Source: an uncultured Acidimicrobiaceae bacterium (GTDB lineage Bacteria; Actinomycetota; Acidimicrobiia; Acidimicrobiales; CAIXPF01). From it: a stretch of DNA of 64,000 nucleotides. Below the pieces are notes generated by a model. The model saw nothing but the letters and a program-made list of their open reading frames with translations. It made no database searches and had not been told where the DNA came from. Position numbers and translations under genes: made by a program. Shown here in pieces: positions 1 through 64,000 of the stretch. Positions within the stretch are counted from its first letter, which is position 1; each line of letters opens with the position of its first letter. The stretch spans positions 15,099 through 79,098 of the forward strand of contig CAYVOK010000009.1 in assembly GCA_964453335.1 (NCBI GenBank). The letters run 5' to 3'.

Positions 1-75
1 CCCTGATGGTCTTCAAGCCCGGCACCTAGGATCCGCCCCGGCGGGCCGATCGGCCCGGGGGGAGAGGTACCGGCC

Positions 76-1017
76 GTGCAGGACGTCCACATCGGCGTGA
101 CCGTGCCGCAGATCAAGCGGTCGTGGCAGGAGAGCCGGACTGCGGCGACCGAGTTCGAGGCGATGGGCTTCGACTCGCTGTGGGTCTGCGACCACCTCTA
201 CGGGCCGCAGTCGCCGACGATCCCGATCCTCGAGGCGTGGTCGCTCCTCGCCGGTCTCGCCGCGGTCACCGACCGGGTCGAGCTCGGCACCCTCGTCACC
301 CCGACCGGGATGCGGAACCCGGCGCATCTCGGCAAGGTCGTCGCGACCGTCGACGCGATCGCCGGTGGACGCGTCGTCCCCGGGTTCGGTGCAGGGTGGA
401 TGGCCCGGGAGCACACCGACTTCGGCATGCCCTTCCTGCCCACCGCGGCGCGCATGGACCAGCTCGCCGAGACCGTCGACCTGCTCCGTGCGATGTGGGA
501 CCCCGCCGTCGACGCCACCACCTACCACGGCACCTACGTGCACGCCGACGACGTCGTCTGCCTCCCCAAGCCGCCCCGCCGCCCGCCGATCCTCATCGGC
601 GGTGCGGGGGAGAAGCGCACCATCCCGCTCGCCGCCCGTCTCGCCGACATCTGGAACAACCTCGCCGGGACCCAGGCCGACCTGCCCCACAAGATCGACC
701 GCCTGCGCGACGAGATGGGACGAATCGGCCGTGATCCGGCCGAGGTCACCATCAGCCAGCAGTGCCTGGTGATCATCGCCGAGGACGACGCCGCAGCGGA
801 GACCGCGATCGGTCAGGCGGAGAAGATCTTCGGCGGCCACCTCGGCGACCCGCGGGGCGACCTCGCCATCGCCGGTTCGCCGGAACGGGTCGTCGAGCAG
901 ATCCGTCGACACGTCGAACTCGGCTGCACGATGTTCATCGCCGAGTTCTTCGGCCGTGAGACCATCACGCCGGCCCGGCTCTTCGCAGAGCGGGTGCTCC
1001 CCGAACTGAAGGGCTGA
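76..1017 (+). CDS. LLM-class (luciferase-like) F420/flavin-dependent oxidoreductase
   Basis: 313-aa ORF with GTG start at 76 preceded by GGAGAGG. 'FDSLWVCDHLYG', 'GTLVTPTGMRNPAHLGK' and 'GFGAGW' are typical of the luciferase-like TIM-barrel family. Confidence 0.8.
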   Translation: MQDVHIGVTVPQIKRSWQESRTAATEFEAMGFDSLWVCDHLYGPQSPTIPILEAWSLLAGLAAVTDRVELGTLVTPTGMRNPAHLGKVVATVDAIAGGRVVPGFGAGWMAREHTDFGMPFLPTAARMDQLAETVDLLRAMWDPAVDATTYHGTYVHADDVVCLPKPPRRPPILIGGAGEKRTIPLAARLADIWNNLAGTQADLPHKIDRLRDEMGRIGRDPAEVTISQQCLVIIAEDDAAAETAIGQAEKIFGGHLGDPRGDLAIAGSPERVVEQIRRHVELGCTMFIAEFFGRETITPARLFAERVLPELKG

Positions 1018-1026
1018 GCGGGCCGG

Positions 1027-2911
<1,885 letters not shown>

Positions 2912-2927
<16 letters not shown>

Positions 2928-4060
2928 GACGCCTCCTCCGCTGCTCGGCGGTACAGGGCGACGAGCCCGTCCGCACACCGCTCCCACGAGAACGTCGCCG
3001 CCCGTCGCCGCCCACGGGCGACGAGGTCGGCTCGACGATCGGCGTCGTCGCACACCTGCGCCAACGCGTCGGCGAGGGCGTCGACGTCGCCCACGGGCAC
3101 GATCGCCGCCGCGTCGCCGACGACCTCGGGCAACGACCCGGCGTCGGTGCACACCACGGGGACCCCGGCAGCCATGGCCTCGAGCGGCACGAACCCGAAC
3201 CCCTCGTACCGCGACGGGTAGGCGACCGCCGTCGCGCCGGCGAGGAGGTCGGCGCGTGCGCGGTCGTCGACCCAGCCGAGCCGGTGGACCCGGTCCCGGT
3301 TCGGCGAGGCGGCGATCGCCCGGTCGAGCGCGTCGGCCCCCCATCCGTCGGGCCCGGCGATCACGAGCCGGAGGTCGTCGAGGTCGGGTGCGATCCGGTC
3401 GAACGCCGCCACGAGGCCCGGCAGGTCCTTGCGCGGTTCGACCGTGCCCACGGCGAGCACGTAGCGACCCTCCGCACGACCGTCCCCGAGGGCGCGGCGT
3501 CGGCCGGCGGCGGGGTCGCCGGCGAGCTGCGGGGCGAGGCCGAGCAGCACCGGGACCACACGGTCGTCGGGCACACCGAGCCAGGACCGCACCTCCTCGG
3601 CGACGAACGTCGAGTCGGTGTGCACGAGGGCCCCACGGTCGACCGCCCGCCGCACCAGCTCCGGGTACTGCAACGTGTCCCGGTTCGCGAGCTCGGGGAA
3701 CCGGACCGGGGTGAGATCGTGCACGGTGACGACCCGACCCGCACGACCGGCGGGCGGGACCACGTAGTTGGTGCCGTGCACGGTGTCCACGGGACCCGTC
3801 CACCACTGCACCGGGGGTGCGTCGACGCGGCGCCACGCCTCCCGCAGGGGTCGGGCCGCCATCGGACGGTCGACCGCCCGGACGCCGACGGGGAGGCGGT
3901 CGGCGAGATCGTGCCGACCGCGCCACGACGCGGCGTAGGCGACCGGCCGCACGTCGTCGCGCTCGCCGAGTGCGGCGAGCAGATGGCGGGCGAAGGTGCC
4001 GATGCCCGTCGGATTTCCGAGGAGCGGCGTCGCGTCGAGCGCGACGCGGAGGGGGGTCAG
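2912..4060 (-). CDS. GT4-family glycosyltransferase (5' end uncertain)
   Basis: 'RVALDATPLLGNPTGIGTF' N-terminus, 'RKDLPGLVAAF' and 'YPSRYEGFGFVPLEAMAAGVPVV' (E-x7-E) are GT4/GT-B motifs. The stop overlaps the rmd start by 16 nt. The track extension up to ATG 4243 has poor GC3. The only in-frame candidate just before the conserved N-terminus is CTG at 4060, so the start is unresolved. Confidence 0.8.
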
Positions 4061-4257
4061 CGCACCCCGCCGCGCACGAGGTGGACGAGACCGCGCTCGA
4101 CGAGCGCACCCACACGGCGGCTCACCTCGGCCGCCGGGCCGAGCCCCGACCGTTCGAGCTCGGCCTCGACGGAGCGCCGGTACGACAACGCCTGCTGCAG
4201 TCCGAGGACCGTGAGTCCGAGGGTCGTCCTCGCTGCGCGACATGCCTGGTCAGCCAC
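4057..4257 (-). CDS. small hypothetical protein, winged-helix-like (66 aa)
   Basis: GTG-started ORF whose frame carries the high GC3 between 4060 and 4257, unlike the GT4 frame there. 'ELERSGLGPAAEVSRRVGALVERGLVHLV' looks like an HTH recognition helix plus wing. Its stop TGA overlaps the putative GT4 start (CTGA). Confidence 0.4.
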   Translation of the reverse strand: MADQACRAARTTLGLTVLGLQQALSYRRSVEAELERSGLGPAAEVSRRVGALVERGLVHLVRGGVR

Positions 4258-4325
4258 ACCGTGAGGCTATCGCCGCCACCGATCGTGACCGACCTCGCCG
4301 ACGGCCCGCTAGCCTCTCCTGCGCC

Positions 4326-7300
4326 GTGACACCCCTCGACGCCGACCTCGGCGGCCTCGGGACGACCGCCGTGGAAGCGACGGTCGACGACGAGGCCGAG
4401 GACGACGAGCAGCCCGACGGGGCGGCTCCATCCGTCGTCGCGCTCGTGGTCGCCCACGACCCCGGTCCGTACTTCGAGGAATTGCTCGTCTCGCTCGCCG
4501 CGCAGGACTACCCGAACCTCGCGGTCCTCGTCGTCGACAACGGCAGCGCCGAGGATCCGACCGAACGGATCGCGACCGTCCTGCCCGGTGCGTTCGTGCG
4601 CCGGCTCGACGGCGCCGTCGGATTCGGCGCCGCCGCGAACGTCGGTGCCCGCATGGTGGAGGGCGCCTCGTTCCTCCTGCTCTGTCATGACGACGTCGCC
4701 CTCGCGCCGAACGCCGTCCGGGTCCTCGTCGAGGAGGCGTTCCGGTCGAACGCCGGAGTCGTCGCCCCGAAGCTCGTCTCGTGGCACCGGCCCGAACTCC
4801 TCGTCGCCGTCGGCATGGGAGCCGACCGGTTCGGTGCGCCGTCGCCGTTGTGCGAGCGCGGCGAACTCGACCAGGAACAGCACGACGCCGTGCGCGACGT
4901 CTTCTACGCACCCGACGCCTGCATGCTCGTCCGCGCCGACCTGTTCTCCGCCGTCGGCGGGTTCGACGAGGAGATCACCTTCCACGGTGGCGACACCGAC
5001 CTGTGCTGGCGGGTGCACCTCGCCGGTGCGCGCGTCATCGCGGCGCCCGGTGCCACCGTCCGCCACGTCGAGGCGATGGGCGGACGTCGGCCCGACGACC
5101 GCCGCCGACTGCAGCAGCGGCACCGCCTGCGCATGGTCCTCACCGACTACCGCTGGTTCCACACCATCGGCATCGGGCTCCAACAGGCGCTGCTCAGCGT
5201 CGCCGAGATCGTCATGGTGCTCGCCCGCGGACGGGTCCGTCACGCCGCCGACGTGGTCGCCGCGTGGGCATGGAACCTGCGCCGACCCGGTTCGCTGCGC
5301 GCCAAACGACGCGTCGTCCGCGGCGCCCGCAACGTGACCGACCTCGAGGTGCGCCGCCTGCAGGCACGGGGATCGGCCCGGGTCACCGCGTATCTGCGGG
5401 GCCAGCTCCGGGCCGCCGACATCGAAGGGGACACGATCACCGAGGCCGGCCTCGAGTGGGCGTCGGAGGTGCGTCGGACGGTCAGCTGGCCGAGCATCGT
5501 GACCGTGACGCTCGTCGGCGCACTGTTCCTGCTCGGCAGCCGGGGGCTGATCGGCGGCCGGGTCCCCGTCGTCGGCGAGTTCGCACCGCTGCCCGACGGT
5601 CCCGTCGAACTGTTCCGGACGTGGTGGTCCGCCTGGCGCGAGGTCGGCGTCGGGTTCGCCGGCGGGGCCCCGATCGGCTTCCTGCTGTTCGCCGTCTCCT
5701 CCGTCGCAGCGTTCGGCTCCACCGGCGTGGTCCGCACCGTCGCCGTGCTCGGTCTCCTGCCCGTCGGCTGGTGGGGGGTTTGGCGGGTTGCGACCCTCGG
5801 CACCCACACCCGCGGCAGGATCGCCGCGCTGCTCGCGTACGCCGTGAACCCGTTGCCCTACGCGGCGCTGGCGTCGGGGAGTTGGCGCGGACTCACCGCC
5901 TACGCCGTGTCCCCGTGGATCCTGTACCGGGTCACGAACCTCGGCGGGATCGTCCCCGTCGATCGTCGCCGCTTCGCCGGCCAGGTCGCCGCGCTCGGCC
6001 TCACCGTCGCCGTTGCCATGGTGCTCCTACCGGCCACCCCGGTGCTCGTCGTCGCGATCGTGGTCGCGCTCGTGCTCGCCGGGATCCTCGGTGGCAGCAT
6101 CGCCGGGCTCGGTCGGCCGTGCGCCGGGACGATCGTCGCCCTTGCCGTCGCGTTCGGGCTGCACGCCAGCTCGCTCGCCACCTCGCTGACGCTCGCCCCC
6201 TTCACCGACCCCGACTTCCTGCCTGCGGGGCGGGCCGGCGGGGCGCAGGCGGTCTCCCTCGCCGACCTGGTGCGGTTCGACCCCGACGGTGGCAACGGCG
6301 GTCGGGTCGTACTCGGCCTCCTCGTCGCCGCGCTGCTCGGCCCGGCGATCGGCCGGGCGTGGCGTTGGGGCTGGGCGCTGCGCGGCTGGCTCCTCGTCAC
6401 CGTCCCGCTCGCCGCGGTCGCCGTCGTGCAGGCCGCCGGCCTCGACGTCGATCTCCCGCCGGCCACGGTCGTGCTCGCACCCGTCGCCCTCGGCGTCGCC
6501 GTCGCCGTCGCCACCGGTGTCGCCGGGTTCGACCTCGACCTTCCCGGCTACCGGTTCGGCTGGCGTCAGGGTGCGAGTGTGCTCGCCGCGGCGGGTCTCG
6601 CCCTTGCGACGCTGCCGATGGCCGGACGGGTGCTCGACGGCCGCTGGGGCCTTCCCTCGACCGGGTTCGAGGGCACCCTCACGTTCCTCGACCGGGATGC
6701 GACTGCGGACCGCTCTCGGGTGCTGTGGCTCGGCGTGCCCGAGGTGCTGCCGGTCGCCGGGTGGTCGATCGAACCGGGGCTCGCGTACGGCACCTCGATC
6801 GGGTTCCCCTCGACCGGTGCACTCTGGGCGGGTCCGACGTCGGCCGGTACCGAGGCGATCGCCGACGAACTCCGCGCCGCGCGGGCGGGTGACACCACCC
6901 GGCTCGGTCGGGCCCTGTCGCTCTACGGCATCCGCTACGTGATCGTCGTCGAACGCATCGCCCCCGCACCCTTCGCGGACGAGGTCGTCGAACCGGCCCC
7001 CTGGCTCAGCAAGGCGCTCGGCGACCAGCTCGACCTGCAACAGGTGGAGGCGAACGGGGCGGTCCGGCTGTACCGGAACGTCGCCTGGCGACCGGTCGTC
7101 ACGACGGTCCCGGTGGCCTCCGACGACGCCGCCGACCTGCCGTCGACCGTCGATCTCTCGGGTGCGCCCACGGGCGTCTCCGGTCTCGGGGCCACCGGTG
7201 CGACGCGCTACGAGGGGACGGTCGAGGCCGGCGTCCTGCACCTCGCCGAATCCGGGGACGTCGGCTGGGTGCTCGACGTCGACGGTCGCGACCTCCCCGC

Positions 7301-7523
7301 GACCCGCAGCTTCGGCTGGGGTACCCGGTTCCGGGTGGAGTCCGGTGGCGCGGCGACCCTCGAGTACCGCACCCCGGTGCTCTACCGGGTCCGCCAGGCG
7401 GCGCAGGCGGCCGCGTGGGTGCTCGTCGGGTTCGTCGCCTGGCGGGCGACGCGCCCACCCCGCCCCGAGGACGAACCGACGGAGGACGCCGCGGCGACCG
7501 ACCCGGTGGAGGTGACCCCGTGA
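4326..7523 (+). CDS. GT2 glycosyltransferase fused to a large polytopic membrane domain and a C-terminal extracytoplasmic domain
   Basis: N-terminal GT-A domain: 'VVALVVAHDPGPYFEELLVSLAAQDYPN', 'VVDNGSAED', 'LCHDDVAL', 'GGFDEEITFHGGDTDLCWR'. More than 10 hydrophobic helices follow, then a beta-rich tail and a final TM helix. GTG 4326 is preferred over ATG 4242, which would overlap the divergent small ORF. Confidence 0.85.
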   Translation: MTPLDADLGGLGTTAVEATVDDEAEDDEQPDGAAPSVVALVVAHDPGPYFEELLVSLAAQDYPNLAVLVVDNGSAEDPTERIATVLPGAFVRRLDGAVGFGAAANVGARMVEGASFLLLCHDDVALAPNAVRVLVEEAFRSNAGVVAPKLVSWHRPELLVAVGMGADRFGAPSPLCERGELDQEQHDAVRDVFYAPDACMLVRADLFSAVGGFDEEITFHGGDTDLCWRVHLAGARVIAAPGATVRHVEAMGGRRPDDRRRLQQRHRLRMVLTDYRWFHTIGIGLQQALLSVAEIVMVLARGRVRHAADVVAAWAWNLRRPGSLRAKRRVVRGARNVTDLEVRRLQARGSARVTAYLRGQLRAADIEGDTITEAGLEWASEVRRTVSWPSIVTVTLVGALFLLGSRGLIGGRVPVVGEFAPLPDGPVELFRTWWSAWREVGVGFAGGAPIGFLLFAVSSVAAFGSTGVVRTVAVLGLLPVGWWGVWRVATLGTHTRGRIAALLAYAVNPLPYAALASGSWRGLTAYAVSPWILYRVTNLGGIVPVDRRRFAGQVAALGLTVAVAMVLLPATPVLVVAIVVALVLAGILGGSIAGLGRPCAGTIVALAVAFGLHASSLATSLTLAPFTDPDFLPAGRAGGAQAVSLADLVRFDPDGGNGGRVVLGLLVAALLGPAIGRAWRWGWALRGWLLVTVPLAAVAVVQAAGLDVDLPPATVVLAPVALGVAVAVATGVAGFDLDLPGYRFGWRQGASVLAAAGLALATLPMAGRVLDGRWGLPSTGFEGTLTFLDRDATADRSRVLWLGVPEVLPVAGWSIEPGLAYGTSIGFPSTGALWAGPTSAGTEAIADELRAARAGDTTRLGRALSLYGIRYVIVVERIAPAPFADEVVEPAPWLSKALGDQLDLQQVEANGAVRLYRNVAWRPVVTTVPVASDDAADLPSTVDLSGAPTGVSGLGATGATRYEGTVEAGVLHLAESGDVGWVLDVDGRDLPATRSFGWGTRFRVESGGAATLEYRTPVLYRVRQAAQAAAWVLVGFVAWRATRPPRPEDEPTEDAAATDPVEVTP

Positions 7524-9229
7524 GGCCCCGTCGGTTCCTCGTCGCGTTGCTCGTCGTCGCCGTCGCCGCTGCGGCGGTGCTCGTCGACGCCGCTCCACCC
7601 CGGCGCCCTGCCGACGTCGCCGTCGTCCCTGCGTCGGCGCTCGCCCCCGTCGCCACCGCCGACGACGCCGCGAGCTCGACCTGGTACTGCGTCGCAGGCA
7701 CGGCGTCGAAGGGTGGCGCAGCCGACCACACGGTCGTCGTCGCCAACCCGACGGAACGGACCGCCGAGGGGCGCATGGAGATCTTCCCCGTCGGCGGCGA
7801 CCCGGTCACGGTGCCGTTGCAGGTCGCCGCGGGGTCGCGCGAGTCGATCGCCGTCGGCACGAAGGTCGAGGCCCCCTTCGCCGCAGCGGTCGTCGAGATC
7901 GCTGCCGGTGGTGTGGTCGCCGAGCACGAGGTGCGGGGCAGCGCCGGCTGGGACAGCGGGCGCTGTGCGTCCGCCGCGTCGACACAGTGGTACTTCGCCT
8001 GGGGCCGCACGGCCGGCGCCGCGAACCTCTCGTTCGCCCTGCTCAACCCCTTCCCCGAGGACGCGGTCGTCGACCTGACCTTCGAGACCGAGGAGGGGTT
8101 CGTCGCCCCGACCGCGCTCGAGGGGCTCCTCGTCCCGGCCCGGCGCCTCGTCGTGGTCGACGTCACCGAACAGGTGAGCGTGCGCACCCGCGTGGCCACC
8201 ACGGTGTCGACCCGCGCCGGACGCATCGTGGCCGAACGGATCCAGACGATCGTCGGTGCCGACGGTGTGTCCGCCGTCGACCTCGGTCTCGGCGCCCCTG
8301 CACCGGCGACGGTGTGGAACTTCGCCGAAGGGCGCGCCGACGCGGCGACGGGGGAGCAGTTCTCCGTGTTCAATCCCACCGAGGAACCGGCCGAGGTGGA
8401 GATCGTCGTCGAACGGTCGGGTGCGGGCACCGGCGGTGCACCGGCACCGTTCGAGGTGCGCGTCCCCGCCGGTGGTGCGGCCCAGGTCGTGCTCAACCAG
8501 GAGTCGCGGATCGCCCTGCCGATCCGGCACACGACGACGGCCCGGTCGGTGAACGGCGTCCCCGTCGTCGTGGAACGCATCACGGCCACCGGTTCGATCG
8601 CGAAGGCACTCTTCGGCGACCTCGGGACCGACACCACGATCACGACGTCGACGACCACGTCGACCACCACGTCGACCACCACGGCGCCGACGACCACGAC
8701 GACCGCGCCCGCACCGGGGGCGACGACCGTGCCACCGGCGTCGACGACCACGACCACCACGACCACCACGGTGCCGACGACCACGACGGCGCCCGGTACC
8801 ACGACGACGACCCCGGGCTCGACCACGACACCGGGCGGGCTCGTCGCACTGCCGACTGGGTTCTCGGCGACGCTCGGGTTGCCGGTCGTCGCTGGTCGCT
8901 GGGTGCTCGCGACCGGCGCCCGTGACGGTCTCGTCGACGCGTCGGTCTCCGTGCTGAACGTCACGACGAGCGAACTCGCCCTCACCGTCACCACGTTCGA
9001 CCGGGGCCGTGCCTCGTCGCTCAGCGCACCGGCGCGCATCGGGCCCGGGCGGCGCGTCGAGATCCCGCTCACTCTCCCGAAGGGGACGACCGGGTACCTC
9101 GTCGTGGTCGAGGCGTCCGGCGCCGTCGTCGTCGACCGCCTGCAGCCGTCGCGGACGCCCGCCGAGCTCGCCGTCGAGCCCGCGATCCCCACGCCGGGTG
9201 GCGGTACGCCGCCGGCGGTCGCGTCCTGA
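7520..9229 (+). CDS. exported DUF5719-like protein with Thr-rich linker
   Basis: GTG 7520 overlaps the upstream TGA (GTGA). N-terminal signal/anchor 'RRFLVALLVVAVAAAAVLV'. Two similar beta-rich halves ('STWYCVAG...', 'ATVWNFAEG...'). My recollection is that this family sits next to the giant GT2 gene in actinobacteria. Confidence 0.7.
   Translation: MRPRRFLVALLVVAVAAAAVLVDAAPPRRPADVAVVPASALAPVATADDAASSTWYCVAGTASKGGAADHTVVVANPTERTAEGRMEIFPVGGDPVTVPLQVAAGSRESIAVGTKVEAPFAAAVVEIAAGGVVAEHEVRGSAGWDSGRCASAASTQWYFAWGRTAGAANLSFALLNPFPEDAVVDLTFETEEGFVAPTALEGLLVPARRLVVVDVTEQVSVRTRVATTVSTRAGRIVAERIQTIVGADGVSAVDLGLGAPAPATVWNFAEGRADAATGEQFSVFNPTEEPAEVEIVVERSGAGTGGAPAPFEVRVPAGGAAQVVLNQESRIALPIRHTTTARSVNGVPVVVERITATGSIAKALFGDLGTDTTITTSTTTSTTTSTTTAPTTTTTAPAPGATTVPPASTTTTTTTTTVPTTTTAPGTTTTTPGSTTTPGGLVALPTGFSATLGLPVVAGRWVLATGARDGLVDASVSVLNVTTSELALTVTTFDRGRASSLSAPARIGPGRRVEIPLTLPKGTTGYLVVVEASGAVVVDRLQPSRTPAELAVEPAIPTPGGGTPPAVAS
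8630..8832 (+). repeat. coding low-complexity region (ACS-rich DNA; Thr/Pro/Ser linker of about 65 aa)
   Basis: Translates to 'TDTTITTSTTTSTTTSTTTAPTTTTTAPAPGATTVPPASTTTTTTTTTVPTTTTAPGTTTTTPGSTTTPGG'. The DNA is imperfect acg/acc triplet repeats. Confidence 0.9.
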
Positions 9230-9236
9230 GGTCGGG

Positions 9237-9695
9237 ATGGAGCGGCTCGTCGTCACCGTCGTCCTCGGTCTCCTGACCGTGGCGGTCGTGGTGGCGGTGC
9301 AACGCCGTCGCCGCAGCGCCGCGCCGGTGGAGGTGCGGACGTGGAACGTCCCGGCGCTGCTGCAGCGCGACGACTTCGACCGCCCTGCGGCGCCGTGGCT
9401 CGTCGCCGTGTTCACGTCTGCGACCTGCGACGTGTGCGCCGAGGTGTGGCGACGGGCTTCCGTGCTCGGGACGGAGGACGGTGCCGTCGTCTGCCAGGAG
9501 GTCGAAGCCGTCCGCGATCGTCGGCTGCACGAGCGTTACCGCATCGACGCCGTCCCCCTCGTCCTCATCGCGGACGGGGACGGCACGGTGCAGCGACACT
9601 TCCTCGGCCCGGTGCGGGCACCGGACCTGTGGGGGGCACTCGCAGAGCTCCGCGACCCGGGCAGCGTGCCGCCCGGCTGCGACGCGCACGGCTGA
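9237..9695 (+). CDS. membrane-anchored thioredoxin-fold protein
   Basis: ATG 9237 lies inside the longer track ORF. N-terminal TM 'LVVTVVLGLLTVAVVVAV', CxxC motif 'TSATCDVCAEVW', and a cis-Pro-like 'AVPLVLI'. Confidence 0.65.
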   Translation: MERLVVTVVLGLLTVAVVVAVQRRRRSAAPVEVRTWNVPALLQRDDFDRPAAPWLVAVFTSATCDVCAEVWRRASVLGTEDGAVVCQEVEAVRDRRLHERYRIDAVPLVLIADGDGTVQRHFLGPVRAPDLWGALAELRDPGSVPPGCDAHG

Positions 9696-9725
9696 ACCGG
9701 GCGAGCTACCCCGGAGCGGCGCCGC

Positions 9726-11654
9726 TCAGTTGGCGCCGGGTGCGACCGGGGCGGGCGGCGGCGGGGGAGGCGGCGGCGGTGCCAACGCGTCGGTGCCGAC
9801 CGGCCCCGGGTTCCGTGCGATGTCGAGCAGGCGGTAGACCTCACGCCCGTCGATCGTCTCGTGCTCGAGCAGGGCCCGGGCGACGAGGTCGAGACCGTGG
9901 CGGTTCTCGTGCAGCGTCGTCCGCGTGCGGTCCTCGGCGTTGCGGAGGATGCGCTCGATCTCCTCGTCGATGATGCGGGCGGTCTCGTCGGAGTACTCCC
10001 GGGTCTGCGCCCAGTCCTCGCCGAGGAACACCGGTCCACCGGATCCCCACGCCATCGGGCCGATCCGCTCGGACATGCCCCACTCGCGCACCATGCGGCG
10101 GGCGAACTCGGTGGCCTTCCGCAGGTCGTCGGACGCCCCGTTGGTGACCTCGCCGTAGACGAGGTCCTCGGCCATGCGGCCGCCGAGGATCATCGACAGG
10201 CGATCATGGATGGAGGACTCCGCGATCGAGTGGCGGTCCTCCTGGGGGAGGGTCATCGTGACGCCGAGGGCCATGCCGGTCGGCAGGATCGTCACCTTGT
10301 GCACCGGATCGCAGCCCGGCAGGAGTGCGGCCATCACCGCGTGACCGGCCTCGTGGTAGGCGGTCATCTCCTTCTCGGCCGCGTTCATCACGACGGACTC
10401 GCGGCGGGCGCCGATCATCACACGATCGCGGGCGTCCTCGAAGTGGCGGGCCCGGATGACGTCGTCACCGGCGCGGACGGCGAACAGCGCGGCCTCGTTC
10501 ACGAGGTTGGAGAGCTCGGCACCGGCCATGCCCGGCGTGCCACGGGCGACGACCGTGAGATCGACGTCGGGGGCGATCCGCTTGTGTCGGCAGTGCACCC
10601 GCAGGATCGCGAGGCGCTCCGAGTACTCGGGCAGCGGCACGACCACCTGGCGGTCGAACCGACCGGGCCGCAGCAACGCCGGGTCGAGGACGTCGGGCCG
10701 GTTCGTCGCCGCGATGATGACGATGCCCTCCGTCGCCTCGAAACCGTCCATCTCGGCGAGCATCTGGTTGAGCGTCTGCTCGCGCTCGTCGTGACCGCCG
10801 CCGAGGCCGGCGCCACGCTTGCGGCCGATGGAGTCGATCTCGTCGATGAAGATGATCGCCCGACCCATCTTGCGGGCGGAGGTGAACAGGTCGCGCACCC
10901 GGGAGGCGCCGACGCCGACGAACATCTCCATGAAGTCGGAACCGGTGACGGACAGGAACGGGACCCCGGCTTCGCCGGCGACCGCCCTGGCGATGAGGGT
11001 CTTGCCGGTTCCCGGGGGGCCGACGAGCAGCACGCCCTTGGGGATGCGAGCGCCGATCGCAGCGAACTTCGCGGGCTGGCGCAGGAACTCGATGATCTCC
11101 CGGATCTCCTGCTTCACGCCGTCGTACCCGGCGACGTCCTCGAAGGTCGTGCTCGGACGTTCGGTGGTGTAGGTCTTCGCTCGCGAACGGCCGATCGACA
11201 TGACGTTGCCCATCTGGCCGCTGGCCCGGCGCTGCATCCACCAGAAGAACAGGATGAGCAGGCCGATGGGGAGGAGCAGCGGGATGAGCTGGCCGAGCAG
11301 GCTCGTCTGCGGGGTCGCCGGCTTCTGGACGACGTCCTTCTCCTCGAGCAGCGCCCGGTCGGCGTCGGAGAGCGTCAGGTAGCCGGTGGTGTTGAAGGTC
11401 GTGCCGTCGGTGTAGGTCCCCTCGATGCGACCGGTCGTGTTGTCGAACACGATCTCCTCGACCCGGCCCTCCTCGACCGCGCTGATGAAGGCGGAGTACG
11501 GGACCGTCTGGCCGGAACTCCGGTCGAGGAAGGACGAACCGACGATGACCGCGGCGACGAGTCCGAGCACGATCCACACGGCCCACTTCGGGAAGGAGGA
11601 TTCGCGGGTCGGAGTGCCGCCGGAGCCGCGGGGCGGGGCAGCGTTCGGATCCAT
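9726..11654 (-). CDS. ftsH: ATP-dependent zinc metalloprotease FtsH
   Basis: 642 aa with two N-terminal TM helices, Walker A 'GPPGTGKT', Walker B 'IIFIDEIDS', SRH '[19 protein letters not shown]' and zinc site 'HEAGHAV'. Confidence 0.97.
9753..9779 (-). repeat. nine consecutive proline codons at the FtsH C-terminus
   Basis: Reverse complement reads CCG CCG CCG CCT CCC CCG CCG CCG CCC. The protein tail is '[20 protein letters not shown]'. Confidence 0.95.
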
Positions 11655-11714
11655 GCGGCGATGTTAGAAGGCGGCCACCGCCAATCGGCACGGGCCCCGG
11701 TAGCGTTCGGGGCC

Positions 11715-12500
11715 GTGGACAGCCCGACCGAGCACGCGGTGCCGACCGCGGGGGCGACGCCGCCCGGCCGGGCCGTCGGACGGTCGTTCGTGCTCCATGC
11801 GCTCGGCGGTTGGATCACCGCCCAGGTCGTCGGCAGCGTCGCCGTCGCACTGGCCCTCTTCGCGGCGACACCCACCGGCACGGCGGTCGGCACGGCCGTC
11901 GCCGCCGTCCTCGACGGGGCGGGCGACCCCGACGTGATCGCCGGCCTGACGGTGGGGACGTTCACGCTCGTCGTCCTGCCGGGTTGGATCGCCCAGCTCG
12001 GCGCGGTCGCATCCGCGACCTGGGGTGCGGGGCGGTCGGTGGTGGACACGCTCGGGTTGCGGTTCCGGGCCTCCGACGTGCCGGTCGGGCTCGCGGCCGG
12101 GGTCGGCGCACAGGTCCTCGTCGGTCTCCTGTACCGCCTCGTCGACGTCGACGCCGGGGCACCGGCGACCCGGCTGCTCGCCAAGGCCGACACGCCCGGC
12201 GCGGCGGTGACGATGGCGGTGCTGCTCGTCGGCGTCGCCCCCTTCGTCGAGGAGCTCGTCTACCGGGGTCTGCTCCAGCGCGGGCTCGGCGCCTACGTCG
12301 ACGCACGGTTCGCGCTCGTCGTGACGGCGGTCGTGTTCGCGGTCGTCCACTTCCAGACGGTGCAGTTCGCAGGGCTGCTCGTCGCCGGCCTCGTCTTCGG
12401 CGGTCTCGCACAGTGGTCGGGACGTCTCGGACCGGCGATCGTCGCGCACGTCGGGTTCAACGCCACGACGGTCGGCTGGATGTTGCTCGTCGGCTCCTGA
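11715..12500 (+). CDS. CPBP-family intramembrane glutamic endopeptidase (CAAX protease-like)
   Basis: Multi-TM protein with 'APFVEELVYRGLLQ' (EExxxR) and 'FAVVHF' motifs. It is the C-terminal part of an 879-aa track ORF that is otherwise antisense to ftsH. The start is uncertain: GTG 11715 chosen; ATG 11661 would sit only 7 nt from the ftsH start. Confidence 0.7.
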   Translation: MDSPTEHAVPTAGATPPGRAVGRSFVLHALGGWITAQVVGSVAVALALFAATPTGTAVGTAVAAVLDGAGDPDVIAGLTVGTFTLVVLPGWIAQLGAVASATWGAGRSVVDTLGLRFRASDVPVGLAAGVGAQVLVGLLYRLVDVDAGAPATRLLAKADTPGAAVTMAVLLVGVAPFVEELVYRGLLQRGLGAYVDARFALVVTAVVFAVVHFQTVQFAGLLVAGLVFGGLAQWSGRLGPAIVAHVGFNATTVGWMLLVGS

Positions 12501-12530
12501 GCCCCCCGTCGGGGCGGCGGGGATGGCACG

Positions 12531-12565
12531 GCGCCCTGCGGCGCGACCGTTAGCCTGCAGGGCGC
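12531..12565 (+). promoter_or_regulatory. perfect 9-bp GC-rich hairpin abutting the start codon of the next gene
   Basis: gcgccctgc (12531-12539) pairs with gcagggcgc (12557-12565) around a 17-nt loop. ATG of the 945-aa membrane protein is at 12566. Confidence 0.3.
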
Positions 12566-15403
12566 ATGGACGAGGCCCCCACCGAGGACGTCGCCGAGGG
12601 CGACGCGCCCGACGACGCCGCTGCGACCGACGAGGTCGGCGACGACGTCGCGGACGCGGACACGGTCGCCGACGAACGGCGCCGCGCCCGTCTCGGTCCA
12701 CCCCGCACGGTCGACGACTGGGTGCAGATCGGGGTCACGGCGTTCTGGGTCGTCGTCGCCGTCGCCTTCATCTGGCAGCAGGTGGGTGGCTCGCTGCTCC
12801 TCGCCGACAACCTGCCGACCGGCGGCGACATGGGGGCCCACGTGTGGGGCCCGGACTACCTGCGTCGCGAACTGCTCCCGTCGGGCCGGCTCTCGGGCTG
12901 GACACCGGACTGGTACGCCGGGTTCCCCGCGTACCACTTCTACATGGTGCTGCCGTCGCTGCTCGTGCTGCTCTACGACGTGGCGTTCAGCTACGGCGTC
13001 GCCTTCAAGCTCGCCACGGTGACGGGCATGCTCACCCTGCCGGTGGCGGCGTGGGCGATGGCCCGGCTGTTCCGTCTGCGCTACCCGGCCCCGTTGCTGG
13101 CGGCGCTCGCGACCCTGCCGTTCCTGTTCGACGGCCGGTTCACGATCTACGGCGGCAACGCAGCGTCGACGCTCGCCGGAGAGTTCGCGTTCTCGCTCAG
13201 CCTGTCCGTGGCGCTCGTCTACCTCGGCGTCGTCGGCCGCGGGCTCGAGACGGGCCGTCACCGGGCGCTCGCCGCCGCGCTGTACGCGCTCGTCATCCTG
13301 TTGCACCTCATCCCGGCGCTCTTCGCGACGCTCGGCACGATCGTGCTCGGCCTGCTGCGGGCGACGTCCGACGCCCGGCGACCGGCGGCCCGCGTGGTCC
13401 TCGGTGCGTTCGTCGGCCTCGTCGGTCTCGGCCTGTGGATCGGGGTCGCTGCGTCCGCCGTGGTCGGGATCGCGTGCGCAGCGGCAGGGCTGCTGCTGTT
13501 CCTGGCCGGGGCGTGGTGGGTCGAACCGGCGTGGCGGGCGAGCCTGCTGTGGGTGGTGCCGGTCGGGCTCGCCGGAGCCGCGGTGAGCGGGTTCTGGGCG
13601 CTCCCGTTCGTGGGGCGCCACGCGTACTTCAACGACATGGGCTGGGAACGCATCCAGCTCTACGCCGAGAACCTCGCGCCCGGTGGGCCGGCGGAGGCGG
13701 TCTGGTTCGTCGTGATGGGGCTCGCAGTCGCCGGTGCAGTGCTCAGCCTCGTCGAACGCAACCGGTTCGGTGCGTTCCTCGTCGCCATGGCCGCTGCGTC
13801 GGCGGGTGCCTTCGTGTGGTGGCCCGACACGCAGATGTGGAACGCCCGCTTCCTGCCCTTCTACTACCTGAGCCTCCACCTCCTCGCCGCGCTCGGGCTC
13901 GCCCTGCTCGTCGGCCGGTTGCGCGGGGTCGCGGGTCGTTCCGTGCTCGCGACGGCGAGCGCCGTCGTGATCCTGTTCGTGACCGCGCTCCCGCTCGGCT
14001 CCGTTCCCGGGGCGACGAAGCTGGTCGACGGGGAGCACCGGTTCCTAGGCATCGGGATGCGGCCGTCGTTCATCGACGACTGGGCCCGGTGGAACTACAG
14101 CGGGTACGAGGACAAGGCCGGTTGGGAGGAGTACCGGGCGCTCGTCGACACGATGGCCGACCTCGGTGCGTCGAACGGGTGCGGCCGGGCGATGTGGGAG
14201 TACGAGCTCGACAAGCTGAACACCTACGGCACGCCGATGGCGCTGATGCTGCTCCCGTACTGGACCGATGGCTGCATCGGGTCGATGGAGGGCCTGTACT
14301 TCGAGTCGGCGGCGACCACGCCGTTCCACTTCCTCAACCAGGCGGAACTGTCCGACAAGCCGTCCTCCGCGCAGCGTGACATGCCCTACCGCGGCTTCGA
14401 CATGACGTCGGGTGTCGACCACCTGCAGCTGCTCGGGGCGCGCTACTACCTCGCCTACTCGGATCGGGCGAAGGGCGCCGCGGCGGACGATCCCGACCTC
14501 CGCCGGATCGGCACGTCGGGCCCGTGGGCGATCTACGAGGTGAAGGGCAGCGACCTCGTCGTCGGCCTCACCCGCCAGCCGGCCGTGGTCACCGGTGTGG
14601 CGCAGGACCAGAAGGAATGGCTGCCGTTCGCGGCCGACTACTACATGGACCGGTCGCGCTGGGACGTGATGCTGGCAGCCGACGGTCCCGAGACGTGGCA
14701 GCGCGTCGCCCCGGACGAGACCCCGAAGCTGCGGGCCGAACCGGACGTGAAGATCACCGATCTCGTCGTCGACGCCCAGCGCATCACCTTCGAGGTCGAC
14801 CAGCCGGGCACGCCGGTGCTCGTGAAGGCGTCGTACTTCCCGAACTGGACGGCGACCGGCGCCGACGGTCCGTACCGCGTCGCGCCGAACCTGATGGTCG
14901 TCGTCCCGACGGGACGCACGGTCGAACTGCAGTACGGCCGGACCGGCCTCGACTGGCTCGGGATCGGCCTGACGCTGCTCGGCGTCGTCGCGATCGTGGT
15001 GCTCGGGCGTCGGCGCCCGCTCACGTTCGCCCCGCTCGCCGCCGCGGCGGGGGGTGGGCCGGCGTCCGTCGACGCCTTGGGCGCGCCCGTCGTGCCGACC
15101 GTCGGTGCCGGCGACGCAGCGGACGGCCCGACATCGTCGGCCTCCGCCGACGACCTGGTCGGCCCGGACGGCGAGGACGCGGACGCCGTCGTCGAGCCAG
15201 CGGACGAAACGACAGCACCCGCCTCCCCGCCGACGTGGACCCCGCCGCCGCCCACGGCGATCACCCCCGTGGTGGAGATCGGCCGAGACACCGACCGGGC
15301 CCGCCGCAGCGGCATCCCGGGTTGGACGACGCCGTTCGAGGACGACGACTGGGGTGACGCCCGCTGGGGTTCCGCCAACCCCTCCACCGACGACCCGTCG
15401 TGA
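12566..15403 (+). CDS. large polytopic membrane protein, GT-C-like / PTPS-related (PF10131-like) family
   Basis: 945 aa. Acidic N-terminus, then 'GGDMGAHVWGPDYL...GWTPDWYAGFPAYHFY', as I recall for the '6-pyruvoyl-tetrahydropterin synthase-related' membrane family. About 13 TM helices, a large soluble domain, a final TM helix and a disordered acidic/Pro tail. Confidence 0.7.
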   Translation: MDEAPTEDVAEGDAPDDAAATDEVGDDVADADTVADERRRARLGPPRTVDDWVQIGVTAFWVVVAVAFIWQQVGGSLLLADNLPTGGDMGAHVWGPDYLRRELLPSGRLSGWTPDWYAGFPAYHFYMVLPSLLVLLYDVAFSYGVAFKLATVTGMLTLPVAAWAMARLFRLRYPAPLLAALATLPFLFDGRFTIYGGNAASTLAGEFAFSLSLSVALVYLGVVGRGLETGRHRALAAALYALVILLHLIPALFATLGTIVLGLLRATSDARRPAARVVLGAFVGLVGLGLWIGVAASAVVGIACAAAGLLLFLAGAWWVEPAWRASLLWVVPVGLAGAAVSGFWALPFVGRHAYFNDMGWERIQLYAENLAPGGPAEAVWFVVMGLAVAGAVLSLVERNRFGAFLVAMAAASAGAFVWWPDTQMWNARFLPFYYLSLHLLAALGLALLVGRLRGVAGRSVLATASAVVILFVTALPLGSVPGATKLVDGEHRFLGIGMRPSFIDDWARWNYSGYEDKAGWEEYRALVDTMADLGASNGCGRAMWEYELDKLNTYGTPMALMLLPYWTDGCIGSMEGLYFESAATTPFHFLNQAELSDKPSSAQRDMPYRGFDMTSGVDHLQLLGARYYLAYSDRAKGAAADDPDLRRIGTSGPWAIYEVKGSDLVVGLTRQPAVVTGVAQDQKEWLPFAADYYMDRSRWDVMLAADGPETWQRVAPDETPKLRAEPDVKITDLVVDAQRITFEVDQPGTPVLVKASYFPNWTATGADGPYRVAPNLMVVVPTGRTVELQYGRTGLDWLGIGLTLLGVVAIVVLGRRRPLTFAPLAAAAGGGPASVDALGAPVVPTVGAGDAADGPTSSASADDLVGPDGEDADAVVEPADETTAPASPPTWTPPPPTAITPVVEIGRDTDRARRSGIPGWTTPFEDDDWGDARWGSANPSTDDPS

Positions 15404-16617
15404 GCGACCGCGTCCGCCGTCTCGTCGGTCGCTTCGCGGTCGTCGGCGCGTGCGTGACGCTCGTCGACGTGACCGTGTTCGTCCTGGCGCGGCGCGCCGG
15501 TGGTCTGTCGCTCGTCGGCGCGGCGGCACTCGCCGTCGGGGTCGCGGCGACGACGTCGTACGCGGCGCATCGCTGGCTCACCTTCCGCGGTGACCCCTAT
15601 GCGCGGTGGGTGCGCCGACCGGGTGTCGTGGTCGGCGTCGTGGTCGTCGCGGGACTCGTCGACGTCGCCGTGGTCGTCCTGCTCGTCGGTCCCCGCACCA
15701 CGGCGGTCGTGCCCCTCGTCGCGGGGAAGCTCGCGGCGCTCGGTGTCGGCGCGTCGTTGCGGCTCGTCGCGTTCCGGCGCGTGCTCTTCGGCGAGGTGCG
15801 GCGGCGCAGCGGTGCGGCACCGCAGCGCGACCCGGCGGCGGGTGCCGTGCGGCTCTCCGTCGTCGTCCCGGCCTACCGGGAGGAGGAACGGATCGGTGCC
15901 ACGGTGGACCGGGTGCGCCGTGCGCTCGCGCCGGTCGTAGCGGACGGCGGGCTCGAGATCGTCGTGGTCGACGACGGTTCCCCCGACGGCACCTCGGCAG
16001 CAGCCCGGGCGGCGGGCGCGGATGTCGTGCTGCGCCAGGAGCCGAACCAGGGCAAGGGTGCGGCGGTGCGGGCCGGCATGATCGCCGCCACCGGTCGGAC
16101 GATCGTGTTCACCGACGCCGACCTGGCGTACCCGCCGGAGCAGGTGCTGCGTGTCCTCGACGCCGTGGAGGCCGGCTGGGACGTCGTCGTCGGCAGCCGC
16201 CGCCACGTCGACACGACGACCCTCGTGGGGGCACGACGGATCCGGGAGATCGGCGGCCGGGTCATCAACCTGTGCACGACCGCCGTGCTGTTGGGACAGT
16301 ACCGCGACACGCAGTGCGGGTTGAAGGGATTCCGTTCCGACGTGGCGAACCTCCTGTTCCGCCAGGTCCGCACGACCGGGTTCGCGTTCGACATCGAGGT
16401 GTTCCACCTCGCCGAGCGGTACGAGCTCGGCGTGCTCGAGGTCCCCGTCGAGGTGGAGAACTCGGAACGGTCGACGGTGAAGGTGGTGCGCGACGGGTTC
16501 CGGCTCCTGCGGGACCTCGTGCGGATCCGCCGGTGGGCGAAGACGGGTGCGTACGCGTCCGATCCGGCGGTGGTGTGGCCGCTGCCGCTCCCGGGAACCC
16601 CGGGGCGCAGCCGGTAG
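15400..16617 (+). CDS. GtrA-like domain fused to GT2 polyprenyl-phosphate glycosyltransferase
   Basis: GTG 15400 overlaps the upstream TGA (GTGA). The N-terminal 4-TM part 'FAVVGACVTLVDVTVF...HRWLTFR' is GtrA-like. The catalytic part carries 'LSVVVPAYREEERI', 'VVVDDGSPDGT', 'FTDADLAY' and 'DTQCGLKGF', as in Dpm1/Ppm1-type enzymes. Confidence 0.85.
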   Translation: MSDRVRRLVGRFAVVGACVTLVDVTVFVLARRAGGLSLVGAAALAVGVAATTSYAAHRWLTFRGDPYARWVRRPGVVVGVVVVAGLVDVAVVVLLVGPRTTAVVPLVAGKLAALGVGASLRLVAFRRVLFGEVRRRSGAAPQRDPAAGAVRLSVVVPAYREEERIGATVDRVRRALAPVVADGGLEIVVVDDGSPDGTSAAARAAGADVVLRQEPNQGKGAAVRAGMIAATGRTIVFTDADLAYPPEQVLRVLDAVEAGWDVVVGSRRHVDTTTLVGARRIREIGGRVINLCTTAVLLGQYRDTQCGLKGFRSDVANLLFRQVRTTGFAFDIEVFHLAERYELGVLEVPVEVENSERSTVKVVRDGFRLLRDLVRIRRWAKTGAYASDPAVVWPLPLPGTPGRSR

Positions 16618-16644
16618 TCTCCTCGCCGGCGAACCGGGTGGCCG

Positions 16645-18009
16645 GTGCTGCCCCGACCGGGACGGATGCTCGTGCTCGACGCGATCTTCAAGGCCTACGA
16701 CGTGCGGGGGGTCTACCCCGACGAGATCGACGCCGACCGGTGTCGCCGGATCGGCTGGTCGTTCGCGCGGTGGGTGGCAGAACGCGACGGGGCGACCCGG
16801 GTCCTCGTCGGCCGGGACATGCGCCCCTCGGGCCCCGAGCTCGCGGACGCGTTCGCCGACGGCGTGCAGACCGCAGGCCTCGACGTCGTCGACATCGGCC
16901 TCGTGTCGACCGACCTCGCCTACTTCGCGGCGGGTCGGCTCGACGCCCCCGCCGCGATGTTCACCGCGTCGCACAACCCGGCGCAGTACAACGGGATCAA
17001 GTTCTGCCGTTCGGCGGCCCGGCCGGTCGGCTCCGACAGCGGCCTCGCCGAGGTGCGCGACGGCGCTGCCGCCGAACCCGTGCAGGTCGGGGACCGGGGG
17101 AGCCGGAGCAGCGTCGACCTGCTCGACGACTACGCCGCGCACGTCCGGTCCTTCGTCGACCCCGGTGTGCTGCGGCCGTTGCGGATCGTGGCGGACACGG
17201 CGAACGGGATGGGCGGCCTCGTCGTCCCGGCGGTGTTCGCCGGGCTGCCGTTCACGCTCGAGGTCCTCTATCCCGAGCTCGACGGCACGTTCCCGAACCA
17301 TCCGGCCGATCCGATCCAGCCGGAGAACCTGCGGGATCTGCAGAAGCGGGTGCTCGAGACCGGTGCTGACGTCGGGCTCGCGTTCGACGGTGACGCCGAC
17401 CGGGTGTTCCTCGTCGACGAACGCGCCGAGCCGCTGTCGGGTTCGCTCACGACGACGATCGTCGCCGCCGGTCTGCTCGACCGGCATCCGGGCTCGACGA
17501 TCGTGCACAACCTGATCTGTTCGAAGGCGCTGCCGGAGATCGTGCGGGAGCGTGGCGGGGTGCCGGTGCGGACCCGGGTGGGGCACAGCTTCGTGAAGGC
17601 CGTGATGGCCGAGACCGACGCGCTCTTCGGCGGCGAGCACTCGGCGCACTACTACTTCCGGGACAACTGGCGGGCGGACTCGGGTTGCATCGCCGCGGTG
17701 GTCGTGCTCGAGCAGCTCTGTCGGGCCGGTGTCCCGCTGTCGGAGCTGCGACGGCCGTTCGAGCGCTACGCGGCGTCCGGTGAGATCAACACCACCGTCG
17801 CCGACCCGGCGGTCGTGATCGACCGGGTCGCTGCGGCGTACGCGGCGCACGACCAGGACCGCCTCGACGGGCTGACGGTCGACTGCGGTGCGTGGTGGTT
17901 CAACCTGCGTCCGTCGAACACCGAACCGCTGCTGCGGCTCAACCTCGAGGCCGGCACGGCCGCCGAGGTCGCCGCCCGTGTCGCCGAGGTCCGCGCCCAC
18001 TTCGGCTGA
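16645..18009 (+). CDS. manB: phosphomannomutase/phosphoglucomutase
   Basis: 'IFKAYDVRGVYP' and the active-site loop 'TASHNPAQYNGIKF' are present, along with 'FDGDADR' and 'GGEHSAHYYF'. An alternative start is ATG 16666. Confidence 0.93.
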   Translation: MLPRPGRMLVLDAIFKAYDVRGVYPDEIDADRCRRIGWSFARWVAERDGATRVLVGRDMRPSGPELADAFADGVQTAGLDVVDIGLVSTDLAYFAAGRLDAPAAMFTASHNPAQYNGIKFCRSAARPVGSDSGLAEVRDGAAAEPVQVGDRGSRSSVDLLDDYAAHVRSFVDPGVLRPLRIVADTANGMGGLVVPAVFAGLPFTLEVLYPELDGTFPNHPADPIQPENLRDLQKRVLETGADVGLAFDGDADRVFLVDERAEPLSGSLTTTIVAAGLLDRHPGSTIVHNLICSKALPEIVRERGGVPVRTRVGHSFVKAVMAETDALFGGEHSAHYYFRDNWRADSGCIAAVVVLEQLCRAGVPLSELRRPFERYAASGEINTTVADPAVVIDRVAAAYAAHDQDRLDGLTVDCGAWWFNLRPSNTEPLLRLNLEAGTAAEVAARVAEVRAHFG

Positions 18010-18059
18010 ACGCCCCCCACCCCGCCCACGGTCCCCACCGTCCGACCCCGGAGCACCCC

Positions 18060-18272
18060 ATGCCGCTCGACCCGTTCCTGCTCGAGATCCTCGCCTGTCC
18101 CGAGGACAAGGGCCCGTTGCTGTACATCGAGGCCGAGGACACGCTGTACAACCCGCGTCTGCGGCGTCGCTACCGCATCGTCGAGGGGATCCCGGATCTC
18201 CTCGTCGACGAGGCGGAGGCGGTCGACGGGGCCGAGCACGACCGGCTCGTCGCGCTCGCCGGCGGTTCCTGA
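18060..18272 (+). CDS. Trm112-family small protein
   Basis: 70 aa: 'LLEILACPEDKGPL...YRIVEGIPDLLVDEA'. ATG 18060 lies inside the longer track ORF. Position between manB and manA is the classic actinobacterial arrangement. Confidence 0.85.
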   Translation: MPLDPFLLEILACPEDKGPLLYIEAEDTLYNPRLRRRYRIVEGIPDLLVDEAEAVDGAEHDRLVALAGGS

Positions 18273-18287
18273 GGACGTCCGCCCCCC

Positions 18288-19448
18288 GTGTACGAGCTGC
18301 AGAACCCCGCGCAGCGGTACGACTGGGGTTCACCGACCGCCATCCCAGCGCTGCTGGGCGTGCCCGCCGACGGGAGCCCGGTCGCCGAGGTGTGGATGGG
18401 GGCACACCCCTCCGCGCCGTCGATGGCGGTGCTCGACGACGGGAGCACGGTCGCCCTCGACGTCCTCGTCGCCGGTGCGGACTCCGGTGCGGGGCCGGAT
18501 CTCCCGTTCCTGCTGAAGCTGCTGGCCGCCGAACGGCCGTTGTCGCTGCAGGCCCACCCGGACGCGGCGCAGGCGCGGAGCGGGTTCGCGGCGGAGGAGG
18601 CGGCCGGCGTCCCGCGTGACGCTTCGACGCGCACCTACCGGGACCCGAACCCGAAACCGGAGCTCCTCGTCGCGCTCACCCCGTTCGAGGTGCTGTCGGG
18701 CTTCCGTGCCCCGGTGGTCGCCGCCGACGTGGTGCGGGCGTTCGGGTTGACCGCCGCGGCGGACCGTCTCGCTGCGGGGGATCTCACCGGGGTGCTGTGG
18801 GACTGGTGGGGTGCCGATGCGGCGGGGCGCGCAGCGGTGGCCGACGCGGTCGCCGCCGGCGCGGCGCGCGCTGCGGCGGACTATCCCGAGGAGGCAGCGC
18901 TCGTGGTCCGGGCGGCTGCGTTGCACCCGGGCGACGTGGGGGTGGCGGTCACGTTGCTGCTCAACCGGCTCGTGCTCGCGCCCGGCGAGGCGCTGTTCGC
19001 CGCGGCCGGTCGTCTGCACGCCTACGTGGCAGGGTTCGGGGTGGAGATCATGGCGAACTCCGACAACGTGGTGCGTGGCGGGCTGACGACGAAAGCGGTC
19101 GACGTCGCGGAACTGCGCCGCATCGTGCGGGTCGAGCCCGAACCGCTCGTCGCGTTGCGACCGGTGCCCGTCGCCGGGACGCCGGAGGCGGTGTTCCCGT
19201 CGGGCCCGGCGCCGTTCCGATTGGGGCGAGCGACGCTCGAGGGCGGACCGTGGACCCCGCGGCGTCTCGGCGCCGAGGTGGTGCTGTGCACCGACGGTGC
19301 CCTGACCCTCCGCGCCGGTGACCGCACCGTGCACCTGCGAGCCGGTGGTTCGGTGTTCGTGCCGGCCGGATCGCCGACGTACACGGTCGAGGGTCGGGGT
19401 GCGTGCTTCCGGGCGAGCGCGCACGCCGACGACGTCCCGTCGCTCTGA
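18288..19448 (+). CDS. manA: mannose-6-phosphate isomerase, class I
   Basis: '[12 protein letters not shown]', '[12 protein letters not shown]', '[20 protein letters not shown]' and '[15 protein letters not shown]' are present. Confidence 0.92.
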
Positions 19449-19537
19449 GCCCGGGGGCGGTCGACCGTCAGTCGGGCCCGCGCCCCTACACTGCTCCAGT
19501 CCGCCCCCGGCTGTCGCCGGCCGTCCCGTGGAGCGCC

Positions 19538-21010
<1,473 letters not shown>

Positions 21011-21036
21011 GCGACCGGGTCGGACGGGGGATCGAC

Positions 21037-22206
21037 GTGGCGGGGGGCCAGCGCGCGACCGTCACGTTCGCGTTGGTGTGCGCGTCGACGCTCGGGACGT
21101 TCACCGCGCAGGGGCTGCTCTACCCGGCTCTGCCGCTGTACATGACCGACGAGCTCGGCACGTCGAAGGCGATGGCCGGGCTCGTGATGTCGGTGGTGTC
21201 GGTGTCGGCGGTCGCGGTGCGACCCTGGGCCGGTGGCTTCGTCGACCGCGTCGGTCGTCGCCCGCTCATGCTGGCCGGACCGGCGTTGTTCGCGCTCAGC
21301 GCGATCGGTCTGATGCTCACCCGCTCGGTCGTGCTCGTGCTGCTGCTACGGCTCGTGCAGGGTGCGGCATCGGCGGGCACCTACACGGCGGCGGTCGCGA
21401 TGACGGCCGACGTCGCACCACCGGAACGACGCGCCGGGTTCCTCGCCCTGTTCAGCACGTTCTTCTACGTCGGGTTCTCGGCCGGGCCGTACGTGGCGGA
21501 ATGGTTGATCAGTGCGACCGACGGGTTCACCGCCGTGTGGTGGGCGGTCGCCGGGTTCACCGTGGCGGGAGCGCTCGCCGCGGCGGGTCTGCGGGAGACC
21601 TTGCCCGACGGTGCAGCCGACGCCCCTCGGGTCCCGGCGCTGCAACGGCTCTTCCACCCCGCCGCGCGTGGTCCGGGCATCGTGTTCTTCTGCATCGGGA
21701 TCGGCTGGACGTCGGTCGCTGCGTTCCTGTCGCTGTACGCCCGTGAGATCGGGCTCGCGTCCTCCGACGTGCTGTTCCTCGCCCTGTCGGTCACCGTGCT
21801 CGCCACCCGGTTCGGAGTCGGTGGCCTCGCCGACCGGTACGGGCGCCTCCGGGTGGCGTTGCCGTCGACGGTCGCGATCGTCGTCGGTCTCGCCGGGGTG
21901 GCGTTCGTGCGGTCGCCGCTGCCGGCGATCGTGTTCCTCGTGATCTTCGGCATGGGGTATTCGGGCGGGTTCCCGGCGCTGCTCGCGATGGTCGCCGACC
22001 GTGCCCCCGATGCCGAGCGCGGGACGGCGATGGGGTCGTTCAACGTCTACTTCGACATCGGCGCGCCGCTCGGGGGGTACGGCGTCGGCCAGCTCATCGA
22101 GTGGGGCGGGTTCCCGCTCGGGTTCGGCGCGGTCGCCGCTGCGGCCGCCGTCGGCGGCCTGGTGCTCCCCTTCGTCGGGCGCAGCGACCGTCGCGTCGCG
22201 ACCTGA
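21037..22206 (+). CDS. MFS transporter
   Basis: GTG 21037 follows GGACGGGGG. Twelve hydrophobic segments and the MFS loop motif 'GGFVDRVGRRPLM'. Confidence 0.85.
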   Translation: MAGGQRATVTFALVCASTLGTFTAQGLLYPALPLYMTDELGTSKAMAGLVMSVVSVSAVAVRPWAGGFVDRVGRRPLMLAGPALFALSAIGLMLTRSVVLVLLLRLVQGAASAGTYTAAVAMTADVAPPERRAGFLALFSTFFYVGFSAGPYVAEWLISATDGFTAVWWAVAGFTVAGALAAAGLRETLPDGAADAPRVPALQRLFHPAARGPGIVFFCIGIGWTSVAAFLSLYAREIGLASSDVLFLALSVTVLATRFGVGGLADRYGRLRVALPSTVAIVVGLAGVAFVRSPLPAIVFLVIFGMGYSGGFPALLAMVADRAPDAERGTAMGSFNVYFDIGAPLGGYGVGQLIEWGGFPLGFGAVAAAAAVGGLVLPFVGRSDRRVAT

Positions 22207-22216
22207 CGGTTCGCCG

Positions 22217-22954
22217 TCAGGTCGCGCCGAGCGCGTCGAACAACTCGGTGCGCAGCCGCAGCAGGTCTGCGCTGCCGAGCGCAGCGTGCGGCCGCGGGTG
22301 CGGCAGGGGCACGTCGACGGTGTGCACGAGCCGTCCGGGTCGGCCCGACAGCACGACGACGCGGTCGGAGAGCACGAGCGCCTCGTCGACGTCGTGGGTG
22401 ACGAGAAGGACGGTGCTGCGGTGCTCGGTGCGCAGTGTGGCGAGCCAGGTCTGGAGGTCGCGCCGGGTGAGCGCGTCGAGCGCCCCGAAGGGTTCGTCGA
22501 GCGCGATCGTGGTCAGGCCGGCGACGACGGTGCGCAGCAGCGCGACCCGCTGGCGCATCCCGCCGGAGAGCTGCGCCGGCCAGGCCCGCTCGAACCCGGC
22601 GAGCCCGAACCGTTCGAACAGGCGGGCGGCGTCCTCGACGGCGGTGGCCCGGTCGGCACCGCGGGCCTCGGCCCCGAGGGTCGCGTTGCGCAACGCCCGT
22701 CGCCACGGCAGCAGCAGGTCGCGCTGGGGCATGTGGGCGACGCGTCCCGGTCGACCCACGACGTCGACCCCGTCGACGGTGACGGTGCCGGTGGTGGGAG
22801 TGAGCAGACCGGCGACGACACGGAGCACGGTCGACTTCCCGCAGCCGCTCGGTCCGAGCAGCGTGGTGAACCCGCCGGTCGGCACCGTGAGGTCGATGCC
22901 GTCCACGACCTCGAGGTCGCCGTAGCGGTGCCGGAGCCCGCGGATCTGAATCAC
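22217..22954 (-). CDS. thiZ: ABC transporter ATP-binding protein (NitT/TauT family; ThiZ-like)
   Basis: GTG 22954. Walker A 'GPSGCGKST', signature 'LSGGMRQRV' and Walker B 'IALDEPFGALD'. Last gene of the TPP-riboswitch operon. The symbol is assigned by context only. Confidence 0.85.
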   Translation of the reverse strand: MIQIRGLRHRYGDLEVVDGIDLTVPTGGFTTLLGPSGCGKSTVLRVVAGLLTPTTGTVTVDGVDVVGRPGRVAHMPQRDLLLPWRRALRNATLGAEARGADRATAVEDAARLFERFGLAGFERAWPAQLSGGMRQRVALLRTVVAGLTTIALDEPFGALDALTRRDLQTWLATLRTEHRSTVLLVTHDVDEALVLSDRVVVLSGRPGRLVHTVDVPLPHPRPHAALGSADLLRLRTELFDALGAT

Positions 22955-22961
22955 GCCGCGG

Positions 22962-23987
22962 TCACGACCCGGGCAGGAAGTCGTTCGTGAACGCCGCCGA
23001 CGCGTCGACGTCGGCGGCGAGCAGGCCGGCGCCGGTGAGGAACGCGGCGAAGTCCGTCCATGTCGCCCGCCGCTGCACGCCCCACGGGGCGTCGTCCGTG
23101 TAGCGGCCTGCGAGGTACGCGGCGCTGCGGCGCACCAGGTCGGCGTCGAGCTCGGGGACGGCGGCGAGCAAGGCGTCGGCGGCGGCCTCGGGCTCGTCGT
23201 CGGCGACCGTGTACCCGACCGACGTCGCCCGCAGGAACGCGCGGATCGCATCGGGACGCTCGTCGAGCACCTTCTGCGAGGTCACGACGATCGGGGTGTA
23301 CCAGTCGGGCAGGCACCGGTCGGCCGACGCTGCGGCGGGGTCGTAGAACGGGAAGCGGACGAGCTGCATGCCCTCGAGCTCGGCGAGGCGGATCACGTCC
23401 CAGCCGTCGAAGACCCACACGGTGTCGTAGTCGCGCCGTTCGAGCCCGACTCGGTAGTCGACGTTGCCGACCTCGACGTAGCGCACGCGGGAGGGGTCCC
23501 CGCCGTCGCAGCGGACGAGACGATCGACGAGCGCCTTCTCGAGCTCACCGCCGAAACCGCCGTAGGTGCGGCCTTCGAGGTCGCGCGGTCGGGTGACCCC
23601 GCGGTCGGCGGGCACGACGAGGCTCGACGTGTTGTGGGCGAGGATCGCGGCGACGGAGACGGCGTCGACCCCGGCGGCCCGGGCCGGCAGCAGCTGTTCG
23701 GCCACGGAGATCACGATGTCGACGTTGCCGGCCGCGAGCTGCGGCAGGCCGCCGTCGTCGGACGGTTCGACGATCGTCACGTCGAGGCCGGCCCGCTCGT
23801 AGAGCCCTTTCGCCTGCGCGAGGTAGATGCCGCTGTGGTTCGTGTTCGGCGTCCAGTCGAGCATCACGGTGAGCGCGGCGCGGTCGTTCGCGCCGTCGCC
23901 CCCGGCGCTGCACGCCGCAGCGAGCACGGCGCACACCAGGGCGATCGCAGCTGCAGTCGTCCGTCGGATCCTGCGGGTGGGGGTCAT
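22962..23987 (-). CDS. thiY: NMT1/THI5-like ABC substrate-binding lipoprotein (ThiY-like)
   Basis: ATG 23987 follows GGAGGA. Lipobox 'LAAACSAG'. 'LDWTPNTNHSGIYLAQAKGLYERAGLDVTIV' is typical of NMT1/THI5-like pyrimidine-precursor binding proteins. The symbol is assigned by context only. Confidence 0.85.
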   Translation of the reverse strand: MTPTRRIRRTTAAAIALVCAVLAAACSAGGDGANDRAALTVMLDWTPNTNHSGIYLAQAKGLYERAGLDVTIVEPSDDGGLPQLAAGNVDIVISVAEQLLPARAAGVDAVSVAAILAHNTSSLVVPADRGVTRPRDLEGRTYGGFGGELEKALVDRLVRCDGGDPSRVRYVEVGNVDYRVGLERRDYDTVWVFDGWDVIRLAELEGMQLVRFPFYDPAAASADRCLPDWYTPIVVTSQKVLDERPDAIRAFLRATSVGYTVADDEPEAAADALLAAVPELDADLVRRSAAYLAGRYTDDAPWGVQRRATWTDFAAFLTGAGLLAADVDASAAFTNDFLPGS

Positions 23988-24748
23988 CGGTCCTCCTCGA
24001 GAGTGGTCCAGGGGGTGAACAGTCGGGCGAACAGGCCGGTCAGCAGGTACAGGGCCATCGACAGCAGGACGACGACGGCGATGCCGGCGAAGACCTGGTC
24101 GTACCGGAACGCCCGGCGGGAACGGTCGATGTAGAGGCCGAGCCCGGACCGTGCGCCGATGCTCTCGGCGATGACCGCGCCGGCGACCGCGTAGGTGAGG
24201 GAGATGCGCAGGCCGGCGAACAGGCCGGGGAGCGCGGCGGGCAGCAGCACCAGGCGCAGGGTGCGCAACCGACCGGCGCCGTAGGAGCGCACCAGGTCCG
24301 CGAGGTCGGTGTCCGCGCTGCGGATCCCCGCTGCGGTGGCGACGGTCACGGGGAAGAACACCACGAGGGCGACGACGACGACCTTGGGCAGCAGCCCGAA
24401 CCCGAACCACAGCACCAACAACGGTGCGAGGACCTGGACGGGCACGGTCTGGGACGCGACGAGGACCGGTCCGAGGGCGGCCCGCACCGGTGCGGCGAGC
24501 GACACCGCGACCGCGATGAGCACCCCCGCCGCGACCCCGACGACGACACCGAGGGCGGTTTCGCCGAGGGTGGTGACGACGTGGCCGGCGAGCGTGTCAC
24601 GGGTGCGGACTGCGGCGGCGACGACGTCCGAGGGCGGTGGGAGCACCGTGCTCGCCCCACCGGCCCGGCGTGCCCAGACCTCCCAGAGGCCGAGCAGCGC
24701 CGCGACGAGCGTGACGGGGGGTGCGACATCGCGCAGGCGTGCGGTCAT
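23984..24748 (-). CDS. thiX: ABC transporter permease (ThiX-like)
   Basis: ATG 24748 with ATGA overlaps at both ends. Six-TM BPD-type permease carrying 'SYGAGRLRTLRLVLLPAALP' (EAA-like loop). Confidence 0.85.
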   Translation of the reverse strand: MTARLRDVAPPVTLVAALLGLWEVWARRAGGASTVLPPPSDVVAAAVRTRDTLAGHVVTTLGETALGVVVGVAAGVLIAVAVSLAAPVRAALGPVLVASQTVPVQVLAPLLVLWFGFGLLPKVVVVALVVFFPVTVATAAGIRSADTDLADLVRSYGAGRLRTLRLVLLPAALPGLFAGLRISLTYAVAGAVIAESIGARSGLGLYIDRSRRAFRYDQVFAGIAVVVLLSMALYLLTGLFARLFTPWTTLEEDR

Positions 24749-25038
24749 CGGTAGGGGCCGGCGAGATCGTCGATGGTCGGCTGACGGGCGGGGTCGCGGG
24801 TCTGTTCGACCTTCACGACGGTGACGACACCGTCGGCGCCGGCGCGCAGGGTCGCCTCGTGCACGGCGCGCACGAGCGGCCACACCTCGTCCGGTTCTCC
24901 CTCGACGGCGGTGCCGAGCGGTCCGACGACGTGACGGAGCCCGCTCGCCCGGACCACGGCGATCGCCGCCTCGACGTGCGCCCAGCGCCGTTCGGGTGTG
25001 CCCGACGGCGACGGCAGGACCTGGATGTCGACGATCAT
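24745..25038 (-). CDS. MTH1187/YkoF-like thiamine-binding protein
   Basis: 97 aa: 'MIVDIQVLPSPSG...VVGPLGTAVEG...'. This is the small ACT-like fold family. It is the first gene after the TPP riboswitch. Confidence 0.8.
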   Translation of the reverse strand: MIVDIQVLPSPSGTPERRWAHVEAAIAVVRASGLRHVVGPLGTAVEGEPDEVWPLVRAVHEATLRAGADGVVTVVKVEQTRDPARQPTIDDLAGPYR

Positions 25039-25039
25039 C

Positions 25040-25122
25040 CCTGCATTCCCTCCGCTCGTATGACCGAGATCAGGTTCTGGGGTTTGCTCTCAGCCCGATC
25101 CGTCTCGGGCACCCCCAGCAGG
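25040..25122 (-). promoter_or_regulatory. TPP (THI-box) riboswitch
   Basis: Minus-strand RNA: CCUGCUGGGGGUGCCCGAGACGGAUCGGGCUGAGAGCAAACCCCAGAACCUGAUCUCGGUCAUACGAGCGGAGGGAAUGCAGG. It contains GGGGUGC, CUGAGA, ACCC, GAACCUGAUC and GCGGAGGGA in canonical order. P1 is CCUGC/GCAGG. The AUG of the downstream gene follows 1 nt after P1. Confidence 0.92.
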
Positions 25123-25181
25123 CGACACCCACGGTAGCGCGGGGCGCGGCGGGAGAGGAGTCCGGACGGTAGGGTGCGCGC

Positions 25182-25916
25182 ATGCCGAGCGTGCAGCGCC
25201 TCCGTCAAGCCGTCCTCGTCGCCGCCGACTACGACGCGGTCGCCGACCGCATCCGGTCCGAGTTCCGGCTCGACGCCCCCTTCCACGATCCGGGTGTCGC
25301 CGAGTTCGGGTTGCGCAACGGTGTGTTCGCGATCGGCGACACCTTCCTCGAGGTCGTCTCCCCGACCCGTGCGGGTACGACGGCGGGCCGGTATCTCGAC
25401 CGGGTCGGCGGTGACGCCGGGTACATGGTCATGTTCCAGGTGCCGAGCGTCGACGCGGCACGGGAGCGGATGGAACGGCTCGGCGTGCGGATCGTGTGGG
25501 TCGCCGAGGAGGAGGACATCTTCGACCTCCACCTGCACCCGCGTGACGTGCCCGGGGCGATCGTGTCCCTCACCGAGGCGCGTCCCGCCGGTTCGTGGCG
25601 CTGGGCGGGTCCGGCGTGGGCGGGCAAGGTCCCCGAGCACCGCCCCGGCGGGGTGACGTCGATGACCGCGCGCGCCGCCGACCCGGCCGCCGTCGCCGCC
25701 CGCTGGGCGGAGGTGCTCGACGAACCCGTCGCCGCCGGTGCCGCAGGCCCCGAGATCATCCTCGACGGCGGCGCCCAGGTGGTGCGCTTCGTGCCCGCCG
25801 ACGGTGGGCACGAGGGCATCGTCGAGGTCGGCATCGCGTTGCCGGCCGCCGACCGTGCGGGCCGCGACGCCGTGACCGTCGGCGGGGTCCGCTTCACGCT
25901 GACCGACGCATCCTGA
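25182..25916 (+). CDS. VOC-family (glyoxalase-like domain) protein
   Basis: 244 aa: 'VAEFGLRNGVFAIGDTFLEVVSP...GYMVMFQV', with a tandem beta-alpha-beta-beta-beta pattern. Confidence 0.65.
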   Translation: MPSVQRLRQAVLVAADYDAVADRIRSEFRLDAPFHDPGVAEFGLRNGVFAIGDTFLEVVSPTRAGTTAGRYLDRVGGDAGYMVMFQVPSVDAARERMERLGVRIVWVAEEEDIFDLHLHPRDVPGAIVSLTEARPAGSWRWAGPAWAGKVPEHRPGGVTSMTARAADPAAVAARWAEVLDEPVAAGAAGPEIILDGGAQVVRFVPADGGHEGIVEVGIALPAADRAGRDAVTVGGVRFTLTDAS

Positions 25917-25923
25917 GCAGCCG

Positions 25924-26901
25924 ATGCCGGGCACGATCCCGCCGACCATCACCTGGGAGGGTGACCGGATCCGGCTGATCGACCAGCGCCGCCTGCCCGG
26001 CGAGCTGGTCCTCGTCGAAGCGACGACGGTCGACGAGCTGTGCGGGTACATCGCCACGCTCGCGGTGCGTGGCGCACCGGCGATCGGTGTCGCCGGGGCC
26101 ATGGGGGTGGCGCTCGCCGTCGTCCGTGGCGAGGACCCCGTCGCCGCCGGGGAACGGCTGCGGGCCACACGACCCACGGCGGTGAATCTCGCCTGGGGTG
26201 TCGAGCGGGCGTTGCGCGCCCCGGATCCCGTCGCCGAGGCGGTCCGGCTCGCCGCCGACGACGTGGAACGGAACCGGGCGATCGGTCGGCACGGGGCACC
26301 GCTCCTCGCGGATGTGACGAACGTGCTCACCCACTGCAACACCGGCGCGCTCGCGACCGTCGGGTGGGGGACCGCGCTCGGGGTGATCCGGGCGGCGCAC
26401 GAGGCCGGGGCGGCGCTGCACGTCTGGGTCGACGAGACCCGGCCGGTGTTGCAGGGGGCCCGCCTGACGGCGTGGGAGTGCGACCGGCTCGGGATCCCGG
26501 CGACGCTCGTCGCCGACGTGATGGCCGCTGCGCTGATGCGGGCCGGTCGCGTCGACGCGGCGATCGTGGGCGCGGATCGCATCACGGCGAACGGTGACGT
26601 GGCCAACAAGATCGGCACGTACGCCGTGGCGGTCGCGTGCCGACACCACGGGATCCCGTTCTACGTGGCGGCACCGCGGTCGACCTTCGACCACACCCTC
26701 GCGTCCGGCGACGAGATCGAGATCGAGCGGCGGGCCGCCGAGGAGGTGACGACCGTCGGCGGTGTCCGGGTCGCGCCGACGGGGATTCCGGTGGAGAACT
26801 GGGCGTTCGACGTGACCCCGGCTGCCCTCGTCACCGCGTGGATCACCGAGGACGGCATCTTCCGCACCCCGCCCGGCCCCGACGTCGCAGCCGCTCCGTA
26901 A
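25924..26901 (+). CDS. mtnA: S-methyl-5-thioribose-1-phosphate isomerase
   Basis: 'LIDQRRLPGE', 'LAVRGAPAIGVAGAMG', 'RPTAVNL', 'THCNTGALAT', 'VDETRPVLQGARLTAWE', 'GADRITANGDVANKIGTY'. Confidence 0.92.
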   Translation: MPGTIPPTITWEGDRIRLIDQRRLPGELVLVEATTVDELCGYIATLAVRGAPAIGVAGAMGVALAVVRGEDPVAAGERLRATRPTAVNLAWGVERALRAPDPVAEAVRLAADDVERNRAIGRHGAPLLADVTNVLTHCNTGALATVGWGTALGVIRAAHEAGAALHVWVDETRPVLQGARLTAWECDRLGIPATLVADVMAAALMRAGRVDAAIVGADRITANGDVANKIGTYAVAVACRHHGIPFYVAAPRSTFDHTLASGDEIEIERRAAEEVTTVGGVRVAPTGIPVENWAFDVTPAALVTAWITEDGIFRTPPGPDVAAAP

Positions 26902-26911
26902 CGTCGGGGGC

Positions 26912-27505
26912 GTGTGGTTCCCGCCCCGCTGCCCGGTCTGTGATCAGCCGGGGGCCGCGCCGTGCGAGCGGTGCGTGCCCCTCCTCGTCGACGTGTCCGC
27001 CTCGCCGTGGTGTCTGCCCGGTGTCGACGCGGCAGTGGCCGCGCTCCGCTACGACCCGGCCTCCCGACGCCTCGTCGCCGGGCTGAAGTACCGGGGGAAC
27101 CGGGCGGTCGTGAACTGGCTCGTCGACCGGCTCGCGCCTGCGGTGCTGCGCCATGCGGCGGTCGGCACGACGCAGCTCACGTGGGCGCCGACGTCGCCGG
27201 CCCGTCGCCGCGCGCGTGGCTACGACCAGGCGGAGGAGCTCGCCCGGGCCCTCGCCCGTCGCACCGGCCTCCCGGCGCGACGCCTGCTGCGGCGGGAGCC
27301 CGGACCCGGACTCACCGGGCGCAACCGGTCCGACCGAGTCGGCGCGGTCGTGTTCGTCGCAGTGCGGCCGTGCGCCGGGACGGTGTTCGTGGTCGACGAC
27401 GTGGTCACCACCGGGACGACGCTGCAGGCGGCGGCGGCGACGCTCCGGGGAGCCGGCGCGGATCGGGTGGTGGCGGCGGTCGCCGCGCGGGTACCCCCGT
27501 CGTGA
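26912..27505 (+). CDS. comF: ComF-family phosphoribosyltransferase-domain protein
   Basis: N-terminal zinc-ribbon 'CPVCDQPGAAPCERC', 'LKYRGNRAV', 'RGYDQAEELA', and PRT loop 'VFVVDDVVTTGTTL'. Confidence 0.88.
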   Translation: MWFPPRCPVCDQPGAAPCERCVPLLVDVSASPWCLPGVDAAVAALRYDPASRRLVAGLKYRGNRAVVNWLVDRLAPAVLRHAAVGTTQLTWAPTSPARRRARGYDQAEELARALARRTGLPARRLLRREPGPGLTGRNRSDRVGAVVFVAVRPCAGTVFVVDDVVTTGTTLQAAAATLRGAGADRVVAAVAARVPPS

Positions 27506-27550
27506 CCATCGGCCCTTGTGGCCGCCGAAGCGGAGGCGCATCATCTCCCC

Positions 27551-28129
27551 ATGCAGGTAGCCGTCACGAATCGCGGTACCGACCTGACCGATGAGGCCCG
27601 TGCGGTCGCGGTCGACAAGATCGGTCGTCTCGACCGGTTCCTCGAGGGGATGCAACGTGCCGAGGTGCGGCTCTCCCGCGAACACAACCCCTCCATCGCC
27701 GAGAAGGAGGTGTGCGAGGTCACCATCGAGGGCAACGGCCACGTGGTGCGCTGTCGGGCCAGCGCCGCGGACATCCCGACCGCGGTCGACCGGGCGGTCG
27801 ACAAGCTCGAGCACCAGCTCGCCCGCCTGAAGTCCCGCCTGCGTCGCCGTCCGAGCCACGCCCGGCGGCCGACGAACGGCATCCCGGCGACGGCCGTTCT
27901 CGACGACGAGGACCACTCGATGGCCGACGACGCCTACGTGACCCGTGCCGGGGAGCTCGTCGTCAAGCGCAAGTCGTTCGCACTGCAGCCGATCTCGGTC
28001 GACGACGCGGTCCTGCAGCTCGAGCTGATCGGGCACAGCTTCTACCTGTTCACGAACGCGGAGACCGGCCGTGCCGCCGTCCTCTACCGCCGTGTCGACG
28101 GGTCGCTGGGCCTCATCGACCAGGCGTGA
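27551..28129 (+). CDS. hpf: ribosome hibernation-promoting factor (long HPF)
   Basis: ATG 27551. N-terminal sigma-54-modulation/S30EA domain 'IGRLDRFLEG...AEV'. C-terminal dimerisation domain 'VKRKSFALQPISVDDAVLQLELIGHSFYLFTNAETG'. Confidence 0.9.
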   Translation: MQVAVTNRGTDLTDEARAVAVDKIGRLDRFLEGMQRAEVRLSREHNPSIAEKEVCEVTIEGNGHVVRCRASAADIPTAVDRAVDKLEHQLARLKSRLRRRPSHARRPTNGIPATAVLDDEDHSMADDAYVTRAGELVVKRKSFALQPISVDDAVLQLELIGHSFYLFTNAETGRAAVLYRRVDGSLGLIDQA

Positions 28130-28180
28130 ACCTCCCCTCGTCGGGGCGGTCGCGCCGCCGCCGGTAGGCTTGCCGACCGC

Positions 28181-31018
28181 ATGGGCGTATTCGACCGCAT
28201 CCTCCGGACCGGTGAGGGCAAGATGCTCCGGTCCCTCCAGGCCCTCGTGCCCGACATCGCGGCGCTCGAGCCCGAGCTCGCCGCGCTCGACGACGACGCG
28301 CTCCGCCACCGGACCGTCCTGTTCCGGGAGCGTCTCGACCGTGGGGCGGCGCTCGACGATCTGCTGATCGAGGCGTTCGCCACCGTCCGCGAGGCGTCCC
28401 GGCGGGTCATCGGCCAGCGGCACTACGACGTGCAGCTCATGGGTGGTGCGGCGCTGCACTTCGGCTGGGTGGCCGAGATGCGTACCGGTGAGGGCAAGAC
28501 GCTCGTGTCGACCCTGCCCGTGTACCTGAACGGTCTCGCCGGCACGGGCGTGCACGTCGTCACCGTGAACGACTACCTCGCCCGGCGCGACGCCGAGTGG
28601 ATGGGGCGCATCCACACCTGGATGGGGCTCACCGTCGGCATGGTGCTGCCCGGCAACGACGACCCGGCGACCAAGCGCGCCAACTACGCGTGCGACGTCA
28701 CCTACGGGACGAACAACGAGTTCGGGTTCGACTACCTGCGCGACAACATGGCGATGTCCGCGGAGGACAAGGTCCAGCGTGGGCACGCCTATGCGATCGT
28801 CGACGAGATCGACTCGATCCTCATCGACGAGGCCCGGACCCCGCTCATCATCTCCGGTCGGGTCACCGATGCCGCAGCGCTCTACCAGCGGTTCTCCTCG
28901 GTCGTCCGCCAGCTCGGCCGCGACGAGCACTACGAGGTCGACGAGGAGAAGCGGACCGTCGCCCCGACCGAAGCCGGTGTCGAACGGGTCGAGGAGCTCC
29001 TCGGCGTGGAGAACCTCTACGACCTCGGTCGCACCGACCTCGTCCACCAGCTCCAGGTCGCGCTCAAGGCGAAGGAGCTGTTCAAGCGCGACAAGGACTA
29101 CATCGTCGAGGCCGGCGAGGTGAAGATCGTCGACGAGTTCACGGGCCGAACGCTCGAGGGTCGTCGCTGGTCGGAGGGCATCCACCAGGCGATCGAGGCG
29201 AAGGAAGGGGTGCGGATCAAGGAGGAGAACCAGACGCTCGCCACCGTCACCCTGCAGAACTACTTCCGCATGTACGACAAGCTCGCCGGGATGACGGGCA
29301 CCGCCCAGACCGAGGCGAGCGAGCTCGCCACGACCTACGGCCTGCAGGTGGTGCCGATCCCCACGCACCGGCCGATGGTGCGCGTCGACCACGACGACCT
29401 GATCTTCAAGACCGAGACGGCGAAGTTCGAGGCCGTCGTCGACGAGATCGTCCACCACTACGAGGCCGGTCGCCCGGTGCTCGCGGGTACGGCGTCGGTC
29501 GAGCACTCCGAGCTGCTGTCGAAGCTGCTCACGCGTCGCGGGGTCCGCCACGAGGTCCTCAACGCGAAGCAACACCTCCGTGAGGCGGAGATCATCGCCC
29601 AGGCCGGTCGTCCGGGTGCGGTGACGGTGGCGACCAACATGGCCGGCCGCGGCGTGGACATCCTGCTCGGCGGCAACCCCGAGCTCATGGCCCTCGCCGA
29701 CCTGCGGGCCGAGGGGCTGCCGGCGACCACCCCCGACGAGGTGCGCCGCCGACCGCTGGTGCTGCGGGAGGAGCTCGCCCGGCTCCGCGCCGCGGGGGCC
29801 GACGCGGACGTCGTCGCCGGTGTCGCCGACGAGCTCGACCTCGCCGAGCGTGCGGCCGCCCGTCTCGACGAGCGCACCGCCGCACACGCCGGGGAGACCG
29901 CTGCGCAGGGGGAACGGGTCCGTGAACTGGGCGGTCTCGTGGTGATCGGCACGGAGCGGCACGAGTCGCGCCGGATCGACAACCAGCTCCGCGGTCGTTC
30001 CGGTCGGCAGGGCGATCCCGGTGAGAGCCGGTTCTACATCTCCATCGAGGACGACCTGATGCGCCTGTTCGCAACCGGTCTGATGGAGCGCGTCATGAGC
30101 GCGACGATCCCCGACGACGTGCCCATCGAGTCGAAGATGGTGACGAAGGCGGTCGAGCGGGCGCAGACCACGGTCGAGCAGAAGAACGCCGAGATCCGCA
30201 AGAACGTCCTCAAGTACGACGAGGTGATGAACGCCCAGCGGAAGGTCGTCTACGGCCGCCGCGACCAGATCCTCGCCCGTGGGGATCTGCGCGGGGAGTT
30301 CCTCGAGTCCCTCGCCGAGGTCGTCGACGGGCTCGTGAGCCGCCACCTGCCCGACGGGACGGCCGGCGACTGGGACCCGCACGCGCTCCTCACCGACGTC
30401 GCCACGTACTGGCCGACGTCGCTCAGCGAGGCCGACGTCAGCGACGTGCGGTCCACCGACGAGCTGTACGAACGGCTCGCCGGCGAGGCGACGGCCGCGT
30501 ACGAACGTCGCGAGGCCGAGCTCGGCACTGCCGTGCTGCGCGAGATCGAACGGCGGGTGCAGCTCTCCCTCGTCGACCAGCGCTGGCGCGAGCACCTCTA
30601 CGAGATGGACTACCTCCGCGAGGGCATCGGCCTGCGGGCGGTCGGCCAACGGGATCCGCTGACCGAGTGGCAGCGCGAAGGCTTCGACATGTTCGGCCAG
30701 ATGCTGGCGTCGGTCGCCGAGGACTTCGTCCGGATCGTCATGCACGCCGACGTGCGCACCGAACAGGCGGGCGGCGAGGCCGAGGAGGCCGACGTGCTCG
30801 CGTCGTTGCCCGAGGCGGCCGAACCGACCATCCGCGACGTCGCCTACTCCGCGGCCGAGGAGCCGGTCCGCCCGACCGCCCCGACCCTCACCCTGCCCGG
30901 TGCCGCACCGCGCAGCGCGCCGCCGACCGCGACAGCCGAGGCACCGAAGGTGGGCCGCAACGCGCCGTGCCCGTGCGGGAGCGGCAAGAAGTTCAAGCAG
31001 TGCCACGGTGCGGCGTGA
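28181..31018 (+). CDS. secA: preprotein translocase ATPase SecA
   Basis: 945 aa: '[28 protein letters not shown]', '[19 protein letters not shown]', 'GMTGTA', '[10 protein letters not shown]'. C-terminal zinc finger '[14 protein letters not shown]'. Confidence 0.98.
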
Positions 31019-31030
31019 GGCGGGTCCGTC

Positions 31031-32143
31031 GTGCGTGATTTCTCCTCCGACCTGAACGCCCTGCGGGCTCGTCTCGCGGAGGCGGAGCGCTACCTCGCGA
31101 TCGACGAGCTGCGGGCCCGCCGCCCCCAGCTCGAGACCGAGATGGCCCGGCCCGACCTGTGGGACGACGCCGAACGGGCCCGCAAGGTGCAGACCGAACT
31201 CGCCGCCGTCGCGGGCGACCTCGACCTGTTCGCGTCGCTCGACCGTGCCGTCGAGGACGCGACGGTCCTGCACGAGCTCGGCGTCGAGGAGGGTGACGAC
31301 TCCGTCGAGGCGGAGCTCGAGGCGATCGTCGCCCGGCTCGGCGCACAGCTCGACGAGCTCGAACGCCGTTCGCTGTTCACGGAGCCCTACGACACCCACG
31401 ACGCGGTGTGCGAGATCCACTCCGGAGCCGGTGGCACCGACGCCCAGGACTGGGCGGAGATGCTGTTGCGCATGTACCGCCGGTGGGCGGAGGAGCACGG
31501 GTTCACGGTCGAACTCGACGCGGTGACCTACGGTCAGGAGGCGGGGATCCTCTCGGCGGACTTCATCGTGCGGGGCCGGTACGCGTTCGGGATGCTGCGC
31601 GCCGAGCGGGGCACGCACCGTCTCGTGCGGATCTCACCGTTCGACAACAACGCACGCCGCCAGACGGCGTTCGCCGGCCTGACGGTCGTGCCGTTCATCG
31701 AGGACGACGGCGAGGTCGAGATCATCGAGAAGGACCTGCGGATCGACGTGTACCGCTCCCAGGGTGCGGGTGGCCAGCACGTCAACACCACCGACTCGGC
31801 GGTGCGGATCACCCACATGCCGTCCGGCATCGTCGTGAGCTGCCAGGTGGAGCGCTCCCAGATCCAGAACCGTGAGCGGGCGATGCAGATGCTGCGGGCC
31901 AAGCTCGCCGACCGTGCCCGGCAGGAACGCGACGAGGAGCTGAACCGGCTCGCCGGTGAGAAGAAGAAGGTGGAGTGGGGGAGCCAGATCCGCTCCTACG
32001 TGCTGCAGCCGTACCAGATGGTGAAGGACGAGCGCACCGGCCACCAGACCTCGAGCGTCGAGGCCGTCCTCGACGGTGACGTGCAGGACTTCATCGACGC
32101 GTACCTGCAGTGGCAGCGCGCGGAGTCGGCGACGAGCGCCTGA
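31031..32143 (+). CDS. prfB: peptide chain release factor 2 (single uninterrupted frame)
   Basis: 'SPF' tripeptide in 'LVRISPFD' and 'GGQ' in 'SQGAGGQHVNTTDSAVRITHMPSG'. GTG start. I see no programmed +1 frameshift site. Confidence 0.96.
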   Translation: MRDFSSDLNALRARLAEAERYLAIDELRARRPQLETEMARPDLWDDAERARKVQTELAAVAGDLDLFASLDRAVEDATVLHELGVEEGDDSVEAELEAIVARLGAQLDELERRSLFTEPYDTHDAVCEIHSGAGGTDAQDWAEMLLRMYRRWAEEHGFTVELDAVTYGQEAGILSADFIVRGRYAFGMLRAERGTHRLVRISPFDNNARRQTAFAGLTVVPFIEDDGEVEIIEKDLRIDVYRSQGAGGQHVNTTDSAVRITHMPSGIVVSCQVERSQIQNRERAMQMLRAKLADRARQERDEELNRLAGEKKKVEWGSQIRSYVLQPYQMVKDERTGHQTSSVEAVLDGDVQDFIDAYLQWQRAESATSA

Positions 32144-32201
32144 GCGTGCCGGGGTCGCACCGATCCCGGGGTCGGCGTGGGTATCCTCGGAAGGTCCGTC
32201 G

Positions 32202-32222
32202 GACAGCCCCCACCGGGCTGTC
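32202..32222 (+). terminator. 8-bp GC hairpin between prfB and ftsE (possible factor-independent terminator or RNA processing site)
   Basis: gacagccc-ccacc-gggctgtc. There is no U-tract, which is common in high-GC actinobacteria, so the assignment is weak. Confidence 0.3.
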
Positions 32223-32241
32223 ACGGGCCTGAACCCCCACC

Positions 32242-32919
32242 ATGATCAAGCTCGACAACGTCTCGAAGATCTACAAGGGCGAGGTTCATGCCCTGCGGAA
32301 CGCGAACGTCAACATCGACAAGGGCGAGTTCGTGTTCCTCGTCGGCACGTCCGGATCGGGCAAGTCGACGTTCATCCGGTTGCTGAACAAGGCCGAGGAG
32401 CCGACCGAGGGCCGGATCTTCGTCGCCGGCAAGGACATCGCCCGTCTCAACAGCTGGAAGGTCCCGTACCTGCGCCGCAACATCGGCTGCGTCTTCCAGG
32501 ACTTCAAGCTGCTGCCGAACAAGACGGTCACGGAGAACGTGGCCTTCGCGCTCGAGGTGATCGGTCGTCCGGCCCACGTGATCCGGTCGCAGGTCCCTGC
32601 GATCCTCGACCTCGTCGGTCTCACGGCGAAGGCGCAGAACTTCCCGGACGAGCTGTCCGGTGGTGAGCAGCAGCGGGTGTCGATCGCCCGGGCGTTCGTG
32701 AACCGTCCGCTGATCCTGCTCGCCGACGAGCCGACCGGGAACCTCGACCCGGGCACGGCCGTCGGCATCATGCGACTGCTCGACCGCATCAACCGGACCG
32801 GTACCACGGTCGTCATGGCCACCCACGACCGCGGCATCGTCGACACGATGCGCCGCCGGGTCATCGAGCTCGAGAAGGGCAACATCGTCCGTGACCAGTC
32901 GCGTGGCGTCTACGAGTAG
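32242..32919 (+). CDS. ftsE: cell-division ATP-binding protein FtsE
   Basis: 'GTSGSGKST', '[14 protein letters not shown]' and '[11 protein letters not shown]' are present. It is followed by ftsX. Confidence 0.95.
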
Positions 32920-32946
32920 CCGCACCCGGTCGCTGGAGGAGTTCTG

Positions 32947-33843
32947 ATGTCGATCAACATCGGTTACGTCACCCGGGAGACCGGGTCGAACCTGCGCAGG
33001 AACCTGAGCCTCACGCTCGCGTCGATGCTCACGGTCGCCGTGTCGCTGTCGCTGTTCGGCGCGGCCGTCCTCATCGCGCAGGGCGTCGGCAACATGACCG
33101 CCCGCTGGCAGGGTGGCATCGAGTTCATCGTGTTCATGAACCCGAACGCCACGCAGGAGCAGCTGAACGGCGTGCGCACGGCGCTCGACGCGAACCCCGA
33201 GGTCGCCTCGGTCGACTACGTCGACAAGGAGGCCGCCTACGAGGAGTTCAAGGAGTTGTTCTCGCGCTCGAAGGAGATGGTCGAGGCGGTCGACGCCGAG
33301 GCGATGCCGCCGAGCTTCCGGGTCGCCCCCCGCACCACCGATGCCGATCTGATCCAGGCCCTCGGCCAGGAGTACGAGAACCGTGCCGGGGTACGAGAGG
33401 TCGTGTTCGCGTTCGAGACGGTCCGCACGATGCAGAACGTGACGACGTGGATCACCCGGCTCATCATCTTCATCGGCACGGCGTTGCTCGTCGCGGCGGT
33501 GATGCTGATCCTCAACACGATCCGGATGGCGATGTTCGCCCGCCGGCGTGAGATCGAGGTGATGAAGCTCGTCGGCGCCACGAACTGGTTCATCCGGGTG
33601 CCGTTCATGATCGAAGGGCTCATCCAGGGCGTCATCGGTGCGCTCGTCGCGATGGGTGTCGTGCAGGGCCTGAACGTGGCGTTCGACCGGGGGTTGAACG
33701 ACAACGAACGGCTGCGGATCTTCGAGGGTTTCGTCGTGCGTGCGTCGCAGCTCGGGGTGACGATGGCGGCGCTGCTCGCGCTGGGCTGCCTGATCGGTGC
33801 CATCGGGTCGGGCATCGCGGTGAGCCGCTACCTCGACGTCTGA
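32947..33843 (+). CDS. ftsX: cell-division permease-like protein FtsX
   Basis: 'GYVTRETGSNLRRN', a periplasmic domain, then three C-terminal TM helices with 'REIEVMKLVGATNWFIRVPF'. Confidence 0.95.
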   Translation: MSINIGYVTRETGSNLRRNLSLTLASMLTVAVSLSLFGAAVLIAQGVGNMTARWQGGIEFIVFMNPNATQEQLNGVRTALDANPEVASVDYVDKEAAYEEFKELFSRSKEMVEAVDAEAMPPSFRVAPRTTDADLIQALGQEYENRAGVREVVFAFETVRTMQNVTTWITRLIIFIGTALLVAAVMLILNTIRMAMFARRREIEVMKLVGATNWFIRVPFMIEGLIQGVIGALVAMGVVQGLNVAFDRGLNDNERLRIFEGFVVRASQLGVTMAALLALGCLIGAIGSGIAVSRYLDV

Positions 33844-33866
33844 GCCGGCACGGTCGCCGGGCTGTC

Positions 33867-35879
33867 GTGGAGGGGTTGTCCGACCTCGCCGACGCCGTCG
33901 GTGTCCTGCGTGGCTACCACGCCACGACCGGGGAGTGGGTCGAGTCGTCGACGGACGACCTGCTCGCGACACTCCGGGCGTACGGCCTCGATGTCGAGGG
34001 CGGTGGGAGCTGCGCCGTGCTGGCGGCGGAGGTCCGTGCCCGTGCGGCGCAGCGGCCGCTCGCACCGGTCCTCGTCGCGTGGGACGGTCGCCTCGACGGT
34101 GTGCGGGCGGGTGGTGACGCGTCGACGCTCGACGCCCCGGGTCGGCTCGACCTCGAGGGCGGTGGCGCGGTCACCGTCGAGGTGCGGGCCGGGGTGGTGC
34201 GGGTCCCCGGTCGTGTCCCGTTCGGGGTGCACACCCTCGCGGTCGGTGCCGACGTCGCGTCGGTGATCGCCGCGCCGCGGGTGGCGTGGCGTCCCGCGGC
34301 GGGGGAGGAACGTCGCTGGGGTGTGTTCGTCCCGACGTACGCGCTGCGGACGACACGCAGCCGTGGCATCGGCGACCTCGCCGATCTCGGCGCCACGTTC
34401 GACTGGCTCGACGGCCACGGCGGGCAGGTCGTGATGACCCTCCCGCTGCTCGCGTCGTTCCTCGACCCGCCGGCGGAGGTGTCGCCCTACACGCCGGTGT
34501 CGCGCCGGTTCTGGAACGAGCTGTACCTGCCGGTCGACGACCCGTCGGGCGGTGGTCCGCCCGACGACGACCTCCTCGTCGACCCCGCAGCGGTGTGGGC
34601 ATGGCGTCGGCCCGTGCTCGCCGCTCGGGCCGAGGCGTTCTTCGCGGCCGGTGGTTCCGCCGACCTCGACGCATGGGAGGCGGCGAACCCGCTGTCCGGC
34701 GAGTACGCCCGGTTCCGGGCGGCCGGGGCCCGGCACGGTCGGGACTGGCGGCGCTGGGGTGCGCGCCTGCCCGACGACGTCGATCCGGCCGAGGTGCGCT
34801 TCCACCGGTACGTGCAGTGGCGGACCGACGTCGCTCTCGCCGAGCTCGCCGCCCGGGTCCGACCCCGGGGTCAGGTCCTGGCGCTCGACCTGCCGCTCGG
34901 CAGCCACCCCGACGGGTTCGACGTGTGGCGGGAACGTCATCTCTTCGTCCCCGGGATGTCGGCCGGTGCGCCACCCGACGACTTCTTCCCCCTCGGGCAG
35001 GACTGGGGCTTCCCGCCCGTGCACCCGGAGCGGTCACGGGAGGAGGGTCACCGTTACTGGCGGGCATGCATCCGCCACCACCTGCGCCACGCAGGTCTGC
35101 TGCGGATCGACCACGTACTCGGTCTCGCCCGCACGTTCTGGGTCCCGCACGGTGTCGACCCGCGCCGGGGCGTGTACGTGCGGGGACCGATCGAGGAACT
35201 GCTCGCCGTGGTGTGTCTCGAGGCCGCCCGTGTCGGTGCGGCGGTGGTCGGGGAGAACCTCGGCACGGTCCCGCCGGAGGTGACGGTGACGATGGTCGAC
35301 CACGGTCTGCTCGGCTGTTCCGTCGGCCAGTTCGACCTGTGGCGGGTGCCGTCGGAGGGGTACCTGCCTGCGCCGCCGCCGTCGGTGGTCGCCACGATGA
35401 ACACCCACGACACCCCCACGTTCGCCGGGTTCTGGTCGGGTGCGGACATCGCGGACCGGGCCGACCTCGGGCTCATCGACGCGGACCACGCCGCAGCCGA
35501 CGAGGCCCGCCGGGCGGGGTTGCGCACCGCGGTCGGCGGCGCGCTCGGCGTCGACGCCGACGCGTCGACGGCGACGGTGCTCGAGACGGTGACGGCGGCG
35601 GTCGCGGCGTCCGACGCCGCGTTCGTCGTGGTCAACGTCGAGGACGGGTGGGGTGCCCCCGACCCGCAGAACGTGCCGGGGACGACGGTGCAGCGCCCGA
35701 ATTGGCGCCGTCGCGCCGCTGTGCCGCTCGAGGGGTGGGACGCGACCCCGGGGCTCGTCCGTCTCCTCGGTGCGGTGACGCGGTCGAGGCCCCGCCCACC
35801 ACGGGACGGCTGGTACCGTCCCACGGGTTCGCCCGGGACCGCCGGGCGGGTGCAGGGTCAGCACGAGGGGGCGGGATGA
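33867..35879 (+). CDS. malQ: 4-alpha-glucanotransferase (GH77, long actinobacterial form)
   Basis: 'RWGVFVPTYALRT..SRGIGDLADL', 'SPYTPVSRRFWNELYL', 'LRIDHVLGL' and 'VVGENLGTVP' are present. GTG start. Confidence 0.9.
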   Translation: MEGLSDLADAVGVLRGYHATTGEWVESSTDDLLATLRAYGLDVEGGGSCAVLAAEVRARAAQRPLAPVLVAWDGRLDGVRAGGDASTLDAPGRLDLEGGGAVTVEVRAGVVRVPGRVPFGVHTLAVGADVASVIAAPRVAWRPAAGEERRWGVFVPTYALRTTRSRGIGDLADLGATFDWLDGHGGQVVMTLPLLASFLDPPAEVSPYTPVSRRFWNELYLPVDDPSGGGPPDDDLLVDPAAVWAWRRPVLAARAEAFFAAGGSADLDAWEAANPLSGEYARFRAAGARHGRDWRRWGARLPDDVDPAEVRFHRYVQWRTDVALAELAARVRPRGQVLALDLPLGSHPDGFDVWRERHLFVPGMSAGAPPDDFFPLGQDWGFPPVHPERSREEGHRYWRACIRHHLRHAGLLRIDHVLGLARTFWVPHGVDPRRGVYVRGPIEELLAVVCLEAARVGAAVVGENLGTVPPEVTVTMVDHGLLGCSVGQFDLWRVPSEGYLPAPPPSVVATMNTHDTPTFAGFWSGADIADRADLGLIDADHAAADEARRAGLRTAVGGALGVDADASTATVLETVTAAVAASDAAFVVVNVEDGWGAPDPQNVPGTTVQRPNWRRRAAVPLEGWDATPGLVRLLGAVTRSRPRPPRDGWYRPTGSPGTAGRVQGQHEGAG

Positions 35880-36748
35880 GCGAGTCGACGTTCGAGACGA
35901 TCCGGTACGAGGTCGCCGACCGGGTGGCGACGATCACCATGAACCGGCCGGAACGCCTGAACGCGTTCAACGTCCGCATGCAGCAGGAGATGATCGCGGC
36001 GTTCGACCTGATCGACGCCGACGACGACGTGCGGGCCGTGATCGTGACGGGTGCCGGGCGCGGGTTCTGCGCGGGCGCCGACCTCGAGAAGGGTGCGGAC
36101 ACCTTCAACTACGACCGGACGGACGCCACCGCGAAGGTCGGTGGCATCGAACGGGACGGCGGGGGTCTGCTGACGCTGCGCATCTACCAGTGCAACAAGC
36201 CGGTGATCGCTGCGGTGAACGGTGCGGCGGTCGGGATCGGCGCCACGATGCAGCTCCCGATGGACGTGCGGATCGCGTCGACCTCCGCACGGTTCGGGTT
36301 CGTGTTCAGCCGACGCGGGATCGTTCCCGAGGCGTGTTCGACCTGGTTCCTCCCGCGGCTCGTCGGGATCAGCCAGGCGCTCGAATGGGCCTACTCGGGG
36401 CGGGTCTTCTCGGCCGACGAGGCGCTCGCCGGCGGTCTCGTGAGCCGGGTCGTCCCCGACGAGGACCTGCTGCCCACCGCCCGTGCGCTCGCAGCAGAGA
36501 TCGCCGAGAACACCTCGGCGCTGTCCTGCACGCTGATCCGGCACATGATGTGGCGGCTCCTCGGTGCCGACCATCCGATGGAGGCGCACAAGCTCGACAG
36601 CCGTGGCGTGCAGGCGCTCGGCCGTTCGGGTGAGGCGGCCGAGGGTGTGCTCTCGTTCCTCGAGAAGCGTCCCGCGGCGTTCCCCGGGAAGGTCTCGACC
36701 GACCTGCCGGACTACTTCCCGTGGTGGACGGAGCCCGAGTTCTCCTGA
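35876..36748 (+). CDS. enoyl-CoA hydratase/isomerase (crotonase) family protein
   Basis: ATG 35876 overlaps the malQ stop (ATGA). 'ITMNRPERLNAF', 'VIVTGAGRGFCAGADL' and 'PVIAAVNGAAVGIGATM' are present. Confidence 0.9.
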   Translation: MSESTFETIRYEVADRVATITMNRPERLNAFNVRMQQEMIAAFDLIDADDDVRAVIVTGAGRGFCAGADLEKGADTFNYDRTDATAKVGGIERDGGGLLTLRIYQCNKPVIAAVNGAAVGIGATMQLPMDVRIASTSARFGFVFSRRGIVPEACSTWFLPRLVGISQALEWAYSGRVFSADEALAGGLVSRVVPDEDLLPTARALAAEIAENTSALSCTLIRHMMWRLLGADHPMEAHKLDSRGVQALGRSGEAAEGVLSFLEKRPAAFPGKVSTDLPDYFPWWTEPEFS

Positions 36749-37665
36749 GCCCCGTCGGGCTCGAGGTGGGACTCGAGCGCGTCCCAGAGCCGTTCCGCCT
36801 CGTCGTCGAGTCGGTCGACCGCACCCGGTCGCCGGTCGGTCGCGCGTGGCGCCCGGTCGTGCCAGAACGCACCGCTGTGGCGGGCCGCCGACGGTTCGGT
36901 GAGGAGCCACACGAGGTCCGCAGCGGCGTCGCCCGGGGTGCGCAGCAGGGGACGGAGCGGCCCGTGCAACGGGCCGAGCACGTCGGCTGCGACCCGGGTG
37001 TCGACGATCCCCGGGTGGGTGGCGTGCACGGCGACGCCGGCGGGGGCGAGTCGGCGGGCCCACGCCCGGGCGAGGAGCACCTCGGCGCGCTTTGTCGCCG
37101 CGTAGCTCCCCCCGAGCGGTGACCGGGCCAGGTACTGCACCCCGGAGGACACCCACACGACCGTCGAGCCGGCCGACAGTGCGGCGCGCACCGTCGCGGT
37201 GAGCACGTGTGCCCCGACGGCGATCCCCGTCGCCGGGGTGCCCGACCCGTTCGTACCGTGCACCGCTCCGGCGTTGTGCACGAGCCCGGTGATCGGTGCA
37301 CCGTCGAGGAGTGCCTGTCCGAGCGTGCGGGCGGCCGCCGGGTCGGTGAGGTCGGCGGCGAACGCGGTGACGTGCGTGTTCCCGGTGGCGTCACCGACGA
37401 GCAACCGGGCCCGCTCGGTCCGGTCGGGGTCGCGTCCGACGACGGTCACGTCCGCGCCGAGTCGGGCGAGGAGTGTCGCGGTCGCGATGCCGATGCCCCG
37501 GGTCCCGCCGGTCACGACGTAGCGCCGACCGGTGAGGTCGTGGTCCGGATCCGCCGCGTCGACGCCCGCGAGACGGTGGCGCAGCGCGCGACCGACTCGG
37601 GTCCATCCGAGCGGGCCGGACGCCTCGAGGACACGGTCGACGACGCCGTCGGCGGTGAGGCTCAC
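36712..37665 (-). CDS. SDR-family oxidoreductase
   Basis: GTG 37665. 'YVVTGGTRGIGIATA' (TGxxxGIG), 'HNAGA' and 'YAATKRAEV' (YxxxK). The 3' end overlaps the convergent crotonase gene by 37 nt. Confidence 0.85.
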   Translation of the reverse strand: MSLTADGVVDRVLEASGPLGWTRVGRALRHRLAGVDAADPDHDLTGRRYVVTGGTRGIGIATATLLARLGADVTVVGRDPDRTERARLLVGDATGNTHVTAFAADLTDPAAARTLGQALLDGAPITGLVHNAGAVHGTNGSGTPATGIAVGAHVLTATVRAALSAGSTVVWVSSGVQYLARSPLGGSYAATKRAEVLLARAWARRLAPAGVAVHATHPGIVDTRVAADVLGPLHGPLRPLLRTPGDAAADLVWLLTEPSAARHSGAFWHDRAPRATDRRPGAVDRLDDEAERLWDALESHLEPDGAQENSGSVHHGK

Positions 37666-38555
37666 GTCGCCGCCCCTGCCCGGACGGCGTGTGCCGCGGC
37701 ATCCGCAGCGGTGATCGCCGGGGACGGACCCAGCATGCGCTGCATCATGTCGAGCACACCGACCGTCGCCGGGCGCACGACGAGCGCGTCGGCGAGGGGA
37801 CTTGCGGGCAGCAGCAACTCCCGCCGGGCCCACCCGGGGAGCAGGCCGACCGCCGCTGCGGTGACGACCCCGTAGGCGGGTCGCAGCCGTGCGGGCATCG
37901 GCGGGGCGACGAGGAAGCGGACCGCCTCCCGTGCCTCCGGGGTGGCGTGCAGCTCCGGGCGCACGTCCCGCAGGTAGGTGGCGAGTGCGTCCTCGGTGCG
38001 GGGCGGGTCGATCACCCCGAGTCGTTCGCCGACGAGGGCCATGTCGGCCACGTACCGGTCGCCGTCGGAACGGTCGTAGGAGCCGGTGCCGTAGCGCCGG
38101 GCGGCGGCGAGGAAGCTGTCGACCTCGGTGGCGTGCACCCAGGCGAGCAGGTCCGGGTCGTTCGCCCGGTACGGCAACCCGTTCGGTGCGACACCGGTGA
38201 CCCGGTCGTGCACCCGGCGGATCCGTTCGATCGTCGCCTCCGCAGCGCTCGTCGTCCCGTAGGTGGTGAGTGCGAGGAACGCAGCCGTGCGATGGAGGCG
38301 TCCCCACGGGTCGGTCCGGTAGGCCGAGTGTTCCGACACGGCCGCCATGGCGACGGGGTGCAGGGTCTGCAGGAGCAGGGCCCGGAGCCCGCCGACGACG
38401 CCGCTGCGTTCGGCGTGGAGCCGCCACACGACGTCGTCGGGGCCGAACAGGCCCGGGTCGTCGTCGGTCCGGGCGAAGGACGCCTCCGGCAGGGGCGGGG
38501 GCGTGAGCAGGGCGCGCGCCTCCGCTTCGACGGCGGAGGACCAGGGGTTGCCCAT
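37662..38555 (-). CDS. DUF2236 / MpaB-family oxygenase-like protein
   Basis: ATG 38555. 'VVWRLHAERSGVVGGLRALLLQTLHP' and 'RVHDRVTG' follow the pattern I associate with the ER-bound oxygenase MpaB/DUF2236 family. GTGA overlap with the SDR gene. Confidence 0.7.
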   Translation of the reverse strand: MGNPWSSAVEAEARALLTPPPLPEASFARTDDDPGLFGPDDVVWRLHAERSGVVGGLRALLLQTLHPVAMAAVSEHSAYRTDPWGRLHRTAAFLALTTYGTTSAAEATIERIRRVHDRVTGVAPNGLPYRANDPDLLAWVHATEVDSFLAAARRYGTGSYDRSDGDRYVADMALVGERLGVIDPPRTEDALATYLRDVRPELHATPEAREAVRFLVAPPMPARLRPAYGVVTAAAVGLLPGWARRELLLPASPLADALVVRPATVGVLDMMQRMLGPSPAITAADAAAHAVRAGAAT

Positions 38556-38583
38556 GCGGGCGAGGCTACGGAGGGTGCCGCTG

Positions 38584-39969
38584 CTAGGACGAGGCGGGGC
38601 GGGCGCGCACGCCACGCCGGTGGACCGCACCGGGGTGGCGGTCGGGGAGCCGTGGGGTGCCGAACAGCTTCTCGCGCAGCGGTCCGGGTCGGTAGCCGTC
38701 CTCGAGGAGGCCGCGTTCCCGCAGCACGGGCACGACCCCGTCGATGATGTCGACGAAGGTCCCCGGTGTCGTCGAGTACACGAGGTTGAAGCCGTCGATG
38801 CCGGCCTCCCCCCAGTCGGCGAGCGCGTCGGCGACCTGTTCGGGGGTGCCGGTGAGGAACTGGCCGGCCATGTTGGCCCGCATCAGGTCCCGGAAGGTCC
38901 GGGTGCCCTCCGGGGCGTTCTCGAGGAGGCCGCGCACGACGCCTTGCATCGCCTGACCCCGGAACGACTCGAGGGGGGCGTCCGGGTCGTACGCGCCGAG
39001 GTCGACGCCGAGCGCCCCGCTCAGGTGGGCGAGCGCCCCGTCGGTGGAGAGCTGCTCGAGGTAGGTGGCCTCCTTCGCCCGTGCCTCCGCCTCGGTGCCG
39101 CCGACGATGATCGACAACCCCTGGAAGAACGCGATGTCGTCGGGGTCCCGCCCGTACGCCGCGGCGCGCCGCCGGATGTCCGGCACGGGCCCGGTGCCCG
39201 CGGCGAGGGCGGTCCGGGAGGTGATGACGAACACGCCCTCGGCGTGGCGCGCGGCGAACTCGCGTCCCCGGTCCGACGACCCGGCCTGGAACAGCAGCGG
39301 GGTGCGCTGCGGCGACGGTTCGCACAGATGCGGTCCGGCGACCCGGAAGTGCGGGCCGACGTGGTCGATGCGGTGCACCTTGGCAGGGTCGGCGTAGATC
39401 CGGCGGCTGCGGTCGGCGAGGACCGCGTCGTCCTCCCAGCTGCCCTCCCACAGCTTGTAGCCGACCTCGAGGTACTCGTCCGCGTAGTCGTATCGGCCGT
39501 CGTGGTCGGGCAGGTCGTCGAGGCCGAGGTTCTCCATCGCGTTCGGCAGGTACGTGGTGACGATGTTCCAGCCGACTCGTCCGCCGGTGAGGTGGTCGAG
39601 GGTGGAGCACTGTCGGGCGAAGGTGAAGGGGTGCGCCTGGTACACCGACGACGTGAACGCGAAGCCGAGGTTCTCGGTCACCGACGCCATCGCGGGGATG
39701 AGCAGCATCGGGTCGTTCGCCGGCACCTGCATGCCTTCGCGGATCGACGTCTCGCCGCCGCCCCGGTAGGTGTCGTAGAGCCCCATCACGTCGGCGAGGA
39801 ACAACGTGTCGAAGCCGCCCCGTTCGAGCAGGCGTGCGAGCTCGAGCCAGGGTGCGAGGCCGGCGTACTCGAGCTGGCGCGTGTCGTCACGCACCCACAG
39901 CCCCTGTTGGATGTGGGAGACGCAGTTCATCGAGAACGCGTTGAGGATCAGTCGCTTCGGCCTGCGCAT
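38584..39969 (-). CDS. FMN-dependent LLM-class monooxygenase (NtaA/SnaA/DszA type)
   Basis: 461 aa: 'LILNAFSMNCVSHIQQGLW', 'GRVGWNIVTT' and 'AGSSDRGREFAARHAEGVF'. Confidence 0.88.
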   Translation of the reverse strand: MRRPKRLILNAFSMNCVSHIQQGLWVRDDTRQLEYAGLAPWLELARLLERGGFDTLFLADVMGLYDTYRGGGETSIREGMQVPANDPMLLIPAMASVTENLGFAFTSSVYQAHPFTFARQCSTLDHLTGGRVGWNIVTTYLPNAMENLGLDDLPDHDGRYDYADEYLEVGYKLWEGSWEDDAVLADRSRRIYADPAKVHRIDHVGPHFRVAGPHLCEPSPQRTPLLFQAGSSDRGREFAARHAEGVFVITSRTALAAGTGPVPDIRRRAAAYGRDPDDIAFFQGLSIIVGGTEAEARAKEATYLEQLSTDGALAHLSGALGVDLGAYDPDAPLESFRGQAMQGVVRGLLENAPEGTRTFRDLMRANMAGQFLTGTPEQVADALADWGEAGIDGFNLVYSTTPGTFVDIIDGVVPVLRERGLLEDGYRPGPLREKLFGTPRLPDRHPGAVHRRGVRARPASS

Positions 39970-39998
39970 CGTCGTCCCCCGGTTCCCGGTCCGCCCGT

Positions 39999-41060
39999 TC
40001 AGTCGGTGTTCTGGATGTCGGCGACGATCGCGGCGAGGCGCTCGGCGTCGGCCGGACCCTGCACCGGGATCGAGAACTCGACCCGGTCGCAGATGCCCCG
40101 GTACCGCTCGACGACGTTCCGTCCGATGTCGTCGTAGGTGCCGATCACCGCGATCGCTTCCACCATCTCGTCGCTGATCCGGTGCTCCATCTCGTCCCAG
40201 CGGCCCTGCCGTGACAGCACGGACAGGTCGTCCGCGACGTCGTCCCAGCCGTGCAGGTCGAACACCGGCCGGTACGTGCGGGTCGACGCGTAGAACGAGA
40301 TCCGGGAGCGGACGTTGCTGACCCGGGCCTCGAGTTCGGCTTCGGTCGGCGCGGTGATGATCAGCGGGCTCGCGACGACCGACACGGCGTCGTCGGGACG
40401 GCCGGCGTCGGCGGTGCCGAGGGCGATCGCCGGTTGCAGGACCTCGGCGAGGTAGCGCCGGGTGCAGATCGGGTGGGGACGCACGCCGTCGGCGATACGG
40501 CCGCCGACCCGGGCCATGTGCGGGTTCACCGCGGCGATGTGCACCGGGATGTCGGGGTGCTCGATGGGTCCCGGGTCGAACAGCGGGTTCATCAGCGTCA
40601 GGTCGTAGTGGGTGCTGTGGAAGTCGAGGGGTGTGCGGTTCTGCCAGCAGTCCCACACGGCGCGGACGGCGCCGACGTAGTCCTCGAGCCACGGGCCGGG
40701 CTTGTGCCACGTCATGCCGAAGCGCCGTTCGATGTGCCCCTTCACCTGGGTGCCGAGACCGAGCACGAACCGGCCCTGCGACGCCCGTTGCAGCGTCCAG
40801 GCGGCCATCGCCGTGATCGTGGGGCTGCGGGGGAACGCCATTGCGACGGCCGTGGTGAGGCTCAGCCGTTCCGTCGACGTGGCGGCGAGCGCCATGACGA
40901 CGTAGGGGTCCTCCTTCGTCTCGGTCAGCACGAGTCCGTCGAACCCGAGTCGTTCCACGAGCGCCGCGTCCGCAGGGACACCGGGCAGGTCGACGGGCTT
41001 CTCCGTCTCGCGGATGCCCGGATCGACCTTGCCGAGCGGCAGGTGGGTCTCGACCTTCAT
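39999..41060 (-). CDS. LLM-class F420-dependent oxidoreductase
   Basis: ATG 41060 follows GGAGGA. 'GFDGLVLTETKEDPYV', 'GRFVLGLGTQVKGHIERRFGM' and 'HIAAVNPHMARVGG'. Confidence 0.85.
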   Translation of the reverse strand: MKVETHLPLGKVDPGIRETEKPVDLPGVPADAALVERLGFDGLVLTETKEDPYVVMALAATSTERLSLTTAVAMAFPRSPTITAMAAWTLQRASQGRFVLGLGTQVKGHIERRFGMTWHKPGPWLEDYVGAVRAVWDCWQNRTPLDFHSTHYDLTLMNPLFDPGPIEHPDIPVHIAAVNPHMARVGGRIADGVRPHPICTRRYLAEVLQPAIALGTADAGRPDDAVSVVASPLIITAPTEAELEARVSNVRSRISFYASTRTYRPVFDLHGWDDVADDLSVLSRQGRWDEMEHRISDEMVEAIAVIGTYDDIGRNVVERYRGICDRVEFSIPVQGPADAERLAAIVADIQNTD

Positions 41061-41153
41061 CGTGTCCTCCCCGTGTCGACCCCCCGGCCGAGCACCGGCC
41101 CAGGGTAGGCGCACGTCGGGGGGACGGCGCACGTCCGGTCGTGCCGCGGCAGA

Positions 41154-42014
41154 ATGTCGGCGGATCGGACCGGCCCGGGTCCGTCCGTCCGAGGAGGCGT
41201 GGTGCAGGACGCGACACGGATCGCCGACTACGAGCTCGTCGGCGCGCTCGCCGAGGGCGGGCACGGTCGGTTCCATCTCGCCGTGCCGCCCGCGCGACTC
41301 GGTCTCGACGTCGAGCGGGTGGTCGTGAAGGTCGTCGCCGGTGGTGACGAGACGGCGTTCCGGCGCTTCACCCGGGAACTCAAGCTGTTCGCCCGGGTGA
41401 CGCACCCCAACCTCGTGCGCCTCTTCGACGCCGGTCAGCACGAGGACCGGTTCTTCTATTCGATGGAGTGGTGCCCGGCTGGCACGCTCGACGACCCGTC
41501 CGCGCTCGACGTTCCGGCGAGGATCCGCGCCGTCGCCGAGGTCGCGCGGGCGGCGCACGCCCTGCACGAGGCCGGCATCGTCCACCGCGACATCCGACCG
41601 GGGAACGTGCTGCTGCGGGCGGACGGGTCGGCGGTGCTCGCCGATCTCGGGCTCGCGCAACTCGGGTCGTCGTCGATGACGTCGATGGCGTCGATGTCCT
41701 CGATCGGGTACGTCGACCCGGAGCTGCTGCGCGGTGGTTCCGCAGGTCGTCCGACCGACGTCTACGCGCTCGCCACCACGTTGCACCGGGTGCTCACCGG
41801 CGAGGACGTCTTCGCCGGCCTCGACCCGTCGGACCCGATGCTCGCGATGCGGACCGTGCTGCGCCGGCCGCCGACGGTGCGACGGGACCTGCTCGACCAG
41901 CGGGTCGCGCAGATCATCGAGTCGTCTCTCGACCCCGTCGTCGAGGCGCGCCCACCCACCGCGGAGGCGCTCGCCGACCTCCTCGACGGATCGACCGGAG
42001 GAACCGGAGCATGA
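41154..42014 (+). CDS. minimal Ser/Thr protein kinase (catalytic domain only)
   Basis: 286 aa. G-loop 'GALAEGGHGRF', 'VVVKVV' Lys, 'HRDIRPGNVLL' (Arg where Hanks kinases normally have Lys), 'ADLGLA' (DLG for DFG) and 'GYVDPE'. No TM helix or sensor domain. Confidence 0.85.
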   Translation: MSADRTGPGPSVRGGVVQDATRIADYELVGALAEGGHGRFHLAVPPARLGLDVERVVVKVVAGGDETAFRRFTRELKLFARVTHPNLVRLFDAGQHEDRFFYSMEWCPAGTLDDPSALDVPARIRAVAEVARAAHALHEAGIVHRDIRPGNVLLRADGSAVLADLGLAQLGSSSMTSMASMSSIGYVDPELLRGGSAGRPTDVYALATTLHRVLTGEDVFAGLDPSDPMLAMRTVLRRPPTVRRDLLDQRVAQIIESSLDPVVEARPPTAEALADLLDGSTGGTGA

Positions 42015-43198
42015 CCACCCACGTCGTCGTCCCCCATCACGGTGCCGGTGCGGGCCGGCTCGTCCGCCAGGGCCGCACCGTGCTGTTCACGACCGGTGAC
42101 GGTCCCGCGACCGCCGCACTCGTCGGCTGGTGCCGCTTCGTCGGCGACCGCTCGGCCGCCGACGTCCTCGCCGATCTCGGCCGGGTCGTCGACGCCGGCC
42201 CGGCGGTCGGTCCGTTCGTGCTCGTCGTGCTCGACGACGACGGGGTCGAGATCGCCGCGTCCGGTGGGTTGCCGCTCGCGGTGCGGACCGCGGCCGGGGT
42301 CGAGGTCGTCGCAGGCGAGGGACTCCAGCGGCGGTCCGTGCCCGGTGTGGAGGGGCTGTGGCTCGTCCCCGACGGGTCGGTCGCCGACCCGCTGCTCGAG
42401 CTCGAACGCGGTGTGGTCGCCGCCTCCGGTTTCGAGGTGCGGATCAGCCGCCCGGCCGCAGCCGGGGCCTGGGCCCCGCCGCCCGCGGCCGAGGCCGCCC
42501 CCGCCCCGCAGGTCGTCTCGCTCCTGACCCCCGATGACGAGCTACCCCCGGCGGAGCCGCTCCCGGTTGCGGTCGCCCCGGCACCGACACCGGAGCCCGT
42601 ACCGGCCCCTGCGCCCGAACCGGCCCCGGAACCGGCGCCTGCGGCGGCGGTCCCCGACACGCCCGCCCCGCCCGCCCCGGGCGGCTCGATCGTCGAACCG
42701 ATGGAGCCCGCCGACGACGAGCACGTCCACGTGCAGGGGCTGCGGTGCTCCCGCGACCATTTCAACGACCCGCGGGTGCGGTACTGCGCCGTGTGCGGGA
42801 TCGCGATGCACCAGGCGAGCTTCATCCTCGTCGAGGAGATGCGCCCGCCGCTCGGCGTGCTCACCTTCAGCGACGGCTCGCACCGGTCCCTCGCCCGCAC
42901 GGTCGTCCTCGGTCGTGACCCGGTCGACGACCCGGCGGTCCTGCGGGGCGAGGCGACGGCGGTGCCGCTCGCGGACGTGACGAACACCCTGTCACGGGTG
43001 CACGCCGAGATCCGCCTCCTCGGGTGGGACGTCCTCATCGTGGACCGCGGGTCGACGAACGGCACCTACGTGTGGGACGAGGCCCGCCAGGCGTGGGACC
43101 GGCTCGTGCCCGAACAGCCCCGTGCCCTCGTGCCGGGGACGCACGTCGCGTTCGGGCGCCAGGCGGCGACGTTCGAGTCGCCGCTCCGTCAGCGCTGA
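42011..43198 (+). CDS. FHA-domain protein with zinc-ribbon and unknown N-terminal domain
   Basis: ATG 42011 overlaps the kinase stop (ATGA). It has a Pro/Ala-rich linker, 'CSRDHFNDPRVRYCAVCG' and a C-terminal FHA signature 'VLGRDP...VSRVHAEI...DRGSTNGTYV'. Confidence 0.88.
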   Translation: MTTHVVVPHHGAGAGRLVRQGRTVLFTTGDGPATAALVGWCRFVGDRSAADVLADLGRVVDAGPAVGPFVLVVLDDDGVEIAASGGLPLAVRTAAGVEVVAGEGLQRRSVPGVEGLWLVPDGSVADPLLELERGVVAASGFEVRISRPAAAGAWAPPPAAEAAPAPQVVSLLTPDDELPPAEPLPVAVAPAPTPEPVPAPAPEPAPEPAPAAAVPDTPAPPAPGGSIVEPMEPADDEHVHVQGLRCSRDHFNDPRVRYCAVCGIAMHQASFILVEEMRPPLGVLTFSDGSHRSLARTVVLGRDPVDDPAVLRGEATAVPLADVTNTLSRVHAEIRLLGWDVLIVDRGSTNGTYVWDEARQAWDRLVPEQPRALVPGTHVAFGRQAATFESPLRQR

Positions 43199-43218
43199 CC
43201 GCCGCCGGCCGGAGCTAC

Positions 43219-45330
43219 TCAGCGACTGCTCAACGGTTCGACCGTGTCGCCCGGTCGCCAGCGGTCGAGGCGTTCGGTGATCGCGACCCGGTCACGGGCC
43301 CCGGGGTGGACCTGCAGCACCGCAGTGCCGTCCTCCCGGCTCGCAGCAGCGACCACGAGGTCGGCCTGCGCGCCCGCCGGAGCAGCGACCACGCCGAGCG
43401 AGCGCAGCCCGCGCAGCAGGCGCCCGCCGCCGCCGTCGACACGGAGCGGTGCCGCACGGTGCAGCGCGAGACGGGCGGCGACCTCGAGTGCGGCGCGTTC
43501 GGCGTTCGTGCCCCCGCCCGGCGCGGCGATCACGCCGTCGACGGCGACGTCCCCGCCGACGACGACCACGTCGGTACCGGACCCGGTGACCGGTGCGACG
43601 AGATCGACGTCGGCGGGACCGCAGACGACGGCGTCGGGGGCGAGCCGGCCAGCCTCGCCGACGATGTCACCCGCACGGTCGGGGCTCACCCGGCTGATGA
43701 CCGTGCAGGAACCCCCGGCGTCCTCGACGCGCTGCCGCAACGCCTCGGTCTCCGCGAGCGCATCGGCGATGCCGGCCACACCGACGTCGGTCCCGACGAG
43801 GCGGACGAGGTGCACCTGCGCGTCACGGCGAGCGCCGCTGAAACCGATCGCCACATCGACGAGGGGGATCGCCGTCGCCGGATCGCCGACGACGACGAGC
43901 ACCCGATCGCCACCACCCGTGCGTTCCGACTCGGCGATGTCGCGCTGCAGCCAGCGGTCCGGGTAGACGAACTTGAGCAGCGGCCCCGACATCGCCGTCG
44001 TGACGATCGCCATGATGACGAGCATCGTGTACGTCTGGTCGTTGATCACCCCGGCGTCTCGACCGACCTGGAGGATCACGAGCTCGGCGAGACCGCGCGT
44101 GTTCATCATCGTGCCGACCGCATAGGACTGTCGGCGGGGGACGCCGGTGACCCGGGCGGCGAGCGCACCCCCGACGAACTTGCCGATGCACGCCACGGCG
44201 AGGATGGCGAGCGTCGGGGCGATGTCGCTGCGGCCGAGACCGCCGATGTCCACGCCCTGGCCCGCGACGACGAAGAACACGGGGAGCAGGAGCTGCACAC
44301 TCACCCCGTCGAGCCGGTCGGCGATCGCATGGAACAGGCCGTGTGCGTCGCGCCGAGGCACGATCGCGCCGAACAGGAACGCACCGATGAGCTCGTGCAC
44401 GCCGATCAGCGAGGTCGTCCAGGCCGATGCGAGCAGGCCGATGAGCAGGAGCGCCAGGTGCTCCGGGGCGAGCTTTCCCGACGCCCGGTACGACCGCACC
44501 ACGAAACGCTCGAGGAGTGGTCGCACGACGAGGACGAGCACGGCGACGAACGCGAGCAGTTCGGCGAGCATGACGAGCACGCTGCCTGCACCGCCGCCGC
44601 CGGCGAGCGCAGCAGCGAACGCGAGCAGGGTGAACGCGACGATGTCGTCGATCGCCGCGCAGGCGATGAGGAGGATCCCGAGCGGGATCCGGAACATGTC
44701 CCGTTCGGCGAGGATCCGGGCGAGGACGGCGAACGCGGTGCCGCACATCGACACACCGAGGAAGAACGAGAACGGGAACTTCTCGACGGTCCGCCCGACC
44801 GGCGGTGTGGTACCCGCCTCCTCGGCTGCGGCGATCTTGCGTTCGACCTCGGGTGACGTGCAGGCGAGCGCCGCACCTCCGCCGAGCTCCTCGGCCTTCG
44901 TGACGCTCACGGCCACGCAGCTGTGGTCGTCGTGCAGGTATGTGCCGAGCACGCCGATGCCGAGCAGGAACGGGAACGCGATCGAGGTGAGCGAGATCGC
45001 GAGCGCCCGCTTCCCGCTCTTGCGGACGACGTCGAGGTCGACCTCGAGGCCGACGATGAACATGAACAGCACCAGGCCGAGTTGGGCGACGAGCTTCAGG
45101 TACGGGCGGACGGACTCGGGGAAGAGCAGGTCGTCGAGATCACCGGGGAGCAGGCCGAGGAGGCTCGGGCCGAGCGCGATGCCGGCGATGATCTCGCCGA
45201 TCACCACGGGTTGGCCGATCTTCCGACAGAACGCCCCGACGACACGCCCGAGCGCGAGCACGATCACGAGACACAGGAGCAGGCGGACGAACGGGTCGGC
45301 TCCCGGTGCGCCGGCGGCGAGGATCGGCAT
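43219..45330 (-). CDS. CPA2 (Kef-type) cation:proton antiporter with C-terminal USP-like domains
   Basis: 'GQPVVIGEIIAGIALGPS', 'VLFMFIVGLEVD' and 'GAFLFGAIVPR'. A C-terminal region of about 270 aa contains two Rossmann-like USP repeats ('VLVVVGDP...', 'VVVVGGD...'). Confidence 0.88.
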   Translation of the reverse strand: MPILAAGAPGADPFVRLLLCLVIVLALGRVVGAFCRKIGQPVVIGEIIAGIALGPSLLGLLPGDLDDLLFPESVRPYLKLVAQLGLVLFMFIVGLEVDLDVVRKSGKRALAISLTSIAFPFLLGIGVLGTYLHDDHSCVAVSVTKAEELGGGAALACTSPEVERKIAAAEEAGTTPPVGRTVEKFPFSFFLGVSMCGTAFAVLARILAERDMFRIPLGILLIACAAIDDIVAFTLLAFAAALAGGGGAGSVLVMLAELLAFVAVLVLVVRPLLERFVVRSYRASGKLAPEHLALLLIGLLASAWTTSLIGVHELIGAFLFGAIVPRRDAHGLFHAIADRLDGVSVQLLLPVFFVVAGQGVDIGGLGRSDIAPTLAILAVACIGKFVGGALAARVTGVPRRQSYAVGTMMNTRGLAELVILQVGRDAGVINDQTYTMLVIMAIVTTAMSGPLLKFVYPDRWLQRDIAESERTGGGDRVLVVVGDPATAIPLVDVAIGFSGARRDAQVHLVRLVGTDVGVAGIADALAETEALRQRVEDAGGSCTVISRVSPDRAGDIVGEAGRLAPDAVVCGPADVDLVAPVTGSGTDVVVVGGDVAVDGVIAAPGGGTNAERAALEVAARLALHRAAPLRVDGGGGRLLRGLRSLGVVAAPAGAQADLVVAAASREDGTAVLQVHPGARDRVAITERLDRWRPGDTVEPLSSR

Positions 45331-45348
45331 GGCGGGCTCCTGTCGTGC

Positions 45349-47388
45349 TCAGCCCCGTGCGGCCTTCGCGGTCGCTTCGTAGACGAGGTTGAAGAAGTCA
45401 CCGGCGTCGACCTCGTCGGCGGTGCGGCCGAACACGACGACGGACTCGATCGAGATGTTGGCGCCCTGCACGGTCGCGGCGAAGAACTCGGTCGCGGTCA
45501 CCGTCACCCCGTCCGCCGAGTAGTCGACGGCGTAGGCGGCGGTCCCGGTCGGGTCGTCGCTCGGGAGCGGGGTGAGACGGAAGGTGAGCACCTGGCCGTT
45601 CGAGAGCACCGAGGGCTCGGGGCAGGAGGCCGCGAAGCCCGCCCATTCCGCGAACGCCGCCTCGGCGGTCTCGACGGAGCTGTAGCGGGTGAGGCTCACG
45701 AGCGCGCTGCGGTCCCCGCCGGTCGTTTCGAAACTCCGACTCGCGTGGCTCTCGGCGGGGATCAGGTCCTTCCCGCACCAGGCGGTGACGCGGTTCCCTG
45801 TTTCGACCTCGACGACGGTGGTGCCGAGCGCAGCGCCGATCTGGGCGGGTTCGAGCAGACGGGCACGAAGAGCAGTCGGGCTCAGCGGTCGCACGGTTCC
45901 GTTCGTGACCGCCTCCTCCGTTGTGGCGGTCGTCGCGCTCCCGTCGCCGGTGCCGGTGCTGCGCAGCAGGGCGAACGCCCCGAGGCCGGCTCCGGCCGCG
46001 ACGACGAGCAGGCCGAGCACGATCCGGCCGCCCCGGCGCCGTCGCGGCGGGGCGGCGGGGGTGGCGGCGCCGGGTGCCGCCGTAACCGCTGGTGCCGGTG
46101 GGGCTGCGGGTGGGGCTGCCGGTGGGGCTGCCGGTGGGGCTGCCGCTGGTGCCGGTGGTGCCGGTGGGGCTGCCGGTGCGACGGGGGTGGCGGGCTGCAC
46201 GAGCGTCGGCGGTGCGGGCGGGTCGATGTGGGTCGGGGTGTCGACCGGTGGCCGAGACGGTGTGGCGTCGGAGGACGGATCGGTCGCCCATCCGGCGAGC
46301 GCGACGGAGGAGTCCGCCCCCTCGGTGGCGCGCACGGCCCCCATCGCGGTCGAGGTCTTCGGATCGCCGCGACGGCTGATCGGGACCCCGGGGAACGCTG
46401 CCGACACGAGGCGCTCGACGAGCGGGGTGCGACTCGCTCCGCCGACGAGGGAGATCGCCTCGAGCTGATCGGCCCGGAGCCCGGCGTTCGTGATGCAGCG
46501 GTCGAGGAGGGCGATCGTCTCCTCGATGTAGGGGGAGATCAGGTCCTCGTAGGCGTCCTGGGTGACGCGCACGGTCCGCATCCCGTCGGGGAGGGCGACG
46601 AACGCGTCGGCGTAGGGGTGGGCGGACAGCATCTCCTTCGCCCGGCGCGCCTCCTTCCGGAGGTTCGCCGCCACCTGCATCCAGGTCCCGTCCGCGCCGA
46701 CCTGGATGGCGTCCCACACGTCGGCGGGGAGCTGCGCCCCGATGTGGTTGACGAGGATCTCGTCGAAGAGCTCGCCGCCGATCGTGTTGTCGCCACCTGG
46801 ACGGCCCACGACCCGGAACCCGGCACCGTCGGACGCGACGACCGCCGTGTCGAAGGTGCCGCCACCGAGGTCGTACACGGCGATGTGGTCGCCGTCGTCG
46901 ACACCGACCTCGCTCGCGAAGGTGAGTGCTGCAGCGACCGGTTCGGCGACGAGGGTGGCCGCACCGATCCCGGCGCGCTGTGCGGCGTCGAGGAGACGGT
47001 TGAGCCACGGTCGGTTCCATCCGGCCGGGTGGGTGAGCTTGACCGCGGTCGGCGCCCCTCCCATCTGGCGGACGGCTTCCTCGTACACGTGGGCGAGCTG
47101 TGCGCTGACGAGGTCGACGACCTGGTACGGACGCCCGTCGAGCACCACCGGCACCTGGTCGCCGAGGCGGCTCTTCGGCGCCCGCAACGTCGCCCCGGGG
47201 TTCGACGACGCGAGCTCGTCGGCGACCCGGCCGACGACGATGCGGTCCCCGTCGGCGAGCACGACCGACGGCACCCGTCGTTCCCCACCGATCTCGATGA
47301 CCTCGGGTTCACGGCCTTCGACGCGCGCGGCTGCGACCGTGTAGCTGGTGCCGAAGTCGATGGCGAGGATCCAGGGTCGCGTGGCCAC
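45349..47388 (-). CDS. Hsp70-fold (NBD-only) ATPase fused to Pro/Ala linker, TM helix and PknH_C-like extracytoplasmic domain
   Basis: GTG 47388 preferred; the track ORF extends to 47484. 'ILAIDFGTSYT', 'VYDLGGGTFDTAVV' and 'ISLVGGASRTPLV' are Hsp70/actin-fold phosphate and adenosine motifs. They are followed by (AAPP)n, 'RRRRGGRIVLGLLVVAAGAGLGAFALL' and a 2-Cys ectodomain of about 190 aa starting 'LRARLLEPAQIGAALG'. Confidence 0.8.
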   Translation of the reverse strand: MATRPWILAIDFGTSYTVAAARVEGREPEVIEIGGERRVPSVVLADGDRIVVGRVADELASSNPGATLRAPKSRLGDQVPVVLDGRPYQVVDLVSAQLAHVYEEAVRQMGGAPTAVKLTHPAGWNRPWLNRLLDAAQRAGIGAATLVAEPVAAALTFASEVGVDDGDHIAVYDLGGGTFDTAVVASDGAGFRVVGRPGGDNTIGGELFDEILVNHIGAQLPADVWDAIQVGADGTWMQVAANLRKEARRAKEMLSAHPYADAFVALPDGMRTVRVTQDAYEDLISPYIEETIALLDRCITNAGLRADQLEAISLVGGASRTPLVERLVSAAFPGVPISRRGDPKTSTAMGAVRATEGADSSVALAGWATDPSSDATPSRPPVDTPTHIDPPAPPTLVQPATPVAPAAPPAPPAPAAAPPAAPPAAPPAAPPAPAVTAAPGAATPAAPPRRRRGGRIVLGLLVVAAGAGLGAFALLRSTGTGDGSATTATTEEAVTNGTVRPLSPTALRARLLEPAQIGAALGTTVVEVETGNRVTAWCGKDLIPAESHASRSFETTGGDRSALVSLTRYSSVETAEAAFAEWAGFAASCPEPSVLSNGQVLTFRLTPLPSDDPTGTAAYAVDYSADGVTVTATEFFAATVQGANISIESVVVFGRTADEVDAGDFFNLVYEATAKAARG
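46097..46144 (-). repeat. 12-bp tandem repeat x4 (ggtggggctgcS), encoding (AAPP)n
   Basis: Four head-to-tail copies at 46097-46108, 46109-46120, 46121-46132 and 46133-46144, with degenerate copies on both sides. Confidence 0.9.
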
Positions 47389-47491
47389 CGCTGATGCCTT
47401 CCGGTCGGGTGCGGCCCAACGGTAGCCGTTGCCGTGTGCACGTTCGCACCGCGGTGCAGCAGCGGGGCGTGCGAGCGGCGACAATGGGGGC

Positions 47492-49390
47492 GTGGCGGAC
47501 GCAGGGCGGATCGGGCGGTACCGGGCGGAGAAGGCACTCGGTGCCGGGAGCTTCGCGACCGTGTGGCTCGCCTACGACGAACTGCTCGAGACACGGGTCG
47601 CGATCAAGGTCCTCGCGGACAACTGGGCGCGCAACGCCGGCGTGCGACAGCGCTTCATCGACGAGGCCCGCATCCTGCGGCGCATCGACCACGAGCACAT
47701 CGTGCGGGTCCACGAGATCAACGAGCTCGAGGACGGCCGGCCCTACATCGTCATGTCGTGGGCGGACCGTGGGACGCTCTACGACCGGATCGCCGCACGG
47801 ACGTCCGACGACCCGTACCCGGTCGCCGAGGCGATCGCTCTCGGCGTGGAGATCTGCGAGGCGTTGGCCGTCGTGCACGACTTCGGGGTCGTGCACCGGG
47901 ACATCAAACCGTCGAACATCCTGTTCCGGTCGGTGCGCACCCACGAGCGCATCGCCGCGCAGCGGGCCGGCCGGGACCGCGGTGACGAGGCGGTGATGAT
48001 CGCCGACTTCGGTCTCGCGAAGGATCTCGCTGCGGCGAGCGGGTTCACCCTCGCCGCCGGCACCCCGGCGTACATGGCACCCGAGCAGGCGGAGGCGTCC
48101 TCGGTGATCGATCGTCGGGTCGACGTGTTCGCGGTGACGGCCGTCGTCTACGAGTTGCTGTGCGGTCGGCCGGCGTTCAACTCCGACACGCTGTCGGGGG
48201 TCCGGCGGGGTCGGGTGAACCAGGGTGCAGCGCCGCCGTCGACGTTGCGGGCCGGACTCGACGCCCGGTTCGACCGGCTGATCGCGCAGGGCCTCGCCCA
48301 TCGTCCCGACGACCGGTTTCCCTCGGTCATCGCGCTCGCGGCAGCGCTCACCGAGCTCGCCGGGCCGCCCGCTGCGCCTGCGGCAGCGCCGCCTCCACCG
48401 CCTGCGGCGCCGGCGACGGTGGTCGGTTCGGTCGGTCCGACCGGCGCGCCCGTCGAACCCGTCGGTGCCGCCGGGCGCGTGCTCGACCTCGTCTCCGCGG
48501 TACGCGGTCGGGTCGTCGCACCGGAGGGCATCGACGCGCTCGCCACGGCCGAGGAACGGTTGCGCCGCGACGTGCACGTGGTCCTCGTCGGCGACACCGG
48601 GGCCCGTGCGACGGGCGGTTCGGTGCTCGGCGACGTGCTCGCGCAGCGGCCCGGGGTCACCGTGGCCCGGGTCGCATCCCCCGACGACCCGGCCGTCGCC
48701 GAGGCAGACGTCGCCGTGCTGCTGCTCGGTGCCGACGCACCGGCCCCTGCGGAGGTGACGAGCCACCTCGGCGCCGTCCTCCGCCGGGCGGTCGCCGGTC
48801 CGGTCGCCGTCGAGGTGCTCGTCGTCCCCGCCGGTGACGGTGACGCCGCCGCGGTTGCCGCCGACCTCGCCGGTCGGCCGTCGATCGGCGTCGGTGCCGG
48901 TGTCCCTGCGGTCCTCGACGACGACGCGATGGTCCGCATCGGTGCGACCGCCGCCGAACTCGCCGCACTGCGCGCCCCGCTGCTCCGGGCGTCCGCCGGG
49001 CTCGCATGGCTCGAGGTCGCCGCTGCGGGTGCGGGATCACCGGCCGATCGGGCGGCGATCCTCGAAGAGGTCGATCTCCTGCGGGGTGAACTGCCGGCGA
49101 TGAGCGAGCTCACGCTGCTCCGGGAACTCGCCGGTGGTCGGGCGAACCTTCCCCCGCCGCTGCGCGACCAGGTCCGTCGGCTGCTGCTCTTCGCCGTGCC
49201 GTCGAACCGGCTGGGGCTCCCCGACGACGCCGATCCCGGGGCGTTGCGGGCTGCGGTGACCGCGCTCGGTACCGAGTGGCGGGTGCTCGAGAACACCGGC
49301 CGCGTCCCCTTCACCGCACGCAAGGCGATGTTGGTCGCACAGCAGTCCCTCGACCGGATGCACGCCGAACTCGTGCCCGACGCCGGATGA
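47492..49390 (+). CDS. Ser/Thr protein kinase with C-terminal degenerate P-loop (GTPase-like) region
   Basis: GTG 47492. 'LGAGSFATVW', 'VAIKVL', 'HRDIKPSNILF', 'DFGLAK' and 'GTPAYMAPE'. About 15 extra residues lie between the catalytic loop and DFG. After a poly-Pro/Ala linker comes 'VHVVLVGDTGARATGGSVLGDVL', which looks like a Walker-A strand lacking the GK[ST]. No TM helix. Confidence 0.85.
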   Translation: MADAGRIGRYRAEKALGAGSFATVWLAYDELLETRVAIKVLADNWARNAGVRQRFIDEARILRRIDHEHIVRVHEINELEDGRPYIVMSWADRGTLYDRIAARTSDDPYPVAEAIALGVEICEALAVVHDFGVVHRDIKPSNILFRSVRTHERIAAQRAGRDRGDEAVMIADFGLAKDLAAASGFTLAAGTPAYMAPEQAEASSVIDRRVDVFAVTAVVYELLCGRPAFNSDTLSGVRRGRVNQGAAPPSTLRAGLDARFDRLIAQGLAHRPDDRFPSVIALAAALTELAGPPAAPAAAPPPPPAAPATVVGSVGPTGAPVEPVGAAGRVLDLVSAVRGRVVAPEGIDALATAEERLRRDVHVVLVGDTGARATGGSVLGDVLAQRPGVTVARVASPDDPAVAEADVAVLLLGADAPAPAEVTSHLGAVLRRAVAGPVAVEVLVVPAGDGDAAAVAADLAGRPSIGVGAGVPAVLDDDAMVRIGATAAELAALRAPLLRASAGLAWLEVAAAGAGSPADRAAILEEVDLLRGELPAMSELTLLRELAGGRANLPPPLRDQVRRLLLFAVPSNRLGLPDDADPGALRAAVTALGTEWRVLENTGRVPFTARKAMLVAQQSLDRMHAELVPDAG

Positions 49391-50238
49391 GCACGGACCT
49401 CCCCGTCTACCGGGGCATGGACGCGGCAACCGTCGAGTCGCAGTACCAGCCGAGCATGCACGTGCCGTCGCTCGCACCCTTCGTCGAGGCGTACGCGCAG
49501 CAGGGGGCGGCAGCGCGCGCCGCGGTGCCGTGCGAGCGGGTCGCCTACGGCGACCATCCTGACGAGTGGCTGTGGTACGCCCCGGCCGGGCCGGTGGCGC
49601 CGCTGTTCGTCTTCGTCCACGGCGGCTACTGGCGCCGCCTGTCGGGTGACGACGGTTGCTTCCTGTTCCCCGCGGCCCGGGCTGCCGGCTTCGCGTGCGC
49701 GTCGGTCAACTACTCGCTGTGCCCGCACGAACCGCTCGACGTCCTCGTGTCCCAGGTGCGGCGTGCCGTGCGCTTCCTGCTCGGTGGCGGGCTCGGCGGG
49801 CACGACCCGAGCCGGGTGCACGTTGCCGGCCACTCCGCCGGTGGGCACCTCGCGGCGATGACGATGCTCGAGGTGCCGGACGTGGCGGGGTGGGTCTACG
49901 TGTCCGGGGTGTTCGACCTCGAACCGATCCCGTTCACGACGATCAACGACGACGTGCGCCTCGACGCCGCGACGGCGCGCCGACTGTCGCCGCTCGCCGC
50001 GCCGACGCCGGACCGCGGCCCCGTGCCGGTGGTGGTCACCTGGGGTGCCCTCGAGACGGCGGAGTTCGCCAGGCAGTCGAGAAGCTGGGCGCGTCAGTGG
50101 ACGTCGGTGCCCTCGCACCGCCCCCCGACGGTCGTGGCTGCGGCCGGACGCAACCACTTCGACGTGCTGTTCGACCTGCTCGATCCTGCGACGGCACTCG
50201 GCGCGACAGTCGTCGCCCAGGTCGGTTCATCGGTCTGA
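49387..50238 (+). CDS. alpha/beta hydrolase (arylformamidase/esterase-like)
   Basis: ATG 49387 overlaps the kinase stop (ATGA). Oxyanion 'VFVHGGYW' and nucleophile elbow 'GHSAGGH'. Confidence 0.8.
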   Translation: MSTDLPVYRGMDAATVESQYQPSMHVPSLAPFVEAYAQQGAAARAAVPCERVAYGDHPDEWLWYAPAGPVAPLFVFVHGGYWRRLSGDDGCFLFPAARAAGFACASVNYSLCPHEPLDVLVSQVRRAVRFLLGGGLGGHDPSRVHVAGHSAGGHLAAMTMLEVPDVAGWVYVSGVFDLEPIPFTTINDDVRLDAATARRLSPLAAPTPDRGPVPVVVTWGALETAEFARQSRSWARQWTSVPSHRPPTVVAAAGRNHFDVLFDLLDPATALGATVVAQVGSSV

Positions 50239-50245
50239 TCGGCGG

Positions 50246-51454
50246 TCAGCCGAGTACCAGCGGCACCCGGCGTGGCCCGCGCACCTGTCCGGCGGCGTAA
50301 CTCACGCTCGCGCCCTCCGCGAGCCGGAACTCGGGGAAGCGCTCCAACCATCGGGCGAGCGCGATGTTGATCTCGAGGCGTGCAAGGTTCGAGCCGATGC
50401 AGCGGTGCACGCCGAGGCCGAAGGTCGCATGGCGGTTCTCCGCCCGGTCGATGAGGACCTCGTCCGCACGCTCGAACGCGGCGGGGTCACGGTTCGCGGC
50501 GGGGAACGCCATGAGCACCCATTCGCCGGCGCGCACCGGGCACCCGGCCACCTCGGTGTCGATCTCGGCGACGCGTGCCATCGACACGGGCGCGTAGGCC
50601 CGCAGGAACTCCTCGGTCGCGGTCGGTACGAGCCCGGGTTCGGCGACGAGTCGCCGCCGGTCGTCGGGATTACGGCCGAGGTGCTCGAGTGCGAACCCGA
50701 TCGCCGACCAGGTCGTGTCGATACCGGCGATGAGCACGAGGAACAGCGTGTTCACGATCGCGGTGTCGTCGAACCGATCGTCGTTGCCGGCGACGTCGAG
50801 GAGGAACTCGACGATGTTGCGTCCCGGGTCGACGGTCGTCCCTGGGCGGTCCGCCCGTGCCGAGCGGGTTCGTTCGAGGAGGTCGGCGAGGTAGTCCGTC
50901 ATCGCGCGCGTCGTCCGTCGAAGGAGGTCGACGTCGCCGGGTCCGACCTCGATGAGGTCGTGGATCCAGTGCCGGAACCGGTCGCCCTCTGCCGCGTCGA
51001 CGCCGAGCATGATCGCCGTTATCTCGCTCGGCACCGCCTGCGCGTAGTCCGAGGCACCGTCACAGGTGTTGCGACCGGCGAGCGCGTCGAGCCGTCGGGT
51101 GCAGATCGCCTCGATCTCGGGCGCCCACCTGGCGGTGTTGTGCGGGTTGAAGAACGGGAGCATCGCCCGGCGCAGTTCGGTGTGGATCGGCGGGTCGAAG
51201 TTGAGCGGTGGCAACGGCAGACCGGGGTGCGACGTCGGGACGGCGTTGACGATCGTCCTCCGGCTCGAGAACCGGGCAGGGTCGTGGACCACCTCGTCGA
51301 TGTCCGCCCAGCGGGTCAGCACGTGCACGCCCCCGTACTGGTCGGTGTGGGCGACCGGGCAGTGGCCGCGCAGGGATTCGTACACGGCGTAGGGGTCCTC
51401 GACGAAGGTCGGGTCGAGGTGGTCGAAGTCCCTCGCCCAGTCGCGTGCGGTCAT
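50246..51454 (-). CDS. cytochrome P450
   Basis: Heme loop 'FGLGVHRCIGSNLA', I-helix 'AGIDTT' and 'EEFLR' (ExxR). Confidence 0.95.
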   Translation of the reverse strand: MTARDWARDFDHLDPTFVEDPYAVYESLRGHCPVAHTDQYGGVHVLTRWADIDEVVHDPARFSSRRTIVNAVPTSHPGLPLPPLNFDPPIHTELRRAMLPFFNPHNTARWAPEIEAICTRRLDALAGRNTCDGASDYAQAVPSEITAIMLGVDAAEGDRFRHWIHDLIEVGPGDVDLLRRTTRAMTDYLADLLERTRSARADRPGTTVDPGRNIVEFLLDVAGNDDRFDDTAIVNTLFLVLIAGIDTTWSAIGFALEHLGRNPDDRRRLVAEPGLVPTATEEFLRAYAPVSMARVAEIDTEVAGCPVRAGEWVLMAFPAANRDPAAFERADEVLIDRAENRHATFGLGVHRCIGSNLARLEINIALARWLERFPEFRLAEGASVSYAAGQVRGPRRVPLVLG

Positions 51455-52422
51455 GTGGCTCCTCCTGTGACGGGACGGGTGGCGGCGAGCCGGTCGAGCG
51501 TCGCCGTGAACTCGGCGACCGTCCGGCGGATGATCTCGGCGGCGGGCAGGATCTCGTCGATCCGACCGGCGACCTGACCGAGTTGGGGGAGCGACGCCTC
51601 GAGGTTCCCGTGCTCGTAGAGCTCGGCGATGTCGGCGAGCAGGCTCATGGCGTTGCCGCCCTCGTCGAACTCGAACCGCGACGTCGTGGTGGTGCGCAGG
51701 GCCCGTACCGGTCGTCCGGCGTGCCGGTTGGCGAGGAAGGTGTCGGTCTCCGCGGCGTCGACGACCGCCTGCTTCATGTTCTGGTGCACACCGGACTCGG
51801 TCGCAGCGACCATGCGCGTGCCCATCTGCACGCCTTCCGCCCCGAGCGCGAACGCCGCGGCCATCGAGATGCCGTCCGCGATGCCGCCCGCTGCGATCAC
51901 CGGGACGTCTACCGCACCGGCGACGAGGGGGAGGAGCACGAGCGAGGTGACGTCCTGCATCGACTTGAACCCTGCGCCTTCGCTGCCCTCGACGACGAGG
52001 CCGTCGACCCCGGCGTCGACGGCCTTGCGGGCTGCGGCGAGCGACGGCACGACGTGGAAGACGGTGAGGCCGGCGTCCTTGAGGCGGGCGGTGAACGTGC
52101 CGGGCGAGCCGGCGGACGTGGTGACGAACCGGATGCCCTCCGCCGCGATCATGTCGACGATGGCGGCGTCCTGCAGGAACGCGATGGGCAGGTTCACGCC
52201 GAAGGAGGCGTCGGTGCGATCGCGGGTGCGGCGGATGTCGTCGCGGACCCGGTCGAGGCCGAGGGAGCCGGGTACCAGGCCGATCGCCCCGGTGTCGGCG
52301 ACCGCGGCGACGAGCTCGGGGCCGGCGATGAACCCCATCGGTGCCTGCACGATCGGGATCCGGGCGCCGAGCATGCGGGTGACCCGGTTGTCGAACGCGG
52401 GGATCGGTGTGCCCTCCTGCAC
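51451..52422 (-). CDS. nitronate monooxygenase (NMO/2-nitropropane dioxygenase family)
   Basis: 'PIVQAPMGFIAGPELVAAV', 'VVEGSEGAG' and 'VIAAGGIADG'. Stop overlaps the P450 start (ATGA). Confidence 0.9.
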   Translation of the reverse strand: MQEGTPIPAFDNRVTRMLGARIPIVQAPMGFIAGPELVAAVADTGAIGLVPGSLGLDRVRDDIRRTRDRTDASFGVNLPIAFLQDAAIVDMIAAEGIRFVTTSAGSPGTFTARLKDAGLTVFHVVPSLAAARKAVDAGVDGLVVEGSEGAGFKSMQDVTSLVLLPLVAGAVDVPVIAAGGIADGISMAAAFALGAEGVQMGTRMVAATESGVHQNMKQAVVDAAETDTFLANRHAGRPVRALRTTTTSRFEFDEGGNAMSLLADIAELYEHGNLEASLPQLGQVAGRIDEILPAAEIIRRTVAEFTATLDRLAATRPVTGGAT

Positions 52423-52425
52423 CGC

Positions 52426-52809
52426 TCAGCCCTCCACGACCGTCCAGGCGGACAGGTCGTAGTCGTCGGGAAGGGGCAGGAACAGGTTGCGACGTGGTCC
52501 TTCGACGTCGCGGGAGATGTGACCGCGACCGGTGGTGTCGTCCGCGAGGAGGATGTCACCGGGGCCGAGGCGGCGGACCTCGCCGTGGCCGGTCTCGAGC
52601 TCGACGGCGCCGAAGAGGTTGACGACGAACTGGCGGCGCGGCGCGGGATGGAAGTCGAGGTCCTGGCCCGGGTGGTTCAACCTGTACGCCATCCCGGTGA
52701 CGGGCAGCCAGTCGGTGAGGAACCCGTAGGGGCGCTCGGTCATCGGGGCCTCGAGCGTCTGGAAGTGCGACTCGCCGTCGTCCCCTGTGTAGATCCTCGT
52801 CACGCGCAT
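52426..52809 (-). CDS. small cupin-fold protein
   Basis: 127 aa: 'HPAPRRQFVVNLFGAVELE.G.GEVRRLGPGDILLADD'. Beta-barrel pattern. Confidence 0.6.
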   Translation of the reverse strand: MRVTRIYTGDDGESHFQTLEAPMTERPYGFLTDWLPVTGMAYRLNHPGQDLDFHPAPRRQFVVNLFGAVELETGHGEVRRLGPGDILLADDTTGRGHISRDVEGPRRNLFLPLPDDYDLSAWTVVEG

Positions 52810-52826
52810 GGCGCCGAGGCTACGCC

Positions 52827-53801
52827 TCAGCCGCGGCGGCGGTACGGACGGATGCCGTCCTCGGGGACGACGCCGAGCCGACCCTGCTGGAAATCCTCGA
52901 AGGCCCGGATGAGTTCGTCCCGCGTGTTCATCACGAAGGGGCCGTACGCCGCGACCGGCTCGCGCAGCGGACGACCGCCGAGGAGCAGCACGTCGAGGGC
53001 ACTGCGGTCGCCGGCGGCGACGACGAGGTGGTCACCGTCGGCGAGCACGGCCAGTTGGCCGGTGCGGATCGGCCGGTCCTCCTCGCCGACGCTGCCGTGC
53101 CCCTCGAGCGCGTAGACGAGCGCGTTCGACGCCCGGTCCCAGGGGAGGCTGAGACGTGCACCGGGTGCGAGGGTCGCATGCGCGAGTGTGATCGGCGTGT
53201 GGGTGCGACCCGGTCCGTGGTGACCGTCGAGCTCGCCGGCGATGAGCCGGATCAGCGTGCCGCCGTCGGCGGAGCTGAGCAGGGTGATCCGGTCGGCTTC
53301 GAGGTTCTGGTAGGCGGGCTCGATCATCTTCGAGGCGGCGGGGAGGTTCACCCAGAGCTGGAACCCGTGGAACAGCCCGCCGCGTACGACGAGGTCCTCG
53401 GGCGGTGTCTCGATGTGGAGCACGCCCCGCCCCGCGGTCATCCACTGGGTCGCGCCCTCGCCGATGGTCCCGCCGCCACCGTGGGAGTCCTGGTGCACGA
53501 ACGCGCCGTCGAGCAGGTACGTCACGGTCTCGAACCCGCGGTGCGGGTGCCAGTCGGTGCCGCGCGGTTCGAACGGGCCGTAGTCGACGGCACCCATCTG
53601 GTCGAGGTGCAGGAAGGGGTCGAGGTCTGCGACGGGGACACCGGCGAACGCCCGCCGGACCGGGAACCCCTCGCCCTCGAACCCCTCCGGCGCCGTCGTG
53701 AGCGAGCGGACCCGCCGTGCCCGGGGCGCGGTCCCGTCGGCCGTCGGCTCGGGGAGTCGCAGGCGGGGCAGGGTCAGGGTGTCGGCAGTGACGGCGGGCA
53801 C
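52827..53801 (-). CDS. pirin-family protein
   Basis: 'GFPVRRAF', 'DWHPHRGFETVTYLLDG...HQDSHG' and 'QWMTAGRGVLHIE'. GTG start follows GAGGAG. Confidence 0.92.
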   Translation of the reverse strand: MPAVTADTLTLPRLRLPEPTADGTAPRARRVRSLTTAPEGFEGEGFPVRRAFAGVPVADLDPFLHLDQMGAVDYGPFEPRGTDWHPHRGFETVTYLLDGAFVHQDSHGGGGTIGEGATQWMTAGRGVLHIETPPEDLVVRGGLFHGFQLWVNLPAASKMIEPAYQNLEADRITLLSSADGGTLIRLIAGELDGHHGPGRTHTPITLAHATLAPGARLSLPWDRASNALVYALEGHGSVGEEDRPIRTGQLAVLADGDHLVVAAGDRSALDVLLLGGRPLREPVAAYGPFVMNTRDELIRAFEDFQQGRLGVVPEDGIRPYRRRG

Positions 53802-53875
53802 GGGATCTCCTCGGTGTGGACGGTGGTGCCAACCGGCGTGACCGGACCGCCATTCCCGGCGGTGCGCCCCGCCGC

Positions 53876-54925
53876 TCAGGTCGGAGGGTACCGATCGGGC
53901 ACGGCACCACCGAGGTGGAACACGTCGTGCAGGTCGTCGGCGACCTGGCGCAGCACGGCAGCGAGCTCGAGATCGTCGAGGAGGTGGGCGGGCAGGGCCT
54001 GCTCACCGTGCAGGGCGCCGAGGAGGTTGCCGGTGACGCTGCCCGTGGAGTCGGTGTCGCCGTCGTGGTTCACCGCGAGCAGCAGGGCGTCGAGGAGGGC
54101 GTCGGGACCGGGGAAGGCGAGCGCCGCGTACACGCCGATCGCCAGCGTCTCCTCGGCGACCCAGCCCTCGCCGAGCGTGGCGAGGCGCGCAGCGTCCGCC
54201 GGGCCGTCGGCGGCGAGCGCCCGTGCTGCCCGGAGGGCACCGAGTGTCTCGTCGTGCCCCGGCCGGGTCTGCACCAGCGCGTCGGCGGTGTCGAGGGCCT
54301 GCTCGAGCGACCTCCCAGCGAGCAGTTCGGCGACGAGCACGGCGTGCACCCCGGCGGCGAGGTAGCCGCTCGGGTGCCCGTGCGTCAGGGCGGCGGTGCG
54401 CACGCCGAGGTCGAACGCTGCGGCGCCCGTGGCTGCGATACCGGCGGGAGCCGCCCGCATGATCCCCCCGCACCCCTTCGACGCGTTCGGTGGCCGGTCG
54501 ACGGTGCCGACGACCCCGGACGCGAGGGCGGTCAGACACGTGGTGCCCGGTCCGCGCAGCGCGTGCAGATCGGCGACGCCGAACATCCAGCCGTCGCGCA
54601 CCTCGCCCGCTGCGGTGGGTGGGGTGTAGCCCTGGGTCGCGAACCAGCGCCAGTACGCCCGCTGCACGTGTGCGTCGGTGTCGGCCGCCGGGCCCGCGGC
54701 CCGGGCCCGCAGCAGTCCCTCGGCCGTGAACAACGTCATCTGGGTGTCGTCGGTGACGGCCCCGCCCTCGCGGCCGTAGGCCGGGGCGTAGCCCGTGACC
54801 CCGGCGGGGCCGAACCGGGTGCGGATCGTCGTGAGCGAGTCGAACTCGACGGGGGCGCCGAGTGCGTCGCCGATCGCCCCGGCGAGGAGGCAACCACGGA
54901 TGCGGTCGGTGAGAGCGGTGGACAC
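53876..54925 (-). CDS. ADP-ribosylglycohydrolase-family protein
   Basis: 'GCLLGGAIGDALGAPVEF', 'TDDTQMTLF' and 'GDTDSTGSVTGNLLGA' (binuclear-metal Asp/Thr motifs). Confidence 0.9.
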   Translation of the reverse strand: MSTALTDRIRGCLLAGAIGDALGAPVEFDSLTTIRTRFGPAGVTGYAPAYGREGGAVTDDTQMTLFTAEGLLRARAAGPAADTDAHVQRAYWRWFATQGYTPPTAAGEVRDGWMFGVADLHALRGPGTTCLTALASGVVGTVDRPPNASKGCGGIMRAAPAGIAATGAAAFDLGVRTAALTHGHPSGYLAAGVHAVLVAELLAGRSLEQALDTADALVQTRPGHDETLGALRAARALAADGPADAARLATLGEGWVAEETLAIGVYAALAFPGPDALLDALLLAVNHDGDTDSTGSVTGNLLGALHGEQALPAHLLDDLELAAVLRQVADDLHDVFHLGGAVPDRYPPT

Positions 54926-54967
54926 GAGGGCGACCGTACCGGGCGGGTGTGACGTCGTGCCGGGCGG

Positions 54968-56197
54968 ATGCCGGTAGGGTCCGGGGCCGTGCCGTCGGCG
55001 ATGTTCCGGTCGTTCTCGTCGAGGAACTTCCGCCTGTTCTTCGTCGGCCAGTCGATCTCCCAGACCGGGAACTGGCTGACGATGATCGCCCAGACGCTCC
55101 TCGTCCTCGGCCGCACCGACGACAACGGTGTGGCGGTCGGTGTGCTCACGGCCTGCCAGTTCCTGCCGGTGCTGCTGCTCGGGGCGTGGGCCGGCCTCGT
55201 CGCCGACCGGAGCGACAAACGGCGCCTGCTGCTCCTCGTGCAGTCGGCCGCGATGGCGAAGTCGCTCGTGCTCGCGCTGGCGGTCTTCGCCGGTGGGCCT
55301 CCGCTGTGGGTCGTGTACGCCATCGCGCTCGTCGGCGGTCTCACCACGGCGTTCGACACCCCGTGCCGCCGGGCGTTCATCGCCGAGATGGTGCCGCCCG
55401 AGGCGGTCGCGAACGCGGCGAGCCTCAACTCGGCGCTCATGACCGGGTCACGGGTGGTCGGTCCGGCGCTCGCCGGGGTGTCGGTGGCGACGATCGGGTT
55501 CGGGTGGACGTTCCTCCTCGACGGGCTCAGCTACGTCGCCGTCCTCGGTGGTCTGCTCGCGATGCGCACCGCCGACCTGCGTCCCGCCGAGCGTGCCGCC
55601 CTCGAGCGCGGTGGCGTGCGCGCCGGGTTGCGCCACGCCCGTGCGGTGCCCGAGCTGTGGATCCCGCTCGTGATGCTCACGATCATGGGGATCTTCGCGT
55701 TCAACTTCGCGGTCGTCGTGCCGCTGCTCGCGAAGACCACGTTCGGCGGCTCGGACCAGCTCTTCACCGTGATGTTCTCGATGCTGAGCGTGGGCTCGTT
55801 CATGGGCGCGCTGTGGGCGGCACGGCGGACGACGGCGACGGTCACCGGTGTGGTGCGGGGCTCGGTGGCATTCGGTGCGGGCATGGCTGCTGTCGCCGTG
55901 TCACCGTCGCTGTGGGTGGCGTTCCCGGCGGTGGTCGTCGCCGGGTTCGCGAGCATGCAGATCATGACGTCCGCGACCGCGCTCATCCAGACCCGCGCCG
56001 CGGCGGACTTCCGTGGGCGGGTGCTCGCGCTGCAGGCGATGGTGTTCCTCGGCTCCACGCCGATCGGGGGCCCGATCGTGGGTGCGGTCTGCGACGTGTT
56101 CGGCGCCCGGGCCGGGTTTGCGGTCGGTGCGGCGGCCTGTCTCACGGCGGCGCTGTGGGGACGGTCGCGCGCCCGGCGGGCCGTCGTCGCGGTCTAA
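54968..56197 (+). CDS. MFS transporter (EntS/DUF894-like)
   Basis: 'FRLFFVGQSISQTGNW', 'AGLVADRSDKRRLL' and 12 TM segments. An alternative start is ATG 55001. Confidence 0.85.
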   Translation: MPVGSGAVPSAMFRSFSSRNFRLFFVGQSISQTGNWLTMIAQTLLVLGRTDDNGVAVGVLTACQFLPVLLLGAWAGLVADRSDKRRLLLLVQSAAMAKSLVLALAVFAGGPPLWVVYAIALVGGLTTAFDTPCRRAFIAEMVPPEAVANAASLNSALMTGSRVVGPALAGVSVATIGFGWTFLLDGLSYVAVLGGLLAMRTADLRPAERAALERGGVRAGLRHARAVPELWIPLVMLTIMGIFAFNFAVVVPLLAKTTFGGSDQLFTVMFSMLSVGSFMGALWAARRTTATVTGVVRGSVAFGAGMAAVAVSPSLWVAFPAVVVAGFASMQIMTSATALIQTRAAADFRGRVLALQAMVFLGSTPIGGPIVGAVCDVFGARAGFAVGAAACLTAALWGRSRARRAVVAV

Positions 56198-56207
56198 CGT
56201 CCGCGCC

Positions 56208-56636
56208 ATGACCGACCGTGTCCCCGTCGCGATGGTGTTCCCGAACCTGCGGGTCGCCGACGTGGGCCGTGCGCGGGCGTTCTTCGCGCAGCTCGGGTTC
56301 GGGTTCGACGAACGGTTCAGCGACGAGGCGACGGCCTGCCTCGTGCTGAACGACACGACGTCGGTGATGCTGCTGTCCCCCGAACGGTTCGCCTCGTTCC
56401 TCCCCGGCGGGCGCACGGCCGCCGACCACCGCTCGGCGTCGGAGGTCTACCTCGGTCTGCTGCTCACCGACCGCGACGCCGTGGTGGCGATGGTCGAGGC
56501 CGCGCTCGCCGCCGGCGGCGCACCCGCCCGACCGCCCGAGGACCTCGGGTTCATGTACGGGTGGAGCTTCTGCGATCCGGACGGCCACGTGTGGGAGCCC
56601 TTCACGATGGACCCGTCCGCGGTGCCGCCGGCCTGA
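56208..56636 (+). CDS. VOC/glyoxalase-family protein
   Basis: ATG 56208 lies inside the longer track ORF. 142 aa: 'FYAQLGFGFDERFSD...GWSFCDPDGHVWE'. Confidence 0.75.
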   Translation: MTDRVPVAMVFPNLRVADVGRARAFFAQLGFGFDERFSDEATACLVLNDTTSVMLLSPERFASFLPGGRTAADHRSASEVYLGLLLTDRDAVVAMVEAALAAGGAPARPPEDLGFMYGWSFCDPDGHVWEPFTMDPSAVPPA

Positions 56637-56644
56637 GATCGCCC

Positions 56645-57685
56645 TCAGCGGGTGGCCGCCACGAGCGCCCGCACCCGAGGGACGACCTCGGTCGCGTACA
56701 ACTCGATGCAGCGGCACAGGTCGGCGTGGGGGAGTGTCCCGGAGCTGTACTTCAGCACGAACCGTGTGAGGCCGAGGGCGGGTGCGACGCGGGCGATCTT
56801 GCGGGCGACGGTGTCGGGACCGCCGACGAACAGTGCGCCGTCGGGACCCGCGGTCGCCTCGAACTCGGCACGACTCGTGGGGGGCCAGCCGCGCTCACGG
56901 CCGATCCTGTTGCGCATCACCGACCAGTGCGGCCAGTACGCCTCACGCGCCTCCTCGTCGGTCGGTGCGACGTGTCCGGGGCTGTGCATGCCGACCGGTT
57001 GCGGTGCGTGCCCGAACCGGTCGAGCGCCCGCTGGAACAGTTCGACGTAGGGGGCGAACCGCAGCGGTTCACCACCGATGACGGCGAGCATGAGCGGCAG
57101 ACCGTGACGGGCGGCGCGGACGACCGACTCAGGGCTCCCGCCGACGCCCACCCAGGTACGGATCCCGCGCTCGGTCGTGGGGTAGATGCGCTGGTCGTGC
57201 AACGGGGGGCGGGTCGTCCCCGTCCAGGTGACCGCACCCTCCGACCGCAGTGCGGCGAACAGGTCGAGCTTCTCTTCGAAGAGGACCCCGTAGTCGCCGA
57301 GGTCGTGGCCGAACAGCGGGAACGACTCGGTGAACGACCCGCGTCCGAGAACCACCTCGGCCCGGCCGCCCGACAGTCCGTCGAGGGTCGCGAACCGCTG
57401 GTAGACGCGCACCGGGTCGTCGGAGCTGAGCACGGTGACGGCGGACGTGAGGCGGATGCGATCGGTCCGACCGGCGATCGTGCCGAGGACGACCTCGGGG
57501 GCGGACACGGCGAAGTCGACGCGGTGGTGTTCACCGACCCCGAAGCTGTCGAGGCCGGTCCGGTCGGCGAGGACGGCCTGCTCGACGACGTCGCGGAGCA
57601 CCTGGGGGTGGGGGACGGGTCGGCCGTCGGCGTCGACGGTGGCGTCACCGAAGGTGTCGAGCCCGAACTCGAGGTGCTCACTCAC
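56645..57685 (-). CDS. LLM-class flavin-dependent oxidoreductase
   Basis: GTG 57685. 'EFGLDTFGD', 'GLDSFGVGEHH' and 'GRAEVVLGRGSFTESFPLFG'. Confidence 0.85.
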   Translation of the reverse strand: MSEHLEFGLDTFGDATVDADGRPVPHPQVLRDVVEQAVLADRTGLDSFGVGEHHRVDFAVSAPEVVLGTIAGRTDRIRLTSAVTVLSSDDPVRVYQRFATLDGLSGGRAEVVLGRGSFTESFPLFGHDLGDYGVLFEEKLDLFAALRSEGAVTWTGTTRPPLHDQRIYPTTERGIRTWVGVGGSPESVVRAARHGLPLMLAVIGGEPLRFAPYVELFQRALDRFGHAPQPVGMHSPGHVAPTDEEAREAYWPHWSVMRNRIGRERGWPPTSRAEFEATAGPDGALFVGGPDTVARKIARVAPALGLTRFVLKYSSGTLPHADLCRCIELYATEVVPRVRALVAATR

Positions 57686-58499
57686 AGGCCACGCCGTCCT
57701 TGTCGCCGTCGAGTGCCGTCCGGTACCCGGGCTGTCCCTGGTAGAGCGGGGCGGCGCCGGCGGCCCGGACGGCCGCGCAGTTCTGGTAGTAGACCGCGCC
57801 GTTCGCACCGGTCGTCGGGGCAACGGTCGTCCCGGTGATCCCACGCCCCGACGTCGATCCGAAGCCCGGGCACATGTGCGCGGTGGCGTTGTCGGCGGCG
57901 ATGTACTCGTCCTCGCGCGGGTGCCACCCGTAGCCGTCCCGGCTGTCGTAGCGGGCGATCGCGAACCCGCCGGTGATCTGTGCGAGTCCGGCGTCGAGCC
58001 CGTCGACGTCGATGTAGCGGATGATCCGGCCGTAGCGGTCCCGGTCGTCGCTGTCGGCCTGGGTGAGGACGACGGCACGTCCGAGCGTGAGCGACGACAT
58101 GTGACGTGTCGCCTCGCCGTAGCCGCACTCGCCGCGCTCGGGGGTGTCGATGCCGGCCACGCGGACGGTCTCGGCCACGCCACCCGGTCCGCTGACGTCG
58201 ACCGTGTCACCGTCGACGATCCGGGTCACCGTCCAACCTGCGGTCGCCGGGCGACCGCCGGGCGATGCGGCGGCCCGCGTCGTCGTGGTCCCGGCGCGTG
58301 TGGTCGACGTCGGCCCGGTGCCTGTCGCGCCGATTCCACCTGCGCTCGTGGCGCCGGTGGCCGCACGCGCTCGTGCGTCGTCCGCATCGGCGAGCACGTC
58401 GTCGACCGTCGGGTCGACGCCCGCCTCGTCGACCTCGCACCCGGCGAGCAGCAGGAGCGCGGCGACCACGGCCGCAACGCCCCGTCGTCGGCCGGTCAT
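57678..58499 (-). CDS. secreted thermonuclease (SNase-like) lipoprotein with C-terminal excalibur domain
   Basis: ATG 58499. Lipobox 'LLLLAGCE' and a Thr/Gly linker. The SNase core is 'IVDGDTVDV...VRVAGIDTPE...DRYGRIIRYI'. The excalibur motif is 'YYQNCAAVRAAGAAPLYQGQPGYRTALDGDKDGVACE'. Confidence 0.88.
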   Translation of the reverse strand: MTGRRRGVAAVVAALLLLAGCEVDEAGVDPTVDDVLADADDARARAATGATSAGGIGATGTGPTSTTRAGTTTTRAAASPGGRPATAGWTVTRIVDGDTVDVSGPGGVAETVRVAGIDTPERGECGYGEATRHMSSLTLGRAVVLTQADSDDRDRYGRIIRYIDVDGLDAGLAQITGGFAIARYDSRDGYGWHPREDEYIAADNATAHMCPGFGSTSGRGITGTTVAPTTGANGAVYYQNCAAVRAAGAAPLYQGQPGYRTALDGDKDGVACE

Positions 58500-59527
58500 C
58501 CGGCCGTCGGGTCGACGAGCAGCTTCACCGCCTGGATCCGTCGGTGCGCGAGGTCGTCGATGGTCCGACCGAGGTCGTCGAGGGTGATCGTCCCGTCGTG
58601 GAGTGCGGTTGCGTCGATGCGGCCGGTGCGGATCAGGTCGGCGGCGATGGCCATCTCCTCGAGGGTGAACACGAAGGAGGTGTCGACGCGCACCTCCTTG
58701 CTCATCCACCGGATCGGCTGGACGGTCGCGTCACCGGACGTGACACCGAGCATGCACACCGACCCGCCGCGACGGACGAGGTCGACGGCGGCCTGCAGGG
58801 TCGCGGGGACCCCGGCGCAGTCGAACGCGATGTCGGCGCGCAGGCCGCCGGTGACCTCGTTCAGGTGTTCACGGAGTTCCGGCCCGGGTGGGAGTGCGAC
58901 GTCGGCACCGACGGCGAGTGCCCGCGCCCGTCGGGCTTCGTCGACCTCGACGGCGATCACGTGCCCGGCGCCGCCGACGCGTGCGCACTGCAGCGCCAAC
59001 AGGCCGATCGGCCCGCAGCCGACGACCGCGACGACGTCGCCCATGTGCATGCTGCTGCGGCGCACACCGTGCAGGGCGACGGCGGTCGGTTCGACGATCG
59101 CGGCCGCGACGTCGGTGATGCCCGCCGGCATCGGGCACAGCCGGTTCGCGTCGATGGCGATCGAACGGGCGAACCCGCCGTTGGTGGGTGCGAGGCGGCC
59201 GGTGTACCCGCTGAACGCGACGGAGCAGTACTCGGGCAGGGCGGCACGGCACTCCGCGCAGGTGCCGCAACCCGGTGCGATGCCTGCGGTCACCCGGTCG
59301 CCCTCGGACACGACTCGGACTCCGGCGGCGACCTCGCGCACGACGCCGACCCATTCGTGGCCGCACACTCCCGGGTTGTAGGCCCAGCCCTCGGTGTACG
59401 CGTGGACGTCGCTGCCGCAGATCCCGCACAGGAGCACGTCGACGACTGCCTGTCCGGCTGCCGGTGTCGGATCGTCGACCTCGGCGAGTTCGAAGGAGTA
59501 CCGGCCGGTGATCCGCCCTGCGCGCAT
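58496..59527 (-). CDS. zinc-dependent alcohol/threonine dehydrogenase-like (MDR family)
   Basis: 'CGICGSDVH', 'GHEWVG', structural-zinc 'CGTCAECR' and 'VVGCGPIGL'. Confidence 0.9.
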   Translation of the reverse strand: MRAGRITGRYSFELAEVDDPTPAAGQAVVDVLLCGICGSDVHAYTEGWAYNPGVCGHEWVGVVREVAAGVRVVSEGDRVTAGIAPGCGTCAECRAALPEYCSVAFSGYTGRLAPTNGGFARSIAIDANRLCPMPAGITDVAAAIVEPTAVALHGVRRSSMHMGDVVAVVGCGPIGLLALQCARVGGAGHVIAVEVDEARRARALAVGADVALPPGPELREHLNEVTGGLRADIAFDCAGVPATLQAAVDLVRRGGSVCMLGVTSGDATVQPIRWMSKEVRVDTSFVFTLEEMAIAADLIRTGRIDATALHDGTITLDDLGRTIDDLAHRRIQAVKLLVDPTAG

Positions 59528-59539
59528 GGAGGTTTTCTA

Positions 59540-60184
59540 TCAGCCGCCGGTGCGCCGGAGCCGGGGCGAGACGATCCGCTTCCAGCCGAACGCCGCCACG
59601 GCGAGGACGATGCACGCGATCACGACCCACTGGAACCGTTCGACGACACCGCCCACGCGCTCCCACTGGTCGCCGAGCACAGCGCCTGCGCCGATGAGTG
59701 CGCCGTTCCAGATCGCGCTGCCGACGGCGGTGAACACGGTGAACCGGACGAGCGGCATGCGTCGGAAGCCGGCGGGCACCGAGATCAGCGACCGGATGAG
59801 GGGGATGCAGCGGCCGACGAGCACGGTGACGGTGGACCGCCGGTCGAACCAGGCCTCGGCACGTTCGAGGTCGTCGAGCCGCACCCCGAACCACCGCCCG
59901 TACCGTCCGATGATCCGGTGGAGACGGTCGTGGCCGATCCACGCTGCGAGCCCGTACAGGATCCAGGCGCCGACCACCGATCCGAGGGTCGCGCCGAGGA
60001 ACATCGCGGTCAGGGAGGCGTCGCCGCGACCGGCGACGAAGCCGGCGAGGGGGAGGACGAGCTCGGAGGGGATCGGCGGGAAGACGTTCTCGAGGGCGAC
60101 GAGGAGGGCGACGCCGACGGCGCCGAGGGACTCGACGATGCGGGTGATCACGTCGGTCAGGCCGGAGAACACGGAGCCTGACAC
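59540..60184 (-). CDS. DedA-family membrane protein
   Basis: 'ENVFPPIPSELVLPLAGF' and 'GRCIPLIRSLISVPAG'. GTG start. Confidence 0.9.
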   Translation of the reverse strand: MSGSVFSGLTDVITRIVESLGAVGVALLVALENVFPPIPSELVLPLAGFVAGRGDASLTAMFLGATLGSVVGAWILYGLAAWIGHDRLHRIIGRYGRWFGVRLDDLERAEAWFDRRSTVTVLVGRCIPLIRSLISVPAGFRRMPLVRFTVFTAVGSAIWNGALIGAGAVLGDQWERVGGVVERFQWVVIACIVLAVAAFGWKRIVSPRLRRTGG

Positions 60185-60193
60185 TATGGGCCG

Positions 60194-60985
60194 GTGTTCG
60201 TCGCCGCGGTGATCGCCGTCGAAGGGGTCGCCGTGCTGCAGTGGGTGGCGCTCGTGGCCGCCGGGGTCGGGGCCGGTCTCACCGGGAGCGTGGCGGGGCT
60301 CGCCTCGCTGGTGTCCTACCCGGCGCTCCTCGCGGTCGGGCTGCCTGCAGTCGAGGCGAACGTGACGAACACCGTCGCGCTCGTGGCGTCGACGGTCGGA
60401 TCGGTCGGTGGGTCGCGGCGCGAGCTCGCCGGGCGGGTGCGACCAGCGTTACGGCTCGCTGCGGCGGGGCTCGTCGGCGGGGCGGCAGGTTCGGCGCTGC
60501 TGCTCGTCACACCACCGGGGCTCTTCGAACGTCTCGTGCCGTTCCTCGTCGCCCTCGGTTCGGTCGGGATGCTCGTCCGAGGACGGCTCGTCGACCGGGG
60601 GGACCGCCACTCTGCGATTGCACCGGCAGGCTGGTCCGCCGTGGCGGTGGTCGGTTGTATCGGCGTCTACAGCGGGTATTTCGGTGCCGGCGCCGGGGTG
60701 ATGCTGCTCGCGCTTCTCTTGCACGTGACCGGGGACCGGCTCCCGGTCGCGAACGCCATGAAGAACCTGCTGCTCGGTGTTGCGAACAGCACCGCAGCGT
60801 GCGCGTTCGCGTTCTTCGGTCCGGTGCGGTGGACGACGGCCCTGCCGCTGGCGCTCGGGCTCGTCGTCGGTGGTGCGACGGGCCCTGTGGTGGTGCGGCG
60901 CTTGCCTGCCGACCGGTTGCGGATCGCGATCGGGGCCGCCGGGCTCGGCCTCGCCGTCGTGCTCGCACGTGACGTCTACCGGTGA
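60194..60985 (+). CDS. TauE/SafE-family anion exporter
   Basis: Eight TM segments. 'GLTGSVAGLASLVSYPALL' and 'YSGYFGAGAGVMLLALL'. The start may lie further downstream, because GTG 60194 is only 9 nt from the divergent DedA start. Confidence 0.8.
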   Translation: MFVAAVIAVEGVAVLQWVALVAAGVGAGLTGSVAGLASLVSYPALLAVGLPAVEANVTNTVALVASTVGSVGGSRRELAGRVRPALRLAAAGLVGGAAGSALLLVTPPGLFERLVPFLVALGSVGMLVRGRLVDRGDRHSAIAPAGWSAVAVVGCIGVYSGYFGAGAGVMLLALLLHVTGDRLPVANAMKNLLLGVANSTAACAFAFFGPVRWTTALPLALGLVVGGATGPVVVRRLPADRLRIAIGAAGLGLAVVLARDVYR

Positions 60986-61015
60986 TCGGGGGGTCGTAGG
61001 CTCCCGCCGGTCACC

Positions 61016-62908
61016 ATGCAGCCCACCTATCGCCGAGACGTCGACGGCCTCCGCGCCCTTGCGGTCGTGCCGGTCGTGTTGTTCCACGCCTTCCCCGCGT
61101 TCCTGCCGGGCGGGTTCGTGGGCGTCGACGTCTTCTTCGTCATCTCCGGCTTCCTGATCTCGTCGATCATCTTCGGTGCGGCCGATCGCGGTGCGTTCAG
61201 CTACGCAGACTTCTACCGCCGTCGTGTGCGACGCATCTTCCCTGCCCTCGGTCTGGTGCTCGCAGCGACCCTCGCCGTCGGTTGGCTCGTGCTCCTGCCC
61301 GACGACCTCGCGCACGTCGGCAAGCACGTCGCCGGCGCCGTTGCGTTCGTTGCGAATCTCGTCTCGTGGCGTGAGGCCGGCTATTTCGACGTGGCGTCGG
61401 AGTTGAAGCCGCTCCTCCACCTCTGGTCGCTCGGGATCGAAGAACAGTTCTACATCGTGTTCCCGCCGGTCGTGCTCCTCGCTCGCCGGCTGCGGATCCC
61501 GCGGATGGTGCTGCTCACCTCAGCCCTCACCCTGTCGTTCGCTGCGTGCGTCGTGGGTACCGGACTCCGTCCAGGGGCGGCGTTCTCACTCCCGGTCACC
61601 CGGGCCTGGGAGCTGCTCGCGGGTGCGGTTCTCGCCGACGTCGCGTTGCGCGGCGGGTTGGCGAAGATCACCGGGCGTCGTGTCCTTGCGGATTTCGTCT
61701 CGGTCCTGGGGGTCGGCGCGATCGTCGCGGCGGTCGTGACCTTCGACGGTTCTCAGGCGTTCCCTGGTTGGCGGGCCGCTGTACCGGTCCTCGGGTCGGC
61801 GGCGGTGATAGCGGCCGGGCCCGATGCGCTCGTCAACCGACGCGTGCTCGGTCGACGCTTCCTCGTCGGGATCGGCCTCATCTCGTATCCGTTGTACCTG
61901 TGGCACTGGCCGCTGCTGGTCCTGCCGCGCCTTGCCTCCGGGGCGCCGCTGTCGTCGGCGTCCAGCGCGGTGCTCGTCGGTGCTGCAGTTCTGGCAGCAG
62001 TCGTCACGTATCGGTTCGTCGAGCGCCCGCTGCGCTTCTCGACCCGGTTCCCTCGGCCGACGCTCGTTCTTGCGTCGGTACTCGCTCTGATCGGCCTGCT
62101 CGGGGTCGCCGTCCGGATCGCGGACGGTGCTCCTGGTCGCTACCCGCCTGCCCTCGAGGCTCTCGCACGGTATGAGGTGGACTACCTCACGGACGGTCTG
62201 TCCGGATCGTGCTGGTTGGCGAACGACGACCCGGTCCGTGGATTCGCACCGTCGTGTCTCCCCGTCGGCGGTGATCCGCTCACGGTCGTCTGGGGTGACT
62301 CGCACGCAGCGCGACTCACCCCAGGCCTTCGGGCCGTGGCGTCGGGTATTCGTATCGGGCAGCTGACGAGGAACTCGTGCCCTCCCGTCCTCGACGTGGA
62401 GTACGAACGCTGCCGGGAGTCGAACGACGCGATTCTCGAGACACTCCGTTCGGTGCGCCCGGGTCGAGTGGTGTTGCACGCTGCGTGGAACGACTACCCC
62501 TACGTCGACCGGCGGGACCGGGTGATCGATCAACTCCTGGTGACGGTCGACGCGCTCCGTTCGGCCGGCATCGCCGAGATCGTCGTCGTCGGCCCGTCGC
62601 CACGGTGGGCGGGTGCGCTACCGGACATCCTCCTGCGCTCCGCCCTCCGGGCCGATAGCGACGGGTTCACAGACCGGACCGCTGACGGCTGGCGACGCGA
62701 CGCGGCGGCGCTCGACGACGAGCTCCGTGGCCGGCTCGCCGATGTGCCCGGTGTCTTCTACACGTCGGCCGTGGAGCAGTTCTGTGATCCGAGCGGATGC
62801 GTGACGACGGTCGACGGCACCGCAGCCGGGCTCGTGACCTTCGACGACGGACACCTCACGACCCCGGGGGCGACCGTCGTGGCGCGAGGCATGGCGGCGC
62901 GCTGGTGA
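61016..62908 (+). CDS. acyltransferase-3 (OafA/YrhL-type) membrane O-acyltransferase with C-terminal SGNH domain
   Basis: 'DGLRALAVVPVVLFH', 'GVDVFFVISGFLIS', 'HLWSLGIEEQFY' and 10-11 TM segments. The soluble tail carries 'VVWGDSHA', an SGNH block-I-like motif. Confidence 0.9.
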   Translation: MQPTYRRDVDGLRALAVVPVVLFHAFPAFLPGGFVGVDVFFVISGFLISSIIFGAADRGAFSYADFYRRRVRRIFPALGLVLAATLAVGWLVLLPDDLAHVGKHVAGAVAFVANLVSWREAGYFDVASELKPLLHLWSLGIEEQFYIVFPPVVLLARRLRIPRMVLLTSALTLSFAACVVGTGLRPGAAFSLPVTRAWELLAGAVLADVALRGGLAKITGRRVLADFVSVLGVGAIVAAVVTFDGSQAFPGWRAAVPVLGSAAVIAAGPDALVNRRVLGRRFLVGIGLISYPLYLWHWPLLVLPRLASGAPLSSASSAVLVGAAVLAAVVTYRFVERPLRFSTRFPRPTLVLASVLALIGLLGVAVRIADGAPGRYPPALEALARYEVDYLTDGLSGSCWLANDDPVRGFAPSCLPVGGDPLTVVWGDSHAARLTPGLRAVASGIRIGQLTRNSCPPVLDVEYERCRESNDAILETLRSVRPGRVVLHAAWNDYPYVDRRDRVIDQLLVTVDALRSAGIAEIVVVGPSPRWAGALPDILLRSALRADSDGFTDRTADGWRRDAAALDDELRGRLADVPGVFYTSAVEQFCDPSGCVTTVDGTAAGLVTFDDGHLTTPGATVVARGMAARW

Positions 62909-62930
62909 GCCGTCCGGACGGGGGGCATGG

Positions 62931-64000
62931 ATGAGCGGCGCAGCGGTCGGTTCGGTGATCCTCGGCCTGGCAGCAGTCGCGCTGTTCGCCACGGGCTGGA
63001 GACGATGGCGTCGTTCCGTCCGTCTGGCGGACACCCCGACCGTGCCTCCGTCGGCGGTGCCGTTCGGTCGGGTCGAGTGTTCCGGTCGCGCGGCGGTCCC
63101 GCAGGGTTGGTCGACGGTGGGCCGTCGACCCGCGGTCTGGTACCGATTCCGGCTGCAGGAGTACCACAAGGACTCCGACGGTGACGGCGAGTGGCGAACG
63201 CGCGCCGAGGCCAGGAGCGCGCGTCAGTTCCTCCTCGTGGACGATCACGGCACCGTGCTCGTCGACCCGGACGGTGCGATCGTGGACGCGATCACGAGCG
63301 AGGCGTCCGACCTCGGGACGTTGACGCTGCACGTACTCGCCAAGGCAACGGAGACCGTGGTCGCCGCAGCGGGCGTGGATCCCGATCGGCCGATCGCGAG
63401 TCTGCGTGGTCGGTGGAGGGTTCTCGAGGAGTACCTACCGGTCGGCACTGTCGTCACGGCTCTCGGTCCTGTGCTGCCTGCGTCGACCGACCCGTCGGTT
63501 CCCGTGTTCCGACGCGGGGAGTCGGGACCTGGTGGCTCGGGCGACCTCTACCTCGGTCATGGATCACCTGACGAGGTGGAGGCCCGGAATCGCCGGGGTG
63601 GGCTGCTCGTCGTCCTGACGCCGCTGCCAGCAGGTCTGGCCGTAGGTGGGCTCCTGTCGTCGCGTGGTGTTCCATTCGCCGTCGGACTCGCATTCGCTTC
63701 GCTCGGGTATGCAACGGCTGTGGTCCGTTGGGCGCTCGACCGGTACAACCGGATCGTCTTCGCTGCGAATCAGGTCGAGGCGTGCTGGTCGATGGTGGAT
63801 GTCGCTCTCGCCCGCCGGGCGACGCTCGTGCCGCAACTCGTCGCTGTGGTCGAGGCGGCGTTTGCGAGCGAGGCGGCGGTGCAGGAATCCATGGCGATCT
63901 CCCGTTGGCAGCACCGGGAGCGGGTCGACCTCGTGGCTGCCGATGCCTCGGGCGCTGTTGCGGCCACGGTGTTCCCTCGGATCGCAGCACTTGCCGAGCA
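62931..64000 (+). CDS. GIDE-like domain + 2 TM + LemA-domain fusion protein (3' end beyond the window)
   Basis: Not in the supplied track because it has no stop. My hand translation from ATG 62931 (preceded by GGACGGGGGG) is open for 356 codons to the window end. It begins with TM 'AVGSVILGLAAVALFA'. Next comes 'FGRVECSGRA...RPAVWYRFRLQEY...RQFLLVDDHGTVLVDPDGA'. Two TM helices follow. It ends with 'YNRIVFAANQVEACWSMVDVALARRATLVPQLVAVVE', the LemA signature. Confidence 0.75.
   Translation, partial: MSGAAVGSVILGLAAVALFATGWRRWRRSVRLADTPTVPPSAVPFGRVECSGRAAVPQGWSTVGRRPAVWYRFRLQEYHKDSDGDGEWRTRAEARSARQFLLVDDHGTVLVDPDGAIVDAITSEASDLGTLTLHVLAKATETVVAAAGVDPDRPIASLRGRWRVLEEYLPVGTVVTALGPVLPASTDPSVPVFRRGESGPGGSGDLYLGHGSPDEVEARNRRGGLLVVLTPLPAGLAVGGLLSSRGVPFAVGLAFASLGYATAVVRWALDRYNRIVFAANQVEACWSMVDVALARRATLVPQLVAVVEAAFASEAAVQESMAISRWQHRERVDLVAADASGAVAATVFPRIAALAE

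Follow-up and report, generated by a model that had tools for sequence, protein, structure and literature searches.

Little is understood of bacterial dynamin-like proteins (DLPs), and most of their partners are obscure. Mycobacterium IniA, Nostoc BDLP and Campylobacter DLP1/2 share with mitofusin/Fzo1 an N-terminal helix, a G-domain core and a bundle with C-terminal helices, and bacterial DLPs occur as DLP1/DLP2 gene pairs. PknB and PknH are actinobacterial Hanks-type kinases with a canonical catalytic domain and sensor domains, and ROCO proteins (LRRK2, bacterial Roco) carry a GTPase-derived domain and a kinase in one chain. Eukaryotic pseudo-GTPases such as the pG domains of p190RhoGAP, AAGAB and CENP-M have kept the GTPase fold, have lost the nucleotide motifs and presumably serve in protein contacts, as protein-interaction modules (PMC12490416). 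Paired actinobacterial TRAFAC GTPases have been linked to HSP70, GrpE and kinases (Kaur, Burroughs, Iyer and Aravind 2020, PMC7159879). In these DO-GTPase/GAP1-N2 systems some of the HSP70s lack a peptide-binding domain; the DO-GTPases have N-terminal zinc ribbons and a Walker B Glu that is conserved, and GAP1 is their obligatory partner (PMC7159879).

The window, a 64,000-nt stretch of DNA from an uncultured Acidimicrobiaceae bacterium, encodes a kinase that shares features with these systems. Its C-terminal half appears to follow the layout of the bacterial DLPs, and relatives of that half form a DLP1/DLP2 gene pair; unlike the bacterial DLPs, the protein lacks G1–G4, the G4 and middle-trunk segments, the paddle and a transmembrane (TM) segment, and it is fused to a kinase. 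The catalytic domain is canonical as in PknB and PknH, but the kinase has neither a TM segment nor an ectodomain, the sensor is on a separate Hsp70-fold membrane protein, and a conserved basic insert precedes DFG. It resembles ROCO proteins in having a GTPase-derived domain and a kinase in one chain (with the GTPase intact in two relatives, P0117 and P0143), but the GTPase is of the dynamin type and not Roc-COR, the kinase comes first and the GTPase is apparently dead here. Roc and COR families were absent from the Pfam matches, and the protein was not classed as ROCO. It differs from the eukaryotic pseudo-GTPases, which derive from small Ras-like GTPases, in being dynamin-derived, bacterial and fused to a kinase. 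The DLP1-GrpE-DLP2 and DLP-Hsp70 neighbourhoods seen among its relatives recall the DO-GTPase/GAP1-N2 systems; unlike the DO-GTPases as published, DLP1 (P0072) was found by inspection to lack the zinc-ribbon cysteines. In a full-text literature search on the topic, neither a kinase-dynamin nor a kinase-pseudo-dynamin architecture was found described, and a Streptomyces DynAB preprint nowhere mentioned Hsp70, GrpE or a kinase.

The kinase gene and the downstream hydrolase

The features of the locus are collected in the table. An alternative TTG start at 47429 was disfavoured because the N-termini of the homologues gave it no support. A search of 5.8 billion clusters returned 15 close homologues, and one of 1.84 billion returned 52 representatives; the full-length homologues put through a Pfam scan were kinase fusions without exception. 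An NCBIfam PknB-type kinase match spanned residues 8–293, and the elements of a Hanks-type Ser/Thr kinase (PF00069) were all found: the Gly-rich loop (GAGSFA), the VAIK lysine (K39), the αC glutamate (E58), HRDIKPSN (135–142, for HRDxKxxN), DFG (172–174) and APE, each invariant across 15 homologues (alignment A1). With these motifs intact, the Ser/Thr kinase looks active. No TM segment was found in the kinase, where the highest 19-residue Kyte–Doolittle mean, 1.7, fell in a buried kinase helix. The initial annotation, made from the sequence alone, had described a soluble Ser/Thr kinase with all catalytic motifs, and this description held. The insertion of about 15 aa that it had placed before DFG was also real; the N142–D172 spacing is 30 residues compared with about 13 in canonical kinases, and the insert thus measures about 17 aa. 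In the insert, R146, R149, H151, E152, R158 and G160 were invariant among close homologues; its length varied in more distant homologues, and it was missing from the active-GTPase fusions P0117 and P0143.

The kinase gene had also been described as coupled through an ATGA overlap to a GHSAG esterase-like gene. The overlap is there, since at the junction GGATGAGC the ATG of the hydrolase (49387) shares bases with the TGA of the kinase (49388–49390). The hydrolase is a putative member of the hormone-sensitive-lipase (HSL) family with HGG (HGGYW, oxyanion) and GHSAG (nucleophile) motifs. Its Pfam match scored 48.4 bits, above the cut-off, and its NCBIfam HaHSL match (1e-42, 146 bits) was below the cut-off of 320. 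The coupling, however, was confined to the genus: the hydrolase was found downstream of the kinase only in the same-genus genome L011 and was absent at seven other family loci (L012–L018) and on three metagenome contigs. It was rejected as a system component because of this absence outside the genus; most likely it came to the locus recently, within the genus, and does not belong to the module.

Table. Coordinates of the features of the locus in the window.
Feature	Position	Strand	Basis or remark
Na+/H+ exchanger-family gene, downstream of the divergent partner	43219..45330	-	Pfam Na_H_Exchanger 8e-56; often co-located
Divergent partner: Hsp70-like ATPase domain, Pro-rich linker, TM, ectodomain	45349..47388	-	Pfam HSP70 3e-38
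Shared divergent promoter region, 103 nt	47389..47491	.	Short spacer recurs in relatives
Whole gene, soluble Ser/Thr kinase with pseudo-dynamin domain	47492..49390	+	ORF and translation; 632 aa, GTG start
Hanks-type kinase catalytic domain	47516..48370	+	Residues ~9-293; Pfam Pkinase 2e-41
Basic ~17-aa insert RSVRTHERIAAQRAGRDRGDEA, catalytic loop to DFG	47927..47992	+	N142-D172 spacing
Pro/Ala-rich linker	48356..48448	+	Read from sequence; variable length and sequence among homologues
Pseudo-dynamin (vestigial DLP1) domain, 313 aa	48449..49387	+	hhalign against DLP1, AF2, BLASTP
β1 and degenerate P-loop VHVVLVGDTGARAT	48572..48613	+	Column-for-column alignment with intact DLP1
Remnant α/β core of G domain, 4 strands	48614..48898	+	Secondary structure of model
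Helical bundle (neck/BSE-like)	48899..49387	+	Best-conserved part of domain
Family signature WRVLENTGRVPFTARKA	49277..49327	+	R278, L280, N282, T283, R285, P287, F288, R291 invariant
Putative HSL/Abhydrolase_3-type hydrolase, ATGA-coupled	49387..50238	+	Pfam Abhydrolase_3 1e-12

Dynamin ancestry of the C-terminal half

The C-terminal ~313 aa of the kinase had no Pfam (even at E 10), NCBIfam, PADLOC or PDB sequence match, and Dynamin_N did not match the domain even at E 10. The initial annotation had read this half as a dynamin/Era-like G domain without the GK[ST] lysine, opening with a strand-loop and marked by DVAVLLLGAD and VLVVPAGDGD. Both strings, and VHVVLVGDTGARATGGSVLGDVL, are present in the C-terminal half of the protein. 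The central claim was borne out by comparison with a sparse actinobacterial dynamin-like family that we labelled DLP1: the strand-loop VHVVLVGDTGARAT aligned exactly to GxxxxGKS, facing RVAVAGRVxAGKST of intact DLP1, with the second Gly and the GK[ST] lysine replaced. Two details did not stand. The domain opens not at the VHVV strand but with two conserved helices (PVGAAGRVxDL...) about 40 residues earlier, and DVAVLLLGAD and VLVVPAGDGD are core strands and not equivalents of G3 and G4, the G4 segment being deleted entirely.

For the profile comparison, 30 sequences of the C-terminal region of the kinase (kinase-C) were aligned by hhalign with 98 DLP1 sequences (98 Dynamin_N-positive proteins). 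The match reached a probability of 99.7% in local mode (E 2.6e-25) and 99.9% in global mode (E 1.6e-34), compared with E 0.21 for the reversed control and E 0.2–0.56 for reversed or mismatched regions overall. The two families aligned collinearly along their whole length, beginning at the N-terminal helix, passing the P-loop strand and reaching the C terminus. When the parts were compared separately, the helical region matched that of DLP1 at 99.7% (E 3.9e-25), the α/β core of the long forms matched the DLP1 G domain at 96.9% (E 1.5e-10), and the window's own α/β remnant gave E 0.039; the kinase-C family is thus homologous in sequence to the dynamin superfamily in both the G domain and the helical regions. 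BLASTP of the C-terminal domain against the intact dynamin P0069 gave E 7e-9, and the sequence in its own genome that best matched DLP1 was the C-terminal region of the window's kinase.

The AF2 model of the window's domain had a pLDDT of 92 and a pTM of 0.89. Foldseek with this short-form model returned no match at E <= 1e-3; the top matches were receiver and flavodoxin/CheY folds (E 0.008–0.08), next to weak mitofusin and MeaB matches, and the best dynamin-family match was MFN2 (E 0.02, probability 0.21). The short-form model alone could not settle the fold, and a long-form relative was therefore modelled (pLDDT 91, pTM 0.90). This model gave 28 matches at E <= 1e-3, and among the matches listed (to E 0.013) all were members of the dynamin superfamily except one small GTPase at rank 35. 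They included MFN2 (8e-7), MxA, IniA (5e-5), Fzo1, BDLP (9e-5), Campylobacter DLP and EHD, and the best structural matches of the model were 6jfl, 5go4, 6j72, 2j69 and 5oxf. For the long form, the fold comparison that had been proposed for the C-terminal half led to the dynamin superfamily and not to a fold without a P-loop. For the window's own copy, homology to dynamins would hold by transitivity through its longer relatives, as the profiles and predicted models suggest. These results supported the view that a degenerate dynamin-like G domain with a helical bundle, descended from DLP1, makes up the C-terminal half.

In a joint alignment, every kinase-fused pseudo-dynamin member had substitutions in G1, G2 and G3 and had lost the G4 segment. 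The substituted residues are Gly, Lys and Ser/Thr of the P-loop, Thr of switch I and those of DxxG. The deletion of the NKxD specificity segment is family-wide, and no fused form has kept the stalk-like middle segment. The P-loop sequence varies even among close homologues (GDTGARAT, TSGFPESF, APTYDGHP). The remnant core in the window lacks the switch I/β2–β3 region and the G3 and G4 motifs, and the set of motifs of an intact GTPase (GxxxxGK[ST], G2 Thr, DxxG and [NT]KxD) was not found in the domain. In the G domain the window's copy is about 80 aa shorter than the long forms, and for this reason it is unrecognisable as a G domain by itself. Across 15 sequences the domain has 29 invariant columns, 16 of which lie in the helical bundle, and the counterpart of the signature WRVLENTGRVPFTARKA in intact DLP1 is RWRxFxND...SP..R. 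DLP1 ancestry, motif loss, the 29 invariant columns and conservation across genera together mark the domain as a pseudo-GTPase. Judging from the motifs, the dead dynamin domain is probably no longer a working GTPase.

Intact relatives and the Hsp70-like neighbour

The gene divergent from the kinase encodes an Hsp70-like protein with a TM segment at residues 456–474 (Kyte–Doolittle mean 2.44) and an ectodomain with a weak resemblance to PknH_C (E 0.0014, below the cut-off). The contrast drawn in the initial annotation, between a kinase without a TM segment and a divergent neighbour with a sensor ectodomain, was therefore correct. Its proposal that the two genes be examined for co-occurrence was followed, and they proved to be co-conserved. 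The kinase and Hsp70-like genes were divergent neighbours in 10 of 11 contexts (7/8 family genomes and 3/3 metagenome contigs), and their presence and absence agreed in 14 of 15 family genomes, both counts being drawn from related genomes that are not independent samples. The divergent spacer measured 101 nt in L011, 85 in L019, 81 in L020 and 107 on the P0008 contig. A Na+/H+ exchanger gene followed the Hsp70-like gene in L011, L012, L014, L015, L017 and L019, and FHA proteins are encoded in the island, at 42011–43198 in the window and as small FHA genes in L019 and on the P0008 contig.

Intact DLP1 genes, whose products matched IniA by sequence at E 1e-6, adjoin DLP2 and genes for Hsp70-like membrane proteins. 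In two other families of the class, all seven Hsp70-like loci found have DLP1 and/or DLP2 beside them; at one of the loci examined (L037), a 502-aa ORF upstream of the Hsp70-like gene is an intact DLP1. In a phylum-wide sample, an Hsp70-like gene lay within 1.5 kb of 4 of 12 DLP1 loci. A single-sequence query of 400 genomes sampled across the phylum, with sensitivity limited by the 5 candidates scored per genome, found no further members. A search for an intact dynamin in the window's own genome found none, and no DLP2 was left there either.

P0117 and P0143 are fusions of a kinase with an intact DLP1 (GKST, DTPG, TKAD), and at locus L043 a GrpE-like gene and an Hsp70 gene come after a kinase/intact-DLP1 fusion. 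In the kinase-domain tree the intact-GTPase fusions fell outside the pseudo-dynamin kinase clade (support 81/72, with few outgroups), and a simple linear decay series from them is therefore unsupported. A single fusion origin shared with P0117 and P0143 was considered and not adopted, the poorly resolved kinase tree being weakly against it.

Proposed role of the vestigial dynamin

The dead dynamin is most likely a docking module to the Hsp70-like sensor, as the gene neighbourhoods and alignments suggest. More fully, we favour with moderate confidence a kinase that carries a vestigial DLP1 as a docking and allosteric module on its Hsp70-like transmembrane partner. In other lineages the neighbours of the DLP1 gene encode a DLP2 anchored in the membrane and an Hsp70-like membrane protein whose ectodomain varies. 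The protein in the window is a cytoplasmic Hanks-type kinase, catalytically competent by its motifs, whose C-terminal half is a vestigial dynamin-like protein; the fused copy has lost G1–G4 and whole pieces of the G domain and has kept the N- and C-terminal helices of the neck bundle. The dead dynamin may tether the kinase to the Hsp70-like protein at its cytoplasmic ATPase domain, the place that intact DLP1 would ancestrally occupy. Signals reaching the ectodomain would in this way lead to Ser/Thr phosphorylation by the docked kinase, probably read by the FHA-domain proteins of the same island.

The helical regions of the dynamin family mediate oligomerisation. The dead dynamin might accordingly be a self-assembly module whose bundle, the most conserved part of the domain, brings kinase molecules together as dimers or oligomers for trans-autophosphorylation without the Hsp70-like protein, with the gene adjacency reflecting only shared regulation. 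We consider this unlikely, because the strict divergent adjacency and joint presence or absence described above tie the kinase to the Hsp70-like gene, DLP1 in its ancestral form already has a link with Hsp70-like genes, and the stalk-like middle segment is gone from all fused forms.

It is less likely still that the locus derives from an Eleos/LeoABC-like dynamin system for defence or membrane repair, with the kinase acting in phage defence or in a response to envelope damage and not in everyday sensing of the environment. The intact DLP2 (P0070) matched the PADLOC LeoBC model over almost its full length (E 5e-11), DLP1 matched LeoA in the P-loop region (E 4e-13), and conflict systems built around GTPases, in which HSP70, GrpE and kinases recur, have been described in actinobacteria (Kaur et al. 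2020, PMC7159879). These weak matches to LeoA/LeoBC models were limited to the distant intact DLP1 and DLP2; the C-terminal domain in the window, the long form and the Hsp70-like protein matched no PADLOC model, and the PADLOC matches of the kinase were limited to the generic kinase domain. Moreover, the Na+/H+ exchanger and FHA genes give a chromosomal context that is stable across genera, unlike a variable island, and the own genome has retained neither DLP2 nor an intact dynamin; the locus was not classed as Eleos.

Some pseudo-GTPases bind nucleotide, and the Rossmann-like four-strand core is kept here with high model confidence, so that the reduced G domain could bind nucleotide non-canonically and switch the kinase, comparable to the Roc-kinase coupling in ROCO proteins. 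This is very improbable given the substituted P-loop, switch I Thr and DxxG, the deleted NKxD segment and a P-loop sequence that is unconserved even in close homologues. Hardly any weight is given to an α/β part of flavodoxin or receiver type without kinship to GTPases, since the short-form Foldseek matches to such folds did not reach E 1e-3 and the collinear profile homology to DLP1 includes the P-loop strand (on which a CheY-like pseudo-receiver was also dismissed), or to the hydrolase as the true kinase partner, its ATGA overlap notwithstanding, since it is missing outside the genus.

Returning to the docking of the kinase on the Hsp70-like protein, we tentatively suggest an undescribed transmembrane design, in which an Hsp70/actin-fold ATPase serves as a receptor with an exchangeable ectodomain; in one Acidimicrobiia lineage a kinase may have replaced the dynamin pair that acts on membranes as the ancestral output, with the dead dynamin as the plug that fits the receptor. 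If true, phospho-signalling would have taken the place of a mechanical output that remodels membranes. The locus links one DLP family to Hsp70-like membrane proteins and can be seen as a natural experiment: the GTPase lost its activity and became joined to a kinase, yet the Hsp70-like partnership was retained, which offers a hypothesis on the binding partner of the helical neck in these DLPs. The pseudo-GTPases gain a bacterial, dynamin-derived example, and the arrangement suggests a route by which soluble Hanks kinases without sensor domains may get signals from the envelope.

Kinase gene and its catalytic domain

The pseudo-dynamin kinase gene lies in a part of the window with a GC content of 0.69-0.76 (40-56 kb). 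Its start codon is uncertain within 47429-47492, where a TTG would give 653 aa and a GTG the product listed in the table, but the N-termini of 14 homologues in the alignment of the 15 closest homologues (A1) fit the GTG taken in the initial annotation and not the upstream TTG. The cluster representative P0005, identical over residues 320-632, is 635 aa long. A Hanks-type kinase at residues ~8-293 was the sole domain recognised in the whole protein by Pfam and NCBIfam. The Gly-rich loop, VAIK, the alphaC Glu, HRDIKPSN, DFG and APE were all invariant in A1; judged by this alignment, the kinase motifs are intact, as the initial annotation had stated, and conserved. The 30-residue spacing from N142 to D172 indicates an insert in front of DFG, basic and ~17 aa long, close to the ~15 aa proposed earlier. 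A 19-residue hydropathy scan found no TM segment (top mean 1.7, in a buried kinase helix), in agreement with the earlier description of a soluble protein. In the window's own genome (132 contigs, completeness 100, contamination 5.13), only four Hanks kinases gave long matches to the pseudo-dynamin kinase.

A hydrolase gene starts at an ATG that shares bases with the kinase stop codon (GGATGAGC); its 283-aa product has HGG and GHSAG motifs and is of the Abhydrolase_3/HSL type. The overlap was thus as first described. Among the relatives, the hydrolase is found downstream of the kinase solely in a same-genus genome, and others have, for example, inositol-1-phosphate synthase there. The link is incidental.

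Features in the window and at loci of other genomes (L-numbers) or on a metagenome contig
Feature	Position	Strand	Detail
Pseudo-dynamin kinase	window 47492-49390	+	ORF, GTG start, 632 aa
Hsp70-like gene	window 45349-47388	-	
Hsp70-like ectodomain	window 45352-45951		weak PknH_C match, E 0.0014
Hsp70-like membrane protein	L036:9550-11316		ectodomain: Septum_form (PF13845, 5e-11)
Hsp70-like membrane protein	L038:9088-11241		ectodomain: PQQ-type beta-propeller (1e-39)
Tandem Hsp70-like paralogues	L013 (G010:C7), about 2531-8094		three copies
Small kinase and FHA protein	window 41154-43198		kinase 286 aa
Small kinase/FHA counterparts	L011:17521-18132		same-genus genome
FHA-only protein	L019:5439-5657		
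FHA-only protein	P0008 contig 5246-5575		
Long-form domain, P0011	L019:8976-10118		
NHL-repeat kinases	L038:2708-7561		two copies
GrpE-like protein	L043:3205-3789		E 0.0034
GrpE-like protein	L044:8593-8994		E 4.5e-7

Dynamin ancestry of the C-terminal domain

Residues 320-632 had no match in Pfam, NCBIfam, PADLOC or PDB sequences. A word-indexed search of 5.8 billion clusters returned 15 relatives of this domain, and 1.84 billion representatives scanned exhaustively with HMMER yielded 52, including 17 at E <= 1e-10; every full-length relative scanned was a kinase fusion. Two intact dynamin-like families are distinguished here: the soluble DLP1, of ~500 aa, and DLP2, which has a length of ~630 aa and contains a hydrophobic hairpin. 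The DLP1 proteins P0069 and P0072, labelled 'dynamin family protein' (Acidimicrobiia bacterium) by NCBI, have intact GKST, DTPG and THVD motifs. BLASTP matched the window's domain to P0069 at E 7e-9 over 117 helical residues, and the best match to P0072 in the window's genome was this same domain. Profile-profile comparison of 30 kinase-fused C-terminal sequences with 98 DLP1 sequences gave a full-length alignment that stays collinear all the way between the first helix and the C terminus. Most relatives carry ~80 residues directly after the P-loop strand that the window's short form lacks; these long forms are 37-55% identical to the window's domain. The short-form core alone was not significant, so the window's alpha/beta remnant was assigned to the G domain by transitivity via the long-form homologues.

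Profile-profile comparison of the kinase C-terminal domain with DLP1
Comparison	Probability	E
Full length, local	99.7%	2.6e-25
Full length, global	99.9%	1.6e-34
Control: full length vs reversed DLP1	0.3%	0.21
Helical region vs DLP1 helical region	99.7%	3.9e-25
Long-form alpha/beta core vs DLP1 G domain	96.9%	1.5e-10
Short-form alpha/beta core vs DLP1 G domain	1.3%	0.039
Controls: core vs DLP1 helical region; core vs reversed G domain	0.1%	0.4-0.56

The confident AF2 model of the window's domain (15 sequences; pLDDT 92, pTM 0.89) begins with two helices, continues as an alpha/beta unit of four strands and closes with a helical bundle. Foldseek against the PDB found nothing at E <= 1e-3; the best matches were generic receiver/flavodoxin folds, and mitofusin-2 and MeaB came out at E 0.02-0.03. 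The model of the long-form domain of relative P0011 (pLDDT 91, pTM 0.90) had 28 matches at E <= 1e-3. The leading matches listed (to E 0.013) all belonged to the dynamin superfamily, except one small GTPase at rank 35, and included mitofusin-2 (8e-7), mitofusin-1, MxA, IniA (5e-5), Fzo1, BDLP (9e-5), the Campylobacter DLP pair, EHD and Drp1. Their TM-scores were modest (0.26-0.39), which could mean that the two subdomains stand at different angles in the query and in its targets. An unrelated flavodoxin-like domain, suggested by the short-form matches, is hard to reconcile with the profile comparison and the long-form matches, which together show, at the level of sequence and of the long form's predicted fold, the dynamin ancestry of the C-terminal half, for which a dynamin/Era-like G domain had been proposed.

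All sequence strings quoted in the initial annotation were present. VHVVLVGDTGARAT aligns with RVAVAGRVxAGKST of intact DLP1, which bears out the placement of the P-loop; its second Gly is substituted, as are its Lys and its Ser/Thr. The claimed position and loss of the lysine therefore stand, but the loop sequence is not conserved among homologues (GDTGARAT, TSGFPESF, APTYDGHP). The switch I Thr and DTPG are also substituted, the long forms of sister genera still showing VVGxxDGTTSELAWALAGE and VIDAGPLL. Every kinase-fused member has lost a ~50-aa segment with [NT]KxD and a ~70-aa middle helical segment. From the window's short form, alpha1 and the beta2-beta3 hairpins are missing as well. 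By alignment, the nucleotide motifs are lost, which leaves residual nucleotide switching an improbable reading. The best-conserved stretches are PxGxxGRVxDL, in the N-terminal helix, and the motif WRVLENTGRVPFTAR towards the C terminus; 25 of the 29 invariant columns lie in helices and 4 in the alpha/beta core.

Co-conservation with an Hsp70-like membrane protein

The divergent neighbour, 103 nt upstream, codes for a protein in which a Pro-rich linker and a TM segment join an Hsp70-like ATPase domain to an ectodomain, matching the kinase-less sensor described initially. Ten of 15 genomes in the window's family had the pseudo-dynamin kinase, the window's own among them; 400 sampled phylum genomes, searched at limited sensitivity, gave no match. 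The divergent adjacency was found in 7/8 family genomes and 3/3 metagenome contigs, with a spacer of ~80-110 nt where gene calls exist; the one exception among these eleven contexts, L018, is a weak, fragmentary match. Nine family genomes had both genes, five had neither and one (79% complete) was ambiguous. These genomes are kin, so the agreement is not a statistical test; despite kinship, one genus has five genomes with both genes and three with neither. The kinase is thus tightly co-conserved with the Hsp70-like membrane protein, as the split arrangement had predicted.

Family genomes carry 2-5 Hsp70-like paralogues; the tandem copies upstream of one pseudo-dynamin kinase gene are 55-56% identical to the window's ATPase domain. 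The ATPase domain is constant and the ectodomains vary by lineage, an architecture that looks modular and receptor-like. In the window and at six loci, the gene next after the Hsp70-like one encodes a Na+/H+ exchanger. Small FHA proteins and a small kinase/FHA pair recur nearby, also on the P0008 metagenome contig (279-aa kinase, 404-aa FHA protein), so the wider island is partly conserved. FHA-only proteins of 72-109 aa lie directly downstream of the Hsp70-like gene at two loci; in the window the antiporter begins there, 18 nt after the stop.

Intact dynamin-like loci and the proposed role of the vestigial domain

A search of the class found the Hsp70-like ATPase in two other families, where one or two dynamin-family genes adjoin it at 7/7 loci. 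DLP1 has at least 465 members; in two of them, P0117 and P0143, a kinase is joined to a GTPase that is intact (GKST, DTPG, TKAD). In the kinase-domain tree these active fusions fell outside the weakly supported pseudo-dynamin kinase clade (81/72), and thus a single fusion followed by decay is not demonstrated. No intact DLP was found in the window's own genome. DLP1 was sparse in the phylum-wide sample (11/301 genomes); within 1.5 kb of its loci, DLP2 was found in 7/12 and an Hsp70-like gene in 4/12. At L043 a kinase-DLP1 fusion is followed by GrpE-like and Hsp70 genes, and the order in Allokutzneria is DLP1, GrpE-like, DLP2. The small GrpE-like proteins directly after DLP1 genes suggest that the Hsp70-like partner has a real nucleotide cycle and its own exchange factor. 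Near an Hsp70-like gene that DLP1 and DLP2 also adjoin there are two kinases whose C-terminal regions are NHL-repeat beta-propellers; in the tree their kinase domains cluster with the pseudo-dynamin kinases.

GTPase-centred actinobacterial systems with HSP70, GrpE and kinase themes have been described (Kaur et al. 2020, PMC7159879); the DO-GTPases in them carry zinc ribbons at the N terminus and have GAP1 as partner. By description, the HSP70 and GrpE themes recur in the DLP1/DLP2 neighbourhoods. The Streptomyces DynAB preprint does not mention Hsp70, GrpE or a kinase, and no kinase fused to a dynamin or pseudo-dynamin was found described in the full-text literature searched.

Self-assembly of the kinase is a less probable rival explanation for the domain, and the co-conservation with the Hsp70-like protein speaks against it. 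Less probable still is an Eleos-like defence origin: the LeoBC model is matched by DLP2 at 5e-11 and the LeoA model by the P-loop region of DLP1, but residues 320-632 have no PADLOC match. The finding is real, and the main interpretation of the initial annotation, a degenerate P-loop module in a putative split sensor-kinase, is supported. On sequence grounds, the gene, a Hanks kinase that ends in a vestigial dynamin-like domain and is partnered by a membrane sensor of the Hsp70 fold, appears to be a new variant in architecture. The dead dynamin would probably keep the surface through which DLP1 and the Hsp70-like protein act together, and would now tether or allosterically couple the kinase to the Hsp70-like sensor, forming the split sensor-kinase that had been proposed.
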